Virus record (IMG/VR): IMGVR_UViG_3300049988_000286 | Span: 192,001-256,000 of that record | DNA length: 64,000 nucleotides | Direction: 5' to 3' (one strand) | Source of the DNA: a virus | Lineage: Duplodnaviria > Caudoviricetes | Shown here: positions 1-64,000 of the stretch, in pieces | Layout of the letters: each line of letters opens with the position of its first letter | How positions within the stretch are numbered: the stretch's first letter is position 1 | The notes under the pieces: model-generated | Told to the model about the DNA's origin: nothing | What the model saw: the letters and a program-made list of their open reading frames with translations, nothing else | Databases searched by the model: none | Translations under genes and position numbers: made by a program

Positions 1-2142
1 AAGCTAAAGGCCGTGAACCGCGTCTACAGCGGGCACTCGCGCTTCATCGACCTCAATGACCCCACCGCGACCTACACGGATGTGGTGGTCAACAGTGATG
101 ACGGAATGCTCTACCGCGAGACCGCCAACGTCTACGCAGAGGTGCCGTTGTCGCTCAACCGGACACCCGCCGAAATGATCTCTGCGCATTTGCAGCCGAT
201 CGTTCGCAGTCTCAATGTCCGCTCCTATGTCAATGATACCATCTTTGGGCGCGTATCTCGCGGAGCCAATAACCCCGACGTTGACATTCCGGCTGGCACA
301 AGCTGGAAGCGTTCCACCTCCGCGAAGTTTTCATCTTCGGGCGCGCTGTCGCATTCGAGCCTCTACTTCCGTGAAGGCTCGCAACTGAAGTTTGAATTGC
401 CCAACGGCGAGTTCCGCTGGGCAAGCATCGCGGTGCTGACCGACAATCCCACTACGATTGTGCCCGCCAATACGCGTGGACCCGTGACACTTTCAGAGGA
501 CATTCCGACTGGATCGCGTGTCGTCTCGCTCCTGCCGGGTTTCTCGTCTGAACTGCCAACAGAGACTTTCCTTGCCCTTGTTGCCCGCTTCGGTGCCGCG
601 AGCGCACGACGGGGCTTCTCGCTCTGGTTTGATCCCGAGCAGGATCGATGGTTGATCCGTGATGAAGTCACGCTACTGTCCGCCGCTGACAATACCAACG
701 ACGCCATCCATGTCCTTACCGCAGAGTTCTACGCGGGTAGCTTGTGGAAATTTGCTGCTCGGGGGACCAAGTATGTCTTCGAGTCGGAGCGTAAGGTGAA
801 GTGGTTCAGCGACTCCAACAATACCGTCGATAGTGAGACGGGTTTGAAAAAGAACGACACGGTGACCGTTCTTCGCAGCAATCCTGATCTTCGAGAGGAT
901 TATGCGGCGGATGGGCGCGGCATTGTTCGCGATCGTGCCTTCAACGTCTCTGCCCTCTACTATTACGGTGATGGCGCACAGGAGCCGCGCCGCGTTCAGG
1001 TTGACTTCACCGACGTGGACGGTGATGGTTCACCCGATGACCCGGAAGCGGTCAGCTTCATCACCGACTTGCCTGATTATCAAGGAACGCTGTTCTGGCA
1101 GCTTGGTGAGAGCTACGGGCAGCCGTGTTACAAACCGACGCGCGAGATCACCGTATTCGCCATGCCGTCGATCCGTTTCATCTCGCAAATCCCGCCAATC
1201 GTCCGCTTCCATCGCGGCGAGGGGGCGAGCGACATCGCATTTGCGTCGGGGGACATCTGCTATGTGGTGTCATTGGGCGACTTCTTCGAGCGTGTGAACG
1301 ATTCATGGCAGACCCTGCCGCGCCGTAACTTCCGCATCGCGAAGGGCCGGGGTGCCAACACGGCCAAGCGCTGGGTCGTCATCGACCCCTACCAGCGTGA
1401 CGATGACCGCGATGGTAATCCCGATGGCGGCGGTACCGTGTATCAGATCGCCTATTCCCGCGACGCCAATGAGGTTGCGGCACAGTATCGTTCCGCTGAT
1501 GAATTCCTCATCCGCGACGGTTCTCTGGCATTCAAGTGGAAGCACTATGCCCCGTCTGATCACCGTATCGATCCTGCGATCACGAACATCATCGACACCT
1601 TCGTCCTCTCTACCGAGTACGACTACGCGACGCGACTCTGGATCGCCAATGGTGCAAAGATCACCGATCTCCCCAAAGCTCCTACCGAACTTGATCTTCG
1701 TCTCACCTTTGCGGAATACGATCAGCAGAAGGTGTTCTCCGACCAGATTGTTTGGCGTCCGGTCAGTTACAAGCTGCTTTTCGGTAACGGTTCGGAACCA
1801 CAGAACCTGCGTGCCCGCTTCAAGGTGATCAAGCTGCCGATTTCCAATGTCGCCGATGGCGAGGTGAAGAGCCGCGTCATCGCTGCCGTGAATGAATTCT
1901 TTGCGGTATCGCGCTGGGATTTTGGTGAAACCTTCTATTTCACTGAACTTGCAGCATTCATCCACCAGCGACTTGCTGGTGTGATCGGTAGCGTAGTTAT
2001 CGTTCCAATGGATGAGGAGGCCAGCTTCGGTGAAGGCTTCGAGGTGCGTTGCCGCACCGATGAAATCTTCATCTCCACCGCGCAGGTGAGTGATGTTGAG
2101 ATCATTAACTCAAATACGACGAGCCAACTTCGTATCCGTTAA
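1..2142 (+). CDS. baseplate wedge protein (gp6-like), 5' end probably outside the window
   Basis: The frame is open from the window edge. C-terminus AVNEFFAVSRWDFGETFYFTELAAFIH...SFGEGFEVRCRTDEIFISTA is typical of jumbo-phage baseplate wedge proteins. Lies upstream of the giant wedge gene. Confidence 0.7.
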   Translation, partial: KLKAVNRVYSGHSRFIDLNDPTATYTDVVVNSDDGMLYRETANVYAEVPLSLNRTPAEMISAHLQPIVRSLNVRSYVNDTIFGRVSRGANNPDVDIPAGTSWKRSTSAKFSSSGALSHSSLYFREGSQLKFELPNGEFRWASIAVLTDNPTTIVPANTRGPVTLSEDIPTGSRVVSLLPGFSSELPTETFLALVARFGAASARRGFSLWFDPEQDRWLIRDEVTLLSAADNTNDAIHVLTAEFYAGSLWKFAARGTKYVFESERKVKWFSDSNNTVDSETGLKKNDTVTVLRSNPDLREDYAADGRGIVRDRAFNVSALYYYGDGAQEPRRVQVDFTDVDGDGSPDDPEAVSFITDLPDYQGTLFWQLGESYGQPCYKPTREITVFAMPSIRFISQIPPIVRFHRGEGASDIAFASGDICYVVSLGDFFERVNDSWQTLPRRNFRIAKGRGANTAKRWVVIDPYQRDDDRDGNPDGGGTVYQIAYSRDANEVAAQYRSADEFLIRDGSLAFKWKHYAPSDHRIDPAITNIIDTFVLSTEYDYATRLWIANGAKITDLPKAPTELDLRLTFAEYDQQKVFSDQIVWRPVSYKLLFGNGSEPQNLRARFKVIKLPISNVADGEVKSRVIAAVNEFFAVSRWDFGETFYFTELAAFIHQRLAGVIGSVVIVPMDEEASFGEGFEVRCRTDEIFISTAQVSDVEIINSNTTSQLRIR

Positions 2143-2171
2143 TTGAACGAACTGTGCGATTGCTATATAAT
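2143..2171 (+). promoter_or_regulatory. sigma70-type promoter TTGAAC-N17-TATAAT
   Basis: TTGAAC at 2143-2148, 17-nt spacer, TATAAT at 2166-2171, in the intergenic gap. Confidence 0.55.
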
Positions 2172-2202
2172 GGTAGAGCCTATTAAGTGTAGGCTTTACC
2201 AT
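2170..2202 (+). terminator. 13-bp stem-loop (terminator or operator-like inverted repeat)
   Basis: ATGGTAGAGCCTA-TTAAGTG-TAGGCTTTACCAT, with one G.U pair. Confidence 0.5.
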
Positions 2203-2207
2203 CTCTC

Positions 2208-2213
2208 TAAATA
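2208..2213 (+). promoter_or_regulatory. late promoter TAAATA
   Basis: T4 TATAAATA-like core 28 nt upstream of the giant structural gene; the motif recurs upstream of structural genes throughout the window. Confidence 0.7.
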
Positions 2214-2241
2214 AACCTAGAGACACAGTATAGCGAGAATC

Positions 2242-5200
2242 ATGAAGCGTCGTCCTATCACGCAGCTACCGGCTGTTCACCAAACCGATCCCCTCAAGCG
2301 GTTCTTCGGAGCCACGGTGGATCATCTTTTCCAGCCCGGCAACGCTGTGCCAATCAGCGGCTACATCGGCCATGTGCCGGAGTACAACGACGCGTCCAAG
2401 GATTTCTACAAAGTAGAGCCTAATGCCGCTCGCACCAAGTATCAGCTTGAACCAACAATGGTCTCACAGGCGGAGGACAAGTCGCTCTCCGCGATCCTCT
2501 TCTATGACGATCTGGTTAGCCGCCTCTCTGCCGTTGGTGCTCTTGTGTCCAACACCGATCGTCTGTTCAAGTCCGAGTATTGGACGTGGGCACCCCCGGT
2601 CGATATCGACAAGATCAACAACTCGCAATACTACTACTGGTCCAGCGACAGCGTTCCGGCGCTCAAGATGACGCTCCCCGGCGTCGAGCTTCCGGTCACC
2701 TATCAGGGCGACGGCAGCACTAATCGATTTGCGCTTCCGCCGTCTCTCCCGCGCCGTCGCATCCTTCCCGCTGACCAGATCACCGTAGAGGGTGAAATTT
2801 TCGACGGATCACCCCGTGTGCTCGTTAATGGTCGCAGCGTGCCGTTTACGCTCGACGGGCAGGACATCGTGCTCGCCACGACGCCTCTTACCGGTATCCC
2901 GATCGAGGTCTACCGCTATGGCAGCCTCGGTAATGGTAGCCGCACGAACTTTGCCATCCCGTTGATCTACGATGATAGCGTGTCTTTCTCCGCGTCCGAC
3001 ATCCATGTGTTCGTCGGAGGTCGCGAAACCAAAGCATTCACCATCTCCGGGAACGCGATTGTGCTCGCCGTTGCCCCGGCGGGTGACATCGAGGTTTCTG
3101 TCACGATCTTCTCTGACATCAGAGAGGCTCTCTCGCGGGCAAGTCACACCGTTGACATCTCCTCCCTGAACGCCGCTGGCGTGAAGAAACTCGTAGATGG
3201 CCTCAAGATCGAGGCTATCGATCCGACGCGCTGGGCATTCGGTTTCGAGACCAAAACCTTCTCGACTCACAAGTGGGATGAGCAGAACCCTGCGGTATTC
3301 TACGTGGATGGTGTGGGACAGACTTTGATCTTCACACCAGAGAGCGAGATGCTCGACATCGCCGACCCTTTCTACGCGGTTGTGTCACGCGAGCATCGCG
3401 CAGGATCGTTCTTCTCCCGTGCAAACCGCTGGGTTGCGCGCGAAGCCCTTGCGTGGTGCGAAGGTGCCACCACGGAGCGTCAGGCCAATCGGCCGATCTG
3501 TGAGTTTCGCGGTGATCTGAAGCTCTTCAACTACGGGACGCAGCGTGCTCCGGTGGCAGATGCCACGGTGGGTGTTTTCTCGCGCGTGACCAACTTCACG
3601 TTCTCGACGCACTCCGACGACGCTGGTCGCCCGATCAACGCTGGAGATATCGTCCTGATTGGCTCGGTCGGGCAGTCGTTCGATAACAAGTTCGTCGTCT
3701 GGCCCACGGTGGATGATCTGGCACCTGCCTTCGTCGGCACCCCGGATATCGTCCATACTGCCGTCATCGGTGATGTCTTTGTCAATGCTAAGACGAACAT
3801 CGAATATCGCTTTGCCGGTGATGCTTGGCTGCCGTGTGCCGTTCCCGGCGATCGACCCCTGTTCGATCTCTTTGACCAGAATGGTATTTCGATCGGCGAT
3901 GAAGCCGAGTATCCGGAAACAACATTCAACGGTTCGGCGATCTTCGGCTTCGAAGTCGGCGATGGGGTCAACGATGTTGTGCTTGGCTTCCCGGTGAACT
4001 ATGACACCTACGGTCAGATCATTTTCGAGAATTTTCTCTACACACAGCGGTACCGCTACCGTGATGGTGACATCACCGGCTATTACTTCTATCAGCAGGA
4101 CGGAGTTTTCCGCAACCAGTGGTATAAGGCGAAGGGTGTGCTTGCCGCACCGGGGAGCAGCACCGACATCACAGTCCCCCTCAACCTACAGGCAAACCCC
4201 AACTTCGGTACCCCAACGCTGATTTCGCGCAACAACTGGTTCAAGCATTTCTCGTCTATTAGCGAGAACCAGATTGGCTTTTCCGGACAGGTGTTCGCTG
4301 ATAATAACTGGTCAACCACCGACCGTGACTTGAGCGTCGGAACGGAGATCATTCAGGCCCGCTCTCCCCTCCTCAAGCTGATGATGCTGATGACGGAACA
4401 GGCATTCGATCCCGTTGCAGTAATCAAATATGTCGAGTCGGAGTACAGTCGCTTCAAGCTGAAAGTCCATCAGAAGATTCGGGATCGTATCAATGGTGGC
4501 CTTCTCACTGGCGCGTCGGATTTCACCGCTGCTGCTCGCGAAATCCTCGCAAGCCTTGGTGCGAATAAAACGCCCGATTTTGCGTTCTTCCTTTCGCGCA
4601 TCGCGGGCGGTACCTATTTCATCCCCGCCACCCCGGCAACGATGTCCATCACGCCGATGGTCAAGCCGACGATTATCTCCGAGAATGGCATCGCCTTCAT
4701 CGTTGGGCACGACGGTTCGCGCACGGGTGCTACCGATGCGATCACCGATGGCGTCGTGCTGGCGATCGAGCAACTGATCTTCAACAGCCGCGCGAACGAG
4801 GCGTATCATAGCGAGCTTCGTCCCATCCTTGACGAGTATGACCTCATCAGTGGTCAGTATCGCGTCGCAGACTACTCGCGCGATGAAGTCAACGTCATTA
4901 TGCAAGCCAGTTTTGAGGAGTGGGCGCGAGTCAACAACGCCGACTACCTATCAAACCTCTTGCACGATCCAGCCAATCCCTTCACGTGGAACTACGGCTC
5001 GATCGCGGATCGCAACGGAGCCAGTCTTCCCGGTAACTGGCGTGCAATCTATCGCCACTATTTCGACACCGAGACGCCCCACCTTACGCCGTGGGAGATG
5101 GTTGGCTTCGCGGAGCGTCCGACATGGTGGAACGCCCGCTACGGCGTGGCACCCTATACCCGCCTCAACACGCTTCTGTGGCAGGATATGGAAGCAGGGC

Positions 5201-8200
5201 GTATCGCCTCTGGACCACGCGCCGGGTTGGATACTCGATTTGCGCGTCCCGACCTCCTGTCGGTATTGCCAATCGACATCAACGGTAATCTCCTTGATCC
5301 CGTCGCGGCACGCATCGTCCCCAACGCGCCGTCGATTCAGTTCGCGCAGGAGAGTTGGGTGTTCGGCGACGGTGGACCGATCGAGAACCTGTGGCGGCGC
5401 TCGTCGTCGTTCGGCTTCGCCAAGGCACTCGCCCTCTTCCTGATGCGCCCCGCGCAGTTCGTTGAGGATTATTGGGACACCGACGAGCGTGCGATCGTGC
5501 ATGGCGATCAGTGGGTTGATCTTCCCGCCGGTCGGCGCGTCGCCTCATCGGAGTTGACCGTCCACGGTGAATTCGATGCCGCTGGTGTAGCGAAGGTCTC
5601 GTTCGGCATCCAGAACTGGATCGTCGAATACCTGATCAATCGTGGTCAGACGCCCGCGCGCCTCGGCACGCTCATTCGTGGCCTCGACGTGCGTCTCGCA
5701 CACAAGATGGCGGGCTTCACCACGACTGATCGTCTGACCATCTCTGCGGAGAGTTTCGGCCTCGTGCCGCCGGAGGATGTCGCGATCGAGTTGTATCAGT
5801 CGCCCGGTCTGACCAGCGATTACTACTCTGGCATCATCATCGAAAATCTGTCACCATCGCGGTGGCGTATATTCGGCTATAACTCGTCCGACCCTTACTT
5901 TGACATCGAGGCAAGTGATCGCGCGGGCCGTAAGCTGTTGCTTACCGGCGTCCCAGAGCGCGTGGTCAACGACTGGCGTCCGAGCGTCTACTACAAGACC
6001 GGGATGCTAGTGCTTCACCTCGGTGTGGTCTATGAAGCCAAGCGGAACCACACCTCGGGCCAGATTTTCGAGAATCTGTATTGGGAGCAGGATGAAGTCA
6101 ACACTCTCGCAGACGAGAAGCTATACGAGTATCTTGAGGGTAACGGACATGAGTCGCGAGTCCCCTACGCGAGCGTAGTTAACAATCGACAGGACGTTCT
6201 CGACTTCCTCTTCTCATACGCTCGAACACTGGCCAAGCGAGGCTTTGTGTTTGATGAAGGGACTTGGCAGGAAGCCGCGCAGCAGTTCATCACTTGGTCG
6301 AAGATTCGTTGGTCGAAGGGTTCTTTCATCACTCTGTCGCCGGGCGCACGCTCGATCAAGTTCTCGGCTCCGCAGGGCTATGTGCTCAATCTCGAAGGAC
6401 CAACTGCACTGGGGGGTATTCTCAACCGCACCGGGCATGTCATCGATCAGCGCAAGACTAAGATCGACCGTCTCGATGACGAACTCGTCATTACCGCTGA
6501 TGGCGATGACATCTATGGTGTATCGCTGCGTAAATCAGAGATCGAGCACGTCATCGTGTTCTCTAACCGCACGATCTTTGACGATCTGATCTACGATCCC
6601 GTGTTGAACATCCGCCAAACGCGCCTCAAAATGAGTGCTCGCCGTACCACGGAGTGGAACGGTCGTTACGATGCACCGGGGTTTATCATCTCCCAAGGAC
6701 AGATCGTCAACAATTTCGATAAGTCTGCGGAAGACCTTCGATACATGTTCGATATTGAACTCGCGGACAACACCGTCTTGCGCGATCATGCCCGTCATAC
6801 CATTGGTTTTCAGAAGCGCGACTACTTGAGCCGTCTGCTCCTGAACGAGACGCAACAGTTTGAACTATATCAGGGAATGATCCAGCAGAAGGGTGCTCGT
6901 GGGGCCTTGAACAAGATCGTGAGATCGCGGGCCGTCGAGGGCAATCGTGATCTGACGTTCCTTGAGGAATGGGCTTTCCGCATTGGTGAGTTCGGTTCCT
7001 ATGAGCCGCGCGCCTATCTCGAAATGGCCTTGAATGCCCGTGATATGCGGCGTGAGCAGCAAGTCGTTCATCTCGGTTCCAATCTCGGGAACGAGAGTGA
7101 CAATATCATCTCGCTGATCAACGAGGATTCGCGCTGGATTGATCGACCGGTTAACTTCAATGAACTAACCGTTGGCGATGAGGTCATCTATGGTCTCCCG
7201 AACGCGGGATATTGCCGCACCAGCGACGCCGATCATCACGCCGCCACCATGCCGCTGTTTGCCGCCAAGGCCTTCGATAAGCTTCAGGCGGGTGGATCGT
7301 TCCGCGCCGGAGAGAGCATTTGGCTCTATGATCACAACAACACGGGGTGGGCTTTCTTCTATCTCGTCGGTGAGAAGCGCATTACCTTGATCGAAACCGC
7401 CGAATCAAATGGTGAAGTCGTCGGAACGCGCCTCGTGCTCGGCACCGATCACGGTCTCGTAGCCGGTGACACCATTTTGATCAATGGACCCGCTGGTGAT
7501 AACTTCGCGGCGGCGGGCGTTTATCAGATTGCGGATGCGGGTATCGATTACATCGAGATCGATAACGAGGAAAATGCCAGCAGCCCGTATGATTTTGCCC
7601 AGCGTGGCGAAGAGGGTCCGCTCGTATTCCGCCTTACGACGGCACGTTTCCCCAACCGAGCAGCAGCACTTCTCGCCGATCGCGCTGTCCCTCTCCTGTT
7701 CGTCGATGACAACGGTCAGGGCAAGTGGTCGGTGCTGACTCGCGTGTTCCTTGAGCCGTTGATTGTGCCCATCGATCTCAACAATCCCCTCGGGCCGACC
7801 AAGATCGTGCCCCAGCCCCCGCAGGTGATCATCGCCCGTGAGCAGCCCCGGATGATGAACTCCGCGCGAATCGCGTCGGCGCTGATCTACGACCGCAATA
7901 CGGCGGTGACTGCGAACAGCATCAAGGCACAGCCCGTGACGCTGGCGCGCATCACCCCGATCGATCCGATGGTGGGCTGCATTTCCGGCATCGCCGATCG
8001 TGAGATCACCTACAAGCTTGAGTACGACCCCGCCGCCTATGCGGAAGATGGCAATCTGTGGACAGACGCGCATGTCGGGCAACTCTGGTGGGACATGTCA
8101 ACCACATGGTTCATCAACCCCTACACCGATCTGACACCGGCTAACGACGAGGCGCGTTACATCGCGGAGTTGCAGTATCGGGCGAACAACTGGTCGCGCC

Positions 8201-11200
8201 TCGCACCGGGGACCGAAATCGACATCTATGAGTGGACGCGCAGTGATGTGCCGCCCTCGTCGTTCGTCGGTGAGGTTCATCCCTCTGGTCAGTACACGAC
8301 GGCGCAGATCGACAATGCTGCATTGGGCAAGGTAGTGACGGAATACTACTTCTGGGTCAAGAATCCAATCGCTACCCCGGCCGTTGCTGGCCGCACCTTG
8401 GATGCACAATCGTGCGCAGACATCATCGCGAACCCGAGCGCAGCCGGTCTACCTTGGACCGCTTTGCTCTCGCCATTTGATTTCGTCATCTCCACGGTTC
8501 GTGACCGACTCACCGATGACTCGACGGTGTTGCAGCTACAGTTGCAACTCACCAACGAGGACGAGGATATCCCGCACAGACAGTGGGTCATGCTCCGCCC
8601 CGGCGATCAGACTTCACTGCCAAGCGCACAGCTTTGGAACAAGCTTCGCGATTCGCTGGTGGGTATCGATGACAACTTTGCCGCCGTGCCTAATCCAAGG
8701 CTGCATCAACAGTCTCGCACTGGTATCGCGGCCGGTCAGAGCATGTTTGACGCGGATAAGCGCAAGGATGCCCGCCGTTCCTTCATCACGCTGATCAATT
8801 ACCAATTGGGTAAGCGCGACTTCGGCGGAAGTCGTTCGTTCGCAGAGACGGTCTTTGACACCACAACGGCTCCGCCTTCGAAGCTAATCTGGTCGGCTAA
8901 TGGCTATTCCGAAACTCTCGCTTTCTTGCCCCCCAAGGCGTTCTACGACGTTGCTACAAGCGATCAGGCAGAATTTGAGGAACTCGTCAATAGCCAGTCG
9001 CAGCCGGGTCGTCGCGTGTTGTTTGACAACCGCTACTCCGCTAACCCGAGTTGGAGCGTGTGGCGCAAGTCGAATAACAAGATCGATCTCGTTCCCATGT
9101 TCGACTACACGGTTGACAAGATCACTGATCTCGCGCGGCTCGGTGGTGGTGCGATCCCGAATAACCGTTTTGTCCTCGTGCGTGAGAACGCCGAATACAA
9201 CGGCTTCTGGACCGTGCATCGCTATCTCAATGGCGCATTCTCGATCGTTGCAGCGCAACAACTCGACACGACCGGCTTCTGGGAGTTCAACGATTGGTAT
9301 AGCGGTGATTATACCGCAGAAGACGAACCGGTCATCACATACGCCGATGTGGCGGCGCGCGATCGTGCAGAAAGCCCGGTGAGCAACCGCTACGTGAAGG
9401 TGCTCGACGACGGCTCCGGATACTGGATTTGGACGGTGTTCATCGATGATGCGTGGCAGGTTGTCGCTCGCCAGTCTGGCACTATTCAGTTGAGCGAACG
9501 CTTCTTGGAAGATCGTCCCCTCTACGGTTGGGCCAATGGCGAGGCGTCGTTCGACAAGGTGGTGCGCGAGCGCGACGGCACACTGGAGCTTCGTGAGATG
9601 ATCGGTGCCATCTTGGACAATCTTCTCTCCAATGCGGAGAAGAACGAATTGTGGTTCTCGATGGTCAACTTCGTTCATGCGCATCATGATCAGGTCGATT
9701 GGGCGTTCAAGACCAGCTTCCTTTCGGTGGCGGGCTTCAACGAGAAGCTTACAACGGCTCCGATTGCGGCGGCGGACAACACACCGCACATCTTGTCTTA
9801 CATCGATGAAGTCAAGCCGTATCGAGTCACGGTTCGTGACTTCGCCCGGAGCCTCCGCCCTGATCTTGAATCGTTCACGATGGGTGCGACGGACTTCGAC
9901 AAACCCGTCTATTACGATCCGGCGACGATGGGCTTCCGCGTCCTCGATGAAGAGCGCGTGGACGACATTGCGATTATGGAGAAGGGGGTTTGGTCACATT
10001 GGCTTCACAACGTTGATCTCCGTCGCAACATGCGCATCAAGCTGGTGTTTGACCGCGTATGGTTCGAGGATGCTCTCGATGCCGGTGCCGCTCACCGCAT
10101 CACGCAGTTCTACCAGCCCACCGCTGGGATGAAGCCGCTTGATCTTCGGGCGTTGCTCGACCTCGACTTCAAGGGAACCACCCTGTCGGGTTCGACCTTT
10201 GCTAGCACGATCTCCGATAGCGTTGTTGGCGACCACACCGCAGAGACCACCAACGGACCTGACGGGTTTGCGATGCTTGACCCACGCGTTGCCCCTGACA
10301 CGCCGGAGGAATTGGTCCGCATGGGCGCGCACGACATCCTCCTGATGCAGGTGGACGATCGTTGGGGCGCTGGTGCCCCGAAACAATTCGTCCGCAGCTA
10401 TGATGTCGCCAAGGAGCGTCGCAATAAGGTCAAGCTGCCTATCGGCTGTGTGGCCCGCTCCGTGATCGTGTTCTTCGATGGTGTTCGCGGCGTTCCCGGC
10501 GTTGATTACCTTGTTGATCTACTCGCCAATGAGCTTACCGAAGTGCTGGTCAAGCGCGGCACCCAGCGCACCAAGACGGTAGTTGTTCACGCCTTTGGAC
10601 ATGCGGGACACCGCCCGATCATCGATCAGGTGTTCACCACGGCGACAGCGGGCAGCAATCAGGTCACCATCCCTGCGTTGGTGCTCGAAGAAAGCGCCTT
10701 CTCGTTCGAGGTGCTGCGTAACGGATCGTTCCTGTCGGCTACCCGTGTCGGAAACAAGGTGGCCTTCAATGCACAGGCGGGTGAGCAGATCATCGTCACG
10801 TTCTACCGTGGCGCGGTGCTTGCCGCGACCCGCATGGTAGTGCTCGATCTGACGAACACAAGCGGGACCGACTTCCAAGCCACCCTCCCAGCGGCGGCAC
10901 GATCCTTCAATCGACCCCTCATTTCTTCGATGATGATCGAGGTTGATGGTCGCCGCCTTGCCCCGCCGACGATGTTCTGGATGACCAATCAGCGCTTCCA
11001 GTTCCGCGCCGAATGGCCAACCGCTAGTGCGATTCGCGTTGTCGATGACACTGGCAATTCGTCATCCGTGGTAGCGATGAGCAAGAACAACCTTGCAGAT
11101 GCAGAGGCGGTTCTCGCCACCAACCCGGCGGCACGCTTCACGCTTTGGGAGGGTCATTTGATCATTACCGATGCGGATGCGGATTCGCGCACCTACGCGG

Positions 11201-12096
11201 TGGTGTTTGATGGCACTGGTGAATTCACGATCAACGATCTCAACGGCAATGTCTCGATCCCCGCCTACTCCGGCGGCGCTGTTCGCGCCCTCTACTGGCG
11301 CAACGACGCTTTGATGAAACCGAAGACTTGGGCTTTCCTTGCCGAGCAGACCGGTGTCTATACGCTATCGACATCTGCATTCTCGCATTCATCGTGGTTG
11401 ACGATCAACGGCCTTCGGCTCGTCGAGGGTGTGGATTACACAATCGAGGACACAACTGATGGCGGCTGGGGTATTGGGGCCTTCGACACTTTCCGTATCG
11501 ACTCGGTTCGGCCGATCAAGGTAGCCATCAAAAACTTCGTCGCCGCCACGGATCGCGTCGTGTTGACTTTGTTTGAGGGCAGAGAGAACCAGCCCGCAGC
11601 GACTTGGCAACACAGCACGACGACGCCCGACATCGTTCGCTTCCGTAAGGTGGAGGCGCGCGATGGTTACTCGGCTGGCTACGAGATCGAGCACGGTGCA
11701 TGGGCGACTGATCGCTTTGATACTCGCTTCGAAGGTGGCGTTCTCGCATCGGCGATTACCCGTGATGCCGATACCCTCACGATCGTGCGTAATCCCGCAG
11801 CGGTCCCTGCCGTAATGCTCGCGACGGAGGCTGTGCAGCTTCCTGTTGCGTCGGATAACGAGCCGGGCGTGGTCTGGATTGGTGCCGAACGCATCGAGTA
11901 TTTCCGTCGTGAAATCGTCGGGGAGACGGTGGTGCTTTCGGAGGTGCGTCGCTCAACAAAGGGAACGACGGCACGCGATCATGCAAGTGGTGCGAAGGTT
12001 CGTGTTCCTAACACAAGCACCCGCCTACCCGCGCCTCCGCTGGTCAATCAGCTTTCTTCCCTTCAGAGTGCCGCTGATACAGAGGGTGCCCCTTGA
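2242..12096 (+). CDS. giant baseplate wedge/virion structural protein (3284 aa)
   Basis: Uninterrupted 9.85-kb ORF. N-terminus (LPAVHQTDPLKRFFGATVDHLFQPG...GYIG), the DIDKINN..YYYW motif and C-terminal WIGAERIEY...RRSTKGT resemble giant wedge proteins of jumbo phages. Confidence 0.75.
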   Translation: MKRRPITQLPAVHQTDPLKRFFGATVDHLFQPGNAVPISGYIGHVPEYNDASKDFYKVEPNAARTKYQLEPTMVSQAEDKSLSAILFYDDLVSRLSAVGALVSNTDRLFKSEYWTWAPPVDIDKINNSQYYYWSSDSVPALKMTLPGVELPVTYQGDGSTNRFALPPSLPRRRILPADQITVEGEIFDGSPRVLVNGRSVPFTLDGQDIVLATTPLTGIPIEVYRYGSLGNGSRTNFAIPLIYDDSVSFSASDIHVFVGGRETKAFTISGNAIVLAVAPAGDIEVSVTIFSDIREALSRASHTVDISSLNAAGVKKLVDGLKIEAIDPTRWAFGFETKTFSTHKWDEQNPAVFYVDGVGQTLIFTPESEMLDIADPFYAVVSREHRAGSFFSRANRWVAREALAWCEGATTERQANRPICEFRGDLKLFNYGTQRAPVADATVGVFSRVTNFTFSTHSDDAGRPINAGDIVLIGSVGQSFDNKFVVWPTVDDLAPAFVGTPDIVHTAVIGDVFVNAKTNIEYRFAGDAWLPCAVPGDRPLFDLFDQNGISIGDEAEYPETTFNGSAIFGFEVGDGVNDVVLGFPVNYDTYGQIIFENFLYTQRYRYRDGDITGYYFYQQDGVFRNQWYKAKGVLAAPGSSTDITVPLNLQANPNFGTPTLISRNNWFKHFSSISENQIGFSGQVFADNNWSTTDRDLSVGTEIIQARSPLLKLMMLMTEQAFDPVAVIKYVESEYSRFKLKVHQKIRDRINGGLLTGASDFTAAAREILASLGANKTPDFAFFLSRIAGGTYFIPATPATMSITPMVKPTIISENGIAFIVGHDGSRTGATDAITDGVVLAIEQLIFNSRANEAYHSELRPILDEYDLISGQYRVADYSRDEVNVIMQASFEEWARVNNADYLSNLLHDPANPFTWNYGSIADRNGASLPGNWRAIYRHYFDTETPHLTPWEMVGFAERPTWWNARYGVAPYTRLNTLLWQDMEAGRIASGPRAGLDTRFARPDLLSVLPIDINGNLLDPVAARIVPNAPSIQFAQESWVFGDGGPIENLWRRSSSFGFAKALALFLMRPAQFVEDYWDTDERAIVHGDQWVDLPAGRRVASSELTVHGEFDAAGVAKVSFGIQNWIVEYLINRGQTPARLGTLIRGLDVRLAHKMAGFTTTDRLTISAESFGLVPPEDVAIELYQSPGLTSDYYSGIIIENLSPSRWRIFGYNSSDPYFDIEASDRAGRKLLLTGVPERVVNDWRPSVYYKTGMLVLHLGVVYEAKRNHTSGQIFENLYWEQDEVNTLADEKLYEYLEGNGHESRVPYASVVNNRQDVLDFLFSYARTLAKRGFVFDEGTWQEAAQQFITWSKIRWSKGSFITLSPGARSIKFSAPQGYVLNLEGPTALGGILNRTGHVIDQRKTKIDRLDDELVITADGDDIYGVSLRKSEIEHVIVFSNRTIFDDLIYDPVLNIRQTRLKMSARRTTEWNGRYDAPGFIISQGQIVNNFDKSAEDLRYMFDIELADNTVLRDHARHTIGFQKRDYLSRLLLNETQQFELYQGMIQQKGARGALNKIVRSRAVEGNRDLTFLEEWAFRIGEFGSYEPRAYLEMALNARDMRREQQVVHLGSNLGNESDNIISLINEDSRWIDRPVNFNELTVGDEVIYGLPNAGYCRTSDADHHAATMPLFAAKAFDKLQAGGSFRAGESIWLYDHNNTGWAFFYLVGEKRITLIETAESNGEVVGTRLVLGTDHGLVAGDTILINGPAGDNFAAAGVYQIADAGIDYIEIDNEENASSPYDFAQRGEEGPLVFRLTTARFPNRAAALLADRAVPLLFVDDNGQGKWSVLTRVFLEPLIVPIDLNNPLGPTKIVPQPPQVIIAREQPRMMNSARIASALIYDRNTAVTANSIKAQPVTLARITPIDPMVGCISGIADREITYKLEYDPAAYAEDGNLWTDAHVGQLWWDMSTTWFINPYTDLTPANDEARYIAELQYRANNWSRLAPGTEIDIYEWTRSDVPPSSFVGEVHPSGQYTTAQIDNAALGKVVTEYYFWVKNPIATPAVAGRTLDAQSCADIIANPSAAGLPWTALLSPFDFVISTVRDRLTDDSTVLQLQLQLTNEDEDIPHRQWVMLRPGDQTSLPSAQLWNKLRDSLVGIDDNFAAVPNPRLHQQSRTGIAAGQSMFDADKRKDARRSFITLINYQLGKRDFGGSRSFAETVFDTTTAPPSKLIWSANGYSETLAFLPPKAFYDVATSDQAEFEELVNSQSQPGRRVLFDNRYSANPSWSVWRKSNNKIDLVPMFDYTVDKITDLARLGGGAIPNNRFVLVRENAEYNGFWTVHRYLNGAFSIVAAQQLDTTGFWEFNDWYSGDYTAEDEPVITYADVAARDRAESPVSNRYVKVLDDGSGYWIWTVFIDDAWQVVARQSGTIQLSERFLEDRPLYGWANGEASFDKVVRERDGTLELREMIGAILDNLLSNAEKNELWFSMVNFVHAHHDQVDWAFKTSFLSVAGFNEKLTTAPIAAADNTPHILSYIDEVKPYRVTVRDFARSLRPDLESFTMGATDFDKPVYYDPATMGFRVLDEERVDDIAIMEKGVWSHWLHNVDLRRNMRIKLVFDRVWFEDALDAGAAHRITQFYQPTAGMKPLDLRALLDLDFKGTTLSGSTFASTISDSVVGDHTAETTNGPDGFAMLDPRVAPDTPEELVRMGAHDILLMQVDDRWGAGAPKQFVRSYDVAKERRNKVKLPIGCVARSVIVFFDGVRGVPGVDYLVDLLANELTEVLVKRGTQRTKTVVVHAFGHAGHRPIIDQVFTTATAGSNQVTIPALVLEESAFSFEVLRNGSFLSATRVGNKVAFNAQAGEQIIVTFYRGAVLAATRMVVLDLTNTSGTDFQATLPAAARSFNRPLISSMMIEVDGRRLAPPTMFWMTNQRFQFRAEWPTASAIRVVDDTGNSSSVVAMSKNNLADAEAVLATNPAARFTLWEGHLIITDADADSRTYAVVFDGTGEFTINDLNGNVSIPAYSGGAVRALYWRNDALMKPKTWAFLAEQTGVYTLSTSAFSHSSWLTINGLRLVEGVDYTIEDTTDGGWGIGAFDTFRIDSVRPIKVAIKNFVAATDRVVLTLFEGRENQPAATWQHSTTTPDIVRFRKVEARDGYSAGYEIEHGAWATDRFDTRFEGGVLASAITRDADTLTIVRNPAAVPAVMLATEAVQLPVASDNEPGVVWIGAERIEYFRREIVGETVVLSEVRRSTKGTTARDHASGAKVRVPNTSTRLPAPPLVNQLSSLQSAADTEGAP

Positions 12097-12100
12097 GGGT

Positions 12101-12108
12101 TATAAATA
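12101..12108 (+). promoter_or_regulatory. late promoter TATAAATA (4 nt before ATG)
   Basis: Exact T4 late consensus followed by GATC-ATG. Confidence 0.75.
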
Positions 12109-12112
12109 GATC

Positions 12113-12220
12113 ATGAGTAAACCCGACGAAAACTCCAATGTCATCGTGGTTGAGCATTTGCTCATCCGCGATGTCACGAAAGACAAAGTTATCTTGAATA
12201 AGCGCCAAGGAGCCAAATGA
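12113..12220 (+). CDS. 35-aa microprotein (not in ORF track), similar to the N-terminus of the next gene
   Basis: MSKPDENSNVIVVEHLLIRDVTKDKVILNKRQGAK; directly behind TATAAATA; ATGA overlap with the next gene. Confidence 0.7.
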   Translation: MSKPDENSNVIVVEHLLIRDVTKDKVILNKRQGAK

Positions 12221-12813
12221 ACGACACGAACACTATCAAGGTGAAGGGCCATGTTCTCATCCGCGACGCGGATAGCGGTGAAGTCATTCTCGATAAGATG
12301 AATGCTATCCACCTTGAGAATATCTCCGAAGCACTTGCCCTCGCCGTTTCTCATCGGGGTTACGGACAGTTCAACACCATGGTTTTCGGTAATGGTGCTT
12401 CGGTAGTCTCCGGAACGGGCGCGGTGACTTACTTTCCCCCGAACGTGACTGGAAGAGACGCGAGCCTCTACAATCCCACCTATACTACCAAAGTCATCGA
12501 TGACAACAATTCGTTGAACAACGATCCGACAACGAACTTTGAGGAAGTCATCCACACTGATGGAACGACCTACAGTGATATTGTGGTGCACGCCTATCTG
12601 AACCATCACGAGCCCGCTGGTCAGGAGGCCTTTGACGACGCCGACAGCGTGAACGGAGCCTACGTCTTCGACGAACTCGGTATCTACGGCTATCCCAAAA
12701 ACGGTATCGGCACGGGTAAGCTTCTCACCCACTGCATCTTCAACCCTATTCAGAAATCGATCAATCGTGCGTTCGAGATTGTATATACGATCCGGATTTA
12801 TCTAGCACAATAG
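12217..12813 (+). CDS. virion structural (baseplate/tail) protein
   Basis: 198 aa; motifs GHVLIRD, NAIHLEN, FDELG and LLTHCIFNPIQKS; structural operon context. Confidence 0.65.
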   Translation: MNDTNTIKVKGHVLIRDADSGEVILDKMNAIHLENISEALALAVSHRGYGQFNTMVFGNGASVVSGTGAVTYFPPNVTGRDASLYNPTYTTKVIDDNNSLNNDPTTNFEEVIHTDGTTYSDIVVHAYLNHHEPAGQEAFDDADSVNGAYVFDELGIYGYPKNGIGTGKLLTHCIFNPIQKSINRAFEIVYTIRIYLAQ

Positions 12814-12869
12814 TTTCACGCATCAATATAGCAGGACCACACCGGTCATAGTATAGTTCGAGGAGATAT

Positions 12870-14012
12870 ATGTACAACATCAGAAACAGTGCCGGTGTCG
12901 TTGTCGCAGTAGTTGCCGACCGCCAGATCAACACCACATCCACTCCGCTCGCACTCGCGGGTTTCAACTCGTCGGGATACGGCATCTCCATTTCGGAGAA
13001 TTTCATTCGTCTCCTCGAAAACTTCAACTCCGACATATCCCCAAGTAACCCCCTAGAGGGAATGATCTGGTATGATCGCGCCGTGAGCAAACTGAAGTTC
13101 CGTCAGGGGACGCAGTGGAGCGCCGTCAATGGACCGATGACGACCGGGAGCGACTCTACCGCTGGTGGCCTTGCTGCTGCCTATCATCATCGGGTCGAAG
13201 CCGTGGACACCTCTGTTCTCGTCATGATCGCGGGTGGTAAGATCGTCTCCGTGATCAGCCCCCGTGACATCACCGTCACTAATCTTCCGGCCAACATTAC
13301 GATCAATTCGGTAAACTATCCCTTTGCTTCTGTCTTCCCGTTCGGTATCGAGGGTGGCAGCAACACGGCCAACGACGCCACTGACTACATCGTCAATGGC
13401 AAGGTGATGGTCTCCGAGACTGCTCGTTTCAGCGGTGGTGGTGACTTGAACAAGCCCGCTGGCTGGGCGTTCCTTGATCTTGGTTCTAACACCATTGGAC
13501 TCATGATCGCCAACGGTATCGTCGTTGCTGCTACCTCGAACACTCCCGTGCTCAACGGTGATCTCCCGGATAGCATTTCGGTGCTGGTCCGCAAGGACGA
13601 TCGCACCAACGAGACCACGGCAGTATCGCTGCGTTCGCGTTTTCCGCTGGGCCTCATCTCTGGCACCACCATGGCGGCGGGCGCGATCACTACCGGTGGG
13701 TTGCGCAATGTCCAAACGAAGAGCGTCCCCTACACGGTTCAGCTAGCCGATTCTGCCTCGATCCTGCGTATGGAATCGACATCGGCGCTGACGCTGACGC
13801 TTCCCAACAACATGCCGGTAGGCTTCGAGGTGATGGTCATTCAGACTGGCACCGGACTGGTCACGATCTCTGCTTCGTCGGGTGCCACTCTGGCGAGCCG
13901 TCAGGGCTTCACCAAGAGCGCGGGTCAGCACGCTCGCATTACTCTCTCGGTGGTATCCAATTCCAACGGCGCTGCGGCAGTGTACAACTTCGCCGGAGAC
14001 GGTGCAGTCTGA
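12870..14012 (+). CDS. tail fibre/baseplate-associated structural protein
   Basis: N-terminal SGYG...ENFIRLLENF...P.NPLEGMIWYD module typical of jumbo-phage fibre proteins; small beta-rich C-terminal domain; GAGGAG SD. Confidence 0.65.
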   Translation: MYNIRNSAGVVVAVVADRQINTTSTPLALAGFNSSGYGISISENFIRLLENFNSDISPSNPLEGMIWYDRAVSKLKFRQGTQWSAVNGPMTTGSDSTAGGLAAAYHHRVEAVDTSVLVMIAGGKIVSVISPRDITVTNLPANITINSVNYPFASVFPFGIEGGSNTANDATDYIVNGKVMVSETARFSGGGDLNKPAGWAFLDLGSNTIGLMIANGIVVAATSNTPVLNGDLPDSISVLVRKDDRTNETTAVSLRSRFPLGLISGTTMAAGAITTGGLRNVQTKSVPYTVQLADSASILRMESTSALTLTLPNNMPVGFEVMVIQTGTGLVTISASSGATLASRQGFTKSAGQHARITLSVVSNSNGAAAVYNFAGDGAV

Positions 14013-14497
14013 TGGCATCGTTATCAAAAAATAAAGGAAGTGCCTTTGAGCGCAAGATCGCAAATCTCTTCTCGGCGCGTTTCGCCGAATATACTGGGAA
14101 AAGTTCTTGCTTTAGGAGGAACGCGGACTCGGGGTCATTCTTCGGTGCTAGCAATAAGAAGCGCATCGAGACTCACGATACCTCAAAGGCTTGTTACGGT
14201 GACATCATGACGCCACCGGGCTTCAACTTCGCCATTGAGTGCAAGCACTACAAGACGCCGCCTAGCTTTGCCTCTATTCTCAAGCAGGATTTTAAGACTC
14301 TCGATGGATGGTTGGAACAGGCCGAACAGGACGCAGAGAACTCCCAGCAGCGTGTCCTCCTCATCATGAAGTTTAATAACGTCCCGGAGGCTGCGGTGGT
14401 CAAGTCTGACCTTGGTGCAATCAAGTATCGCGGCTATTCTATCGTGCCACTCGTAGAGTTCCTCGACCAGCCCGACGATTATTTCTTCACGAAGTAA
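14012..14497 (+). CDS. Hjc-like Holliday junction resolvase (PD-(D/E)XK)
   Basis: SKNKGSAFERKIA, GDIMTP and FAIECKHYK motifs. Confidence 0.8.
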   Translation: MASLSKNKGSAFERKIANLFSARFAEYTGKSSCFRRNADSGSFFGASNKKRIETHDTSKACYGDIMTPPGFNFAIECKHYKTPPSFASILKQDFKTLDGWLEQAEQDAENSQQRVLLIMKFNNVPEAAVVKSDLGAIKYRGYSIVPLVEFLDQPDDYFFTK

Positions 14498-14708
14498 AGG
14501 TCAACTCGGCGATGAGCCAATCCTCCTCGTTGGCGAGTCGTAGCCACGCGATCTGAAAACCACCGATGTGACGACGCGCAACATCGTAATCGGGTCGCGC
14601 GATGCCATTCTCCTTGCACCACCTATGCAATCGTTCGATGTCGTCCTTCTTCTTGACGACGACGATATGCGGGTAGAGTGCCGCCATGCGAGCATCTAGC
14701 GCGCTCAA
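14487..14708 (-). CDS. hypothetical protein (small paralog family)
   Basis: 73 aa; RWCKEN...RLANEEDWLIAEL. Confidence 0.6.
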   Translation of the reverse strand: MSALDARMAALYPHIVVVKKKDDIERLHRWCKENGIARPDYDVARRHIGGFQIAWLRLANEEDWLIAELTFTS

Positions 14709-15034
14709 AGTTGTAGCTTCGCCAAGATGTAATCGTGCTCGTTCATGAACGATAACCGATAATTTGGTCCTTTCGAGAGCGGGGCCAGATACCAGTTACT
14801 CGCGTTGTAGATTGCCCAGTGGAGGGCGTCAATCATCCGCGCGGGCTCGATGCCAAACTCACTCATCCCCGCCTCTACATTCGCGCCCGGAAGGCTATCG
14901 ATTGTTATGCAACCCCTTGTTTCATCAGCCATCCCATACTCCACTACATAATGGAGAACGACTGGGTGAACATCAATAAGGGGAACGCCGAAATGATTCG
15001 CCAGACTCTTGGCTCCTTCGATCCATTTCGTCAT
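14705..15034 (-). CDS. hypothetical protein (small paralog family)
   Basis: 109 aa; ends LSFMNEHDYILAKLQL; overlapping start/stop junctions with both neighbours. Confidence 0.65.
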   Translation of the reverse strand: MTKWIEGAKSLANHFGVPLIDVHPVVLHYVVEYGMADETRGCITIDSLPGANVEAGMSEFGIEPARMIDALHWAIYNASNWYLAPLSKGPNYRLSFMNEHDYILAKLQL

Positions 15035-15270
15035 ATCAGAGGCATCCGGGATTCCTTGACGACCTTCATACGCTCTTCGACCATCTCCATGATGTCACGA
15101 CGCTCCGTGATACTCAAGGTCCAAGCCTCCTCGCGCGACAGTGCGCCACGCATATACCACATCAGATTAACGATCTGCGACCTCAATTCCTTCTGCTCTT
15201 TGTCGAAGCGTTTGAGAAAGCTGTTTATCTGCTCCCCGGTCGTCAGTCGGAGGAGCGTTCCTCGAAAAAA
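15031..15270 (-). CDS. gp51-like baseplate hub/tail assembly protein, probably the -1 frameshift extension of the upstream gene
   Basis: Protein-like frame ...GEQINSFLKRFDKEQKELRSQIVNLMWYMRGALSREEAWTLSITERRDI...MPLI; no ATG with a clear SD; overlaps a T-TTT-TTC heptamer in the upstream gene. Confidence 0.65.
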   Translation of the reverse strand, partial: FFRGTLLRLTTGEQINSFLKRFDKEQKELRSQIVNLMWYMRGALSREEAWTLSITERRDIMEMVEERMKVVKESRMPLI

Positions 15271-16163
15271 GTTGCAGGATTGAACTCGATCGAGCCCGCC
15301 CACTCATGACCGCAGTCGCCACAAGTAGCAGGGACAGTCTTGTCGGCACCCATATTGTTGATTGTCTCCAAGGCAGCGCGAATACGATTGAGGGTGCGGC
15401 TATCGGTATTGACGAGAAACTCCTCGATCATCCCTTGATCAGATACCTCGGCACCCGGCACGATGATCTTGATGATTGAGCAAGCAACGCCATGGGTGTT
15501 CATCTCCGCGAGCCGCGCCATCACGCCCTTGTAGGTAGCATCGCGCTCCTCATCCGTCGCCGACTCATTCATGTCCATGGCTTGAGCGATGCGACGCTCC
15601 TTAAAGGCCGCGATCAGGATTTTGGTCTGTAGCTTGACCGTGTGGGGGCGGAGATACACCACCATGTCGTCCGAGAGGCGCACCTCGTTGATCGCGGGCA
15701 CTGGCGTAATCGTCTGGAGGATCGAGGGGAGATCGACCTCGTAGGGGTTCTTCTCGTCACACTTGGGGCAGACGAGTTCCACGTCCATCTTGTCGCCACT
15801 GCTCGCGACCCGGATCGCCAGTAGGAGCACATCGAGATCGGGAGCCGAAACCAGTTCCGGCATCTTGATGGCGGGGACGCACGAGGCAATCAGGCTCATC
15901 ACTGCGCTGTTGTTCATCAAAGCGTCGGGGGACGACAGGAGAAGTTCGTCGGCGGCACGCATCGGCAGCACCTTGACTTCACCAGCCTCGTCCAACTCGA
16001 CCCCACCCTCTGGGAAGAACACACCCCCGGTGGGTAGCTTGACCGAACAACCCGGCAGACGAAAGTATGCCGCGAGTGGATTGCTCGATTTGGGTGCGGC
16101 AAATGCCTTGTCGGTGAACAATTCGTTTTCGTTAAATTCGTCTTCCGCGACCAGTTTGCTCAC
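15243..16163 (-). CDS. gp26-like baseplate hub assembly chaperone
   Basis: NPLAAYFR, M(R)AADELLL..PDAL, DLDVLLLAIR.AS.G, CPKC and CGDCG Zn pairs, C-terminal FNPATFF; GTG start after GAGGTG. Confidence 0.75.
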   Translation of the reverse strand: MSKLVAEDEFNENELFTDKAFAAPKSSNPLAAYFRLPGCSVKLPTGGVFFPEGGVELDEAGEVKVLPMRAADELLLSSPDALMNNSAVMSLIASCVPAIKMPELVSAPDLDVLLLAIRVASSGDKMDVELVCPKCDEKNPYEVDLPSILQTITPVPAINEVRLSDDMVVYLRPHTVKLQTKILIAAFKERRIAQAMDMNESATDEERDATYKGVMARLAEMNTHGVACSIIKIIVPGAEVSDQGMIEEFLVNTDSRTLNRIRAALETINNMGADKTVPATCGDCGHEWAGSIEFNPATFFEERSSD

Positions 16164-16191
16164 ACAACACCTCACTCTACTTTTGTACCTG

Positions 16192-16236
16192 TATTTAAGT
16201 CATGATAAACTACGGAGATAACGCTCTCAATAAATA
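16192..16236. promoter_or_regulatory. back-to-back late promoters
   Basis: TATTTA at 16192-16197 (minus-strand TAAATA) and TAAATA at 16231-16236 (plus), between divergent genes. Confidence 0.65.
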
Positions 16237-16261
16237 TCAAGAACGATGAGAGACTTTGATA

Positions 16262-18625
16262 ATGAGTGAATTCGACCAGTCTGATATGGATCGCGTGCTT
16301 TCCGAGATGGAGAAGGCAGCGTCTGCGATGAACGGCATGGCCCGTGGGTCGCAGTCGCGAGGTCGCGGGAGCCGTCAAGAAGCCGCAGAGGCTTTGGAGA
16401 GTGCACTGTCGAAGGTCACTCGTCGTGCCAAGAGCTTCGATGATTCTCTCGCCAATGCGATCAACAACAGTGATCGTATGAACGAAAGCTTCGAGGGAGC
16501 GGTTGATCAGTTGACTCGCTTCACCTTGAGCGGCTTCGCTGGTGCGGCGGCGCTGGGTGCACTGATCACCAAAGCGATGTCGGTGACTAAAGTCTATCAG
16601 CAAATGTCCGAAGTTGGCCAGTCCTTCGGTGGCAGCATGGCCAAGATGATGATTGCAGCAGGTGAGGCGGGGCTTCCCCTGAATGAATTCGCTGCCATCC
16701 AGTCCAAACACAATGCCACAATCAACGCCACGAACGGTAACTACTTCAAGATGAACTCGATGCTGCGTGATCAGCTAAAGACGAGTGGCCTCTACGGTAT
16801 GACGATCGAGCAACTTGCCGACTTCTCTGCTGGTTACCTTGAAGTTTCCCGCCTCAATGGCACCCTCGCGACGAAAAGTAACGCGAAGGTAGTTAAAGAG
16901 ATGGGTGAGTTGGCGCTCACTACTACCGGGCTGGCGGAAGCCAGCGACAAGACGCGTCAGGAGATTACGCAACTTGCCACGGCGGCGTTGTCGAGCGCGT
17001 CGGCGATTGCGGGCATCTCGGTAGTATCCGCGAACCTCCGCGACACGGTTGACAAGAACGCGAAGACGACCACGGCAATCTTCGCTTCGCTGAACGGAGA
17101 GGCGGGTGAGTTCTTTTCCAAATTCTTCGCCGACTCTATTGGTATGCCAGCGGCGATGACGCAACAGGCGAGCACGCTCATCGACTCCGGTATGTCTCCG
17201 TTCGTGTCGCGGATGCAGGAAATCTCACGCAAGAACGCGATGGGGCTCGACACCACCGAAGACGCGATCAATGCCTCGAATGACTTCAAAGAAGCCGTTG
17301 AGGCAAACATGCCGGTGCTCCGCGCCCAAGCCGCTGCCGGTAACGAGAGCGCCGCGCAGACGATCCGTATGGCCGCTGCCATTCAGAAGCGAACTAAAGC
17401 AGAGATCGATCAGGCTAAGGACGCAGCGAAGAACAAGCCGAAGTGGACTGCTTTCTGGCTCTCGATCGACAGCATCTACAAGGGCCTCGTTGGTGCATTC
17501 AACTCTTCGTTCATCAAGGGCTTTACGAGCACTATGACGGATTTGGGCAAATTCGGGGAAAGCAACGCTGGCCAACGGTTGAAAAACTTCCTCGAAAGTC
17601 TCGGCGAACAACTCGGCAAATTCCTCGGTGGTGTATTGACCAGTGAGAACATCGAGCGCTTCGCCAACGGTATATTCAACCTCGCCAAATGCGTGTTCGA
17701 AGCCGTCGAATCATTCACCATGAATGGTGGTTTCGTTAGCCTTCAAAACTCTTTGACGATGCTTGGTGGGTTCATCTCGGTGGTGACATACCCGCTGCGT
17801 CTTCTCGGTGATGTATTGAGCAGCATGTCGCCCGGCTTTGTCAAGGCGGCAGGTATGATTGGCGGCGTCGGTTTCTTGCTCTTCAAGGCTTGGAAGATGG
17901 TCACCGGTATGCTGGGAATGCGGGCACAGACAATGAACGTCCGCGCCGGAACCGTCAACATCGATGGCGGTGGAGGCGGTGGTGGCGACGGCGGTGGACG
18001 CGGGCGCGGCCGGGGTCGAGGTGGTCGTCTTGGACGAGCCGCTAGAGGTGCCCGTGCGCGGTTTGGTCGTTCGAGCCTTGGTCGCATGGCCCGTGGCGTA
18101 GGCGGCGTGGGTCGCGTAGCTGGTCTGGGTCGGTTGGCTCTTGGTGGCGTTGGCGCGCTTGCGGGCATGGGTGGCGAGATGATCGCCGACAACATGCAGG
18201 ATGGTGCGGCAAAGACGGCGATAGGGTCTGCCTCTCGCGCGGCCGGGTACGCGGCTACGGGTGCCATGTTGGGATCGTTCCTCCCCGGTGCGGGCACTCT
18301 CATCGGCGGTGCTCTGGGCGGAGCCTATGGCCTTTATTCGGGCTACAAGGACTATTCCGCACAAGCTGCGGCGGCGAAGCCACAGATGCCCGCCATGGCG
18401 GTCCCGAAACCTTCCGCGATCCCCGGTATGGCCGCGATGGCGGTCCCGGCCACTGCCGCTGCTGCGAGCGCGGCGAAGCCCACCGTTGATCCCGCGCAGG
18501 TGATGATCGACGAGTTGAAGAAGCAAACCGAGGCATTGTCTCGCATGGCTGCGACGCTCGGCGGCAAGATCGATCAGGGTAATACTTTGCTACGCAAAAT
18601 TGAAGTTTCGGCCCAAAGTCTGTAA
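16262..18625 (+). CDS. tape-measure-like protein
   Basis: About 787 aa, Ala/Gly-rich and helical, with hydrophobic segments near the C-terminus and an RGG tract; divergent from the hub chaperone gene. Confidence 0.6.
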   Translation: MSEFDQSDMDRVLSEMEKAASAMNGMARGSQSRGRGSRQEAAEALESALSKVTRRAKSFDDSLANAINNSDRMNESFEGAVDQLTRFTLSGFAGAAALGALITKAMSVTKVYQQMSEVGQSFGGSMAKMMIAAGEAGLPLNEFAAIQSKHNATINATNGNYFKMNSMLRDQLKTSGLYGMTIEQLADFSAGYLEVSRLNGTLATKSNAKVVKEMGELALTTTGLAEASDKTRQEITQLATAALSSASAIAGISVVSANLRDTVDKNAKTTTAIFASLNGEAGEFFSKFFADSIGMPAAMTQQASTLIDSGMSPFVSRMQEISRKNAMGLDTTEDAINASNDFKEAVEANMPVLRAQAAAGNESAAQTIRMAAAIQKRTKAEIDQAKDAAKNKPKWTAFWLSIDSIYKGLVGAFNSSFIKGFTSTMTDLGKFGESNAGQRLKNFLESLGEQLGKFLGGVLTSENIERFANGIFNLAKCVFEAVESFTMNGGFVSLQNSLTMLGGFISVVTYPLRLLGDVLSSMSPGFVKAAGMIGGVGFLLFKAWKMVTGMLGMRAQTMNVRAGTVNIDGGGGGGGDGGGRGRGRGRGGRLGRAARGARARFGRSSLGRMARGVGGVGRVAGLGRLALGGVGALAGMGGEMIADNMQDGAAKTAIGSASRAAGYAATGAMLGSFLPGAGTLIGGALGGAYGLYSGYKDYSAQAAAAKPQMPAMAVPKPSAIPGMAAMAVPATAAAASAAKPTVDPAQVMIDELKKQTEALSRMAATLGGKIDQGNTLLRKIEVSAQSL

Positions 18626-18629
18626 TATC

Positions 18630-18637
18630 TATAAATA
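18630..18637 (+). promoter_or_regulatory. late promoter TATAAATA
   Basis: Exact consensus upstream of the portal gene. Confidence 0.75.
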
Positions 18638-18664
18638 AAATCAAAGAAGGATCGGTGACTATTT

Positions 18665-20458
18665 GTGGCTACGTGGAAGAAGTATTTTCGAGCAGTAAAC
18701 AACCCGCTGGATGCTGCGTACGAGCGACAGCAACAGGGGACGCCGGGCGATGGTCGCTCAACTGCGTCGAAGTTTCAATCGATCCTACCCGAAATCTACG
18801 CCGGGCATCCTAATCGCATTCAGCGTTACTATCAATATGAGGATATGGCACGCGACTCCGACATCTCGGCGGCGCTTGATACGATTGCCAACTTCTGCAC
18901 CCAGTCGGAGGAACAGAGCGACTCGCCCTTTGAAGTAAATTATTTCCAGAAGGCGACCGACCAAGAGATCAAGATCATTGAGGAGACTCTTACCCAGTGG
19001 GTGAAAGCCAATAAGTTCAAGGCAAAGCTGCGCAAGATTTTCCGTAACTGTGCACAGAACGGCGATGCTTTCTTCATCCGTGATCCCGAGGACCATACTT
19101 GGTTCTGGATCGACCATTACGCGGTCGAGTTGGTCAAGATGACGGTCGATGGTAAGCGCGAGCCGGAAGAGTACTTGATCAAAAACTTCGATCCGAACAC
19201 TACCGAGCGTTGGGGCACGTTCGTTGATGATATCTCCCGCTACCGCAACCCCGGAATGTCCCCAAGCGCATCGGGTCGCCCGATGGCATCGCAGTCGGGT
19301 TCACAGTTCCAGATGGCGGGCGCGGATCGCGATCAGCGCGCGCAGCGAGGGCAGCCGGGTCAAGCGGGGCTCAACACCTATGTGGCCGTCAAAGCCGAGA
19401 ATGTCGTCCACCTTGCCTTGAGCGAGGACATGGATATCAATGCTCCTTTCGGTCAGTCCGTCCTTGATCCGATCTTTAAGACCTTCAAGCAGAAGGAATT
19501 GCTTGAAGACTCGATCATCATTTACCGCGTCCAGCGCGCGCCCGAGCGTCGTGTCTTTTACATCGATGTCGGTGCAATGAACGGCGTTCGTGCGCAGTCC
19601 TATATCGAGGGTATCAAGAACGAAATCCATCAGCGTCGTATTCCGAACCGGACGGGCGGTGGATCGGCCATTATGGATACCGCTTACAACCCCTTGTCGA
19701 TGCTCGACGATTATTTCTTCGCCCAGTCGTCGGAAGGTCGTGGCTCAAAGGTTGAAGTCCTCCCGTCCGGCGACGCCTTGGGCGAGATCACCGACCTCTC
19801 TTACTTCACCAAGAAGATGGCGCGCGGCCTTCAAATCCCCACCACCTACCTCTCGCTCGGTGATGATGAGCAGCAAGCCAGTTACAATGACGGTAAGCTT
19901 GGCTCCGCCCTAATTCAGGAATTCAAGTTTAGCAAATACTGTATGCATCTCCAGAGTTTGCTCGCGCCGGAATTTGACAAGTTCTTTAAGGAGTATCTGG
20001 AAGCCAAAGGCGCGATTATCAGCCCTGACTTGTTTGAATTGCAGTTCAAGCCGCCGCAGAATTTCACGAAGTATCGACAGATCGAACTCGATCTACAGCA
20101 GACGCAGGTTTACTCATCCGTCGCCGGTAATACTCACCTGTCGGAGCGCTTCAAGCTTCGCCGCTTCCTCAACCTCACCCCGGAGGAGATGTTGGAGAAC
20201 GAGACCGATTGGGCGGAGGAGAATCCGGAGAAGATGAAGGCAGCGACTGGCTCGACTGCCGCTGAATCAACCCCGGATGGCGATCTTGGATCGATCGGAA
20301 TGCGGCCCGACGACGGTGGCGATCTCGATCTCGACCTCCCTGATGAGGGAGGGGACATGGACTTGGGCGGAGATGATCTCGGTGGCGGTGGCGGCGACGC
20401 CCCCGCGCCCGGCGGTGATGCTCCCGCAGCACCGGCACCACCAGCAGCAGGAGCATAA
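18665..20458 (+). CDS. portal protein (T4 gp20-like)
   Basis: LEDSIIIYRVQRAPERRVFYIDVG, DDYFF...EGRGSKVEVLP and YF.KK..RGL.IP..YL motifs; acidic C-terminal tail. Confidence 0.93.
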   Translation: MATWKKYFRAVNNPLDAAYERQQQGTPGDGRSTASKFQSILPEIYAGHPNRIQRYYQYEDMARDSDISAALDTIANFCTQSEEQSDSPFEVNYFQKATDQEIKIIEETLTQWVKANKFKAKLRKIFRNCAQNGDAFFIRDPEDHTWFWIDHYAVELVKMTVDGKREPEEYLIKNFDPNTTERWGTFVDDISRYRNPGMSPSASGRPMASQSGSQFQMAGADRDQRAQRGQPGQAGLNTYVAVKAENVVHLALSEDMDINAPFGQSVLDPIFKTFKQKELLEDSIIIYRVQRAPERRVFYIDVGAMNGVRAQSYIEGIKNEIHQRRIPNRTGGGSAIMDTAYNPLSMLDDYFFAQSSEGRGSKVEVLPSGDALGEITDLSYFTKKMARGLQIPTTYLSLGDDEQQASYNDGKLGSALIQEFKFSKYCMHLQSLLAPEFDKFFKEYLEAKGAIISPDLFELQFKPPQNFTKYRQIELDLQQTQVYSSVAGNTHLSERFKLRRFLNLTPEEMLENETDWAEENPEKMKAATGSTAAESTPDGDLGSIGMRPDDGGDLDLDLPDEGGDMDLGGDDLGGGGGDAPAPGGDAPAAPAPPAAGA

Positions 20459-20460
20459 AG

Positions 20461-20700
20461 ATGACCTTGAACGAATTCGTCAAGCCCGAAGACGCAACCA
20501 ACTACGACCCCAACGCCGACACAATCGGCCAGCGGCATCGCGACGACACTCGCAAAGAGCCTCTCACGCTTCGACTGCTCAACCATCTCAAGAAGATGCG
20601 CGCACTCAAGAAGCTTGAGGCCATGAAGAAGCAAGATGTCCTGACTGCAATGTACGGCCAGAGCGAAGGCGGCGATGCTGGCGGCGGGGGTATGTTCTAA
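20461..20700 (+). CDS. small head morphogenesis/prohead core protein
   Basis: 79 aa directly after portal; DTRKEPLTLRLLNHLKKMR...MYG. Confidence 0.6.
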   Translation: MTLNEFVKPEDATNYDPNADTIGQRHRDDTRKEPLTLRLLNHLKKMRALKKLEAMKKQDVLTAMYGQSEGGDAGGGGMF

Positions 20701-20748
20701 TAAAAGCCGGTTTTTCACGCTTAACCTAAGCGTGAGAATCGGTGCGCC

Positions 20749-20754
20749 TAAATA
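20749..20754 (+). promoter_or_regulatory. late promoter TAAATA
   Basis: Upstream of the acidic core gene, which has a GAGGAG SD. Confidence 0.65.
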
Positions 20755-20805
20755 AAAACGACACATGAGCAGTGTTGAGCAAAACCATATAGAGGAGTTA
20801 TTATA

Positions 20806-21753
20806 ATGAAGTCTATTCTTGAAAAGGCTTTGGTCCACCTCCTGAACGAGGACGTTGAGAAGGCACAGGAACTGATGCACCAGTTCGTCGTCGAACAGGC
20901 GCGCGCGATTCACGAGAGCCTCCGCGAGGGCGACGAGTGCGACATGGACGCCATGGACGATACCCTTGAGGAGAACGAGTTCTTCACCGAGGCTGATCTT
21001 GAGGACACCGAGGCTGCCGAGCAGCTTGAGGACGACCTCGACGACAACGACGGTGGCGACATCGCCGGTGGTGACGACTTCGGTGGCGAGGAAGTCGCTG
21101 CTGATGATCTCGACGCAGCCGAGGTAGAGGGTGGCGACGACATGGGTGCCGAGATGGGCGACGACATGGGCGGCGAGGGTGACATGGCCGAGAAGCTGGA
21201 CACCATCGAGGACGAGATCGCTTCGCTTCAGGCCGAGTTCGAGAAGATCATGGCCGAGTTCGACGGTGGCGACGAGATGGACGCCACTGATGAGGCTGGT
21301 GATGACTTCGGCGACGACGTTGAGGTTGCGGATGCTGACGCGGTTGACGCCCCCGAGTTCGGCGGCGAGACCGAGGAAGAGGACGAACAGGACTTCGATC
21401 GCGTCACCGAGTCGATGGTCGATGATCTGAAGAAGGTCTCGGTCCCGAACGAGGACGGTCGCGGTGCTACCGGCCAGAAGCTGTCCACCCCGACGACTTC
21501 GCCGATCGCCAAGGACGCGAAGCCGACCGTTCTTCGCTCGAAGAACACCGTTGGTCACACGGGTTGGGAGCGCGAGACTGCACCGTCGAAGAAGGATGGT
21601 CCGGATCGTGGTCGCAAGTACGACAACAACCGTTCGAAGGCCACTGACGGCAACGAGAAGATGCCCGCCACTGGTCCCAAGAAGGCGGAGATCAACAAGC
21701 CCGTCGCTGGCAACAACAAGTCGGTGATTCCGGGTAAGAAGAGCGGCAAGTAA
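20806..21753 (+). CDS. acidic prohead core/scaffold-like protein
   Basis: 315 aa, very D/E-rich middle and basic C-terminus; sits between portal and protease as T4 gp67/68 do. Confidence 0.65.
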   Translation: MKSILEKALVHLLNEDVEKAQELMHQFVVEQARAIHESLREGDECDMDAMDDTLEENEFFTEADLEDTEAAEQLEDDLDDNDGGDIAGGDDFGGEEVAADDLDAAEVEGGDDMGAEMGDDMGGEGDMAEKLDTIEDEIASLQAEFEKIMAEFDGGDEMDATDEAGDDFGDDVEVADADAVDAPEFGGETEEEDEQDFDRVTESMVDDLKKVSVPNEDGRGATGQKLSTPTTSPIAKDAKPTVLRSKNTVGHTGWERETAPSKKDGPDRGRKYDNNRSKATDGNEKMPATGPKKAEINKPVAGNNKSVIPGKKSGK

Positions 21754-21780
21754 TCTAGCCTCTCTTTAGAGAAAACGAAG

Positions 21781-21809
21781 CCCGCAGGGAGCAATTCCTG
21801 CGGGTTTTT
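21781..21809 (+). terminator. intrinsic terminator
   Basis: CCCGCAGGGA-GCAA-TTCCTGCGGG-TTTTT. Confidence 0.85.
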
Positions 21810-21841
21810 CGTGTTCGAGACACAAGAAAGCCAGAATTAGG

Positions 21842-21847
21842 TAAATA
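21842..21847 (+). promoter_or_regulatory. late promoter TAAATA
   Basis: Upstream of the protease gene. Confidence 0.65.
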
Positions 21848-21873
21848 GCAGGAACTTATATCGAGGTTTACTC

Positions 21874-22494
21874 ATGTCGCATATCCCACTTACCGAAGAC
21901 CTTACCTTTAGTCAGTCGATGCTAACCCCGCTGACCGAGGGCGAGGGTTCCAAGAAGGACTGGTACCTCAAGGGTATTTTCGTGCAGGGCGATGTTCGTA
22001 ACCTCAACCGTCGCGTGTATCCCACCAACGAGATCAAGAAGGCGGTCGCGCTCGTGAAGGAGAAGGCCAAGGACTTCACCGTCTGGGGCGAATTGGATCA
22101 CCCCGCAGAGTTGCAGATCAATCTGGATCGCGTCTCCCACCTCATCGAAGACATGTGGATGGAAGGCAATAACGGCATGGGCAAGTTGAAGATTGTCAAC
22201 ACGCCGATGGGTAACATCGCCAAGGCCATGCTTGAAGCCGGTGGCAAGATGGGTGTGTCTTCGCGCGGCTCCGGCAACGTCGATTACGACGGCGTTGTTT
22301 CCGAGTTTGAGATCGTCACCGTTGATCTGGTTGCTACTCCGAGCGCACCCGATGCCAAGCCGATCGCCATCTACGAGGCGTTCACTGGTCCGCGCGGCTA
22401 CATCCGCGAAGATTTGGCCCGTGCGGTCATGAATGATCCAAAGGCACAGAAGTATCTCCATAGTGAGATGCTGTCGTGGATGGATCGCCTGTAA
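21874..22494 (+). CDS. prohead protease (T4 gp21-like)
   Basis: GIFVQGDVRNLNRRVYP, GELDHP, GVSSRGSG and DLVATPSAPDA. Confidence 0.95.
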   Translation: MSHIPLTEDLTFSQSMLTPLTEGEGSKKDWYLKGIFVQGDVRNLNRRVYPTNEIKKAVALVKEKAKDFTVWGELDHPAELQINLDRVSHLIEDMWMEGNNGMGKLKIVNTPMGNIAKAMLEAGGKMGVSSRGSGNVDYDGVVSEFEIVTVDLVATPSAPDAKPIAIYEAFTGPRGYIREDLARAVMNDPKAQKYLHSEMLSWMDRL

Positions 22495-22543
22495 GCTTTT
22501 TCCACAAATTGGAGTCTAAAGGGGGCTTTGTGCCCCCACCGTC

Positions 22544-22549
22544 TAAATA
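22544..22549 (+). promoter_or_regulatory. late promoter TAAATA
   Basis: Upstream of the scaffold gene. Confidence 0.65.
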
Positions 22550-22595
22550 ATCGAAGAACAATTGTTCGAAGATTTTTAACAGATGGGAGACCATA

Positions 22596-23840
22596 ATGCC
22601 CAAAACGATTGAAGAAATCCTGAACGAGACGCTCGCCCCCGAGATGAAAGCGTCTCTGAAGGAAGCTTTCGACGCAAAGGTCGATGCCATGCGTGTAGAG
22701 ATCGAGGAAAGCGTCCGCGCTGACATCTCGAACCGCTACGAGCATGACAAGAGCCAGCTTGTCGAAGCGATGGATAAGATGCTCACGGACGTGATCCGCG
22801 TGCATGAGGAGGCCAAGGCTTCCGAGATCGCGCAGCTTGCCGAAGCCCGCACCAAGTACAAGACCGCCATCACCGAGAGCAAGACCGCCATCAAGGGCCG
22901 GGTTGCTGCGATGTCGTCCGCTGCCATGAAGATGATCAGCGAGTCGGTTGCCGCAGAGGTCAAGTCGCTGCGTGATCAGAAGGTGTCGATTGCTAACGAG
23001 GCCGCTGCTCTCTCCGAGAGCGTTGAGGCGGTAAAGTCGAAGCTGGTCGAGAACCACGAGGCTCACCTCATCAAGATCAACGAATTCGTGACCCGTCAGG
23101 TAGCGAAGGAAGTTGGCGAATTCGCACAGGACAAGCGTGCACTCGTCGAGACCCGCGTCAAGCTGATCTCGGAGAACAAGCAGAAGCTGGCCGAAGCACA
23201 GAAGAAGTTCATCAAGGAAGCGGCTGCCAAGGTCGAAGCTACTGTGACTGACACGCTGTCGCGTGAAATGACGCAGCTTCACGAGGACATCGAGCGTAAC
23301 CGTGACAATCAGTTCGGTCGCGACATCTTCGAAGCCTTCGCTGCTACCTACATGTCATCGCACCTTGCCGAGGGTTCGGAGGTCCGCAAGCTTCAGAAGA
23401 TGCTTGAGAGCCGCGACGCCACGATCGCTGCCAAGGAAGGCGAGTTTGCCACGATGAAGACGAAGCTGGACGAGGCAAAGACTGCCGCCGCCACTGCCGA
23501 GCGTCGCATCGTTGTCGAGGGCGAGCGTGCTGCTCGTTCGAAGATCATCAGTGATCTGGTTGCCAATCTTCGTGGCGACAAGCGCGCTGTGATGGAGAGT
23601 ATGCTTGAGACGACCAAGACGGTCAACCTCAAGAATGCTTTCGATAAGCTTCTCCCGGTCGTTCTCGCAGAGTCGCCCCGGAAGGCTGTTCCCGCAGGTA
23701 AGAAAGTCTTGAGCGAGACCAAGGTTGCTCCCGCTGCTGTCACCACCGGTGACCGTCGCGTTCGCACCGAAGCAATCGTTGAGGATGACAGCGCAGTATC
23801 CGAGATCGCCCGTTTGGCGGGAACTCTCCGGAAACTGTAA
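22596..23840 (+). CDS. prohead scaffold protein (T4 gp22-like)
   Basis: 414-aa coiled coil between protease and capsid genes; ends IARLAG. Confidence 0.8.
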   Translation: MPKTIEEILNETLAPEMKASLKEAFDAKVDAMRVEIEESVRADISNRYEHDKSQLVEAMDKMLTDVIRVHEEAKASEIAQLAEARTKYKTAITESKTAIKGRVAAMSSAAMKMISESVAAEVKSLRDQKVSIANEAAALSESVEAVKSKLVENHEAHLIKINEFVTRQVAKEVGEFAQDKRALVETRVKLISENKQKLAEAQKKFIKEAAAKVEATVTDTLSREMTQLHEDIERNRDNQFGRDIFEAFAATYMSSHLAEGSEVRKLQKMLESRDATIAAKEGEFATMKTKLDEAKTAAATAERRIVVEGERAARSKIISDLVANLRGDKRAVMESMLETTKTVNLKNAFDKLLPVVLAESPRKAVPAGKKVLSETKVAPAAVTTGDRRVRTEAIVEDDSAVSEIARLAGTLRKL

Positions 23841-23877
23841 AAAACGCCCTTATTGCGTAGTATTTGACTCAACACAA

Positions 23878-23883
23878 TAAATA
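23878..23883 (+). promoter_or_regulatory. late promoter TAAATA
   Basis: Upstream of the capsid gene, which has an AAGGAG SD. Confidence 0.7.
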
Positions 23884-23910
23884 TTTCAGAGACAAAAGGA
23901 GTTATTACCA

Positions 23911-25107
23911 ATGAATCTTTTCGAAAGCAAGTGGGATGGCCTCAAGGAGAAGCTCCTCGAAGGTTCCGACCTCACGCACAACATGGACGGTTCGCTGAAC
24001 AACAACAAGAAGAAGACCATGAATCTTCTCCTTGAGAACACCCGCCGTAGCCTCATGGAGGCTGCTTCTTCGGGTGCCACTTCGGCAGCGCAGATCGCCC
24101 AGCTTAACAAGGTCATTCTGCCGGTCATGCGCCGCGTTATGCCCACCGTCATCGCGAACGAGATCGTCGGTGTTCAGCCGATGGCCGGTCCGATCAGCCA
24201 GATTCACACGATGCGCATCTCCTACGCGGAGTCGGTCACGGGTGGCGTTACGGCTGGTGACGAGATGTTCTCGCCCTACAACATCGCGAAGTATTACTCC
24301 GGTGATACCTCGGCTCCGACCACGCCGCAGGGCGCTCTGACTGGCACGCTGGAGGGAACTCCGGGCCGTGGCGTCAAGATCAGCACGCTGCGTCAGACGG
24401 TTGAGGCTCGCTCGCGCAAGCTGTCGGCTCGCTGGACCTTCGAGTCGGCGCAGGACGCACAGTCGCAGCAGGGCATCGACGTTGAGCAGGAAGTCATGGC
24501 TGCCGTCGCGCAGGAGATCACTGCCGAGATCGATCAGGAAATCCTGTATCACCTCCGTCAGCTTGCTGGCACCTCGCAGACCTTCTCACAGGCTGCTGTC
24601 ACCGGCACCCCGACCTTCATCGGCGATGTGCACGCTGCTCTGGCGATCCAGATCAACCGCGCTGCGAACATCATTGCTACCCGCACCCGTCGTGGCGCTG
24701 GTAACTGGTGCGTCGTTTCGCCGACCGCTCTGACGCTCCTCCAGTCGGCGACGACTTCGGGCTTCGCGCGTTCGACCGATGGTGTCTTCGACGCTCCGAC
24801 CAACACCAAGTTCGTCGGCACGCTGAACAACACCCTCCGCGTTTATGTCGATGGCTACGGTCAGGACGAGACGCCGGTTCTGATCGGCTACAAGGGTAAC
24901 GAGACGGACGCTGCGGCGTTCTACTGCCCCTATGTTCCGCTGACCTCTTCGGGCGTGGTCCTCGACCCGCAGACGATGGAGCCGGTGGTGTCGTTCATGA
25001 CCCGCTACGGTTACACCGAGTTGTCCTCGAACTCGACTTCGCTCGGCAACGCAGCGGACTATGTTTCGAAGATCAACATCGACACGACTTCGCTGACTTG
25101 GATGTAA
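23911..25107 (+). CDS. major capsid protein (T4 gp23-like)
   Basis: ANEIVGVQPMAGP, VEARSRKLSARWTFESAQD, EIDQEI, AFYCPYVPL and FMTRYG. Confidence 0.96.
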   Translation: MNLFESKWDGLKEKLLEGSDLTHNMDGSLNNNKKKTMNLLLENTRRSLMEAASSGATSAAQIAQLNKVILPVMRRVMPTVIANEIVGVQPMAGPISQIHTMRISYAESVTGGVTAGDEMFSPYNIAKYYSGDTSAPTTPQGALTGTLEGTPGRGVKISTLRQTVEARSRKLSARWTFESAQDAQSQQGIDVEQEVMAAVAQEITAEIDQEILYHLRQLAGTSQTFSQAAVTGTPTFIGDVHAALAIQINRAANIIATRTRRGAGNWCVVSPTALTLLQSATTSGFARSTDGVFDAPTNTKFVGTLNNTLRVYVDGYGQDETPVLIGYKGNETDAAAFYCPYVPLTSSGVVLDPQTMEPVVSFMTRYGYTELSSNSTSLGNAADYVSKINIDTTSLTWM

Positions 25108-25133
25108 TCTTCGGATTACCCCGAATCAAAGAG

Positions 25134-25162
25134 AGGGTGGCAGGAAACTGCCACCCTTTTTT
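25134..25162 (+). terminator. intrinsic terminator after the capsid gene
   Basis: AGGGTGGCAG-GAAA-CTGCCACCCT-TTTTT; preceded by a cUUCGg hairpin at 25104-25119. Confidence 0.9.
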
Positions 25163-25197
25163 GTTGCCTTGCTTCCACGGAAGGGCTACATAACACT

Positions 25198-26697
25198 ATG
25201 ACCCTCCGTGAACACCTCGATCTCATCATCGCTGAACACGGACTGAAACAATGGTCGAGGGTCGCACAGAAGGATGAAGCCTTCATGGCGCTTATCCCCG
25301 TCGTAGAAGGATTGTCCTTCCCCGAACGTGTCTTGGTTGCGTTGGGCGAACCCGCTTGGTGCGAGAGGGGCCAGAGGCGCAAATTCGGTTCGATCGTCAC
25401 GGGTTGGCGGTTCTGCGGCAAAACCGGCGTGTGCCCCTGCGCGGCCGAGACGGTCTCCCGGAAGTGCAAAACCAATATCGACCACGAGGCTCGATTAGCC
25501 AAAACGTCGGCGACGCTCAAGGCGCGCTACGGCTCCACCAATCCCGGCCAAGCCCCCGCTGCCAAGGCGGCGCACCGTGCCCTCTACGAAGATGAAGAGC
25601 GGGTAGCGGCAGCGGTTGCCAAAGGAAGGGCAACGATGCTTGAACGGCACGGCGTTGACAATGCGTTCAAACTCCCGATCGATCGGAAGGCTATTGCGCG
25701 CCGCGAATGGTCGATTGAGACGGGTGCCCTCCTCGATGATCCCGCTCTATTCGCCGACTATATGGCGAGCCGTTCTTCCATGGGCGCGGCCGATGACCTC
25801 GGGATCAATCCCACGACGATCAACAACTATGTTCGTCGCCATGGCCTCGATCTTCGAGGATCATCTTATGAACGCGAAATCGCGTCGTTTCTCGCCGATA
25901 ACGGATTGAATTTCAAGCCGCGTGATCGAACTGTGATCAGACCGCTGGAACTTGACTTCTTGTTAACCCAGCACGATCTGGCGATTGAGTTTAATGGCCT
26001 TTACTACCATTCTGAACTCGTTCTCGACAATGATGCTCATCAGCGCAAGTGGCAGATGTGTCACGATGCTGGTATTCGCCTGTTGATGATCAACGAGGAC
26101 GAATGGAACGAGCGCAAGGAAGTGCTCAAGAGGAAAATCCTGATTCTGTGTGGCCTTGGTGAGCGCGGCGTAGGTGGCCGTCAGCTATCTGTTCGAGATA
26201 TCGGGGCTCCTGTCGCAAGAGCATTCTGTGAGCAGCACCATATCCAAGGTGCGCCCGGTCCAGTCACGCTCGCATTGGGCGCTTTTGAAGGCGATGATCT
26301 TCGAGGTGTCGTCACGATGGGTAGCCAACGCGGCACGGGCGCAACAGAACTCACTCGTTTCTGCACTGACGGAAGGTTGTACGCGGGCATGTTTGGCAAG
26401 CTTCTGAAAGCCGCACAACATCGCTTTGACGAAATCGTGACTTTCGCCGATCTCCGCTACAGCGACGGCGGTGTTTACGACAAGACCGGATTCATCAACT
26501 GTGGCACAATTCGGCCCGACTATCGCTATGTGATACGCAACAAGAGCTTCCATAAGAGTCTCTTCACCAAAAAGCGGATTGCCGAGCGCTTCAACATTGA
26601 CATGACCGGACTTACCGAGCGTGATGCTATGCGCAGTCTCGGGATACCCCGCATCTACGATTGCGGAAAAATCAAGTATCGCTGGCTCAAAGATTGA
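25198..26697 (+). CDS. free-standing Hef-like homing endonuclease (DUF559/Vsr-type domain plus C-terminal domain)
   Basis: EREIASFL...LELDFLL...LAIEFNGLYYHS, IRLLMINEDEW, HHIQG, ELTRFC, FADLRYSDG.VY..TGF and RIYDCGKIKY. Confidence 0.75.
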   Translation: MTLREHLDLIIAEHGLKQWSRVAQKDEAFMALIPVVEGLSFPERVLVALGEPAWCERGQRRKFGSIVTGWRFCGKTGVCPCAAETVSRKCKTNIDHEARLAKTSATLKARYGSTNPGQAPAAKAAHRALYEDEERVAAAVAKGRATMLERHGVDNAFKLPIDRKAIARREWSIETGALLDDPALFADYMASRSSMGAADDLGINPTTINNYVRRHGLDLRGSSYEREIASFLADNGLNFKPRDRTVIRPLELDFLLTQHDLAIEFNGLYYHSELVLDNDAHQRKWQMCHDAGIRLLMINEDEWNERKEVLKRKILILCGLGERGVGGRQLSVRDIGAPVARAFCEQHHIQGAPGPVTLALGAFEGDDLRGVVTMGSQRGTGATELTRFCTDGRLYAGMFGKLLKAAQHRFDEIVTFADLRYSDGGVYDKTGFINCGTIRPDYRYVIRNKSFHKSLFTKKRIAERFNIDMTGLTERDAMRSLGIPRIYDCGKIKYRWLKD

Positions 26698-26760
26698 TAT
26701 TGCCATCCTCGACTGCGGTCTGTAGAACGACGGAAACAAATCGTATAAGTGAGAAAGCGT

Positions 26761-27045
26761 ATGTCGAAGTCAGCCAACGAAATCGTTCAGGAAGCCCTTT
26801 TCTCGTCGCTGATCGAGGCAGTCACTGCGCTCAAGGCCGGTGGTACACCGAACACGATCCTGCGAGACCTGTCGGCCATTCACGCCAACACTTCGATGGA
26901 CTCGCTGCCCGATGGTGTGCAGAAGGCTCTTCAGGCGGGTGTCCGCGACACGATGGCGCGTCTTCAGAAGGAAGGTTACGTCATCGCTCCGAAAGTGCTA
27001 CCCGCGAAGCGCGAAACCTTCGCGCCGCGACATCCACGACGCTGA
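26761..27045 (+). CDS. hypothetical protein
   Basis: 94-aa helical ORF with phage-like codon usage, followed by a terminator. Confidence 0.65.
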   Translation: MSKSANEIVQEALFSSLIEAVTALKAGGTPNTILRDLSAIHANTSMDSLPDGVQKALQAGVRDTMARLQKEGYVIAPKVLPAKRETFAPRHPRR

Positions 27046-27048
27046 ATT

Positions 27049-27081
27049 AAAAAAGGGGAGGTCTTGCGACCTCCCCTTCTT
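27049..27081. terminator. bidirectional terminator
   Basis: AAGGGGAGGTC-TTGC-GACCTCCCCTT with an A-run on the left and TTCTT on the right, between convergent genes. Confidence 0.85.
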
Positions 27082-27105
27082 CGTTAAAGGGATGAGCAGT
27101 CCCCT

Positions 27106-27888
27106 TTATTCTTCACCATAGAGAGTTAGAATTTCTTCGATAACGGGATGGCGCTCTACGTCTTCGCGATCGAAGCGGACCAGCTTGATGCGATTAGAGC
27201 GGTGGAGTGCCAGACGGTTCATGAAGTCCTTGAGCCCGTTGTCGCTGAAACCGCGATCGTGCTGCTGGATATCACCAGTGACGAACATGCGGCTTTCATC
27301 ACCGAGGCGGGTCAGGACCATCTTCATCTGATTGGGCGTGGCGTTCTGCGACTCGTCGAACAGGATGATCGAGCGCTTGAGCGTGCGACCGCGCATATAG
27401 GCGAGCGGAGCGATCTCAACGACTTCATCCATGAGCATCTTCTCCAACGCCTGAACGGAATAGAATTCCTTGAACACGTCGGTGATGGGGATGACCCACG
27501 GAGCCATCTTGTCGAGGAGCGTGCCGGGCAGGAAGCCGTGCTGCTCGTCCACTGATACGGCGGGGCGGGTGATGATGATCTTGTCGATGTTGCCTTCCTG
27601 TAGCTGCTTGATCGCATACAGGGTGCAGAGCAGCGTCTTACCAGTTCCGGCAGGGCCAGTGGCGAACACTACAGAGTTGTGCTGGTCTTCCAGCAACTCG
27701 ATGTACTCTTCCTGACGCAGATTGCGCGGAAGCAATTCGACTTTCTTTTTTACGCGGGGTTCGGGATTAGCGTTGAAGGGAACAACATTATCACGGTATG
27801 AGCGCGAACTCGATTTCGGATTACGATCTTCGCGGGGGTTCGGACGACTGGCACGCTTCGCATTGCTGCGAGAATTTTGTTTAGCCAC
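27106..27888 (-). CDS. phoH: PhoH-like ATPase
   Basis: GPAGTGKT, IIITRPAV, GFLPG, LAYMRGRT, DESQN and GDIQQHD; minus-strand TAAATA at 27933-27938. Confidence 0.95.
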   Translation of the reverse strand: MAKQNSRSNAKRASRPNPREDRNPKSSSRSYRDNVVPFNANPEPRVKKKVELLPRNLRQEEYIELLEDQHNSVVFATGPAGTGKTLLCTLYAIKQLQEGNIDKIIITRPAVSVDEQHGFLPGTLLDKMAPWVIPITDVFKEFYSVQALEKMLMDEVVEIAPLAYMRGRTLKRSIILFDESQNATPNQMKMVLTRLGDESRMFVTGDIQQHDRGFSDNGLKDFMNRLALHRSNRIKLVRFDREDVERHPVIEEILTLYGEE

Positions 27889-28020
27889 TGCATACTCCGT
27901 ATTTGGTTAGAGGTTTGGTGAGCGCTCACCTCTATTTACTTCCAAATTCCGGATCATGCCGAATAGCAGCCAGTCGTCCCTTCGATCTAAATAACGCCCG
28001 ATGACGGTTTTTAGCCGTTT

Positions 28021-28560
28021 TTACCTTGGCGCAGTCCAGTGATGATTGCATCGAGGCTCGTAAGTGTCGCTACCCCCGAGTTCAACCACTTCACCGCTAC
28101 GCGATTTCTTGTAGGTCTTGCTCGCCGGGGCGGCACAAACGCTGCACGTTGCTTTCAACTTGATGACTTCATCGGCCATCCCCGTGAGCGCCGCAGAGAT
28201 CGGGAAGGGATCACCATGCCAATCGGTGTCGAGGCCGCAGACAAGCACTTCCTTCCCGGCCTTGAGGAACACCTTGATGGCGCGCACGATGTCGCCGCCG
28301 TAATGGGGCTGGGCGAAGAACTGAACTTCATCGATGCAGATGAGACCAGCCGCATCGGCGGAGAGCATATCGTCGGGGAGCGCCACGGGAGAGGCATTGA
28401 CGCGATCCCCAGTATGGGTGACGCATTCCTCCTCTGCGTAACGGATGTCCATGGCGGGCTTGAACACGATCGAGTCATCTCGCGCCCGCACTGTCTTGAC
28501 AAGGTGACTGGTCTTCCCGCTGTACATGGGACCGGTGACCATGGTTAGGCGTCCGTACAT
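28021..28560 (-). CDS. tdk: thymidine kinase
   Basis: GPMYSGKT, IDEVQFF, GLDTDW, CSVC and YEPRC. Confidence 0.93.
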   Translation of the reverse strand: MYGRLTMVTGPMYSGKTSHLVKTVRARDDSIVFKPAMDIRYAEEECVTHTGDRVNASPVALPDDMLSADAAGLICIDEVQFFAQPHYGGDIVRAIKVFLKAGKEVLVCGLDTDWHGDPFPISAALTGMADEVIKLKATCSVCAAPASKTYKKSRSGEVVELGGSDTYEPRCNHHWTAPR

Positions 28561-29120
28561 AGACGCTCCACGATCTCCGACCAGTCATTCACCCGCGTCA
28601 TCCCTGCATCGGGGAGGTCAGCGTTGTAGGCATGATTGATCAGGTAGGTGTCAAAGCCGAGTTCATGACCCGCTAATGCGTTGTCGTAGTTGTCCTCGAT
28701 CCATACGGATGGTTCAAGGCTGGATAGCACCGCACGCTTCGAAACAAATCCAGTAGCGATGACTTCCTCAAAGGGAACGCCCAGCACGGCTTCGAGATTA
28801 TTTCGACGCCTCTGCGCGATACCAGCGGTGTTGGGACATGCCGTGATCGCAACAAAGCGCCAACCACAAACATGGAGGCTACGCATTGCCTCTGCTGCTC
28901 CCTTCATGGCAGGGACGCTATAGGCGTGCTCACACGCGAAATAGCGGTGCACCACATCGCTCTCTTCTTCGTCGCTGATTCCGAAAGCGAGCGTGAGACG
29001 GTTGAACCGGTGAAGGTGATCATCGGGAAAGTCGTAGCCTTGTTCCCGCAGCCACGGCTCCCAATGCAGATTGAAGTCGAGAACGGTAGCATCGACATCG
29101 GTATAGATGATCTTACTCAC
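28545..29120 (-). CDS. HAD-family 5'(3')-deoxyribonucleotidase-like protein (T4 30.2-like)
   Basis: IYTDVDATVLDF, WIEDNYDNA and HAYN...RVNDWSEI; GTG start assumed. Confidence 0.75.
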   Translation of the reverse strand: MSKIIYTDVDATVLDFNLHWEPWLREQGYDFPDDHLHRFNRLTLAFGISDEEESDVVHRYFACEHAYSVPAMKGAAEAMRSLHVCGWRFVAITACPNTAGIAQRRRNNLEAVLGVPFEEVIATGFVSKRAVLSSLEPSVWIEDNYDNALAGHELGFDTYLINHAYNADLPDAGMTRVNDWSEIVERLCTDA

Positions 29121-29451
29121 TGGTGGTATTCGCAAGCTGCTTGGCTGCCCAGTTGCGCAGACCATCCTTGATCATGTCATCGTACTTCTTCACGTAGTGA
29201 GCGATCACCATCTCGTCATCTGCCTCGCCCGCCCGAGCGTTCTTGAGCAGCTTGCCATCGAGGAGGTCGATGATCAGGCTCGCCGTCATCTGCTTTGCGT
29301 TGAGGCGATCGACGACACTCACGTGCTCGGTCATGACAAGGTTGTCGGGGTCGTTCATCCAACCCTTGACCCGTGTGTTGGCAGTAGGCTTTGGGATATG
29401 GCGTAGCTCGATCACGAGAAAGGGTCGGTTGCGATTGTAGTGATGGGACAT
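29113..29451 (-). CDS. hypothetical protein
   Basis: 112 aa with an AAGGA SD; in an operon with the clamp loader. Confidence 0.65.
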   Translation of the reverse strand: MSHHYNRNRPFLVIELRHIPKPTANTRVKGWMNDPDNLVMTEHVSVVDRLNAKQMTASLIIDLLDGKLLKNARAGEADDEMVIAHYVKKYDDMIKDGLRNWAAKQLANTTSE

Positions 29452-29453
29452 AT

Positions 29454-30395
29454 TTACTTCCTTGTAAGCCGGACCATTTCGCAAATGGTGGCTGATAGAT
29501 TGATCTCTTCGTCCGCAACGAATTTGCTCTTATAGAGACCATCACGGACGATAATCAGCGCATCATCGTGCTGATCCGGTGTATCACCGAACAACTCCAC
29601 GTTGCGGTAGAGCCAGCGATAGATATCATCGTACTCCTCCGGGCTAGCCTGTGAGATGATAAGCTTCCGGGCAGCAGTGTGCTGTCGCTTGCGGAACATC
29701 TCCACCACCTCGAACATGAAGTCGTGAGCAGCGTGGTCGGACTTTGGTTTGGCACAGAGCCGCCCCTCGACTGTATTCTGCTCAACGAGGCCGATGCACT
29801 TACGAAGATCAGGGTAGGCGGCTTCGATATACTCACACAGGATATCGGTGTCGGCGGCAACCCCCTCACGGTCGAGGATTTCAGCGACGCGCATCACGAA
29901 CTCGGACTGGTCAAGTGCTTCGAAGTTAAACTCCTGACACCGGCTTCGGATCGCGCTTTCAATCTTCTCCACATAGTTGCATGTGAAGATGAAGCGGACT
30001 GTGGCAGAATATTGCTCGATCTCCGAGCGGAGAAACTTCTGCGACAGGAGGGAAAGCGCGTCGGCTTCGTCGAGGATGACATACTTGATGCCATGCTCGT
30101 TCTCAATCATGGGGTAGGTCTGCACGAACCCGGTGATCTGCGCCTCCAAGAGTTCTACCTTGCGGACGCGGCTCGCCTTGATGAACAGAATATCGCCCGA
30201 TGGCACATTGAGCAGCTTTAGGAGCAGTTTGGCGAGGCTGGTCTTACCCAGCCCCGATTTGCCCGCAAAGCACAGGTGCGGGAGCGCACCCGCTGCGATC
30301 CACTCGCCCGCCTTTGCGCGCAAGTTACCGTCGCGCCAGACATACTCATCGAGCGTCTGCGGAATATATCGATCGACCCAGAGTGTGGTATCCAA
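29454..30395 (-). CDS. clamp loader subunit (T4 gp44/RFC-like AAA+)
   Basis: LWVDRYIPQTLDEY, GKSGLGKT, ILDEAD, FIFTCNY, IRSRC and PDLRKCI. Confidence 0.92.
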   Translation of the reverse strand: MDTTLWVDRYIPQTLDEYVWRDGNLRAKAGEWIAAGALPHLCFAGKSGLGKTSLAKLLLKLLNVPSGDILFIKASRVRKVELLEAQITGFVQTYPMIENEHGIKYVILDEADALSLLSQKFLRSEIEQYSATVRFIFTCNYVEKIESAIRSRCQEFNFEALDQSEFVMRVAEILDREGVAADTDILCEYIEAAYPDLRKCIGLVEQNTVEGRLCAKPKSDHAAHDFMFEVVEMFRKRQHTAARKLIISQASPEEYDDIYRWLYRNVELFGDTPDQHDDALIIVRDGLYKSKFVADEEINLSATICEMVRLTRK

Positions 30396-30406
30396 CGCGG
30401 CGGTCC

Positions 30407-30757
30407 TTATAGAGCGTGAGTATCGTAGTCGGTAGGTCGGTCAGGCTGATCGCTGACCAGAAGGATTGCGGCGGGATCGATCTTCCAAACATCAATCTTG
30501 CCTTCGGGCAGATCGAGCGGTAGGCGAAGAGTCCAGCGACCGTGCTCGACGTAGAGCCACTCACCGGGTTCAAGGTAATCGATGTCCGGGCCGGTGCGCC
30601 AAACTCGGCACCAACGCGGCTTGATACCGTGGTCCTTCATGTTGTCGTCACGAAGAATGATACCACCCTTCGTCTTCTGCATCCCGGCCTCCAAATCAGT
30701 AACGAAGATGTTACCTTTGAGAGGCGTGAATGAATTTCCAGAGGTAGTCTGTGCCAT
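30407..30757 (-). CDS. GroES-like co-chaperonin (T4 gp31-like)
   Basis: PLKGNIFV...TKGGIILRDD...GP...PGEWLYVEHGRW. Confidence 0.75.
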   Translation of the reverse strand: MAQTTSGNSFTPLKGNIFVTDLEAGMQKTKGGIILRDDNMKDHGIKPRWCRVWRTGPDIDYLEPGEWLYVEHGRWTLRLPLDLPEGKIDVWKIDPAAILLVSDQPDRPTDYDTHAL

Positions 30758-30822
30758 TACGGTCCTCGATTGTTTAGGTGACCATTTAGACAGCCATCTC
30801 CGGTTCTCGCAATATTCGAAGA

Positions 30823-30828
30823 TAAATA
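30823..30828 (+). promoter_or_regulatory. late promoter TAAATA
   Basis: Upstream of the 30852 ORF, which has an AGGAG SD. Confidence 0.6.
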
Positions 30829-30851
30829 CGCAGTTATAAGGAGAAGCACTC

Positions 30852-31181
30852 ATGAAGATTACAAGCCTCAAGGGCCGCGAGGTTGATTTCAACGCTCTGC
30901 GCGCCAAGCACGCATCAACGATCGCTATCAACGGTGGATCGGGACCGCTCACCAACGCGCGAGGCGATGTCCTTGGTCGGGGCGGCGAGGTGATCAAGAC
31001 ACAGGCGGAGGTCATCAAGGATTATTATGAGAACAACCCCAAGGCCGTGACTGTCTCCACAGTCTCGCTCAAGGATGCCGATGAGGACATGATGACGCCC
31101 GCACAGGCGATTGCCGCTCTAGAGGGAGGCGAAGTGGCGAAAACCGTGCAGAAGCGTCGTTCGCGCGACTCCGAGGATTAA
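30852..31181 (+). CDS. hypothetical protein
   Basis: 109 aa; GREVDFNAL...NARGDVLGRGG; has SD and late promoter. Confidence 0.75.
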   Translation: MKITSLKGREVDFNALRAKHASTIAINGGSGPLTNARGDVLGRGGEVIKTQAEVIKDYYENNPKAVTVSTVSLKDADEDMMTPAQAIAALEGGEVAKTVQKRRSRDSED

Positions 31182-31693
31182 TCCTTCAAGAACTCACCAA
31201 TTTCCAGTCCATACAGGATGGGATTGATCTTGGTGATACCGATCAGGAAGAGGGCAAAGCTGGCAACGCTAGACCCTCTTCCTACCCCCCATACGATCTT
31301 CCGGGCGCGAAAACTATCGACGAGGTAGATCATGAGGCGCAGTAGCGGCGTGAGTCCGCGCGTTTCGTATTCCTGCTGCTCGACCAAGAGACGAGCCAAC
31401 TCCTCATCACTCTGGCATCGGTCGCGCAACACGGCCCAAACATCGAGATCGTTGTATGCGGCCGGGAAGAGCCAACGCGATTGACGCTCCATATGGTATG
31501 CTTGGGGCGAACCCTGTAACACACTGGACGCGAAAACGGCGGTGGGCTTGTCGTTGGTGAGGCAGAGTTCGTTATAGCGTTCGATAAGGGGGTCTATCTC
31601 GACCACGGTGGCCGCGAGGTCTCGCCCCTCATACAGCATCTGAAAAAGATCGGGTTCAGTGAGGACTACCTCACCGTAATCGTTTACGTGCAT
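31178..31693 (-). CDS. DNA polymerase III alpha-like fragment
   Basis: RL..E...Y, WGVGRGSSVASFALFLIGIT.INP; only about 171 aa. Confidence 0.75.
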   Translation of the reverse strand: MHVNDYGEVVLTEPDLFQMLYEGRDLAATVVEIDPLIERYNELCLTNDKPTAVFASSVLQGSPQAYHMERQSRWLFPAAYNDLDVWAVLRDRCQSDEELARLLVEQQEYETRGLTPLLRLMIYLVDSFRARKIVWGVGRGSSVASFALFLIGITKINPILYGLEIGEFLKD

Positions 31694-31696
31694 CAA

Positions 31697-32344
31697 TCAG
31701 TCTTTGATGATCTGCGGGCGGAAATTGCCCTTGATGATTACCGCTTCGCGCGGAGCGTCATTAGCGAGGAACCCGAGATCGATTGCCCAATTCGGCTTCT
31801 CCGACAGATCGGCATCCTCCGGGGCGAGCGTGTCGAATACGGTGCCGTCGTCACGCATCCACCATGGTCGATCAAACCACGTCGGACCATCAATCCATCC
31901 TTCCATATCGGGAAGGTCTTCTTCGCAATCGCCGACATAAGTGAATACCAGCCCCTCCGCCGTGTCCGAGGATAGTTCAATAGTCCCCACCGCGAAAGCA
32001 CCAGCGGCAAGGGCCTGTAGCTTCGATTGCAGAAGCAGACATAGGTGGTCGTCGGACGGTTCATCAGGGGTGATCATCAAGTGATTGCGCAGACGCGGCA
32101 CATTGTCGCTGTCAAGTGCTAGATCAAACCCGACTGCATTACCGGCCGAGATTGCGAGCGATGCCCCGACGATGTTGGTCAGCCAATACTCGATCTTCCG
32201 AAACGCCAGCGTGACGAGGGCGTCATCGATGATGTCAACCTCCGCCTTGACTGAAATAGTGGACGGGATCAGCATGTCATCCAGCAACCGACACATCGAG
32301 AACTTGAAATTGTAATGGATGTATAGTGTGCTTTCGTCTTCCAT
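31697..32344 (-). CDS. hypothetical protein
   Basis: 215-aa ORF closely packed in an operon; PWW.RDD motif. Confidence 0.7.
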   Translation of the reverse strand: MEDESTLYIHYNFKFSMCRLLDDMLIPSTISVKAEVDIIDDALVTLAFRKIEYWLTNIVGASLAISAGNAVGFDLALDSDNVPRLRNHLMITPDEPSDDHLCLLLQSKLQALAAGAFAVGTIELSSDTAEGLVFTYVGDCEEDLPDMEGWIDGPTWFDRPWWMRDDGTVFDTLAPEDADLSEKPNWAIDLGFLANDAPREAVIIKGNFRPQIIKD

Positions 32345-32347
32345 CTC

Positions 32348-32686
32348 TTACTCCTTGACCGGGCGGCTGGTTCTGGCCGCTCGGAAGCTACTCTCCCTTG
32401 TAGTCGCAACCCGTCCTTCTCTGCCATTTGTTTTCGCAACCGGAGGTTTCGGTCCTTCGATATCAACCTGCTCCGGACGGCCCTTGATCGACGCCTCGAA
32501 GGCGCGCTGCACCAAACGCTCCCTCTGCGCAAAAGCACAGGCGTCCGCCATCGCCTTCAACTGTTCCACAAGTTCCCCGCTGTTCGAGAAGCGGCCCGCA
32601 TATGCGAGGCGTTTGTGGATTTCGACGGTCTTATCCAAGAGTTCCTGATCCGTCATACCAATTGGATCAAATCCAATTACGTTCAT
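32348..32686 (-). CDS. hypothetical protein
   Basis: ATG start MNVIGFDP behind minus-strand TAAATA at 32708-32713. Confidence 0.6.
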   Translation of the reverse strand: MNVIGFDPIGMTDQELLDKTVEIHKRLAYAGRFSNSGELVEQLKAMADACAFAQRERLVQRAFEASIKGRPEQVDIEGPKPPVAKTNGREGRVATTRESSFRAARTSRPVKE

Positions 32687-32698
32687 ATTGCACCTCGA

Positions 32699-32713
32699 TA
32701 AATAGATATTTAG
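32699..32713. promoter_or_regulatory. face-to-face late promoters TAAATA-GA-TATTTA
   Basis: Near-palindrome between divergent genes. Confidence 0.6.
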
Positions 32714-32743
32714 AATGGCGACAACCGCCTTTTGGAGAACTTC

Positions 32744-33154
32744 ATGGCTTTGTCTTTCGCTAACAATACTGCTCACGCGATCCTTGATCAGATTAAGGTC
32801 CGTATGGATATGGGTGCCGGTCCCGCCACAGTAGTCATCTACTCGGGAACCGTTCCTCTCGCCGCTAATACCGCGCTGTCGGGCAACACCGTCTTGGCAG
32901 TCCTGACTGCGAGCGATCCGTCCGCTCCCGCTGCCGCGAACAAGACGCTTACCCTCAATCCGATCGCACAGGATACCAGCGCCGATGCTACCGGTGAGGC
33001 GACGTTCTTCCGCATCCTCGACTCGGACAACAATGTCGTGGTTCAGGGAACGGTCAGTGCGGTCAACGGCACGGGCGACCTCCAGATGAACACTACTTCA
33101 ATCATCATCAATGGACCCGTGCAGGTAACCTCGTGCACGTTCTCGATGCCGTAA
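32744..33154 (+). CDS. small beta-rich virion structural protein
   Basis: IYSGTVP.AA......VLAVL, TG.ATFFRI.DS, QGTV...G.DL; GGAGA SD. Confidence 0.6.
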   Translation: MALSFANNTAHAILDQIKVRMDMGAGPATVVIYSGTVPLAANTALSGNTVLAVLTASDPSAPAAANKTLTLNPIAQDTSADATGEATFFRILDSDNNVVVQGTVSAVNGTGDLQMNTTSIIINGPVQVTSCTFSMP

Positions 33155-33179
33155 GCGACCATACAGCACTACAATACCG

Positions 33180-33215
33180 AAGAGCCACGGACGAGTTCCG
33201 TGGCTCTTCTTGTTT
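33180..33215 (+). terminator. intrinsic terminator
   Basis: AAGAGCCACGGA-CGAGT-TCCGTGGCTCTT-CTTGTTT. Confidence 0.8.
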
Positions 33216-33233
33216 CAATCGACTAAATAGGGG

Positions 33234-33737
33234 ATGGCTCTCGATCTCGAAAAAATCAATGATTCGCCGCATCTGCTCGACATCCTCATCCAGATGGAGG
33301 ATGTCTTGGACTCGCTGGACATCTATGTGTTCGCTCATTGGATGAAGGGCGAAATCGTCGAAGGGCCGGTGGTTCGTCGGTACTGGTTTGACTTCACGCT
33401 CCGCTATGACATCAAGAAGATGCCTGATCCGCGCGGCGCGATGCGGCTGCTCAAGCACGGCGTTCGTGTCGATTACAACAAGGTGACCGTTCAAGCCGAT
33501 GACGGTAGCGAACCTGACGAGGCCACCCATTGGGAGGTCAAGGTATCGGTTCCCAAGCGCTTGGTCGCCGACATGAACGCAGCCGAACTCGACTTCTACG
33601 ACGAGGACATCGAGGTAGAGGATGTTCAGGACGCACAGGACGAGGGCATGAACGACGAATCGGGCCTCTTTGACGGAGACACCGAGGAACTCGATGCACC
33701 CGAGCCGGATGCGGAGACGCAGGAGGAGCAGCAGTGA
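33234..33737 (+). CDS. late hypothetical protein (predicted leaderless)
   Basis: TAAATA-GGGG-ATG; LD.YVFAHW..GEIVEGP...RYW, MPDPRGAMRL. Confidence 0.75.
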   Translation: MALDLEKINDSPHLLDILIQMEDVLDSLDIYVFAHWMKGEIVEGPVVRRYWFDFTLRYDIKKMPDPRGAMRLLKHGVRVDYNKVTVQADDGSEPDEATHWEVKVSVPKRLVADMNAAELDFYDEDIEVEDVQDAQDEGMNDESGLFDGDTEELDAPEPDAETQEEQQ

Positions 33738-34201
33738 TCATCAACGAAGGCATGTGGGCCAACGACCTCGAAGACCTCCTTCAGCCGTTGCTCTCGATCG
33801 ACGAATATGAATCCAAGATCGACGACACGGCAGTGGCGATCGGCTTCTTTATCAACGACGCCGATGCCGCCGATGACCTCGCGCGCTTCCTCCAGAAAAG
33901 CGCAGTCCCTCTCATTGACTGCGATGTCTCGCCCGCGCCGGATCAGCGGGGATATTATATCGTCTTTGTCGAACTTCCTTCAAACGATCGTTTTACCGAG
34001 AACCTGCGACACATCTGTGATGAGGTGGGTCAGCTTGCCGGTATTACTCACTGGAAAATCAAGATGCGTGGGATGAAGAAGGTCATCGACTTTGACGAGG
34101 AACAAGTCAAACGGACAATCCTCCGCAACGTCATGAGTGATAAACTCACCCGACTGCGCAATCAACTCAAGGAGTTGAAAAAAAGCCAAAAAGAGGGCTA
34201 G
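33734..34201 (+). CDS. late hypothetical protein
   Basis: GTGA overlap; DLEDLLQPLLSIDEYESKI, DCDVSP...GYYIVFVEL. Confidence 0.75.
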   Translation: MIINEGMWANDLEDLLQPLLSIDEYESKIDDTAVAIGFFINDADAADDLARFLQKSAVPLIDCDVSPAPDQRGYYIVFVELPSNDRFTENLRHICDEVGQLAGITHWKIKMRGMKKVIDFDEEQVKRTILRNVMSDKLTRLRNQLKELKKSQKEG

Positions 34202-34254
34202 GCCCTCTTTACAGCACCGTGGCTTCCCGGCATGTGACCCTCATTGGGGGAAAC

Positions 34255-34563
34255 ATGATCGAACGGACTATCAACTGGCAACACGCTCTTCGCTTCCTCG
34301 ACCATGCACAGACGGTCAACTGGGAGCCGCCCGCAATAGCGGCTATCGAGGTCAATTACACGACACTGATCCGCTTTACTCATCGCTTGCCCGTCTTTGA
34401 AATTCGTGACTGGATTCACGAATCGGTTGGTGGCAATTATCGGCTGTCGTCCATTCATGCACGAGACGCCAACACCATGACAATCTCGATCCTTCCGACC
34501 TACATCCGGCTGGCGTTTTTCGACATCGAAACCAGCACCTTCTTCAAGCTGCGCTGGCTTTAA
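34255..34563 (+). CDS. hypothetical protein (small paralog family)
   Basis: EIRDWIHES...LAFFDIETSTFFKLRWL. Confidence 0.6.
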   Translation: MIERTINWQHALRFLDHAQTVNWEPPAIAAIEVNYTTLIRFTHRLPVFEIRDWIHESVGGNYRLSSIHARDANTMTISILPTYIRLAFFDIETSTFFKLRWL

Positions 34564-34769
34564 CGATCGCTGAACGAACCCCCGTTGATAACAGCGGGGG
34601 TAGAAGCAGCGACGACGGGCGCGGGTTTCTGTAGCGCCAAGGAGAGCAACTCTCCGATGCTCGCCGCCAAAGCGTTAGCCTCTTCAAACGACAGACGCAT
34701 GTCGCGAGCACCCGAGTGGGCGAGTTTCTTGACACGCCCCAAATAGGCGTCGATCGGTTCGTGGTCCAT
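34560..34769 (-). CDS. hypothetical protein
   Basis: 69 aa, coupled to the upstream nuclease gene. Confidence 0.65.
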   Translation of the reverse strand: MDHEPIDAYLGRVKKLAHSGARDMRLSFEEANALAASIGELLSLALQKPAPVVAASTPAVINGGSFSDR

Positions 34770-36010
34770 TAGTTTCTCCGGTAAGGTGCGCCGAGATAGG
34801 CGGCATGGTCGGTGGCATCGACCGCGAGGCGGTTGAGTTCATGTTGCTTGCAGAAGCGGGCGAAATGGATTCCCACGGCGGAGACTGGGGGCTGCTGGAC
34901 CGCCTCGACAATCACGGCATCCATGGCTTCCTTCACTGCGTCCGGCTGCTGCGTCAGATCGATGAGTTGACGGTTCTTCTCATATTCATCGATAACTTTG
35001 ACCTCGATGCTTTCACCACCCTCGGGTGTCTCGACCAACTTCTGCCAACGCTTGAGCATGAAGTTGTTCCAATGGAAACCCTTCTCTTTGCGGTCGTTCC
35101 AAGCATCCTCGATCCCCACGGAAGATTTACTTCCCCGGTAGCGGACACCGGGATTGGCGGAGAAGATGCCGTCACCGACATCGCCTCTAATGATCTTGAG
35201 GAATAGTGCCTTCTCGGGCCAATCTTCTTCCATCTCCCATTCGAAGGGCTGATTGGTTCGATTCTCTACCTTGAGGGTTTCGAGGCGCGCGGTAGCGAGG
35301 GTCTTCTCAAGAAGGTCTGTCAACGCGCCGTCGCTCTTCTTCTTTGCCTCCGCCCATGCCTTGAAGGCGGCGCGCTCCGCCTCCTTGACCTTCTTCAACT
35401 CCTCCTTCTGTGCCGCATTGTGCTTCTTGGTCGCCTCGCGGATTGTCTCCTTCGCCTTGACCTTCCCCGATGCCGGATCGACGTGGAAGACCAATGGCTC
35501 CCCCTTGGCATCAAAGACGCCATTGCGGGTAATAGTGCGCTCCGTCAAACCGTCGTAGATAGAGACATTGGGGGCGAGAAGCTGAATGTTGTCGCTGTCA
35601 CCGGAAATGATGATGTGGTCATCGTTGGGGTGAAGCTGAATCCACCGCGCGATCATATCATCGCCTTCCGCACAACTGCATTGCAGCACGGTCATGCGGG
35701 TCTTCTCTCTAAAGAATGTCATGAGAGATTTAAGGACTTCGCGAAACACGTCCTGTTCCTCTTGCTCGCGCGGCGATAGAGTCTTTCGAGCAAGGATGCG
35801 CTTTGCCTTGTACATGGGATAGTGGTCGTAGCGCCACGAGCGTCCCTCTGCCGCGACCACGATGTGATCCGCGCCATGATCGCGGTGCGCCTTGCGGAGA
35901 GCGTTGAAGACGATATGGAGTGCCATACCGGCTTTCGTGAATGCGTCACCGGAGCAGACGTGGTGAGCGCGGTTGAAGAGGTGGGCGGCGTCGATGATAG
36001 CGAATTTCAT
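34769..36010 (-). CDS. T4 RNase H-like 5'-3' exonuclease/flap endonuclease
   Basis: IIDAAHLF, SWRYDHYPMYKAKR, EGDDMIA, ISGDSDNIQL and GDVGDGI. Confidence 0.88.
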   Translation of the reverse strand: MKFAIIDAAHLFNRAHHVCSGDAFTKAGMALHIVFNALRKAHRDHGADHIVVAAEGRSWRYDHYPMYKAKRILARKTLSPREQEEQDVFREVLKSLMTFFREKTRMTVLQCSCAEGDDMIARWIQLHPNDDHIIISGDSDNIQLLAPNVSIYDGLTERTITRNGVFDAKGEPLVFHVDPASGKVKAKETIREATKKHNAAQKEELKKVKEAERAAFKAWAEAKKKSDGALTDLLEKTLATARLETLKVENRTNQPFEWEMEEDWPEKALFLKIIRGDVGDGIFSANPGVRYRGSKSSVGIEDAWNDRKEKGFHWNNFMLKRWQKLVETPEGGESIEVKVIDEYEKNRQLIDLTQQPDAVKEAMDAVIVEAVQQPPVSAVGIHFARFCKQHELNRLAVDATDHAAYLGAPYRRN

Positions 36011-36062
36011 GGCTTGACTCTATCGCCGTCAGCCGATAGTTCGCAATAAAGAAGGAAGAGCA

Positions 36063-36485
36063 ATGGAACCGCGTGACGCCTATGAGGATTTGCTGGAAAG
36101 GACGTTCGGTATGATTCAAAGTGGAAAGTCTTCCAGCGGCTTCGGTAATATCGGTAACGCGGGCGCTGCGAAGGCGTCAGTAGCGGTTACGCCGGAACCA
36201 GTCCTGATGCGCGCCTCGAAGCGCCTCCACTATTCGAAGTTCAACACCACCTTCCTGCCCGCCGAGTCCATCATGGCGATGGCGCGCAATCAGGTGGTGC
36301 CGGGAGGGAAGACAAGTCCCGGCCGTGCCCCGAAGGTCATCCCCGAACACATGCTCGATTGGTGCGAGGAGAATTGCGCTGGTCTCTGGATGCCCTCGCC
36401 GCCTTCAGCGCCCGAGTACATCATGTTCGAGGACAACGCCGACCTTACCCTGTTCATTACCGCGTTCGGCGGCGGGTCTAACTAA
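36063..36485 (+). CDS. hypothetical protein (small paralog family domain at the C-terminus)
   Basis: LDWCEENC...IMFEDNADLTLF. Confidence 0.65.
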   Translation: MEPRDAYEDLLERTFGMIQSGKSSSGFGNIGNAGAAKASVAVTPEPVLMRASKRLHYSKFNTTFLPAESIMAMARNQVVPGGKTSPGRAPKVIPEHMLDWCEENCAGLWMPSPPSAPEYIMFEDNADLTLFITAFGGGSN

Positions 36486-37032
36486 CGATTCGGGGGTTGC
36501 CGTGCAGGGTTGCACTGGCCTCCGATCGACACACGTCTTGGAACCAAGCCTCTACGATCGCCTCTTCGTCGCGACCCGTGTACCCACCTTCGCGCAAAGC
36601 CTCGATCCAGACATCGTTCCAGTCGAACTCGAAATAGTAGCCGTTCACCCCCTTGGTGACATCGAGGCCATCGTCGATTACCCTGATCCACGGCATACCG
36701 CGAAGCGTCGCAATGGCTTTGTCGCCCGCGAACGGGTCCATCTTGCCGTGACGGACATCGGCGTCGATGCGCGCAACTTCGCGCTCCACATCGTCGGCGA
36801 TCATCTCCGCCATCTCGGCATCGAAGGTCTCGCCGTCGATGATACCCCAATCGCGACGCAACTCGATCTTGCGCCGTTTGAGCATTTCGCCCGATAGCGT
36901 GATTTCCGCTAGGCGCTCCGCGAGATCGTGTCCGTCGAGGGTGTAATAGGCCTCTGCCTCTTCGCGCTGCGGCCCCGCAAGGCCCCATGCCGCAGGGAGC
37001 CACGAGAATGGAATAAGTCGTTTCTTGATCAT
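36478..37032 (-). CDS. hypothetical protein
   Basis: MIKKRLIPF.W.PAAWGL.G...E.A; G.PWIRVI; YFEFDWND.WI..L...GY.G..EE.IV..WF. Confidence 0.7.
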   Translation of the reverse strand: MIKKRLIPFSWLPAAWGLAGPQREEAEAYYTLDGHDLAERLAEITLSGEMLKRRKIELRRDWGIIDGETFDAEMAEMIADDVEREVARIDADVRHGKMDPFAGDKAIATLRGMPWIRVIDDGLDVTKGVNGYYFEFDWNDVWIEALREGGYTGRDEEAIVEAWFQDVCRSEASATLHGNPRIVS

Positions 37033-37123
37033 GCGCGATAGTATCGCGACATGATCTCTGGTCGCAATATTGGCTTGACACTCCGAGGACGAACTGCAAA
37101 GCCGGTCGGGAAAGGATTTCGAG

Positions 37124-38773
37124 ATGAGCGTTGCCGGTGATACGATGGAGGTGCCGAAGGGCACGACGATCTATGATGGAACCTATTTCTACGAAGGCAC
37201 CGATTCGGTCTACTTTGGACAGGAGCCCACCGTAGGTGTTCGCGCTTCGAAGGTCACCATCGATGCCGTCGTCGATCTGTCGAAGCGCTGGTGGGCTCTC
37301 ACCAGTGAACAGGACCGCACCACCATTCGCGCCAGATTCGGCGTTTCCTTCCCCGACATCTTCACCCATGCTCGAAATAGCGGCTGGTCGTACAATCCGG
37401 TCACCAGTGGTGGTCCGCGTAACGGAGTTCGGATGACCGACGAGGAGGCGGATATCTTTCTCGTCAACCGGCGCGTTCGCATTCCCGTGTCGCGACAGGA
37501 GGAATGGGAGGCATATGCGGCAGAGTTGCGCGCCATGATCGAGACGCGCTATCCCGGCATGAAGTTCGCCAAGTGGAGTAAGGGCAAGAAGGCCGCGCTC
37601 CTTTCCGACCTCGTGCCCGCCACCGCAGCAGCACCCAAGCCCAAGGCCGAGAAGGCGATCACCAAGCGCCGCCAGATGGTCAAGGGCTCGATCTGGTCGT
37701 TCCCCGAGCCGGTCGAGATCAAGATCAACGTGGACAATCCCGAGATCGATGCGCTCATCATGAAGCGACGCGACATGCCCAACCGCACCATGGAGGAGAA
37801 AGCCGCCTACGACGTGGTGCACCAGCGCATCCTCAATACCCCCAAGACCATCGAAAAGCTGGCAGCGCGCATCCCTGCCGGAACACGCGTCGAGGTGATC
37901 GACAAGGCACAGACGAGCTATGGCAACAACGGGCTCTTGATCCCCTTCCGCATCTTGGAGCAGAAGATCGCCGTGGCGGCGGAACTGCTCGGCAAGGGGC
38001 GGTGGTATAATCCCCTCCATCATAGCGAGGGTATCCTCCTCCCTTACGCGCAGATCGAACCCACCATCGTGGCGGAGTCGATCCCCGAGACGATCTCGTA
38101 CGTTCTCCGCGATAGCGCCACGGGTGAGTTCTGGGGTGGCTGGGAGACCGAACCCGCCCGCTGGGGCACGCGCACCACCGACAAGGCGAAGATGTCCGCG
38201 ACCTTCTCGGGTGCGAAGAAGTTCGTCAACATGGCAGCCTTGAAGGCTAGCATCATGGACTTCACCGGCTACCACAAGGGCTTGGAGATCGAAGGCTACG
38301 TCGGCGAGTGGGTCGGCAGCGGCGATACCAAGATGAAGCTGTCGGAGACGTGGGAGGCGGTCGCGATCGACAAGACCACCAACACCGAGAAGGAAGTCAT
38401 CGATGTGCAGGGCTGGTACCGCGAGTTGCTGCGGCTGCGCGTCATCACCTCGAAGGTGAACAGCGCTGTGCGGGGCGTCTTCAAGAAGGTTGAGGGCAAT
38501 CCCGATTTCGCCGCCATCGTCTCGTTCGCACTCCCGGAAGACCTCTGGGACGACGAGAAGATGGAGCCCAGCGATGCCAAGCTGATCAAGGACGCGATGT
38601 CCAACGCGGAGGGCAAGACGCTCACGCACAAGACGCCCTACACCCATGCCTTCGCGGTCGCGACCGGTATGGACGCCGATCTGGTGGCGCTCTCCTATAG
38701 CGGCCCCGCTATCGTCAATGTCTACGATTCGACGACGCTCGATGAGATCGTCGTCAATGGGGAGGCGGCGTGA
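37124..38773 (+). CDS. hypothetical protein (549 aa)
   Basis: Long ORF with strong GC3 codon bias; no recognisable catalytic motif. Confidence 0.75.
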   Translation: MSVAGDTMEVPKGTTIYDGTYFYEGTDSVYFGQEPTVGVRASKVTIDAVVDLSKRWWALTSEQDRTTIRARFGVSFPDIFTHARNSGWSYNPVTSGGPRNGVRMTDEEADIFLVNRRVRIPVSRQEEWEAYAAELRAMIETRYPGMKFAKWSKGKKAALLSDLVPATAAAPKPKAEKAITKRRQMVKGSIWSFPEPVEIKINVDNPEIDALIMKRRDMPNRTMEEKAAYDVVHQRILNTPKTIEKLAARIPAGTRVEVIDKAQTSYGNNGLLIPFRILEQKIAVAAELLGKGRWYNPLHHSEGILLPYAQIEPTIVAESIPETISYVLRDSATGEFWGGWETEPARWGTRTTDKAKMSATFSGAKKFVNMAALKASIMDFTGYHKGLEIEGYVGEWVGSGDTKMKLSETWEAVAIDKTTNTEKEVIDVQGWYRELLRLRVITSKVNSAVRGVFKKVEGNPDFAAIVSFALPEDLWDDEKMEPSDAKLIKDAMSNAEGKTLTHKTPYTHAFAVATGMDADLVALSYSGPAIVNVYDSTTLDEIVVNGEAA

Positions 38774-38967
38774 TGGGGAAGCTGTCCGAGATCGACGCGA
38801 TGAAGAACAACATCGAAACGATCCTCTTCGCCGCCGATCAGCAGGGCAGCGATCTTCACCGACGCATCGATGCGCTGGTGGAGCGTCGCGCGTGTAGCCG
38901 CGACATGGTGGCGGAGATCGGTGCCATCGTGGAGGCGGCGTTCGTGCTTGGAAGGACGGCCCGTTGA
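38773..38967 (+). CDS. hypothetical protein
   Basis: GGAGG SD; TGATG overlap. Confidence 0.6.
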   Translation: MGKLSEIDAMKNNIETILFAADQQGSDLHRRIDALVERRACSRDMVAEIGAIVEAAFVLGRTAR

Positions 38968-39359
38968 ACAGTCACAGTCAGCTTTGGCGCATCACCGGCG
39001 CTGCAATCACGGGCACACTGTTTGGCGTGTTCGCGGTGCCGTGGCTACACCCCAGTTCCGATCAAGGAGAACCGGGACAAGTCATGGCCACGTCAGCGAT
39101 TGTGCGCGGCGAGGGCGGCGCTATCGCGGAGATCGGTAGGGCGGTTCGATCATTCACAACGACCGACGCCCCGGTGCTCATCACGTTGGCACCGGGGGAG
39201 TCAAGGAAGCTGCTGTGCGGCCTCTATGGTCGGGATGGTGCGCTGCTGACGAGCGCATCCATTTATGCCAGCGGGAGCATCACCGACGTGCTGCGGTTCA
39301 ATCCCGGCAAGGATGATCTACCGGGCCGACTGCAATGCCGGTTCGAGGCGCGAGATTAG
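38964..39359 (+). CDS. predicted membrane-anchored protein
   Basis: N-terminal hydrophobic segment ITGAAITGTLFGVFAVPWL; TTG start. Confidence 0.55.
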   Translation: MNSHSQLWRITGAAITGTLFGVFAVPWLHPSSDQGEPGQVMATSAIVRGEGGAIAEIGRAVRSFTTTDAPVLITLAPGESRKLLCGLYGRDGALLTSASIYASGSITDVLRFNPGKDDLPGRLQCRFEARD

Positions 39360-39691
39360 GCGTATTCGGCTCGCCTCTCGCGCATGGAGGCGAGACGGCG
39401 CTGGCGAGGCTTCACGGTGAAGGCCGGGATATCACCCTCCAATTCCGCCTCCAGTGCAGCGATCTGATCGTCCATCAGCAGCGCGGCGCGGCTACGGAAA
39501 TTCTCGATCACGAGGCACCCTGCATCGACGGGGTTGGTGTGCCCCTCAATGGCGCGAAGTTCGTTGTCAAAGCCGAACGGGAACCACTGGTCACCGAGAC
39601 GCTCGATGTAGCCCTCCGCCGGAGCATCGTCACAGTTGCCCATGGCGATGTCGAGACGGTTGTCGCTGTTCGTCTGAATAAGAGTGATCAT
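39356..39691 (-). CDS. hypothetical protein
   Basis: GGAG SD; about 111 aa. Confidence 0.55.
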   Translation of the reverse strand: MITLIQTNSDNRLDIAMGNCDDAPAEGYIERLGDQWFPFGFDNELRAIEGHTNPVDAGCLVIENFRSRAALLMDDQIAALEAELEGDIPAFTVKPRQRRLASMRERRAEYA

Positions 39692-39758
39692 GCTGTGCTC
39701 CGATAAATCCTGTAGTTCGGTGTCTATCAGATATAAACGATTATACAAGCGTAAAGTT

Positions 39759-39796
39759 CAATAATTGGGGCGACGATCCACAGACCGCCGCCCCAA
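39759..39796 (-). terminator. intrinsic terminator of the pol/clamp operon
   Basis: 14-bp stem TTGGGGCGGCGGTC-TGTG-GATCGTCGCCCCAA-TTATT; its G.U pairs form only on the minus-strand RNA. Confidence 0.75.
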
Positions 39797-39872
39797 GCCT
39801 CCCCCGCAGTCGCTAGCCGCGACAATGGAAATCACCTCCTGATTCGAATTAACCGGCAGGAGAGGCGGTATT

Positions 39873-40616
39873 TCATCCGATCGTTTGCCGGAGGAAATAC
39901 TTGTAGGTGCCGTGATGAGTCACGACCTCTACACCGAGCAGACCCTTGCTGGTAAACATCAACCGAGCCTCACTCGCATTCTGTGCGATCTTCATCAGCA
40001 TCAGAAACTTATCAACCGGGAAGTTGAGAACACCCGTAAGAGTACCCACCACCTTCTCGGCAAAAACCATAGAGCCGGAATGCGACGACGATGCCTCCTG
40101 ACCAAAGGTCATCTTGAGATCACCATCTTCGACCGAGACACCGAAATTCTTGTCGATCGCCGAATACAGTCCAGCAAACTGCGTGAATTCCGCCAGCTTC
40201 GCCTTGTTGATCTCGTGGAGGACGATCCCCCACGGGATCGAGGCGATCTTGGCCTGATCCGGAACATGCTGGATATCCATCAGCTTGAAGACCGACTTCG
40301 AGCCCGCACCCTTGAATTCAAACTGATCCAAGACCGTCTTGTCCCCCACCGTGCGCGAACGCACGTTGAAGGTCGCGTCCTCGGTCTGGTAGTTGGCAAA
40401 TCCGAGCAACCCCGAGAGCATCTTGAGATTGGTGATCCCAAACTCACCATCGAGCACAGGTGAGGGAGTGGCGAGCACACCCTCGATGAACAGCGTCTTG
40501 TCAGTGTCGAAAGTCTGCACCCTCGTCTCCGAAGCTGTCCCGGTCACCTTGATGATCTCCACCCCGGCAACGGCACAATGGCGAACCATGTCTTCGAGGT
40601 TGGCTTGAATAGTCAT
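39873..40616 (-). CDS. DNA polymerase sliding clamp (gp45-like), putative
   Basis: 247 aa directly downstream of the polymerase C-terminal gene; IIKVTGT.SET, GEFGITNLKML and SKGLLGVEV...G.YKYFL. Confidence 0.65.
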   Translation of the reverse strand: MTIQANLEDMVRHCAVAGVEIIKVTGTASETRVQTFDTDKTLFIEGVLATPSPVLDGEFGITNLKMLSGLLGFANYQTEDATFNVRSRTVGDKTVLDQFEFKGAGSKSVFKLMDIQHVPDQAKIASIPWGIVLHEINKAKLAEFTQFAGLYSAIDKNFGVSVEDGDLKMTFGQEASSSHSGSMVFAEKVVGTLTGVLNFPVDKFLMLMKIAQNASEARLMFTSKGLLGVEVVTHHGTYKYFLRQTIG

Positions 40617-40674
40617 TCCGTGTCTTTCTCTCTATAAGTCTTTGATACAGGGGGAGGGGTCAGGCGTGCAATAA

Positions 40675-41721
40675 TCAAAAGGAGATAAATTCGTCGCCGC
40701 TATGAACGAAGCTACCAGACAAATCCCACTTCATCGGTCCTACCAGATTATCCAGCTTCTTATCGATGATGACTTCCTCCATGGCGGCATGATCGAACGG
40801 CAAATCCTTGAACCACTTCGGCAGATGCGGCTCATCTATGGGGTAAGCGATAGAATCCATCTTCGACACCGTGGGGAGAAGCTTGCAGACGATGATGCGC
40901 GACCCATCGGTGATCCTCATCGAGAACTTGTCGTTGTGGATGTCGAGCATCTTGTTCCAATTCTCCGACGCACGGACGTGGCCCGGCACCGTCGATTTGG
41001 CCTTCTCACCCTTTCGCCGAGCATCAGTAAGCCCCATCGAGGCCGATCGAGCCATGATGCGACGATACTTGGTCAAGTTGCTGACCTTCTTCGGACTGCC
41101 CTTCTCCCACGCGGGTCTAGCCTTGAAGGCAGTCCTGAACTCGCGAATGTCACCGATGATCTGATCCTGACTGGTGCCTTGCAGGACATCCATGAGGACT
41201 TGCTCAAGGAAGGCTTGCATGAACTTCGGCGTATCAGCACGCTTGAGGTCGAGCCCCATCGCTTTCAACTTACCGGGCTTGTTGCCAGTGTCGAGGCGCT
41301 TGCCTTCAAGATCGTAGATCAACCCGCCGTATTTCTTCTTCTTGATGAAGAGCATCCGGGAGGCCACCAACTCACGACCAGCCGCGATGATCGCACCACG
41401 CTTCAACGATGTGTTGAAAGTGCGCGCCATGAATTCGGGGAAGGTCGCGTTGACGTTATCCGCCACCTTGTCATAGATGGCAATGTAATCCTCACGCGTG
41501 CAATCCTCACCCATCATATAGGCGGCAGAGAAGTAGCACGAATCGGTATCCGCGTAGCAGATCGCATCACCGGTATAGTCGTACTCACCAGTGAGTTCCT
41601 GATTCACCTGCGCATTCATATGCCGAACAATGGAACGACCCGTGAGGGTCACTGATTGTCCCATACGAGGGTCGGCCAGCCTCATTGCCTCGTTAAGGAG
41701 CGCCCCGTACAGCGAGTTAAG
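40675..41721 (-). CDS. family B DNA polymerase, C-terminal gene, exon 2
   Basis: LNSLYGAL, GQSVTLTG, YADTDS (motif C), KKKYG and GLDLKRADTP. Confidence 0.92.
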   Translation of the reverse strand, partial: LNSLYGALLNEAMRLADPRMGQSVTLTGRSIVRHMNAQVNQELTGEYDYTGDAICYADTDSCYFSAAYMMGEDCTREDYIAIYDKVADNVNATFPEFMARTFNTSLKRGAIIAAGRELVASRMLFIKKKKYGGLIYDLEGKRLDTGNKPGKLKAMGLDLKRADTPKFMQAFLEQVLMDVLQGTSQDQIIGDIREFRTAFKARPAWEKGSPKKVSNLTKYRRIMARSASMGLTDARRKGEKAKSTVPGHVRASENWNKMLDIHNDKFSMRITDGSRIIVCKLLPTVSKMDSIAYPIDEPHLPKWFKDLPFDHAAMEEVIIDKKLDNLVGPMKWDLSGSFVHSGDEFISF

Positions 41722-41971
41722 CCATGATGTTCCAAGCCGATCGCCACCGACTTGTTGTCCTTGTGGACAACTGCATGTTGCCATGCAGAGCAGACCATAT
41801 CATAGACTCTTCGTGAGAGCCCCCGCCCGTTTCGGCCCGCTTGGGCCTACTCGCTTTCGCGATGGTCGTTGAACCTTCCCTTGCGGGCTTGGCTGCTGAT
41901 TGTCCCAGAGGGATGTCCCAGCAATTAGAGCGGTTATTCGATGGCCGTCGCCGACCAAAGCCTCCAGATTA
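41722..41971 (-). ncRNA. group I self-splicing intron (250 nt, no ORF)
   Basis: 5' exon ends in U and the intron ends in G. P AAUUGCUGGGA, Q AAUCAGCAGCC, R GGUUCAACGACCAU, S UGAUAUGGUC; P7 GACCAU/AUGGUC; P3 CCGCUC/GGGCGG; GNRA-capped P2 and P9. Removing it restores ARKIL-LNSLYG in frame. Confidence 0.9.
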
Positions 41972-42154
41972 AAGGATTTTTCTCGCTTGCTGTCGTTGGT
42001 CCCAGAACCCGATCTGCCCTGCTACCCATTCACGCTTCTCTTCGATCGCTACGATCTTGCCGTCTTGCAGTTCCAGCCCATGCTCCGACATCAACTCGGC
42101 AATGGCGCTGGCATCTCCTGCTTCGATCAACTGACCAAGCTTCTCAATTTCCAT
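41972..42154 (-). CDS. family B DNA polymerase, C-terminal gene, exon 1 (61 aa)
   Basis: GGAGA SD and ATG; ends FWDQRQQARKIL, the first half of motif B, followed by an intron-encoded TAA. Confidence 0.85.
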
Positions 42155-42273
42155 ACGGTGTCTCTCCACTCATCAGAGACAATCTACTTAACTTCGGCTC
42201 GTTCCCACAATATGATTCGCTATTGTCTTGACAGTTCCCTCAACTCTGCTACACCTGTTGAGAAGGAACCTCT

Positions 42274-42813
42274 ATGCCCATTATCCTCATTGGCTGTTTC
42301 ATCGGTGCCGTGCTCGGTGTGGGCGCGATGAGTCTATGGACGGGTATGAAGGCGCACCCCAAGGCGGTGGCGATCATCTGGGCCATTTCCTCGTTCATCG
42401 CCCTCATCTGGCACCCTGTCCCCAAGGGCCGGGATTTCCACGCCGTGGGGATCATCGGTCAGTCCGAGGCAACCGTGGTGGCGGCGATCGGTGAGGCGCA
42501 GACCTGTTCACCGTTCTTCGACGAGATCGACCCCGACAGTGGGAAGACCGCGTGCTACTATCAGGGCAACACGACGGTCATCTACCAGCATGGTCGCTCG
42601 ATCCGGATCACGAGTGGTGCTCTCGATGGCGTCCCCTACGCGACCTCACCGGAGTATTACGCCGTGGTTACCGAGCATCTTGGTTTCGATGCCAGCCGCC
42701 CCGTGGTGGCCACCATCGACAAATTGGTTTGGCAGATCGACGGCGGCACGCTAACCGTGTTGTCGAACCAGCGTCTCGACACTGCGGGGATCACCATTGA
42801 CGCCACATCTTGA
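42274..42813 (+). CDS. predicted membrane protein (inside the pol split)
   Basis: Two N-terminal hydrophobic segments; AAGGA SD. Confidence 0.65.
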   Translation: MPIILIGCFIGAVLGVGAMSLWTGMKAHPKAVAIIWAISSFIALIWHPVPKGRDFHAVGIIGQSEATVVAAIGEAQTCSPFFDEIDPDSGKTACYYQGNTTVIYQHGRSIRITSGALDGVPYATSPEYYAVVTEHLGFDASRPVVATIDKLVWQIDGGTLTVLSNQRLDTAGITIDATS

Positions 42814-43255
42814 TCAACTGGTTGATCTTCCGTCGTGGGATCATGGGCTGAAGATTGACCGGCAGATCGATGATGTGCGCCGGGAAGTCCAGAGTGCGAT
42901 CGGTGGTTTGGAGCCCGGTCGCGAGGCCGATGACGTGGATCAGGCCTTCGACAATTACATCGCCACGGTCGATAAGCTCCGTGACCTCTACGCAACGGCA
43001 GAGGGCATTTTCCACACTGTGCGGGAGGCCTACGATGAGGCGATCACGATCGCGGATCGGTTGTTCGAACTCCAACCATGGCGGATGACGATCTCCGATA
43101 CCTCACCTCATTATAAGGCCTTGCGCGGAGCACCGCCGATGTGGCTTGAGGAAAACCTTCACGACGCCGTGGAGATATTCCCGCTCGCTGGTCACCTCAT
43201 AATTGTTTTCGGCAACGAGGCCGACATGACGCTCTTTCGCCTCAAGTATGCCTGA
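42797..43255 (+). CDS. hypothetical protein (small paralog family domain at the C-terminus)
   Basis: MWLEENL...IVFGNEADMTLFRLKY. Confidence 0.65.
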   Translation: MTPHLDQLVDLPSWDHGLKIDRQIDDVRREVQSAIGGLEPGREADDVDQAFDNYIATVDKLRDLYATAEGIFHTVREAYDEAITIADRLFELQPWRMTISDTSPHYKALRGAPPMWLEENLHDAVEIFPLAGHLIIVFGNEADMTLFRLKYA

Positions 43256-43817
43256 ACGTGAAGCCCGAGGCGGTGGTTCCCATCGTCTGGGGGCGTGACA
43301 TTTCGATATCGCTCGCTTGGGGGATGGGCTGCGACATTCCAATATATTCGCTCCGCAGCGCGACTTCCTTGACGATCACGAAGGGTGCCGGGGTGGCGTT
43401 TCCGAGCGGCGTCGATCCCAGCCACACATCGTTGGTTTGTCGGAACAGGAGATCGCCGTGCCGAATGGGTGTGGTGAGGCGGCTGATACCCATGTGAGAG
43501 ACGAGAGTGCGATCCTCTCCCGTGTAGCGCAGAATGGCTCCGGTCTGTGGAGGGGCGACGGTGATCTCCCCCATGGCGTCGGAGAACTGCCCGGCTGCTT
43601 CGAGGGCACGACGTTGATCCGCGAGACGGCAATAGGCCAGTAGCGCATTGCGGTACCACGGCAGGGGCACAGCGGCGGTTTCAATGTCACTGGGGCCGAT
43701 GATGCCAAGATCGATCTGGGTCATCATGGCGGAGATTTCTGGGCGGCGCTGCGCTTCACTGCGAAGCAACGCCACGGGGTCGCGCCCGTTCATACCGACG
43801 ATCTGATTAGGTTGCAT
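43242..43817 (-). CDS. hypothetical protein
   Basis: GGGAGA SD; about 191 aa. Confidence 0.6.
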   Translation of the reverse strand: MQPNQIVGMNGRDPVALLRSEAQRRPEISAMMTQIDLGIIGPSDIETAAVPLPWYRNALLAYCRLADQRRALEAAGQFSDAMGEITVAPPQTGAILRYTGEDRTLVSHMGISRLTTPIRHGDLLFRQTNDVWLGSTPLGNATPAPFVIVKEVALRSEYIGMSQPIPQASDIEMSRPQTMGTTASGFTFRHT

Positions 43818-43828
43818 GGTTCTCCCAT

Positions 43829-43865
43829 AAACAATTAGGACCGCACCCGAAGGCACGGCCCTAAT
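43829..43865 (-). terminator. cUUCGg-capped hairpin/terminator
   Basis: ATTAGGGCCGTGCC-TTCG-GGTGCGGTCCTAAT-TGTTT with three G.U pairs. Confidence 0.7.
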
Positions 43866-43893
43866 ATGGAGGTTCGGAGTCTAGCGTGCAATA

Positions 43894-44343
43894 TTACACT
43901 GCCATTAGGAGTGCCGCCACATCGTTCTGCCGCTGCATCTCGACCTCTAGCTTCTGCTCGACCATCTCGTTGTATTGGTCGCGAGTGCCGGAAGTCATGA
44001 AGTTGTAGTTGTCGAGGACTTCTGGCATGTCGGGGTATAGGTTGGTGCCGATCCACACTCCGCCGCCAACGGCGTAGAGTAGGTCTCCATCACGGACCTC
44101 TAGGCCGAGATGGTTGTCATCGGCGGGGATCATGACGGTCGGGCCATCGTATTCCAAGATACCACCAATCTCGTCGATCGCCCTGTCCTCCATCGTATCC
44201 GGGAGTAGGTGATCGAGAACGCTCATCGTGACGCGGTTGCGGGCACTCGCGAGGGTGCGCACCAGCGATTTGAAGGCGGTGGGGGTGTCGCCACCGATCG
44301 TGGTGGTCGGGGTATCGAGGTCTGCGGTTGCCTGTGCAAACAT
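43894..44343 (-). CDS. hypothetical protein
   Basis: AGGAGA SD; about 149 aa. Confidence 0.65.
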   Translation of the reverse strand: MFAQATADLDTPTTTIGGDTPTAFKSLVRTLASARNRVTMSVLDHLLPDTMEDRAIDEIGGILEYDGPTVMIPADDNHLGLEVRDGDLLYAVGGGVWIGTNLYPDMPEVLDNYNFMTSGTRDQYNEMVEQKLEVEMQRQNDVAALLMAV

Positions 44344-44735
44344 GGTAGTATCTCCTATACTGGCAAGCCCGCGTTGTGGGGCTTTCTGAATTAGTATAGG
44401 TATAACTACCGGGAGCGAACTATAGTTCCCTAATTGCAACTTTTATTTGATTATTTTAGAACATGGAACGAGGAAGTGGACCAATGAACAAGCAGCAAAG
44501 AACAATTCGGCCTAGCACATATAGTGAAAATGGCTCACAATTGACAAGCTACAATAATCTCATAACACCGCAGCAACCGACAATTGTCCGAAGACTGGTA
44601 TGCGGTGATCAAGAGAATGCCCTATTCGGGCTTTGCTGAAAGTGTCTACCACACGCCGGGGCGTGATCGAGAAACATGATCCTACCTACACTCGCTCCAT
44701 GCCCCCCGCAGGGACCGAAGCCCCTGCGAAGCCCG

Positions 44736-45344
44736 TTAGTCGATCAGCTTCTCGGCGCGGAGAACCGCAACCTCCTCATCCGCGAGGGTGATCGTCGTGT
44801 TGAAATTCGTGGCGGTCAGGTCGTCCTTCAAGGACGCGCGCTGGCGCTTGAGCACCGCGATGAGGTCGGCGATGAACCCCTTGGTCTCCGCTCCCATGAT
44901 GTCGATGGTGAGCGACTCGGTGCGGACCGTGTATCGCTCACGGCTTTCCGGCGCGTCCAGATCGGCGCGCATCTTCGCGACCTTGCGATCAAGGGCGGCG
45001 AGATCATCGATCGGCGTGGCGTCGTCGAACAGATTCTCCGGCTTCGCGACCGCAGTAAGGCGCAGAAGCTGCTCATCGATCGCGGCGACGAGCGCCAGAT
45101 TGCCATCGACGCCCGCCGCGCTGTTGGCGATGCCCACCATGGCGCGGATGCGGTAAGCAGCGGTGATCGCCCCCTGCTGGCGCTCCAGCGCGGCGAAGAA
45201 GGCGACGCGGGTCGCATCCGCCGCCTCGGTAGCAGTGATCTCGCTGTAGGCGGAGATCGAAGCGCGGGGGTTGGGCGTAATGGTCTTCGCCACCGCGAGC
45301 AAGGCACGCGACAACTCCGACGCCTTCTTGAGAGTGATCTTCAT
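44736..45344 (-). CDS. hypothetical coiled-coil protein
   Basis: 202 aa MKITLKKA...; upstream sigma70-like promoter. Confidence 0.7.
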   Translation of the reverse strand: MKITLKKASELSRALLAVAKTITPNPRASISAYSEITATEAADATRVAFFAALERQQGAITAAYRIRAMVGIANSAAGVDGNLALVAAIDEQLLRLTAVAKPENLFDDATPIDDLAALDRKVAKMRADLDAPESRERYTVRTESLTIDIMGAETKGFIADLIAVLKRQRASLKDDLTATNFNTTITLADEEVAVLRAEKLID

Positions 45345-45377
45345 GGTCCGGTCCCCGTTCGAATATCGTTTCGCCGT

Positions 45378-45408
45378 CCATCTAGACGGCGGGCAGAAGG
45401 ACTGTCAA
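45378..45408 (-). promoter_or_regulatory. alphaproteobacterial-type sigma70 promoter TTGACA-N17-CTAGAT inside an inverted repeat
   Basis: Minus strand reads ctagatggcggg TTGACA gtccttctg cccgccgtCTAGAT. Confidence 0.55.
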
Positions 45409-45427
45409 CCCGCCATCTAGAAAATAA

Positions 45428-47158
45428 TCACGCCTTATTCTGCGCCGCCGTAATCGCTAGTGCGAGGTCGGCATCGACCTCAATCCCGTCCTTGAGTTTT
45501 GCATAGAAGCCCTTCTTCTTCTGCATGGTTTGGCGGTCCGAGTACCACTTCGCCAAAAGCTGCGGGATGATCCCCTCCTGATCGGTTCGGAAGATCGTCC
45601 CGTTAGCAGAGATGCACAAATTGCTCCCCGGTCGGAAAATGAAGTCGTATAATTGGCGTCCCGACATCACCTTGGTGGTCCCGTCATCGAAATCGATCGT
45701 GATCGGTGCACCATCCTTGGCCATCATGTGATCAACCTCCAAGGCCGCGAAGATGCCATCCCACGCTTCTGCGCGAGGCACCTTGTTGGCGATCCGTTGG
45801 TCAACGAGCGCCTTTGTCTCGTCGAGGCGAATCTGGCCCACGATCGTCTCCGGAGAGAGGTTGAGGGCGCGGATAGTCGAGGGATACAGGGAGTTGATGT
45901 CCACGGCGGCGACGTGATCGTGCAAGCCCATCTTGGGCTTGGCCACATAGGCACCCACCACCGGCTTTTTCTTGTTATCAAAGCCGCCCTCCTCGTCGTC
46001 CTCATCCTCGTCGTCCACCTCCTCCTCGATCACCTCCTCGACCCGTGGTTTACGATTGGGGGCAACGAGACCCATCTCGTGCATTTCAAGGATGATGGCC
46101 TGTTCTACCAGCGCCACCGATCCCATCGTCGTCTTTAGCTGCACGCAGTTGACGTGGGCGATCTGATTGGCGAGTTCGATGAAGCGCTTCTTCTTGTCGA
46201 TCTTGACCAGCAGGGCAACGTCCTGTCGGGAGTATTCAACGAACTTGTAGAAGTCCTTCTTGTACAGGTCGTCGAGGGTGCCCTCATAGGGGATTTTGTT
46301 GTCCCCGACTTCGACTTCACCGATATAGTCGAGGCGATAGCTGTGTTGCTGCTGGGGGTTGTGCTTCTGATAGAGTTCCAGATAGTCGAGGTGGACGCGC
46401 CCCATCAGGTCATAGGACTCGTGGTCCTTACCGAATTTGGGAACCATGCGCTGGCGCGGCTTCTGTCGCCATAGACATAGGTCTCGCGTAGCATCCTCGT
46501 CGATAATCCGTTTGATGCGGTTTACGATGTAGGGGATATCGAACAGCGTCGAGTTCCAGCCCGAGAGCACATCCACGTCCTCGATGATCTGCATAAAGGC
46601 GCGCAGAAGTTCCCGCTCGTCATCGAACAGGAAGGTGTCGGGGAACTGATCGCAGATCGCCTGTGCCTCCTCGGTGGTAAGCGTCGGAGGCTTGAGCGCG
46701 AGGCAGATCAATCGATCAACATGCGAGAGGTCGATCGAGATGGCGGTCACAGCATTGAACGGGTCATCGACGGGCGCGTAGCCGCGCTCCGCATGATAAC
46801 CGGTTTCGATATCGAAGAAGCCCACGTTGAGGACGGGCGCGTTGACCCCCTTGTAGTGCTTCTCCAGTGCGCGGAAGACGGGATTGATATCCGACTCGAA
46901 GACTTTGTGCCGGGGTTTACCGTTACGATCGAGATCGTTGGTGAACCGTCCCAATTCCTTGCGGAATTTCTGACCGTCGTTGGTTTTGAAAATCTTGCAC
47001 GCATCGCCGTACATGGATCGATGAGAGCCCGCCGGATGCGAGTAGTAAAAGACATGCTCGCAATCATGTTCGACGAGGTGGCGGACGCCATTCACGTCAC
47101 GCTCGGCAACTTGAATGACGTTCCGCTTGGCGTTGTATAGGGCATCGATGTAAGACAT
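45428..47158 (-). CDS. family B DNA polymerase, N-terminal gene (exonuclease plus palm motif A)
   Basis: ExoI FFDIET, ExoII GWNS..FDIPY, ExoIII Y...DV, motif A DINSLYPS and GIIPQLLAKWYSDR; stops in the fingers region. Confidence 0.93.
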   Translation of the reverse strand: MSYIDALYNAKRNVIQVAERDVNGVRHLVEHDCEHVFYYSHPAGSHRSMYGDACKIFKTNDGQKFRKELGRFTNDLDRNGKPRHKVFESDINPVFRALEKHYKGVNAPVLNVGFFDIETGYHAERGYAPVDDPFNAVTAISIDLSHVDRLICLALKPPTLTTEEAQAICDQFPDTFLFDDERELLRAFMQIIEDVDVLSGWNSTLFDIPYIVNRIKRIIDEDATRDLCLWRQKPRQRMVPKFGKDHESYDLMGRVHLDYLELYQKHNPQQQHSYRLDYIGEVEVGDNKIPYEGTLDDLYKKDFYKFVEYSRQDVALLVKIDKKKRFIELANQIAHVNCVQLKTTMGSVALVEQAIILEMHEMGLVAPNRKPRVEEVIEEEVDDEDEDDEEGGFDNKKKPVVGAYVAKPKMGLHDHVAAVDINSLYPSTIRALNLSPETIVGQIRLDETKALVDQRIANKVPRAEAWDGIFAALEVDHMMAKDGAPITIDFDDGTTKVMSGRQLYDFIFRPGSNLCISANGTIFRTDQEGIIPQLLAKWYSDRQTMQKKKGFYAKLKDGIEVDADLALAITAAQNKA

Positions 47159-47196
47159 AACACTACTTTACTTGCCCTAAGGCTGATTCGCCAATA

Positions 47197-47439
47197 TTAC
47201 TCGCAATGAGACCAAGCCAGTTTGAACAACGTGGCATCATGCTCGTCTTCGATACGGACCACTGCTGCGATCGTGAGACCATTCTCCCGGTGGATGGAGA
47301 AGAAATGTCGGCCCTCAATATTAGCCTTGATCCAACGCTTCACTTCTGCGATTTGGAACCGGCCTCTGATCTTACCAAGACCGAAGCAGGACCAGTTGGC
47401 TTGTTCAAGCCTCCGCTTCCGGGTTCTGCTTTCCACCAC
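47197..47439 (-). CDS. hypothetical protein (small paralog family)
   Basis: EVKRWIKANIEG...RIEDEHDATLFKLAW. Confidence 0.6.
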   Translation of the reverse strand: MVESRTRKRRLEQANWSCFGLGKIRGRFQIAEVKRWIKANIEGRHFFSIHRENGLTIAAVVRIEDEHDATLFKLAWSHCE

Positions 47440-47992
47440 TGCTAAACTTCTTCCATACGGTTAGATCATATTCCGCCACAGTCATCCCGCTCGCGTCGGC
47501 GAGTTCAAGGAAGGCGGCTTCCAACGATGCGTAGAGTTTGCCCGCCGGGGGCGTTGCCTTGGGGGCCTCGATGCCGTGTTCGCGCAGATGGCGGAGAACA
47601 TGCGTGTCGAGAGCGGCGTGGCGGACACCGGGGCGTGACATCATTACGAACATGCGAGCCGTCTTGGGGCCGCAGCCGTGAATGGCTTCGAGATCGGCCA
47701 CCGAACACGAGCGGAGATCGAGCGCCATGCTTTCGAGAAACTGTCGAGAGAGCCGGGTGTACTGCCCGAGGCGGCTCGACTTGACCGCTTCCAGCATGTG
47801 GTCCTCACCGATGCCACGAAGCTTCTCGAACGGTGTCTCGCCAGTGTGGGCGAGCATGAAGTCGTTCAGGAGGGCGGCTTGCCGAGAGGCTTTCTTGCCC
47901 GCCACCACGCAACTGAACAGCCACCAGAGTTGAAGTTCGCCGTCAGTGCGCTCGTAGTTGATCACATCTGTGGGATCAATGAGATAGTCCAT
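47405..47992 (-). CDS. HhH-superfamily DNA glycosylase (Ogg2-like)
   Basis: HhH motif IHGCGPKTARMF with Lys, and ALDTHVLRHL with the catalytic Asp. Confidence 0.75.
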   Translation of the reverse strand: MDYLIDPTDVINYERTDGELQLWWLFSCVVAGKKASRQAALLNDFMLAHTGETPFEKLRGIGEDHMLEAVKSSRLGQYTRLSRQFLESMALDLRSCSVADLEAIHGCGPKTARMFVMMSRPGVRHAALDTHVLRHLREHGIEAPKATPPAGKLYASLEAAFLELADASGMTVAEYDLTVWKKFSSGGKQNPEAEA

Positions 47993-48200
47993 GATGATCC
48001 TTCAATAGCTGCTCGTATAGGTTGTAGAGGTTGTTGAACTTGAGATCGTAGAGACTACGCAATCCGAGCAGGATATTGGCGGTCTCATCATCGGACATTT
48101 CGGGACCGTCGCAGATAGCGCGGTAGAGAACGTCGATGTCGTCGGTGATCTGCCAGCACGACATAAGGGGTTGTTCTAGGTCGTTGAGCTTTGCCACCAT
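47976..48200 (-). CDS. hypothetical protein
   Basis: 74 aa; GGAGA SD. Confidence 0.7.
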   Translation of the reverse strand: MVAKLNDLEQPLMSCWQITDDIDVLYRAICDGPEMSDDETANILLGLRSLYDLKFNNLYNLYEQLLKDHHGLSH

Positions 48201-48241
48201 CGTTCTCCAACAGGGGGAGGATCGCTCCTCCCCATGGGGTT

Positions 48242-48499
48242 TTAGGCGCGACCGGCGACGACGAGGATTTCCTCGATGATATCGACGTTCTCCTTGGTGT
48301 CTTCGAGCGACTGCTTGTGCGCAGCGCGGGCAGCACCCATAAGCTGCGAGGGCTTGACGCCAAGCTCTTCCGCCAAGGTCTTCGACAGATCAGACAGACC
48401 ACCCTTGAGGTCTTCGATTTCGAGGAAGATTCGAAGACTCTCGTCGATGAAGGTCTTCACTTTGGCGATCGAGGTGTTCGAGAGAGTGTCCAGAGCCAT
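48242..48499 (-). CDS. DsbA/GapR-like small dsDNA-binding protein
   Basis: 85-aa helical protein; coiled coil followed by LAEELGVKP...AAR..HK pattern. Confidence 0.55.
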   Translation of the reverse strand: MALDTLSNTSIAKVKTFIDESLRIFLEIEDLKGGLSDLSKTLAEELGVKPSQLMGAARAAHKQSLEDTKENVDIIEEILVVAGRA

Positions 48500-48604
48500 T
48501 ACTTTATTCCTGCATACCAGTGATTTGGTGAACCAGTATCTACAGGGCGGGAGTCCTTGGCGTCAAAATTGAAATCACCCGTGGTTGATTTCCCGAACTC
48601 TGGG

Positions 48605-48632
48605 TTGACGGCTTGGGGGAGTGTGCTACACC
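48605..48632 (+). promoter_or_regulatory. alphaproteobacterial sigma70 promoter
   Basis: TTGACG-N14-GCTACACC, close to the Caulobacter TTGACG...GCTANAWC consensus. Confidence 0.55.
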
Positions 48633-48655
48633 AAGGCGATCAACAGGAGCGCGAC

Positions 48656-48970
48656 ATGGATTTCGTAAACGACCTTCTCGCCGCCAAGGCGGACTTCAAC
48701 GCTGGGGCGATCGACGTGCCCACCCTGACGGACCGGATTGCAGACGTGCGCGATGCGATCATCGCCGCGCCGGAGACCGATAAGGTAACGGCGTTTGACA
48801 AGATCGTGATGGCGTTCTTCGAGCCTTTGATCGAACCCGAGGAAGAATACCAGCCCGGCATCCTCTATCTCGACAGCGATTCGATGCACTACACCCACGA
48901 GGCGCTGGCAAAGGCGATCTGCGGCAAGAGGTATTACGAATTCGAGAACGGCCTCTACGAGGGTGGCTAA
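48656..48970 (+). CDS. hypothetical (early) protein
   Basis: AGGAG SD; 104 aa. Confidence 0.7.
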   Translation: MDFVNDLLAAKADFNAGAIDVPTLTDRIADVRDAIIAAPETDKVTAFDKIVMAFFEPLIEPEEEYQPGILYLDSDSMHYTHEALAKAICGKRYYEFENGLYEGG

Positions 48971-48977
48971 TCCACCT

Positions 48978-49202
48978 TCATAGCATCATCGCCAAAATGG
49001 CGAGATGCTCTGTCTCGCAATCGATCACAACCTCGGTGCCTCGATCGCGTTCGAGGTTTTTAATATACCATTCGCCGATGACAGACTCACTGGCGATCAG
49101 AAACGCGAGGATGCGGCTCATGCAAGGCATTGGATTGGCACCCGAGATGATCACCTTGGTGCCGTCTCGCGTCATCGACAGGGCAGGTAGCGCGTGATCC
49201 AC
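48978..49202 (-). CDS. hypothetical protein (divergent paralog family member)
   Basis: EWYIKN...IDCETEHLAILAMML; start uncertain. Confidence 0.5.
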   Translation of the reverse strand: MDHALPALSMTRDGTKVIISGANPMPCMSRILAFLIASESVIGEWYIKNLERDRGTEVVIDCETEHLAILAMML

Positions 49203-49471
49203 TTCGGATATCCCTGTGGCGTCATGATGATGTCGGGCACCGCGCGCGCATCGTCACCAGTCTCGATCCAACCGCTGCCGTAGCAGAGGTCGCAGATCGC
49301 CCGCTTCGAGCGAAACGACACCATATCAATCTCGGCGTTCCACTGACCGTGCTGGTGACAGACCGGACACGGTTCATCAAGGGCACCGTTGCGGGGTAGC
49401 AGCGGGATGTTGAAGAACGCCAGCGAGTGCTCGGGCGTGATCCCCGTCTTGATGTCGCTCGCGTGTGCCAT
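49172..49471 (-). CDS. small zinc-finger protein (two CxxCxxxG motifs)
   Basis: CPVCHQHG and CDLCYGSG; AAGGAG SD. Confidence 0.65.
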   Translation of the reverse strand: MAHASDIKTGITPEHSLAFFNIPLLPRNGALDEPCPVCHQHGQWNAEIDMVSFRSKRAICDLCYGSGWIETGDDARAVPDIIMTPQGYPKWITRYLPCR

Positions 49472-49518
49472 GAAGGTCTCCTTACAGTTCCCTTACCGTA
49501 AGGAGACCCAATGATCAA

Positions 49519-50892
49519 TTAGATTTTATCACCGGGCGCGAGGCCCCTGACGGCGTTGAACGACGGGAAGCGCAACGAATAGTTGTTCGTACCTCGCTCC
49601 TTTTCGTTCTGGGTCAACTCATCGGCGTGAACCTCAATGATGTAGCCCATGATCTCTCCGGGATTGGCCCAGAAATGACGACGCTGCTCATCGGACATAC
49701 CCGTAGAGACCTTGGTGCGGATGAAGCGGCCCTCGTCCCGTCCCTCACAGACCAGCGCCCCCAAGGTGTCGAAATACTTGCCCTCCGGCTCGCCCTGTTC
49801 CATCCCCACGACGGTGAGATCGACGGCGATGAAGGGCTTCCACTTCAACCAATTGGTGCCCTTCTTGCACACATAGGGGGCCTCGGTATCCTTGATCATG
49901 AAGCCCTCGATGACGTTGGTGGCACCAGCGGCGGCAGCGGCTTCCATGACCTCGCGCTGGAACTCCGCCATCCGGGCCTTGCCCTCGTCGGTGGAGAGAT
50001 CGACCTCGATCTTGGGGAGCACGCTCACCGCCGTCATCGACAACTCCTGCATGGTGGGGAGGAGTGCTACCAAGGTCTCGTGGCGGCGACGCTGGGTGAT
50101 CGCGCATTTCCCGGTCTTGAAGTCAGCGAGTGGAACGATGTCGAACAACGCAACCTTGTGCTCTTCTGTCTTCACGCCGGTATTGCGGTTTAGCTGCGAC
50201 ATCAACTCTTGAAAGGTCTGGCCCACCACCTCGCCATCGAACACCACCGAAGCGGGAAGATGCGGGATCAACCGCTCGAATTCGGCGCGGAGGTGGGGGA
50301 AGTTGTCGTTCTGATTGCCGTTGCGGGTGTATTGGGTGACCGTCTTCGACTCGATATCCACGACGGTCAGGAGCCGAACGCCGTTCAGCTTCACATCGAG
50401 GAACTTCTTCCCGCTCATCTTCTTGGGATGCTCGTCCCCCGACTTGGCAAGCTGGCACGAGAACACCGGTACCATATACTGGCTCGCCTCCGGGGTGCCG
50501 ATCGCGGTCAGGACGCGGTTGACCGTCGAGTGATCGAAGCCCGCCTTGAAATCCTTGAGCAAGATGCGGCGGTAGAAGGTGTTCCACACCTCGCTATCGC
50601 TACGGTCGGCGGCTTCGTGCATGGCCGCGATGGCGGCGTGCCCGGTAAGCTCGCGCTTCCGCAACCGCTCTGCGAATTTCATGAAATCTGTGAAGGAGAG
50701 ATCACCCCCACCCTCGTCTTCCAGCACCGTGACCTTCTTCATCCCGTAAGTCAGGGTGGGGTCGAGGCACTGCCGAGCCGCCGCGAAGAACTCACGGTGA
50801 CCATTCTCGAAGGACTCGCGGATCAGCCGTTCCTTTTCCAAACGGCCCGACGTAGCCTCGACGGCCTTGATCAGCTTTACGGCATCAGTCAT
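49519..50892 (-). CDS. lig: ATP-dependent DNA ligase
   Basis: Motif I KLNGVR, FDGE, LFDIVP, EGFMIKD, WLKWKP and SLRFP. Confidence 0.93.
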   Translation of the reverse strand: MTDAVKLIKAVEATSGRLEKERLIRESFENGHREFFAAARQCLDPTLTYGMKKVTVLEDEGGGDLSFTDFMKFAERLRKRELTGHAAIAAMHEAADRSDSEVWNTFYRRILLKDFKAGFDHSTVNRVLTAIGTPEASQYMVPVFSCQLAKSGDEHPKKMSGKKFLDVKLNGVRLLTVVDIESKTVTQYTRNGNQNDNFPHLRAEFERLIPHLPASVVFDGEVVGQTFQELMSQLNRNTGVKTEEHKVALFDIVPLADFKTGKCAITQRRRHETLVALLPTMQELSMTAVSVLPKIEVDLSTDEGKARMAEFQREVMEAAAAAGATNVIEGFMIKDTEAPYVCKKGTNWLKWKPFIAVDLTVVGMEQGEPEGKYFDTLGALVCEGRDEGRFIRTKVSTGMSDEQRRHFWANPGEIMGYIIEVHADELTQNEKERGTNNYSLRFPSFNAVRGLAPGDKI

Positions 50893-51455
50893 CACTTCAC
50901 CCCATCGTCGGTTGCGCGGTATTGATCCATGGCAGCCGCCCACTTCCCGATTTTGGCCTCGAACAGATCAGTGACGCGCTGCGCGATCACCGCTCGGTTC
51001 TGATCCTCCGGGATGAGGGCGAAGCACATGTTGGCTGCGTGCTGGATACCACGCGATACCGCGCCGTAAAAGCCCATCGGATTATTTCCCACGAGGCACT
51101 CTGCTGCACGCGAGACCGCGCCCGCTACCGCAAAGGTCTCCTGCATGAGCAGCGTCGCGTTGTCGAAACGATTTTCGGTCGCGATCGAGATTTGCGCCGG
51201 AATGAGGGGTGATGGGGGATAGTTGGTGATCTCGGTTAGGGCGACATCGATGAGGACGATCAGCGTATCGACCGACTCCTCGCGATAGTCGAGCCAAGTC
51301 TTGTTCTTGTAGTTGTGCGGAGACGATGTGCTCAAATACGCCTCTGCGGATTCACCGAGTTCTTCCAAGACTTTGAGAAGACGGCGTTGTAGATTATCGG
51401 GGGAGCGATAGGGATTGACCTCTCGCACCATACCGACGAGTACATCCATGACCAT
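50892..51455 (-). CDS. MazG-like NTP pyrophosphohydrolase
   Basis: KVLEELGESAEA...REESVDTLIVLIDV. Confidence 0.6.
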   Translation of the reverse strand: MVMDVLVGMVREVNPYRSPDNLQRRLLKVLEELGESAEAYLSTSSPHNYKNKTWLDYREESVDTLIVLIDVALTEITNYPPSPLIPAQISIATENRFDNATLLMQETFAVAGAVSRAAECLVGNNPMGFYGAVSRGIQHAANMCFALIPEDQNRAVIAQRVTDLFEAKIGKWAAAMDQYRATDDGVK

Positions 51456-51537
51456 TGATACTAGACCTCGATATAGACTTTACGATGAGGACCATATCGG
51501 GTAAGAGCAACGCGAGCAACATTATTCGAGACCTGAT

Positions 51538-52245
51538 ATGCACCTCTGCCTAAAGCGGTGGATCGCCGGGCAGCGGCACGACGATCCCCATGATCCTGAA
51601 TGGTCAGCTACCCGCGATGGTATCCTGAACCACCGGGGGTTACCCGTGGGTATCGCGTACGAGAACCTCGCACTTGGCGGACGCGATCACATCATCGCTT
51701 CGGGGTCGCGGGTCCGCGATAAGATCGCAAAGGCGTTAGGAGCACGCTATTTCGTCGAATATCACGATCTCCCAGCGGTGGTGAGCGGGTTTGCCGCGCT
51801 TGTGATCACGGATCAGCGGCGACACTTCCACTGTCTGAACCGCATCTATGAGACGAACAAGTTCCTCGATCTCATCGGTGCACGACCCCGCTTCGCATCA
51901 GGTCACGCCTATGTCGATGATGATGACAGCTTTGTCGCCGACGAACTCACCCATCTCCTGTACGTGTATCGCGGTTCACCCGCCGAGTACTTCTTTTACA
52001 CCGAGCACGCTGATGATGTCGCAGTCCTCAACGGCTCGACTGCCTTCCACTATTGTTCACCCTACGGCCACAACTGGTGGCTATCTCGCAACGAACATGA
52101 GGCGACACTCTTCCGGATAGGTGCGGTCTCCGCCCTATGCGTCACGGTGGAGAAACCGCTTCGCACAGGAGAGAAGTGGCCGCTAATTCAGCGCTATTAC
52201 GATGATGCGGGAGTAGTAGCCGCGTCGTTGCTGGAGGAGGCTTGA
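51538..52245 (+). CDS. hypothetical protein
   Basis: 235 aa; contains an NEHEATLFR family-like motif. Confidence 0.6.
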   Translation: MHLCLKRWIAGQRHDDPHDPEWSATRDGILNHRGLPVGIAYENLALGGRDHIIASGSRVRDKIAKALGARYFVEYHDLPAVVSGFAALVITDQRRHFHCLNRIYETNKFLDLIGARPRFASGHAYVDDDDSFVADELTHLLYVYRGSPAEYFFYTEHADDVAVLNGSTAFHYCSPYGHNWWLSRNEHEATLFRIGAVSALCVTVEKPLRTGEKWPLIQRYYDDAGVVAASLLEEA

Positions 52246-54953
52246 GCCTGTGGCGCTGCTTGGTTAAGCCACGCCTCGGCTTCGGCCGCTGCGTGAGCCT
52301 CGGCTTCGGCTGCCGCTACTTTCGCCTTATGGCGCTCTACGTGGTCGCGATATAGGTCAATGACCTCCGGATGCGGCATATACATGTGCTCGATCTGATC
52401 ATGAAGAATACGATCAAGTTGCTCCTCCTCGCTATGGCCATAATACTCGATAGTTCGTTTCACCGCAGCCATCTGCAACTCAAGGCGGAGATCATCGGGG
52501 ACATCGTTGAAGAAAATCTTCTCTGCGACCATCCGTGCAGCGTTCGCAGACGAGAGGGTGGCAAACTCGCGCATGTACCGCTCCGAGACTTTCAGCTTGC
52601 CGTAGATGTCTGACCGATATGAGTAGAGTAAAGTTTTCGCCAGATCGCTATCGACTTCAACAGTCCCAAACAACGCGCTCCATGAGTTAGCGGGTAGACT
52701 ATTGTAATTGTAGTAGGTTGGTAGCGGCTTGAACATACCACCCATGAGATTATCGTTGATCAACAGCGCATTCTTGGGATCGTCGCGGAGACAAGCAGCC
52801 ACGATCGCTTCTTGATTGTCAGAGAAGTAGTAGAAGTATTCGTTCTCCATATTGGTTGTTCCCAACAGATGCTTCTTCATCAATGTCCAAGCATCATCGG
52901 CGAGAATATTCCGAACGAACGTCATATTGTTCTTGAGCTTCTCCCAATGCTTGTCAACAACCTTAAACGCGACGTCGGGTTCGACATAGCAATCGATCTT
53001 ATCAATCAAAGCAGGATGATGGTCACAGATGCTCTCCACCATGTCACTCCGAATGTGGTAGGCAAGTCCGGGGGCTAGAGCAATGCATTTGATACGAAGG
53101 GCGGAACTCGGAAGCGAGTAGGCGGGCCATGCATTCGAATTGAAGGCGACATCGGCGGTATTTGGGCTCACGTTCTTGGTGAACTCTTCCTCGGTGATAA
53201 GGCCACTGCGCGTCCCAGCAATGATGGTGGACTTCGACCACGGAGCAGGAGTCCGGCTGTTACAGTTTCGCCATGCCGCTCTGATCAAGACTTGTTGTTG
53301 TGCATCAGACAGTCCTCCCTGCCTCATCATCAACATGGCCCAATCCGGCTTCTTACGCAACATCGCATCCATGTGCGGAGCCAACAGCTTCTGCGCTTCT
53401 TCAAATCTCGGATATACTCCATCGTAGCGATTCAAGTAGTAGCCGAGCGCATACTTTGGATCATCGATAATGAGCCGCTTCATCCATTCAACAGAGGGTT
53501 CGAAGGTTCTCTTTTCAGTCCCGTTACGCGCCAGTAGAATCTTCCCGAACTTGATCGGGATGAGATCGCCATAGGTGTCGAAGTTGTTGCCGGTGCGCAT
53601 AAAGCGGTACCAGTCAGCGAAGCCGAGATTGACGCGATCGTCCTTGACCATCCGTCGCGGGAAGGCGGCGAACATCGCCTTTGCGACTTCACCCTCCATG
53701 ACGATATTGGCTTTGTTGATCATATCAACGGCGCAATCAAAGCTATCCCAATTGACACGAGGGTTAGCAAGCGCATCGAGGAACCCCATGACGGCATTCT
53801 TTGACATAACCGGGGCTTCTTTGATATCCTCGACCAGACGATTCGAATCCCAAGAATGCGCGACGATGGCGCTGTCCCAAACAAGCTTCCAAACATTCCG
53901 GGTTGCACGAGGGAATACTTCCTCGATATTCTTCCAAGAGTACGTTCCGTTGTTAAGCGCTGCCGTGACCGCCACTGTATCCTTGATCGGCCCGAATGCG
54001 CGTGCTCCCTCAAGCGTATCTTTGTTGAACATCAGACCATAGGGCCAATGGGTTCCAAACTGCTCATTGATCGCGCGCTTCTCGATAGCACCCAACTGGC
54101 TCGCAAGCCATTTCATTCCATCAACGTCTAGGTGAGGCAGCACCTTCCCGAAGACGAGAGGATTGACGGCAGTGAGGTTGATCTTCTTTGAGTTGATGCC
54201 CTTCGCAAGCCCCTGACGGTATGTGTGCGAATCCTCCTCACGATTAGCACGATCACGCTGCAACATGCCCGCCACCTTGAATGCCTGTGTCGTGAAGAAC
54301 ACCGCCTGTGTAGGCTCGGAAGTGTGAACAACACCTTCGCCGAGATCATCCACATACTGGTTGACGCCGATCATGCGCATGATCACGTTCCAAGCCGTCG
54401 TCGCTTTCTTTGACGGTGTGGTCTCAAGCGCCGCGTATGCATTGGCAAAGACTCGGGTAGTGTTCCAGAAGCGTGATCGCGGAGTCGCTTGGTTCGCGGT
54501 AGCAATCGCCTCTCCGATCATTTTGCTTGCCTTCTCCTCGCCGAGCATCTGCTCCATCAAGGCGTGAAGTTTGTCCTCGTAGGGCTTGAGGTCGGTCTTG
54601 CTATCGATGTAGCCCTCTGTTGAACGACGCAAGATATAGAGAAAGCGCCATTCTGTCTTACCCGTATAAGGACCAGTGATCTTCCCTTTGTCCTTGCTAT
54701 ATTGGATAATATAATCGATGGGATAGCAGTAGATACCAATCGGAGTCCCGTAGGAGTTGTTGGGATTGATACCGATCTTGTGCTGCTTATCCGGATTACG
54801 AACCTCTTTGCCGTTGTGCTCCGAGAAGCTTGATGTGAAGGATACGAAGATATCCTTGTCGCCCGCGTAACGGCTCAACTCCGCGAAGCTGCTCTGTCGC
54901 GTGTTGAGTTCAGGATTGCTACGCGCCTCGATGAGTTCCCGGAAGGTGTTCAC
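52197..54953 (-). CDS. large hypothetical protein, candidate internal head/ejected protein (918 aa)
   Basis: N-terminus MNTFRELIEAR carries an L-X-E motif; same operon as a TAAATA promoter; visibly more AT-rich codon usage. Confidence 0.7.
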   Translation of the reverse strand: MNTFRELIEARSNPELNTRQSSFAELSRYAGDKDIFVSFTSSFSEHNGKEVRNPDKQHKIGINPNNSYGTPIGIYCYPIDYIIQYSKDKGKITGPYTGKTEWRFLYILRRSTEGYIDSKTDLKPYEDKLHALMEQMLGEEKASKMIGEAIATANQATPRSRFWNTTRVFANAYAALETTPSKKATTAWNVIMRMIGVNQYVDDLGEGVVHTSEPTQAVFFTTQAFKVAGMLQRDRANREEDSHTYRQGLAKGINSKKINLTAVNPLVFGKVLPHLDVDGMKWLASQLGAIEKRAINEQFGTHWPYGLMFNKDTLEGARAFGPIKDTVAVTAALNNGTYSWKNIEEVFPRATRNVWKLVWDSAIVAHSWDSNRLVEDIKEAPVMSKNAVMGFLDALANPRVNWDSFDCAVDMINKANIVMEGEVAKAMFAAFPRRMVKDDRVNLGFADWYRFMRTGNNFDTYGDLIPIKFGKILLARNGTEKRTFEPSVEWMKRLIIDDPKYALGYYLNRYDGVYPRFEEAQKLLAPHMDAMLRKKPDWAMLMMRQGGLSDAQQQVLIRAAWRNCNSRTPAPWSKSTIIAGTRSGLITEEEFTKNVSPNTADVAFNSNAWPAYSLPSSALRIKCIALAPGLAYHIRSDMVESICDHHPALIDKIDCYVEPDVAFKVVDKHWEKLKNNMTFVRNILADDAWTLMKKHLLGTTNMENEYFYYFSDNQEAIVAACLRDDPKNALLINDNLMGGMFKPLPTYYNYNSLPANSWSALFGTVEVDSDLAKTLLYSYRSDIYGKLKVSERYMREFATLSSANAARMVAEKIFFNDVPDDLRLELQMAAVKRTIEYYGHSEEEQLDRILHDQIEHMYMPHPEVIDLYRDHVERHKAKVAAAEAEAHAAAEAEAWLNQAAPQAQASSSNDAATTPASS

Positions 54954-55534
54954 AGGTCACCTCCAAGGAGGCGATCGAGATCATCATGGCGGATCAGCAC
55001 GTAGCCACTACGGCGCAGGAGATCGAGCAAATCCTGTGCGGGCTGGTGATCCACCTCACGATATTCGGCCGGGAGTTCTGCCCAATCCCGCATCAAGGGG
55101 TGGGTCTTGTTCGACTTCGAGACAGTGGGGCCATAGCGCCAGCCGTCCCCGCTCCGCGTGGACATCCAGTCCTCGTGCTTCTTCTTCGCCCACTGCGTGC
55201 ACAGTTCAATCATGGGATCGTGATCCACGATGATGTCGCTGGCGATCTGGACATTGAGGGGGTTGCTCGTTGCCGCCACCTTGAAGTCCTTGGTGGTCTC
55301 GCCCGACATGGCGTCGATAATCGTTTTCACCTCACCGTCGTTGAGATCGCGAGTCAGGGGTACCGCGTAGCGGACATCCTCACCCTTGCTCTTGACGATC
55401 TGAACCGGCTTACCGTCCACGCTGACAGTGGCGACGACACCCTTGGGGGCGTGCTCTTTCACGCACTGGAACCAGAGACGGATATCCGAGAGAGCGAGTT
55501 CCCGCTCGACGACGATGCTGATGCTGTGATCCAT
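54950..55534 (-). CDS. RyR-domain protein
   Basis: AKKKHEDWM..R..DGWRYGP.....KTHPLMRDWAELP...REVD is a ryanodine receptor repeat signature; TAAATA-CGCG-ATG. Confidence 0.8.
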   Translation of the reverse strand: MDHSISIVVERELALSDIRLWFQCVKEHAPKGVVATVSVDGKPVQIVKSKGEDVRYAVPLTRDLNDGEVKTIIDAMSGETTKDFKVAATSNPLNVQIASDIIVDHDPMIELCTQWAKKKHEDWMSTRSGDGWRYGPTVSKSNKTHPLMRDWAELPAEYREVDHQPAQDLLDLLRRSGYVLIRHDDLDRLLGGDL

Positions 55535-55550
55535 CGCGTATTTATTCACG

Positions 55551-55868
55551 CTAGAGAACGGTGATACGATCCAATCGACCAGAGACGGGCTCGACCGCGC
55601 ACCGCATCCACACATAGCGATCACGGCTGTTGTACGACACCGTGCGAGCCTTCTCCGTTCCCAGCGGCACTTCCATGTCGATGACGCGGACATCGAACCA
55701 GTCGGCCTCGGTTGGGGCCACGTGGAGACTCGCTTGGACGATCACGCGACCGATGAAGTCGGCACCGTGGACCATCACTGTCTTGAACGGGCGCGGGGGA
55801 TTGGGCCAACCGTCCACGCGAACCGGTGCTTGAATTGATCCCGACCACACGAGGGCTTGCGCATCCAT
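55551..55868 (-). CDS. small late protein
   Basis: F.GRVIVQASL...PTEADWFDV; TAAATA-CAGCC-ATG. Confidence 0.7.
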   Translation of the reverse strand: MDAQALVWSGSIQAPVRVDGWPNPPRPFKTVMVHGADFIGRVIVQASLHVAPTEADWFDVRVIDMEVPLGTEKARTVSYNSRDRYVWMRCAVEPVSGRLDRITVL

Positions 55869-55928
55869 GGCTGTATTTAGCCGAACGATTAACACCCGAC
55901 TAAATAAACAACCATTGGGAGATAAGAC

Positions 55929-56093
55929 ATGGCCAAGATTGTTGAAGAGTTGCTGGTGTTCAAAGTCAGCAGCATTGTTAAGGATGACGCAGATGTTGAC
56001 CCGAGTTTCAGCGATGAGATCGTGGAGAACCTCGAAGCCATTATCTCGGAACTCGTCGGCGCGGGTCGCGTCGTTGAGGTCTTGAAGGATTAA
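55929..56093 (+). CDS. 54-aa late protein (not in ORF track)
   Basis: MAKIVEELLVFKVSSIVKD...LEAIISELVG..RVVEV; TAAATA at 55901, GGGAG SD, terminator downstream. Confidence 0.75.
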   Translation: MAKIVEELLVFKVSSIVKDDADVDPSFSDEIVENLEAIISELVGAGRVVEVLKD

Positions 56094-56099
56094 CGATTA

Positions 56100-56124
56100 G
56101 GGGGAGCGCTGCTCCCCCTTCTTA
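56100..56124 (+). terminator. intrinsic terminator
   Basis: GGGGGAGC-GCT-GCTCCCCC-TTCTT. Confidence 0.65.
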
Positions 56125-56126
56125 CA

Positions 56127-57035
56127 TCACAGCGCAGCCCGGTAGGCATCGAAGAACGTCTTTGCCGTCATTGAGGGGTCTTTCAGCGTATTCTCCATCC
56201 CACACGCCGCCCAGACCGGAAGCATCCGCGCTCGAACAAATTCCCGCGCCATCGAACAGAAGAGATAGATGAACGCCATGTTGGCAGGAAGGGGCATCCC
56301 TGCAACATAGGCGATCATCCCATCCTCGTGACGGTCAAAGACGAGATCACCGATCTTGGACAGGGTGCTATTGCTGGTATGATCCATCGTTGGGAAGGCG
56401 GCGAGGATATTGTCGAAGCACGAGAAGCGTGCGCCGGTGGGATCGTAGTAGTTGCGCACGTCAAGGTTCTCCGCCAGAGCCAACACCTCATCGTCAGGCT
56501 CGAAGCCGTAGAGGAAGTATCGAGCGATGCGATGGGTGGCGCGGATATCCGAACTTCCGTGCACCATGCGGAGCTTGCGATCCCGGATGTCCCTGTCGCA
56601 AGCGTCGGTCATTCGGATTGTCTGCCCGTCGCTGACCAGTTGCACCACCGTGAAGTCGAAGTCGTCAAGCAACGCTTCCGCTGATGCAAACTCCCGCTTG
56701 GTGATCAACTGCAAGGGTGGATCGCCTTCGTTGCGGGGTCGCGCCAGACCAGTGGCTCCCATCAACCAGTTGTCCACACACACGACACCAAGCGGATTCG
56801 AAGCCTTCTCCATCACTGCGTTTTCGATCTCGCGAAAGCGAGGAGCCAAGGCGGCGTGCTGTTCCGCATCGCGGAAGAACACATCGATGTCGTGGTCGTC
56901 CTTGTAATCCTCCATCATGATCCGGCGGAGGGCTCCCCCAGCCACCCACGGACCTTGGTCATAATCTAGCAGGTGCGCGATTGCCGCAATGATTTCCGCA
57001 CACCTGCTACCACGCGGCAGCGGGATTTGTTTCAC
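56127..57035 (-). CDS. nucleotidyltransferase (CCA/poly(A) polymerase head-like)
   Basis: WVAGGALR...DIDVFF and LLDDFDFTVVQ; GTG start assumed. Confidence 0.7.
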   Translation of the reverse strand: MKQIPLPRGSRCAEIIAAIAHLLDYDQGPWVAGGALRRIMMEDYKDDHDIDVFFRDAEQHAALAPRFREIENAVMEKASNPLGVVCVDNWLMGATGLARPRNEGDPPLQLITKREFASAEALLDDFDFTVVQLVSDGQTIRMTDACDRDIRDRKLRMVHGSSDIRATHRIARYFLYGFEPDDEVLALAENLDVRNYYDPTGARFSCFDNILAAFPTMDHTSNSTLSKIGDLVFDRHEDGMIAYVAGMPLPANMAFIYLFCSMAREFVRARMLPVWAACGMENTLKDPSMTAKTFFDAYRAAL

Positions 57036-57406
57036 GCCTCTGCGGCGTCCTCGGTGGGCTCCACCCAACCCTTGGGGCGGCGACCACGACGTGCACCGGT
57101 GGGCTTGATCGTCCGGCCTTCCGCGTCGATCATGTAGTTCTCACCGAAACGCTCGGGAGTCATGCCGTCGATGGCGGTGATGTTGTCCACGCCGATCCGC
57201 ACGGTAAAACCATCAACGATCGACAAGCAATCGATCTTGAGGCTCTTGGTTTTACGGGTTTCGAAGATGCCCGTCACGGTGAAGGTCTGTTCGAAGAGGT
57301 GAACGGGCTGGCCACTCAAATCGACACCCCGGTAGCTGGCGTTTACCTCGGAACCGATTTCGAAATGGCCCTTGTCGATCAGGGCACGGAGAAGAATATC
57401 CTGCAT
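57032..57406 (-). CDS. hypothetical protein
   Basis: 124 aa; I.AIDGM.PERF, RRGRRPK. Confidence 0.7.
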   Translation of the reverse strand: MQDILLRALIDKGHFEIGSEVNASYRGVDLSGQPVHLFEQTFTVTGIFETRKTKSLKIDCLSIVDGFTVRIGVDNITAIDGMTPERFGENYMIDAEGRTIKPTGARRGRRPKGWVEPTEDAAEA

Positions 57407-57407
57407 C

Positions 57408-58115
57408 TTATACGTCCTTTGATAGCACTACTTCGTCAATATTTTTGATGAGATCACCAATACCGATCTCGGTGAGGAACAAGTCCTCGTAGTTCTTTAG
57501 ATAAAGGATAGGAGACGTGGAGGAGAAGAACAGGCCGATTTCCGGATCGATCTTCTTCTCGTCGTCCCAGTATTGTGCCGCCATGTAGTCGTTGACGCGG
57601 CTTTGGTCGATCGATGTCTTGAACTGAATCTTATAGGGGTAGGCGTCGTTGAGGAAATACCGGTCCCGAATGATCTTGCCGGTGTTGCACTGTAGGAACT
57701 CCACATCGGTGGCGTTCCTCGGCGTAGTGATCTTGGAAATGTCATCGCGCCTTGCTGCGATCGTCGCCAATCCCTCGACTCCATCGAGGTAGAAGGTCAC
57801 GGAGGCGTTGTTGGCGCGGTACTGCGCAGTGGCGAGCGAGTCGTGTTGGTCGAATATGCTGTCGATGAAAGCGGAACGGGAGAGTTGAAAGCGTTCTCTC
57901 GCTTTCTTCATCTCACTGCTGTAGACTTTCCAATCCGTCCCCAGCGTCCGAACACCACGATAGTCGGTCAGGATAGCGTTGCGGTTCTTCTGATACTCCT
58001 CGAAGAGCCCCGTGGGCAGGTTGATCGTAAGGCTGGTTGTGTATGTTCCGAAGAACAATTTACTCGTGTGGACGTGAGTGATCCCACGCCGCGCACACAA
58101 TTCCTTAATCATCAC
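57408..58115 (-). CDS. hypothetical protein
   Basis: 235 aa; YPYKIQF...LYLKNYEDLFL. Confidence 0.7.
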   Translation of the reverse strand: MMIKELCARRGITHVHTSKLFFGTYTTSLTINLPTGLFEEYQKNRNAILTDYRGVRTLGTDWKVYSSEMKKARERFQLSRSAFIDSIFDQHDSLATAQYRANNASVTFYLDGVEGLATIAARRDDISKITTPRNATDVEFLQCNTGKIIRDRYFLNDAYPYKIQFKTSIDQSRVNDYMAAQYWDDEKKIDPEIGLFFSSTSPILYLKNYEDLFLTEIGIGDLIKNIDEVVLSKDV

Positions 58116-58282
58116 GCACTCTCTGATAGGACTTTTTATATAACGCTTGGTCTTCGATAGAAGCCTGTTGTCTCACCAAAGCATCCGGGGAGCAACCCCC
58201 TCCCACAAACAAACTGAACTCTGAACTATGCCTAAATACAGGTGGTAATCAACAGTAACTTTACTCAAATGTCTCATAAAGG

Positions 58283-58322
58283 TGGCTCCAAGGATCACCG
58301 TAATCCTTGGAGCCATTTCTTT
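58283..58322. terminator. bidirectional terminator
   Basis: Perfect 13-bp stem TGGCTCCAAGGAT/ATCCTTGGAGCCA, followed by TTTCTTT on the plus strand. Confidence 0.8.
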
Positions 58323-60580
58323 CACCTCTTGGTACGCCGCAGTTGAAGGTTACCGTTCTTCATAGAGACCGTGACCTTGCCGCCATCGCGAAGTTCTCCC
58401 AAGACGAGCATTCGGGAGAGGGGCTTCTTGATCGAATCGGCGATCACGCGCTTCATCGGTCGCGCCCCCATCGCGGGATCGTAGCCCGCCGACACCAACC
58501 ACGACATAGCATCATCGTTGACCACCAGCTTGACCTTGCGATCCGCGATCATCATCCGGAGATCGTTGACGAACTTGTCCGCCACCGACTTGATGTGATC
58601 CTGCGTCAAGGCAGAGAAGCCCATCTGCGCATCGAGGCGGTTACGGAACTCGGGTGAGAAGATGCGGTTGATCGCCGCTTCGGCTCCCGAGTTGTTCACG
58701 CTCGCGGTGCCGAACCCGATCGTGGCGCGCTGGCTCTCACGCACACCGGCGTTCGAGGTCATGATCAACCAGACGTTGCGGAACGAGACCGTCTTGCCGC
58801 CAGAGTTGGTCAGCTTGCCGTTATCCATCACCTGCAACATGATGTTGAAAATGTCCGGATGGGCTTTCTCGATCTCGTCGAGGAGAAGGACGCAATGCGG
58901 CGAATGCTCCACCGCGTTGGTGAGAAGGCCAGAGCCACCGCCGCCCTCATCATAACCGACATAGCCCGGCGGGGCACCGATCAGCTTCGACACAGAGTGC
59001 TTCTCCATGTATTCCGACATGTCGAACCGCAGCATGGGGATACCAAGCGTTGCGGCGAGTTGCTTCGCCACCTCGGTTTTACCCACACCGGTAGGGCCGG
59101 TGAAGAGGTAGCTGCCTTGCGTCTTGTCCCCCTCTCGCAACCCCGCACGAGCGATGAACACCGCATCGGTGAGCACAGAGATGGCGCTGTCCTGCCCGAA
59201 AACGACCTTGCGAAGATCGTCTTCCAGATTGGCGAGTTTTGCCGTCTCATCGTCCTTGATGGTGTGCTCGGGAATTTTGGCTACCCGCGACACCTCGGCT
59301 TCAATATCGACCAGATCGATCGAGCGACTGGTCACCGCATCGTTGACGGCGCGGCGCGCACCAGCCATGTCGATGATGTCGATCGCCTTGTCGGGGAGAA
59401 GGCCCGTCGTCACATAGCGGTGGGTCAACTCCACAGCGGCGTCAAGGGCAGCAGCGGTATAGGTGACGCCGTGGTGCTCCTGATAGGATTTCGCCACCCC
59501 GTGGATGATCTTCTTCGCGTCCTCGACACTCGGCTCCTCAACGGAAATCTTACCAAAGCGACGCAGGAGCGCGCGGTCCTTCTCGAAGTACTTGCGGAAC
59601 TCCTCAAAGGTCGTGGAGCCGATCAGGCGCAAGGAACCATCGGAAAGGGCGGGCTTGAGCATGTTGGCGGCGTCCATCGAACCCTGCGAGGTCGAGCCCG
59701 CACCCATGATCATGTGGATTTCGTCAACGAACAACACGGACTTGGGGATGAAGGCCAGTGATTTGATCACCTTGGTGACCCGCTCCTCGAAGTCGCCGCG
59801 ATACTTCGTGCCCGCCAGCAGCGCACCGATGTCGAGCGAGAAGATTACCGTCCCTTCCATCACCTTCGGGACTTCCCCCGCAATGATCTGGTGAGCCATC
59901 CCCTCGACAATCGCCGTCTTACCCACGCCGGGATCACCGACGAGGAGGGGGTTGTTCTTCTTCTTGCGGGAGAAAATCTGGATCGCCTCCGCGACCTCCG
60001 TCGAGCGACCAATTAGGGGATCGATCTTCGCCTCTGCGGCCTTCTTGTTCAGGTTTGCGCAGTAGAGGGCGAGGAACGACTCGGCCTCCGCGCGGCTCTT
60101 GACCTCACCCGCCGGGGCATCGGCGACGTTAACCGTCTTGGTGCCCTTCGCTTGCGAGACGAAGAGCTTCACGTCCGCTTCCTTCATCCCCGCCTTGGAC
60201 AAGAGGATGAGGGCGAAATGATCCTCTGGCTTTTCGCGCAGCATGGCGATGAGGAGTTCAACACCGTCACCGCGACCCTTGCTCGACAGCTTGCCGGTCG
60301 CGGTAGCGCGGAAGACCAGCGTCTCGAACATCAGGGTGGGGCGGGGGTTGCCGGTAGAGGTCTCGATCATCCCCGATTCGCAAAAGTCCTTCAAGCGCTG
60401 AAGGATCGGTTTGGGATCGATACTCAACCCTTCGAAGATACGCGCCACATCTTCCTCATTGAGGAGGGATGCGAGGAGGTGCTCCAAGGTGGCGTAGTGG
60501 TGATTATAGTCGCGCGCCAGCTTCATCGCGCGCAGGGCAATCCGCTCTAGCGGTTCTTCGGCGCGCTGTTTGTCGGCCAT
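58322..60580 (-). CDS. clpA: ATP-dependent Clp protease ATP-binding subunit ClpA
   Basis: N-domain HHYATLEHLL; NBD1 GDPGVGKT, AGTKYRG, DEIH; NBD2 GPTGVGKT, FDMSEY, GYVG, DEIEKAH; IGF loop; MGARP. No long ClpB middle domain. Confidence 0.92.
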   Translation of the reverse strand: MADKQRAEEPLERIALRAMKLARDYNHHYATLEHLLASLLNEEDVARIFEGLSIDPKPILQRLKDFCESGMIETSTGNPRPTLMFETLVFRATATGKLSSKGRGDGVELLIAMLREKPEDHFALILLSKAGMKEADVKLFVSQAKGTKTVNVADAPAGEVKSRAEAESFLALYCANLNKKAAEAKIDPLIGRSTEVAEAIQIFSRKKKNNPLLVGDPGVGKTAIVEGMAHQIIAGEVPKVMEGTVIFSLDIGALLAGTKYRGDFEERVTKVIKSLAFIPKSVLFVDEIHMIMGAGSTSQGSMDAANMLKPALSDGSLRLIGSTTFEEFRKYFEKDRALLRRFGKISVEEPSVEDAKKIIHGVAKSYQEHHGVTYTAAALDAAVELTHRYVTTGLLPDKAIDIIDMAGARRAVNDAVTSRSIDLVDIEAEVSRVAKIPEHTIKDDETAKLANLEDDLRKVVFGQDSAISVLTDAVFIARAGLREGDKTQGSYLFTGPTGVGKTEVAKQLAATLGIPMLRFDMSEYMEKHSVSKLIGAPPGYVGYDEGGGGSGLLTNAVEHSPHCVLLLDEIEKAHPDIFNIMLQVMDNGKLTNSGGKTVSFRNVWLIMTSNAGVRESQRATIGFGTASVNNSGAEAAINRIFSPEFRNRLDAQMGFSALTQDHIKSVADKFVNDLRMMIADRKVKLVVNDDAMSWLVSAGYDPAMGARPMKRVIADSIKKPLSRMLVLGELRDGGKVTVSMKNGNLQLRRTKR

Positions 60581-60763
60581 CTCAATACCTCGCTGATACT
60601 CTGATAGGTGTCAGCGATCAGGGATCACCAACCCAGCGATGATGCGCCATTCCACGCCGGGGTGCAATAATGGAGGAAAGATGACGAACTAGCACAGCGA
60701 TGAATATTGCCGCGAGTCCTCGGCATGGTTTACTCCTCTCTCTCCCCTATAGAGGAATAGAAG

Positions 60764-61258
60764 TTGACCACTACTTACGAGGCAGCAGTCAAGGCTGCAT
60801 CAAACATTACCGCAGCGGGGCTGCGCAACCAAGTCATCAACAGTCTCAACACGCGTGGTGACTTCGTTGGTGCTGTGAAGGCCTTCCACGCCCTCTACGA
60901 GTGCCCCGATGTCGTCGATCAGGGTGTGACCAAGCACCTCTACCATATGACGGACGAGCGTCTCGCGATGCGGGTCGAGTTGATCCGTGAGGAGTTCGAG
61001 CGTGAGTTGGTACCCGCTGTCGAGCGTCGCGACGAGGTGGAGATCGCTGATGCACTGGGCGATCTCGTGTATGTCTGCGCAGGTTTTGCGCTGGAAGCCG
61101 GGATCGATCTCACGGCGGTGTTCGCCGAGATTCAGGCGAGCAACATGACCAAGCTGGGCGCGGACGGGAAGGTGATCCGTCGCGAGGATGGCAAGGTCAT
61201 GAAGGGGCCGCAGTACGTCAAGCCCGACATCAAGGCGGCGCTTCGTTACCGGGACTGA
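60764..61258 (+). CDS. all-alpha NTP pyrophosphatase (DR2231/dUTPase-like)
   Basis: LIREEF.REL, EIADALGDLVYV and SNMTKLGADGK...REDGKV.KGP.Y; GAGGA SD with TTG start. Confidence 0.85.
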   Translation: MTTTYEAAVKAASNITAAGLRNQVINSLNTRGDFVGAVKAFHALYECPDVVDQGVTKHLYHMTDERLAMRVELIREEFERELVPAVERRDEVEIADALGDLVYVCAGFALEAGIDLTAVFAEIQASNMTKLGADGKVIRREDGKVMKGPQYVKPDIKAALRYRD

Positions 61259-61267
61259 AAATAGTTG

Positions 61268-61296
61268 TTGACGCCTCTATCGCGCGTCGGTATAAC
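61268..61296 (+). promoter_or_regulatory. sigma70 promoter TTGACG-N17-TATAAC
   Basis: Near-consensus hexamers with a 17-nt spacer. Confidence 0.75.
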
Positions 61297-61302
61297 AGAC
61301 CT

Positions 61303-61407
61303 CGAAACGCATGGCTGCGCTTCCTTCTAAAACTCTTTTGGATAGAAAAATAGCTGGCCGATTTGTTTCACCAAGACCCCGCCGGGAGCGATCCCTGCGG
61401 GGTTTTT
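61303..61407 (+). ncRNA. candidate small RNA (~105 nt)
   Basis: Bounded by a strong promoter and the terminator CCCCGCCGGGA-GCGA-TCCCTGCGGGG-TTTTT; contains no SD-led ORF. Confidence 0.5.
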
Positions 61408-61411
61408 GCGT

Positions 61412-61981
61412 TTAGCGCTTGCGGGGCCGCTTGACTACTTTGGCAGCGGTGATGTGAACACTCGATCCCCGCAAAATCACTTCCTGCTGCTGCTCGTAGC
61501 GCTCAAACTGGTACAGGATGTCGTCAAAGTATCGCGGATCGATTTCTGCGGGTTTGGTCTTTAGCCACGAGAGAACGTCTGACACGCAGAGCACGATCGC
61601 GCGGCGGTTCTTCTGCACGTCTGCGGAAAACACCACTCCGTAGCGCCCACCATAGTCTTTCGCAAACTCCTCGGCGACGGTGAAGTTGGGTGACCACGAC
61701 TGCATCTTCTTCAACGCGGTCTTGACCTTGCCGGATTGAAAATCCTGCACATCATCGAACCCCACCCCTCGGTAGAGGGTGCCGGTCAGAGTGTCGCGCG
61801 CCGCGCCGGGAACGCGCGCGGCGATTGCCTTCATCGCATCATAGTATGGCTTTGGTGAGAAACGCTCACCCTCGTCATTGATCAACGACATGGCATCGCC
61901 ATTGAGCCAGTCACCTACCGTCCACAGGGTGGAAGTGAGATCGTCGTCATGATCTTCGAGTAGGTTGATCCAGTTGCGCAT
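61412..61981 (-). CDS. ADP-ribosyltransferase-like protein (R-S-E type)
   Basis: LYRG, SWS and QQEVIL motifs in canonical order; TAAATA-GGGG-ATG; N-terminus MRNWINLLE. Confidence 0.65.
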   Translation of the reverse strand: MRNWINLLEDHDDDLTSTLWTVGDWLNGDAMSLINDEGERFSPKPYYDAMKAIAARVPGAARDTLTGTLYRGVGFDDVQDFQSGKVKTALKKMQSWSPNFTVAEEFAKDYGGRYGVVFSADVQKNRRAIVLCVSDVLSWLKTKPAEIDPRYFDDILYQFERYEQQQEVILRGSSVHITAAKVVKRPRKR

Positions 61982-61996
61982 CCCCTATTTAGGGGA

Positions 61997-62335
61997 TCAG
62001 CGTCCCGCCAACGGCTTCATGACCTGATCCCGCACCGCGATCTGGCCCGCTCGGGCGATGGCGCGGCACTGCTCGACCTCGCCCCGGAAGGCGATGCGGC
62101 GAATGGCTTCGAGATAGGGGCGTGCAATGTTGTCGGCGAGGTTGCGCTGATCGCTCGCCTGATTCCACGTCATACGCCCGCCGCGATCGACATCCATCCG
62201 ATAGGTCAGCGCTTTGAAGTCACCGACCAATCCCTGTAGATCGTTATAGGCCGTGCGGCACGCAATCACGCGCTCCCGCGATGGCTCCGGGAGATCGCGG
62301 TAGGCGAGTTGAAGAAGGAGAGCCGCGATCACCAC
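61997..62335 (-). CDS. hypothetical protein
   Basis: 112 aa with a short hydrophobic N-terminus. Confidence 0.55.
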   Translation of the reverse strand: MVIAALLLQLAYRDLPEPSRERVIACRTAYNDLQGLVGDFKALTYRMDVDRGGRMTWNQASDQRNLADNIARPYLEAIRRIAFRGEVEQCRAIARAGQIAVRDQVMKPLAGR

Positions 62336-62493
62336 GGCTGATAGTCCTTGTCAAATTCCTTCATCCGAATAGAATCGGATGCAACCTCGGCCCCCTGATA
62401 GGTCAGAGAAACTCGAAGATAGCCGTTACCGTCGATGACCTGTCGCGACAGGTTGATATCCAGTCGGCCAATGATCGTCTCTGCGTCTTCCAT
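62329..62493 (-). CDS. hypothetical protein
   Basis: MEDAETIIG... preceded by GGGAGA; an upstream in-frame start at 62538 is also possible. Confidence 0.55.
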   Translation of the reverse strand: MEDAETIIGRLDINLSRQVIDGNGYLRVSLTYQGAEVASDSIRMKEFDKDYQPW

Positions 62494-62534
62494 AATCGTT
62501 CTCCCAGCCCCGTGTAGCACGACTGGGAGAAAGA

Positions 62535-63293
62535 TCAATTACGAACTGCGCGCAGACGCTCCTGCTGCTCCGGAGAGAGTTTGGGATAGGTGGGGTTGAT
62601 CTCGATGAAGAGATCGAACGACCCACCCTCGCGCTTCGGCATCCCCCTGCCGGGCACCCGCAGCCGAGTATGGTGGCTCGTCCCCGCTGGGATCGTGACG
62701 GAGACCGTGGTACCCGCGATCGTCATGACATCCACTTTGGTCCCAAGGACGAGATCGAGCACATCGACGTTCTCGACAACGAGGAGATCGCCCCCACCGT
62801 AGGCGAAGCGCTCATGCGTCTCGAAGACGACAAAGACATAGAGGTCGCCGGGCGGGAGGTCGCTGAACTGACGACCTCCCTCACCCTCTACACGCAGTCT
62901 CTGACCCTCACGAATCCCTTTGGGGATCGAGAGAGTGACGATGCGATTATCAACCTCGAAGGTGAGTTCATGCCCCGCATAGGCTTGTTCGAGGGTGATC
63001 TCCACCCTGACTTGCGAATCATGGTTCTGGCGCGGCGGCGGGGCGAAGTCTTGGAAGTGCCACGTAAAGCCCGGCCCGAACGGATTATCTCCGAACGGGT
63101 GATGCTGCTGTTGCTGCGGCTGGGGCTTCGTCAACGTCTCGTAGGCGGTCTGGATTTCACGGAACTTAACCTTGCTCTCCTCGGAATCGCCATTGCGATC
63201 CGGGTGATGCTGCATGGCGAGTTTCCGATACGCGGACTTGATGGTCTTCTCGTCCGCGCCGGGATCGATCCCCAGAACCTGATAAGCGTTCAA
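62535..63293 (-). CDS. DnaJ-class chaperone (CbpA-like, no Zn finger)
   Basis: J-domain with HPD (QHHPDRN); C-terminal domain ITLEQAYAG, PPGDLYV, LRVPGRGMP. Confidence 0.92.
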   Translation of the reverse strand: MNAYQVLGIDPGADEKTIKSAYRKLAMQHHPDRNGDSEESKVKFREIQTAYETLTKPQPQQQQHHPFGDNPFGPGFTWHFQDFAPPPRQNHDSQVRVEITLEQAYAGHELTFEVDNRIVTLSIPKGIREGQRLRVEGEGGRQFSDLPPGDLYVFVVFETHERFAYGGGDLLVVENVDVLDLVLGTKVDVMTIAGTTVSVTIPAGTSHHTRLRVPGRGMPKREGGSFDLFIEINPTYPKLSPEQQERLRAVRN

Positions 63294-63294
63294 A

Positions 63295-63657
63295 TCACTT
63301 TCCCTTGAGGCACGCCTTAGCGTCTTTGTCGTTGTTCATCGCGTCATATACACAAAGATAGACATCAATGACATTATTAAGTTGATGGGCAACATCGTTG
63401 TACATGCGATCCGTGACAACCCCGGCGTTGGTCTGGCCCGCCACGGTGGGATCGGTGAGGGCAGGAAGCTGACCGGCCTTCTTCGCCAACGAGGCGGGGA
63501 GTTCGGGCACCTTCGGCGGCGGGGCTTTGCCGATCGTCTCACCATTGATGATGATTTCGCTCGGTGTCGAGATGTTGGTGGGTCGCGGCTTGTCGAGCAC
63601 GCTGGTCATGCAGCCCGAGAGCAGCAGGGCGGCGAGGACGATGATTGACTTCTTCAC
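63295..63657 (-). CDS. lipoprotein, putative o-spanin
   Basis: Signal peptide II with lipobox LSG-C; Pro-rich region; GGAG SD with GTG start; directly after a coiled-coil gene. Confidence 0.65.
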   Translation of the reverse strand: MKKSIIVLAALLLSGCMTSVLDKPRPTNISTPSEIIINGETIGKAPPPKVPELPASLAKKAGQLPALTDPTVAGQTNAGVVTDRMYNDVAHQLNNVIDVYLCVYDAMNNDKDAKACLKGK

Positions 63658-63661
63658 AGGT

Positions 63662-64000
63662 TCACTCCTTTGGTCCAAGAGCGCGGATGGCGTTGCGCTC
63701 GCTCAAAATCTGCGGAGTGAGGCTGCACTCCTCGGACTTCCACATCGGCACAGTATCCACGACTGTGGCGATCTTGTCCGCTTTCTTCTGCTCCACCTTG
63801 TCGCGCTTCTCCGCCTCCTTCACCTTGTCCTTGGCGAATTCGTCCACGCCCTCTTGTGACTTCTTCTCAATCGCGCGGTTCACGACATCACGCTTGCCGA
63901 TCTCCTGCCTGACCTTTGACAAGGTGGCATTGACGCCACGGTTGAACCCGCGCGCCTCGATCGCCCGCACGCCAGCGCGGACAGCCAAGAGGAGCATAAC
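63662..64000 (-). CDS. putative i-spanin (5' end outside the window)
   Basis: Hydrophobic stretch followed by a charged coiled coil and a C-terminal Cys; directly upstream of the lipoprotein gene. Confidence 0.5.
   Translation of the reverse strand, partial: VMLLLAVRAGVRAIEARGFNRGVNATLSKVRQEIGKRDVVNRAIEKKSQEGVDEFAKDKVKEAEKRDKVEQKKADKIATVVDTVPMWKSEECSLTPQILSERNAIRALGPKE

Follow-up and report, generated by a model that had tools for sequence, protein, structure and literature searches.

Natural splits of DNA polymerases at the tip of the fingers domain are known from five T4-like phages, in which 2 bp to ~3 kb separate the two cistrons, and the tip is described there as an insertion hot spot (PMC3061061). 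In Aeromonas phage 25 (NC_008208) gene 43A is followed by the homing endonuclease gene seg43(25) and then by 43B, which carries the ORF-less group I intron 25.g43B (PMC2993671); the 43A and 43B proteins purify together and have activity (PMC2988022). When Pfu polymerase is split at its finger tip, the two fragments likewise associate stably at 1:1 and show wild-type kinetics (PMC3061061). The DNAP-N and DNAP-C proteins of PhiKZ (gp82 and gp50) are encoded by distant genes and form a stable 1:1 complex seen by cryo-EM (bioRxiv 10.64898/2026.09.30.755723). In the giant Agrobacterium phage Atu_ph07, gp276 and gp277 are each annotated as 'DNA polymerase' in GenBank, and the paper reporting the phage lists both CDS as polymerases; the word 'split' is not used there.

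The locus described here lies in a window of 64,000 nucleotides (the whole stretch of DNA that was analysed) from a phage genome of 499,572 bp, which contains one copy each of two polymerase genes, polN and polC, both on the minus strand. By translation, polN (45428–47158) encodes 576 amino acids ending in ...AAQNKA, with a TGA stop at 45428–45430. It matches the Pfam domain DNA_pol_B_exo1 (PF03104) and the first third of DNA_pol_B (PF00136), contains Exo I (FFDIE114-118), Exo II (WNSTLFD201-207), Exo III (YSRQD309-313) and motif A (DINSLYPS420-427), and is similar to RB69 gp43 (E 1.7e-36). The polC gene starts at ATG 42154, preceded by a GGAGAG ribosome-binding site, and comprises exon 1 (41972–42154; 61 aa up to ...RKIL, covering a small domain of the fingers tip and the beginning of the second fingers helix), an intron (41722–41971) and exon 2 (40675–41721; 348 aa, with motif B, the palm with motif C, the thumb and a C-terminal ...EFISF tail). 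The spliced product is 409 aa long, with motif B at KILLNSLYG59-67 and motif C at YADTDS117-122. The earlier note had described both genes by their lengths and motifs, the end of polN and the start of polC, and translation, the motif checks and an Rfam intron match bear it out. The polymerase Pfam scores are 68 bits for PF03104 and 43.5 and 42.3 bits for PF00136, all above the cut-off of 23, and identity to the RaK2, Atu_ph07 and Phosso polymerases is 40–50%. With Exo I–III, motifs A, B and C and this profile similarity, polN and polC together read as a family B (gp43-type) polymerase.

The position of the break is apparent from several alignments. First, polN aligns with RB69 gp43 to about residue 487, within the first fingers helix; it ends 30 aa past WYSDRQTMQ (residues 538–546 of 576), and polC, with first residues MEIEKLG..., starts 58 aa before KILLNSLYG. 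Secondly, alignment with continuous homologs places the break in the linker that joins 'GVEIxxDLAxxL' to 'LxELVxxxDxxxIxxFMxEHxL'. Thirdly, it maps by alignment onto a loop between helices 563–573 and 583–591 of the AlphaFold model of a continuous relative, L019, a model that is poor overall (mean pLDDT 66.8, pTM 0.40) with a local pLDDT of ~90. The break also aligns with those of phage 25 and Atu_ph07; it follows the R/K helix and precedes motif B, with one long fingers helix on either side. It is thus placed by sequence in a variable linker within a lineage-specific insertion at the fingers tip, in agreement with the earlier claim of a polB split in the fingers domain with its halves ~3.3 kb apart. 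The bicistronic polymerases of phages 44RR, 31, 65 and Acinetobacter phage 133 are, as here, split within the variable finger tip, although the tip insertion here is different, longer and lineage-specific, and the spacer of one relative reaches ~43 kb. The engineered Pfu enzyme is likewise split between two fingers helices, but it is an artificial construct of archaeal origin whose tip is short. PhiKZ also makes a family B polymerase from two distant genes, but it is split in a palm insertion and belongs to an unrelated phage family.

A single chain could in principle still be made from the halves, through read-through or through trans-splicing of either protein or RNA, and the related jumbo phages PA5oct and MIJ3 provide a precedent, with fractured polymerase genes and split inteins at motif C (PMC6892783). 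There too the polymerase is interrupted by a gene (an HNH gene), but the break is at motif C, where the aligned PA5oct polymerase has intein sequence, and intein blocks rejoin the protein. Here, intein blocks are absent from both the polN end and the polC start, Pfam and PHROG searches found no intein or nuclease domain in polN, polC or the ORFs between them, and there is no intron-like RNA at the end of polN. Moreover, the halves are separated by a terminator-like hairpin and by two genes on the opposite strand, and in the relative G002 the distance is ~43 kb. We consider rejoining most improbable; the break site, the separate stop and start and the lack of a rejoining device all match a predicted fingertip-split polymerase of two cistrons.

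The intron within motif B of polC is 250 nt long, lacks an ORF, and matches the group I model RF00028 over its full length (1–253) at 69 bits (E 3.9e-16), compared to a gathering score of 50. The 5′ splice site falls between CCUU and UAAUCUGGAGG, with U·G pairing of the CCUU with GGAGG, and the 3′ end is ...CAUGG, i.e. a terminal G. The unspliced reading of exon 1 meets a TAA stop directly after the 5′ splice site, and removal of the intron joins RKIL to LNSLYG, restoring RKILLNSLYG exactly as in the intron-less L009 and G002. With its conserved core (P1–P9), the U·G pair, the terminal G and this restoration of the frame it is assigned to group I, and we infer that it is self-splicing. It was the only Rfam intron match in 38000–50000 at E<=1, so no second intron was found. 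The core is similar to those of introns in unrelated phage genes. No intron was seen in polC of L009 or G002, the nearest split relatives with C-gene sequence, which suggests that it is a separate, more recent mobile element. The earlier proposal that split and intron together set the stoichiometry or timing of replication is therefore unsupported.

The two cistrons are separated by 3,273 nt (42155–45427). This gap holds five plausible accessory ORFs, of which three share the polymerase strand and two run the other way. Immediately past the polN stop is a stable 14-bp hairpin (45381–45421, minus strand; –32.1 kcal/mol for an 86-nt stretch, z –2.9) upstream of the next gene and without a U tract. 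The first ORF (44736–45344, minus strand; 202 aa) encodes a helical phage protein with no match in Pfam or PHROG, although it resembles Atlas viral clusters (0.95–0.96, TM 0.79); in L008 a homolog immediately follows polN (30% identity, E 5e-14), and others lie in accessory regions of the Caulobacter phages CcrColossus and CcrPW. A sixth long ORF (44676–45506, plus strand) looks like an antisense shadow of this gene. The second ORF (43894–44343, minus strand) encodes 149 aa from the ATG used in an NCBI record, or 181 aa from an upstream TTG, and is also called as a gene in L039, from which it differs at 0/0/4 sites by codon position. The third (43242–43817, minus strand; 191 aa) differs from L039 at 1/3/10 sites, and its N-terminal part resembles a 95-aa ORF following polN in L009 (33% identity, E 8e-11). 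Between these two is a terminator-like 14-bp hairpin with a UUCG loop and a U-rich tail (43834–43865, minus strand). The fourth ORF (42797–43255, plus strand; 152 aa) has no match in Pfam or PHROG, and no homolog was found. The fifth (42274–42813, plus strand; 179 aa) has an N-terminal membrane anchor and is divergent from polC, as is its weak, syntenic homolog in L009 (25% identity, E 3e-6); its Atlas fold resembles CAP_assoc_N/DUF4309-type domains. The earlier note had counted at least five unrelated ORFs on both strands, together with promoters and terminators. The number and the strands hold, but the second and third ORFs share a C-terminal domain. The promoters and terminators hold only in part: there are the two hairpins, one of them terminator-like, whereas sigma-70-like promoter matches, two compared to 3.9 expected, do not exceed chance.

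Phage 25 is a close anatomical parallel, with a fingers-tip break (43A ends ...ILASRGIKTDH and 43B starts MELELF...), a gene between the cistrons, and an intron in the C-cistron (Rfam 64 bits), which lies between NSLYGAL and GN, 6–7 codons from the site between KIL and LNSLYG used here. This raises the prospect of a homing cassette, in which a free-standing homing endonuclease, hidden among the five ORFs, would cut polC alleles without the intron and mobilise the ORF-less intron, the split being a by-product of the invasion by this element; strains also appear to vary around the intron, with loose ends or contig ends at 41721 and 41865. However, phage 25 is a member of the Straboviridae with a genome of ~160 kb and its spacer is a single 0.8-kb homing endonuclease gene, whereas the spacer here is 3.3 kb with five non-nuclease ORFs on both strands, none with a match to HNH, GIY-YIG, LAGLIDADG or other nucleases (in Pfam even at E<=10, and in PHROGs). 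Three of the genes have homologs in the L008 and L009 inserts, yet polC of L009 is intron-less (the L008 contig stops short of polC); the homologs of the first ORF in Caulobacter phages sit in accessory regions; and no repeats were found flanking the insert. A homing cassette is thus unlikely, and the differences in intron site and sequence point to independent events in the two phages.

Because the genome comes from a metagenome assembly, the break or insert could also be an artefact. This is effectively refuted by several other sequences. A 49-kb Logan contig from a second assembler covers the stretch with no differences, contigs of a different study bridge both junctions (45201–45671 and 41865–42554), and an independent NCBI MAG contig matches 43076–45195 within the insert at 98% identity. 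The junction genes of L008 and L009 are homologous to those here with a common gene order.

Both halves are also under purifying selection, as all of the listed strain differences are at third codon positions (20/20 in polN and 12/12 in polC exon 2). We weighed the alternative of a decaying or sub-functionalised remnant, in which polN would persist as an exonuclease by itself, polC would have no activity, and genome replication would fall to another polymerase. Jumbo phages of the same group (group 2.2) are reported to encode a minimal split Pol III alpha (PMC7824862), and Pol III subunits are annotated in Atu_ph07; the family B polymerase therefore need not be the sole replicase. Against decay, the catalytic motifs are all intact in both halves, these 32 of 32 differences are at third positions, and both halves are 52–76% identical to relatives across their whole length. 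The intron is also complete and precisely placed, a point that is relevant only if polC needs to be translated. A remnant is very unlikely.

The locus is best read as a family B polymerase of two subunits, similar to gp43A/gp43B in the Aeromonas phages 44RR and 25, and we regard it as probable that the only family B (gp43-type) polymerase of this phage is made as two polypeptides that assemble non-covalently into a 1:1 enzyme. This is supported by the fingers-tip break, the single-copy and motif-intact halves, purifying selection, the recurrence of the split in relatives and the lack of a rejoining device. As with gp43A/gp43B and split Pfu polymerase, the halves would assemble and be active, and we infer that they are independently expressed. 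The polN chain would supply motif A and the first fingers helix together with the N-terminal domain and the exonuclease for proofreading; from polC would come the small domain at the fingers tip, motif B within the second fingers helix, and the thumb, along with the remainder of the palm and its motif C. A chain break at the fingers-tip linker would cost little; after breakage of the gene, the new intergenic site may have taken up accessory genes, and the motif B intron, a promiscuous phage intron, may have arrived separately and later; its removal from the mRNA would be required before polC could be produced. The earlier suggestion of a heterodimeric replicase is thus supported, indirectly, as to its two chains, and not as to joint control by split and intron.

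Comparison with related giant phages reveals both split and continuous forms. The same linker is broken in Atu_ph07 (565 + 417 aa), a member of the same giant-phage group with 48% identity, although its cistrons are adjacent (18 nt apart), with neither insert nor intron, and in four metagenomic lineages (L018, L009, L008 and L017/L034). The two genes lie 18–24 nt apart in Atu_ph07 and L018, and the spacer measures 0.8 kb in L009, 3.3 kb in the present phage and ~43 kb in G002, in which polN retains its upstream synteny and polC its downstream clamp gene; the same polN locus was found again, at 99.98% identity, in a second sample. The polymerase of Phosso, a sister of Atu_ph07, is continuous, and the Atu_ph07 split is thus a separate change of state on the tree. 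All of the continuous forms in the 18-row clade of this phage have a short fingers tip, such that repeated in-frame re-fusion of a gene that was split in the ancestor is as possible as repeated splitting. The lineage does differ from the Aeromonas T4-like phages, as the earlier note held, but the arrangement is less new than it implied, since the Atu_ph07 GenBank pair breaks at the same linker, five T4-like fingertip splits are published, and the palm-split PhiKZ polymerase has been characterised by structure.

The layout is already known from T4-related phages, and the present case extends it to a second, distant giant-phage group with repeated fingers-tip breaks. Split replicative polymerases show the modularity of the family B fold and where a chain break is tolerated, and the spacer series from 18 nt to ~43 kb indicates that the halves would need neither co-transcription nor translational coupling, and offers natural cases in which to test how the amounts of two subunits from distant genes are matched. 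The apparently independent repeat of the phage 25 combination, a split plus an intron at motif B, suggests that mobile introns prefer the most conserved part of polB as a target. In annotation, the label for such genes should say that they encode two subunits of a single enzyme, and the intron should be marked.

A bipartite element shared by the two leaders is the only hint of coordination between polN and polC. The 11-mer AAGTAAAGTAG (47163–47173, minus strand) is 4 nt upstream of the polN ATG, with GCGAATCA (47184–47191) 10 nt further upstream; in the polC leader (42155–42273, minus strand), a divergent intergenic region, AAGTTAAGTAG is at 42184–42194 and GCGAATCA at 42213–42220, and a 7-bp hairpin overlaps the ribosome-binding site. 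Exact copies of AAGTWAAGTAG number two in the genome, only in the two polymerase leaders. We tentatively suggest, as a possibility on the doubtful side, that the fingers tip in Atu_ph07/RaK2-type giant phages is a recurrent breakpoint and a landing site for accessory DNA, at which the one-gene/two-gene state may have changed at least four times on the tree, always at the same linker and in either direction, and that GCGAATCA...AAGTWAAGTAG may be dedicated to keeping the cistrons in step, perhaps as an operator that coordinates the two or acts autogenously, an idea akin to the translational operator of T4 gp43.

Downstream of polC is a clamp-like gene (phrog_12062; 39873–40616, minus strand), which lies downstream of the polymerase in nearly all relatives; its counterpart in Phosso is annotated as a sliding clamp.

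The family B DNA polymerase of this genome is encoded in two cistrons, as the earlier note had proposed, with the conserved motifs shared out between them and the second cistron interrupted by an intron. The N-gene (polN, 45428–47158, minus strand) encodes a 576-residue product ending in AAQNKA; in it Pfam identifies the exonuclease domain of family B and the beginning of the polymerase domain, and Exo I–III and motif A are intact. The C-gene (polC) starts at an ATG at 42154 on the minus strand, and its first 61 codons, ending in RKIL, run into an immediate TAA stop; removal of a 250-nt intron (41722–41971) joins RKIL to LNSLYG and gives a 409-residue product that carries motifs B and C plus the thumb. 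The two genes are separated by 3,273 nt and each is present once in the whole genome, a 499,572-bp record rated as complete of which the window is bases 192001–256000. Neither half contains an intein by Pfam, and an Rfam search detects no second intron at the break. An assembly error, another concern raised in the note, is contradicted by a 49-kb contig from a second assembler that covers the stretch with zero differences, and both junctions are bridged by contigs from another study (45201–45671 and 41865–42554). The listed strain differences fall at third codon positions in 20 of 20 cases in polN and 12 of 12 in polC exon 2, a pattern indicating strong purifying selection on both halves. That the two products are subunits of one polymerase is well supported, if indirectly.

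The position of the break was located by aligning the halves with the continuous polymerases of Sinorhizobium phage Phosso (1012 aa), Klebsiella phage RaK2 and Xanthomonas phage XaC1, and it lies in a variable linker within a lineage-specific insertion at the tip of the fingers. It is flanked by a short helix (GVEIxxDLAxxL) on one side and on the other by a small domain (LxELVxxxDxxxIxxFMxEHxL...) running into the motif B helix; against RB69 gp43, the polN alignment reaches approximately residue 487, within the first long fingers helix. AlphaFold models the continuous relative L019 poorly as a whole (mean pLDDT 66.8) and its fingers region with confidence (pLDDT ∼86–92, residues 561–620); there the break would correspond to the loop between helices 563–573 and 583–591. 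Ahead of motif A, polN carries an acidic run, EEVIEEEVDDEDEDDEE, at residues ∼373–392 (window ∼45980–46040), which is conserved in relatives as a D/E-rich stretch; loose contig ends at 45988–46021 arise because this run attracts short unrelated contigs in read mapping.

This kind of split is already known. In Aeromonas phage 25 the anatomy is as here, with 43A ending at the fingers tip, a gene between the halves, and an intron in 43B; the intron is an ORF-less group I intron immediately after NSLYGAL, 6–7 codons from the intron site in polC. The 43A and 43B proteins of phage 25 purify together and have activity (PMC2988022). Five T4-like phages are described with a fingertip split, the halves being separated by 2 bp to 3 kb, and Pfu polymerase cut at the tip forms a 1∶1 complex with full activity (PMC3061061). 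Elsewhere in the protein, PhiKZ PolB is split in the palm, and its structure has been solved (bioRxiv 10.64898/2026.09.30.755723), and PA5oct/MIJ3 have a published split-intein fracture at motif C, with an HNH gene (PMC6892783). The present case differs in its occurrence in another phage group, and in a spacer that is larger than that of phage 25 and non-nuclease, whereas the phage 25 spacer is a homing endonuclease gene. A further candidate, the 'polymerases gp112, gp127' of Sinorhizobium phage AP-J-162, was set aside as an uninformative case of a possible distant split, the description of gp127 being that of a nucleotide-binding protein.

Among cultured phages, Phosso and Agrobacterium phage Atu_ph07 are closest (48–50% identity), followed by the RaK2 group. 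Atu_ph07 has two adjacent CDSs annotated as 'DNA polymerase' (565 and 417 aa) with an 18-nt gap, and the same linker is broken; the paper describing it lists gp276 and gp277 as polymerases and does not use the word 'split'. Among the 28 IMG/VR loci compared, the break is at the window's position in L008 (75% identity), L009 (66%), L017/L034 (61%) and L018 (57%). The remaining loci are mostly continuous (928–995 aa) and two contigs stop within the gene; L025 (11645–14423) and L035 (11678–13114) are interrupted at motif C (YxDTDS) by a large insertion and have no fingertip split. PA5oct (L004, 3998–9224) is likewise interrupted at motif C. In the record G002 the halves are ∼43 kb apart on one strand (polN at L034 10001–11692, polC at L046 ∼7960–9750), with polN retaining the window's upstream neighbours and polC the clamp gene downstream; the polN locus was found again in a second sample at 99.98% identity. 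Downstream of polN in this phage (G001/G002) a 211-aa ORF at L034 12040–12675 has a C-terminal part that by eye resembles Ros/MucR-type regulators.

A tree built on the N and C parts of the polymerase, with the tip omitted, requires at least four changes in the split state, and monophyly of the six split rows other than Atu_ph07 is rejected (AU test, p 0.007, the group having been chosen post hoc from the tree). The alignment shows long (60–80 extra residues) and short forms of the fingers tip (L010–L016, L021–L023, L030–L032). Because the continuous genes of the window's 18-row clade are all short-tipped and its long-tip genes are all split, repeated splitting and repeated in-frame re-fusion by deletion are equally possible.

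Between the halves are five plausible ORFs, those of 202, 149 and 191 aa on the polymerase strand, and those of 152 aa and 179 aa, the latter membrane-anchored, on the opposite strand. None has a Pfam match (E 0.01 and 10) or a PHROG match, to nuclease families or otherwise, and large-database searches yielded nothing beyond near-identical copies on one NCBI MAG contig. The 202-aa ORF has a homolog immediately after polN in L008; tblastn adds hypothetical proteins of the Caulobacter phages CcrColossus and CcrPW and nothing else, and in Atlas it falls in viral clusters without names. The 179-aa ORF has a CAP_assoc_N-like fold in Atlas, the 191-aa and 179-aa ORFs are matched by homologs at the corresponding places in the L009 insert, and the 149-aa and 191-aa proteins have a domain in common. 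Repeats flanking the insert, sought as a sign of a mobile element, are not above chance. The lack of nuclease matches and the homologs at matching positions in L008 and L009 suggest that the insert is made up of ordinary accessory genes passed down within the clade of the window, L008 and L009; together with the lack of flanking repeats, they make it very improbable that it is a homing cassette with an unrecognised homing endonuclease. The MAG contig (L039; GCA_004144765.1, SECT01000847.1), from an Oxalobacteraceae bin, matches window 43076–45195 at 98% identity, and so is most likely phage DNA assigned to the wrong, bacterial bin. At its start, 96 nt repeat 45202–45297 in inverted orientation, which is probably an artefact of assembly at that end.

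The intron in polC is a group I intron matching the full Rfam model RF00028 (69 bits, E 3.9e-16). Its 5′ splice site follows CCUU, where CCUU-GGAGG pairing gives the usual U.G pair, and its 3′ end is the G at 41722. Since it is absent from polC of both L009 and G002, and its core is similar to introns found across many unrelated phages, in terminase and other genes, the intron appears to be an independent arrival, later than the split. The earlier suggestion that split and intron jointly control replication is therefore not supported. In other samples (X2, X3) contigs end or diverge at 41721 (the exon 2 boundary), 41865 (within the intron) and 42155 (just 5′ of the polC start), a weak hint, from contigs only, of strain variation in intron and insert content.

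Co-transcription of the halves seems unlikely given a 14-bp hairpin just 3′ of the polN stop, a terminator-like hairpin between the second and third insert ORFs, and the two opposite-strand genes. Among the sequencing runs listed as carrying the locus, none is an RNA run. The T4-type late promoter TATAAATA does not occur in the region, and a sigma-70 promoter scan gave matches no more often than by chance; a word common to two intergenic sites, TATTGCACGC, was set aside as the pattern did not generalise. The regulatory idea is unsupported except for an element common to the two leaders, GCGAATCA with AAGTWAAGTAG 10 or 18 nt further on (minus strand; 47184–47191 and 47163–47173 before polN, 42213–42220 and 42184–42194 before polC). 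The polC leader also contains a 7-bp hairpin (UGUCUCU...AGAGACA, 42155–42185, minus strand), which may act in translation control as it covers part of the GGAGAG ribosome-binding site; as a whole the leader folds no more stably than its shuffled versions (z 0.05). Each polymerase leader contains one copy of AAGTWAAGTAG, and these are its only exact occurrences in the genome; three of its six near-matches are located 3–4 nt upstream of an ATG. When the two 90-nt leaders were shuffled with dinucleotides preserved, only 2 of 3,000 pairs shared both words in order, a test defined post hoc. In L008, AGTAGAGTAG is kept before the polN start at the same distance as in the window. The element may serve as an operator, or as a −10-like promoter signal for transcripts with short leaders.

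Follow-up and report, generated by a model that had tools for sequence, protein, structure and literature searches.

The RefSeq record of Aeromonas phage 25 (NC_008208) lists, side by side, gene 43A, a homing endonuclease gene and a gene 43B annotated as "split by group IA2 intron". According to the reviews PMC2988022 and PMC2993671, this ORF-less IA2 intron self-splices (Petrov, Ratnayaka & Karam 2010, J Mol Biol 395:457) and the free-standing endonuclease of the phage is predicted to mobilise it; PMC2993671 attributes to Petrov 2010 the finding that the endonuclease cleaves the intron-less 43B site. The two polymerase halves of Aeromonas phages 25 and 44RR co-purify and are active (PMC2988022), and gene 43 of phage JSE carries another intron (PMC2993671). 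Jug phages, a group of huge gut phages, have an average of 18.5 group I introns per genome, short (~206 nt) and ORF-less. These introns lie in essential genes, the genomes encode stand-alone homing endonucleases and fragmented DNA polymerase genes, and metatranscriptome reads confirm splicing for about half of the introns tested (PMC12880540). The introns of family A polymerase genes (SPO1/Bastille, T7-like) usually encode a nicking HNH endonuclease, and the Pf-WMP3 intron is of subgroup IA2 (PMC3984707, PMC3428280).

We analysed a 64,000-nt stretch of DNA, referred to here as the window, from a 499,572-bp phage genome whose source is a leaf metagenome. In this genome, the C-terminal cistron of the family B DNA polymerase (polB-C) is interrupted by a 250-nt ORF-less group I intron at 41722-41971 on the minus strand (Table 1). 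The window and phage 25 have much in common: an ORF-less IA2 intron in motif B of the C-terminal cistron, a T4/RB69-type polB split at the fingers tip, and foreign DNA between the A and B cistrons, with a Gram-negative host in the case of phage 25. However, the phage 25 intron is 347 nt long rather than 250 nt, the two are ~52% identical, and phage 25 carries its insert 22 nt further downstream, within the Leu codon that follows YGA rather than between KIL and LNS. Its exon 1 reads through NRKILINSLYGAL, and the U.G rule places its 5' splice site after GUGCGU. In phage 25 the spacer contains just one gene, for a seg-like homing endonuclease known from experiment to cleave the intron-less site, whereas the 3.27-kb spacer of the window holds five ORFs and no recognisable endonuclease. 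Splicing was demonstrated experimentally in phage 25 and is predicted for the window.

Like the window phage, the Jug phages are huge and combine short ORF-less group I introns with fragmented polymerase genes, but they form another clade with Bacteroides/Phocaeicola hosts and have ~18 introns per genome, against one here. The SPO1/Bastille and T7-like introns are also group I introns in conserved parts of replicative polymerase genes; they differ in residing in family A enzymes and in usually encoding an HNH endonuclease, which the window intron lacks. An earlier note, written from the window sequence alone, had considered an intron in a T4-type polB unusual. This was overstated, given that phage 25 gene 43B (2010), JSE gene 43 and the huge gut phages came before. 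Its premise that polymerase introns occur mostly in family A enzymes is incomplete in view of these cases. The window intron adds one more case to an arrangement known from other phages.

A group I intron within motif B

The first exon of polB-C is a frame of 61 codons that starts at ATG 42154 (minus strand), with GGAGAG upstream, and ends CGA CAA CAA GCG AGA AAA AUC CUU. The next triplet, UAA at 41971-41969, is both an in-frame stop and the start of the intron. Since the insert begins with this in-frame UAA, we rejected an intein. The frame resumes as LNSLYGALLN at C41721, leaving a gap (41971-41722) of exactly 250 nt. These coordinates agree exactly with the 61-aa frame, TAA and 250-nt interval described in the earlier note, and the splice sites that it had named by the U...G rule are found at U41972 and G41722.

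A search with the Rfam group I intron model RF00028 (gathering score, 50 bits), which the earlier note had proposed, returned a match at 41981-41771 (minus strand) over the full model (1-253) with 69 bits and an E-value of 2.1e-15. This was the sole Rfam match at gathering level within the window and the only RF00028 match in the whole genome; between 40000 and 48000, no other Rfam match was meaningful at E-values up to 5. What places the insert among group I introns is the combination of an RF00028 score above threshold, a U.G pair in P1, a terminal G with restoration of the frame, and covarying helices. The only ORF inside the intron (52 aa) has a coding score of -0.29, compared with +0.13 to +0.38 for the neighbouring genes, and by the ORF list and this score the 250 nt contain no homing endonuclease ORF. 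We found no near-identical DNA among 50,697 phage records, and the 61-aa peptide of exon 1, used as a query for other intron-bearing alleles, recovered only itself.

Joining U41972 to C41721 yields AUC CUU/CUU AAC, which is translated as RQQARKIL/LNSLYGALLN and restores KILLNSLYG. We translated the N-terminal ORF and both exons and aligned them with the polymerases of Sinorhizobium phage Phosso and Agrobacterium phage Atu_ph07. The junction showed no gap against RQLARKILLNSLYGALLN and RQQAVKILLNSLYGALLN of these cultured relatives (Phosso, Atu_ph07), and the restored RQQARKILLNSLYGALLN likewise aligned gap-free with the four intron-less sequences of Phosso, Atu_ph07 and the metagenomic loci L028 and L008. 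A DNA-level alignment with L028 and L008 was equally colinear across the junction. The intact KxxxNSxYG motif B that the earlier note expected from joining CUU to CUU was thus recovered by comparison with intron-less homologs, as was its predicted reading AUC CUU CUU AAC. G41737 precedes the only other in-frame acceptor; we rejected it as the 3' splice site, as its use would add five residues (LGTSW) and break KxxxNS. The first residue of exon 2 aligns with I563 of RB69 gp43, so the intron lies between the codons matching RB69 L562 and I563, three codons past the catalytic-site K560.

We assigned the helices from the RF00028 alignment, an unconstrained fold and inspection by hand. The unconstrained fold had a minimum free energy of -101 kcal/mol (z = -3.3). 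The P1 pairing of CCUU with GAGG and its U.G, the GNRA hairpins and the P3 and P7 pairings noticed in the first reading of the sequence were all located. Covariation was evaluated on the window intron and five of the phage relatives obtained by blastn (see below), with slid controls in which the 3' partners were moved by 1-3 columns. Across these six homologous introns, 89.7% of cells in the P2-P9.2 structure were paired, compared with 37-46% in the slid controls; 45 of 70 pairs had changed on both sides, and none of 500 shuffles attained the observed values. P3, P4, P6, P7, P7.1 and P7.2 were paired in 100% of cells, P5 in 95.8%, P9 in 95% and P8 in 94.7%, and P9.1 and P9.2 aligned less well. 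Changes on both sides affected eight of the nine pairs of P7.1 and P7.2, and P7 of the window has a private compensatory double change from U-A to C-G. P10 is weak (~3 bp) and the loop of P1 very short, which we counted as a reservation about the efficiency of splicing. The extra P7.1/P7.2 hairpins between P7 and P3', shared with the phage 25 intron (IA2 in RefSeq; RF00028, 64 bits, P7.1/P7.2 insert present), indicate subgroup IA2, an assignment by hairpin layout and likeness to phage 25 under the general RF00028 model.

Table 1. Coordinates and remarks for the features of the polB locus, with insertion sites, guides and linked genes of related introns. Coordinates refer to the window unless a locus is given; a slash in a motif marks the insertion point.
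Feature	Position	Strand	Remarks
polB N-terminal cistron, gp43A-like, 576 aa	45428-47158	-	Exonuclease domain, motif A, first finger helix
Cassette, 3.27 kb, five ORFs	42155-45427	both	Separates the polB cistrons
Cassette ORF, 202 aa	44736-45344	-	Widespread viral family of helical proteins
Cassette ORF	43894-44439	-	
Cassette ORF	43242-43856	-	
Cassette ORF	42797-43255	+	
Cassette ORF	42274-42813	+	
polB C-terminal cistron, exon 1, 61 aa	41972-42154	-	ATG 42154, GGAGAG upstream; ends RQQARKIL
ORF-less group I intron, IA2 architecture	41722-41971	-	250 nt; starts UAA, last base G41722
Internal guide sequence GAGG	41961-41964	-	P1 with exon CCUU (41975-41972); U41972.G at cleavage site (Rfam alignment)
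P2			GCGA loop
Catalytic core P3, P4-P6, P7, P8, J8/7	41793-41933	-	Helix assignment and covariation
P3	41933-41928 / 41828-41823	-	CCGCUC / GGGCGG
P4, P5, P6, P8			Found; P6a with GCAA loop
P7	41867-41863 / 41797-41793	-	GACCA / UGGUC
P7.1 and P7.2 hairpins, between P7 and P3'	41834-41862	-	Mark of subgroup IA
P7.1	41862-41851	-	Covaries; GAAA loop
P7.2	41847-41834	-	Covaries
P9 (GCAA loop), P9.1, P9.2	41733-41788	-	Peripheral hairpins, then 11-nt tail to G41722
polB C-terminal cistron, exon 2, 348 aa + stop	40675-41721	-	LNSLYG of motif B, motif C YADTDS, thumb
Insertion site, -9 nt relative to window	R/KILLNS		L022, L029, L033
Insertion site, 0	KIL/LNS		Window, L031
Insertion site, +11 nt	Inside Leu codon of NSL		L030, L032
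Insertion site, +22 nt	Leu codon after YGA		Aeromonas phage 25
Exon / guide CCGU / GCGG			L029, L033
Exon / guide UCGU / GCGA			L022
Exon / guide CCUU / GAGG			Window; L031 has the same GAGG guide, its contig holding the last two exon bases (UU) only
Exon / guide GCCU / GGGC			L030
Exon / guide GCUU / GAGC			L032
Exon / guide GUGCGU / GCGCAC			Aeromonas phage 25
Putative free-standing homing endonuclease	L022:6498-7505	-	NUMOD3; weak MTES_1575 match
Putative free-standing homing endonuclease	L030:5700-6425	-	NUMOD3 and DUF559
Putative free-standing homing endonuclease	L032:5702-6505	-	NUMOD3 and DUF559

A split polymerase with a gene cassette between its cistrons

The intron resides in a polymerase gene that is itself split at the fingers tip: the N-terminal cistron has its own stop at 45428 and the C-terminal cistron its own ATG at 42154. 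The N-terminal cistron matches Pfam DNA_pol_B_exo1 (9e-19) and positions 10-136 of the DNA_pol_B profile, and exon 2 matches positions 162-342 of the latter. Identity to the Phosso and Atu_ph07 polB is 48-50% for the N-terminal cistron and 51-53% for exon 2, which is 81% identical to L028 and 75% to L029. The N-terminal cistron aligns with RB69 gp43 up to about residue 487, and its stop lies ~25 residues beyond. An acidic low-complexity Asp/Glu run after EEVIEEE in this cistron (45988-46028) attracts unrelated contigs and inflates apparent depth.

The spliced C-terminal product would have 409 aa, and its uninterrupted relatives have 407-412 aa. Among the best-scoring 120 clusters of exon 2 homologs, most are separate proteins of ~401-454 aa, commonly 406-421 aa. 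Atu_ph07 has two adjacent polymerase CDS that are split at the same linker as in the window phage, and the Phosso polymerase is a single 1012-aa protein. Judging from the shared linker in Atu_ph07 and the free-standing homologs, the A/B split is ancestral in the clade. L028, the closest metagenomic relative, has an uninterrupted 408-aa C-terminal gene beside the same cassette, and hence the interruption is no gene boundary but an intron that entered the gene after the split.

All five ORFs of the cassette have positive codon-usage (coding) scores. None of them matched a Pfam or PHROG family even at an E-value of 5, none carried a nuclease or NUMOD signature, and none was similar to the polB-linked endonucleases of L022, L030 and L032. 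In an atlas look-up, the 204-aa ORF matched nothing and the 202-aa ORF fell into a viral family without a name. Homologs occupy the same place in L029 (four ORFs) and L028 (three), with 26-47% amino acid identity. We also considered a second intron at the A/B split and rejected it: apart from the motif B intron, no Rfam match was obtained between 40000 and 48000 at E-values up to 5, and the presence of genes on both strands makes the spacer a gene cassette. A 14-bp terminator-like hairpin lies between two cassette ORFs (43834-43865, minus strand); it is the sole terminator-like site in 40.5-47.4 kb, a count no higher than in shuffles.

The nearest cultured relatives, Phosso and Atu_ph07, share ~50% protein identity with the window phage, and as they infect Sinorhizobium and Agrobacterium, a Gram-negative host is plausible at that distance. 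Strains 95-99% identical to the window, including the cassette, are present in other metagenomes (contigs from four DNA runs). In a phyllosphere metagenome that contains a strain with 97-98% identity, a contig of 358 nt terminates precisely at 41721, leaving the intron uncovered. A contig from another run carries the intron at ~99% identity, and a third run shows a 9-nt gap at 41976, shortly before the 5' splice site, with divergence below 41865 (the start of P7/P7.1). No intron-less allele emerged from the four runs. These data are assembled contigs, which cannot prove absence and from which alleles are not reconstructable.

Related introns, insertion sites and linked endonucleases

We collected contigs encoding exon 2 relatives from IMG/VR and other public sources, and set intron boundaries by the U.G rule, the terminal G and restoration of the motif. 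Six more metagenomic jumbo-phage polB-C genes proved to be interrupted in motif B by RF00028 introns (72-90 bits). Together with the window, these seven introns range from 245 to 269 nt and share 60-76% identity with one another and about 50% with the phage 25 intron. The six share with the window intron the intron family, the gene, the motif and the helices. One of them, L031, has the same insertion point, whereas the other five are displaced by -9 or +11 nt and have guides altered to fit (Table 1). In each related polB intron the guide complements its own 5' exon with a U.G at the cut (in L031 at the two bases that could be checked), and removing each intron restores the same motif B. This match between guide and insertion site is independent support, at the level of sequence, for working introns. 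In L033 the two polB cistrons are adjacent, without a cassette.

Related introns extend beyond polB. A blastn search with the window intron gave 561 phage records that match its core at 68-77% identity, the best of them in or beside terminase and other genes. The introns of Acinetobacter phage YMC13/03/R2096, Xanthomonas phage DES1, and the Pseudomonas phages KIL1 and T2P (phiKZ-like) are ORF-less, of IA2 type and 68-77% identical in the core, and share their secondary structure with the window intron through compensatory changes, but they reside in other host genes (the terminase large subunit and others) and have other guides. Separately, motif C is interrupted between YADTD and S in L025 (6356-8000) and in proteins P0082, P0089, P0093, P0096, P0118 and P0073. 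These inserts end ILVHN before SCYF, one has a Pfam Intein_splicing match, and they look like inteins; the 1.65-kb insert of L025 has no group I intron match and encodes a Vsr-like nuclease segment.

Three of the six related polB introns adjoin a NUMOD3/Vsr-like endonuclease gene, unlike the window intron. In L022, L030 and L032 this gene lies directly upstream of exon 1, on the opposite strand, and encodes a protein with a Zn-finger-like N-terminus, NUMOD3 repeats and a nuclease domain of the DUF559/Vsr/MTES_1575 type. NUMOD3 scored 20.4-31.7 bits (cut-off 20.4), DUF559 scored 21.6-21.8 bits in L030 and L032 (cut-off 20.6), and the three proteins are 31-49% identical to one another. A tblastn search found no member of the family in the other ~21 polB loci, including all ~19 that are intron-less. 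Beside the window polB there is no free-standing homing endonuclease, and the adjacency that marks collaborative homing, as seen in phage 25 and for cyanophage psbA, is absent there. Elsewhere in the genome, Vsr-like ORFs at genome positions 323199-324215 and window positions 25198-26697 are 23-27% identical to the polB-linked proteins and 16-90 kb away.

The product of the ORF at window positions 25198-26697 (plus strand, 499 aa) has a Vsr-like segment that shares 25% identity with the L032 endonuclease; its C-terminus carries a Mom-family domain (Pfam PF25680, 28.8 bits). Outside the window, GIY-YIG plus NUMOD3, HNH_3 and Vsr-like ORFs occur at genome positions 28380-28880, 26717-26794, 61818-61889, 165532-165774 and 323199-324215. 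Scattered free-standing ORFs resembling homing endonucleases are thus present in a genome that has one group I intron.

The codons for Lys-Ile of motif B (window 41972-41980) are AAA-ATC in all six fully resolved intron-bearing jumbo-phage alleles and AAG-ATT in seven of the nine scorable intron-less loci, two of which are identical, in counts that ignore shared ancestry. This association could reflect co-conversion, endonuclease immunity or shared ancestry. With no endonuclease in or beside it, the window intron would be fixed, unless an endonuclease acting in trans, encoded at another place in the genome or by a co-infecting relative, allows it to move.

Splicing, rival readings and meaning

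This analysis establishes a ribozyme-type sequence and structure, a junction that is exactly colinear, and the layout of the split gene. On these grounds we consider it very likely that 41722-41971 (minus strand) is an ORF-less IA2 intron in a split T4/RB69-type polB-C and is removed by ordinary group I splicing. A search for RNA runs that contain this DNA returned none, and we infer splicing from sequence and structure as follows. The polB-C cistron would be transcribed from upstream of ATG 42154, the intron would fold, and its guide GAGG would pair with exon CCUU. An external guanosine would then attack after U41972, at the U.G wobble pair, and the freed exon end would attack after the terminal G41722. 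The ligated mRNA, reading AUC CUU CUU AAC, would encode the 409-aa protein with motifs B and C and the thumb; on unspliced RNA, translation would halt at the UAA that opens the intron. By analogy with Aeromonas phages 25/44RR, the 409-aa product would join the 576-aa N-terminal product non-covalently, and we infer that the two halves assemble in this way across the 3.27-kb cassette.

An ATG-initiated ORF at 41784-40675 offers a different reading, in which the intron has decayed and no longer splices, so that the 61-aa peptide and a 369-aa protein from ATG 41784 are parts of a three-piece enzyme, or the gene is dead. We regard this as improbable. The full-length model match contains all core elements, with compensatory changes; motif B would be divided, its catalytic lysine on one chain and NSLYG on another; ATG 41784 lies within the P9 stem, with no GGAG-type ribosome-binding sequence seen before it; and polB encodes the replicative polymerase, with well-conserved exons. 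That the RF00028 match arose by chance or was misassigned, and that just a structured spacer of 250 nt separates two genes, is scarcely credible in the face of an E-value of 2e-15 over the full-length model with covariation, a motif B restored exactly in frame, and seven independent homologous cases in the same motif.

Ordinary splicing being the preferred reading, a further question is whether the intron is actively mobile by collaborative (trans) homing, in which a free-standing endonuclease would cut intron-less motif B, repair would copy the intron in, and the intron would also shield polB. The NUMOD3 and DUF559/Vsr-like genes upstream of exon 1 in L022, L030 and L032, found at none of the ~19 intron-less loci, suggest such a mobility or immunity role. 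So do the distant Vsr-like ORFs of the genome, the predominance of AAA-ATC in intron-bearing and AAG-ATT in intron-less alleles, the contig of the 97-98% identical strain that stops at the 3' splice site, and the cleavage of the intron-less 43B site in phage 25 (Petrov 2010, as cited in PMC2993671). However, the window intron has no endonuclease gene in or beside it, the Vsr-like ORFs of the genome share little identity with the polB-linked ones and are far from the intron, the codon counts take no account of common descent, and little weight attaches to the end of a contig. We therefore hold active trans homing to be possible and somewhat doubtful. A broader proposal, which we offer tentatively, is that the 32-nt stretch coding for RKILLNSLYGAL in family B polymerases of phages is a common landing pad for one IA2 lineage that was re-targeted at least four times (-9, 0, +11 and +22 nt) through guide changes, and that in huge phages travels with a hitherto uncharacterised family of free-standing NUMOD3/Zn-finger/Vsr-like endonucleases by collaborative homing; the window intron might then be an orphan that mainly immunises polB against the endonucleases of co-infecting relatives.

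For annotation, the replicative polymerase of this phage is now represented by fragments of 576, 61 and 314 aa, and the correct set would be 576 aa plus the spliced 409 aa. The earlier note had anticipated that ORF callers would miss the intron, and the public protein collection indeed has the gene as separate 61-aa and 314-aa products. The combination of a divided polB, foreign DNA between its parts and an ORF-less intron in motif B gains a third, independent lineage with the window phage, the first two being T4-like Aeromonas phage 25 and the huge gut phages. New here is the candidate multi-site landing pad in motif B with its linked endonuclease family, which extends a known category and does not open a new one. 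The staggered insertion points and linked endonuclease genes form a natural series that bears on how ORF-less introns move and on whether such introns shield essential genes from homing endonucleases when phages co-infect.
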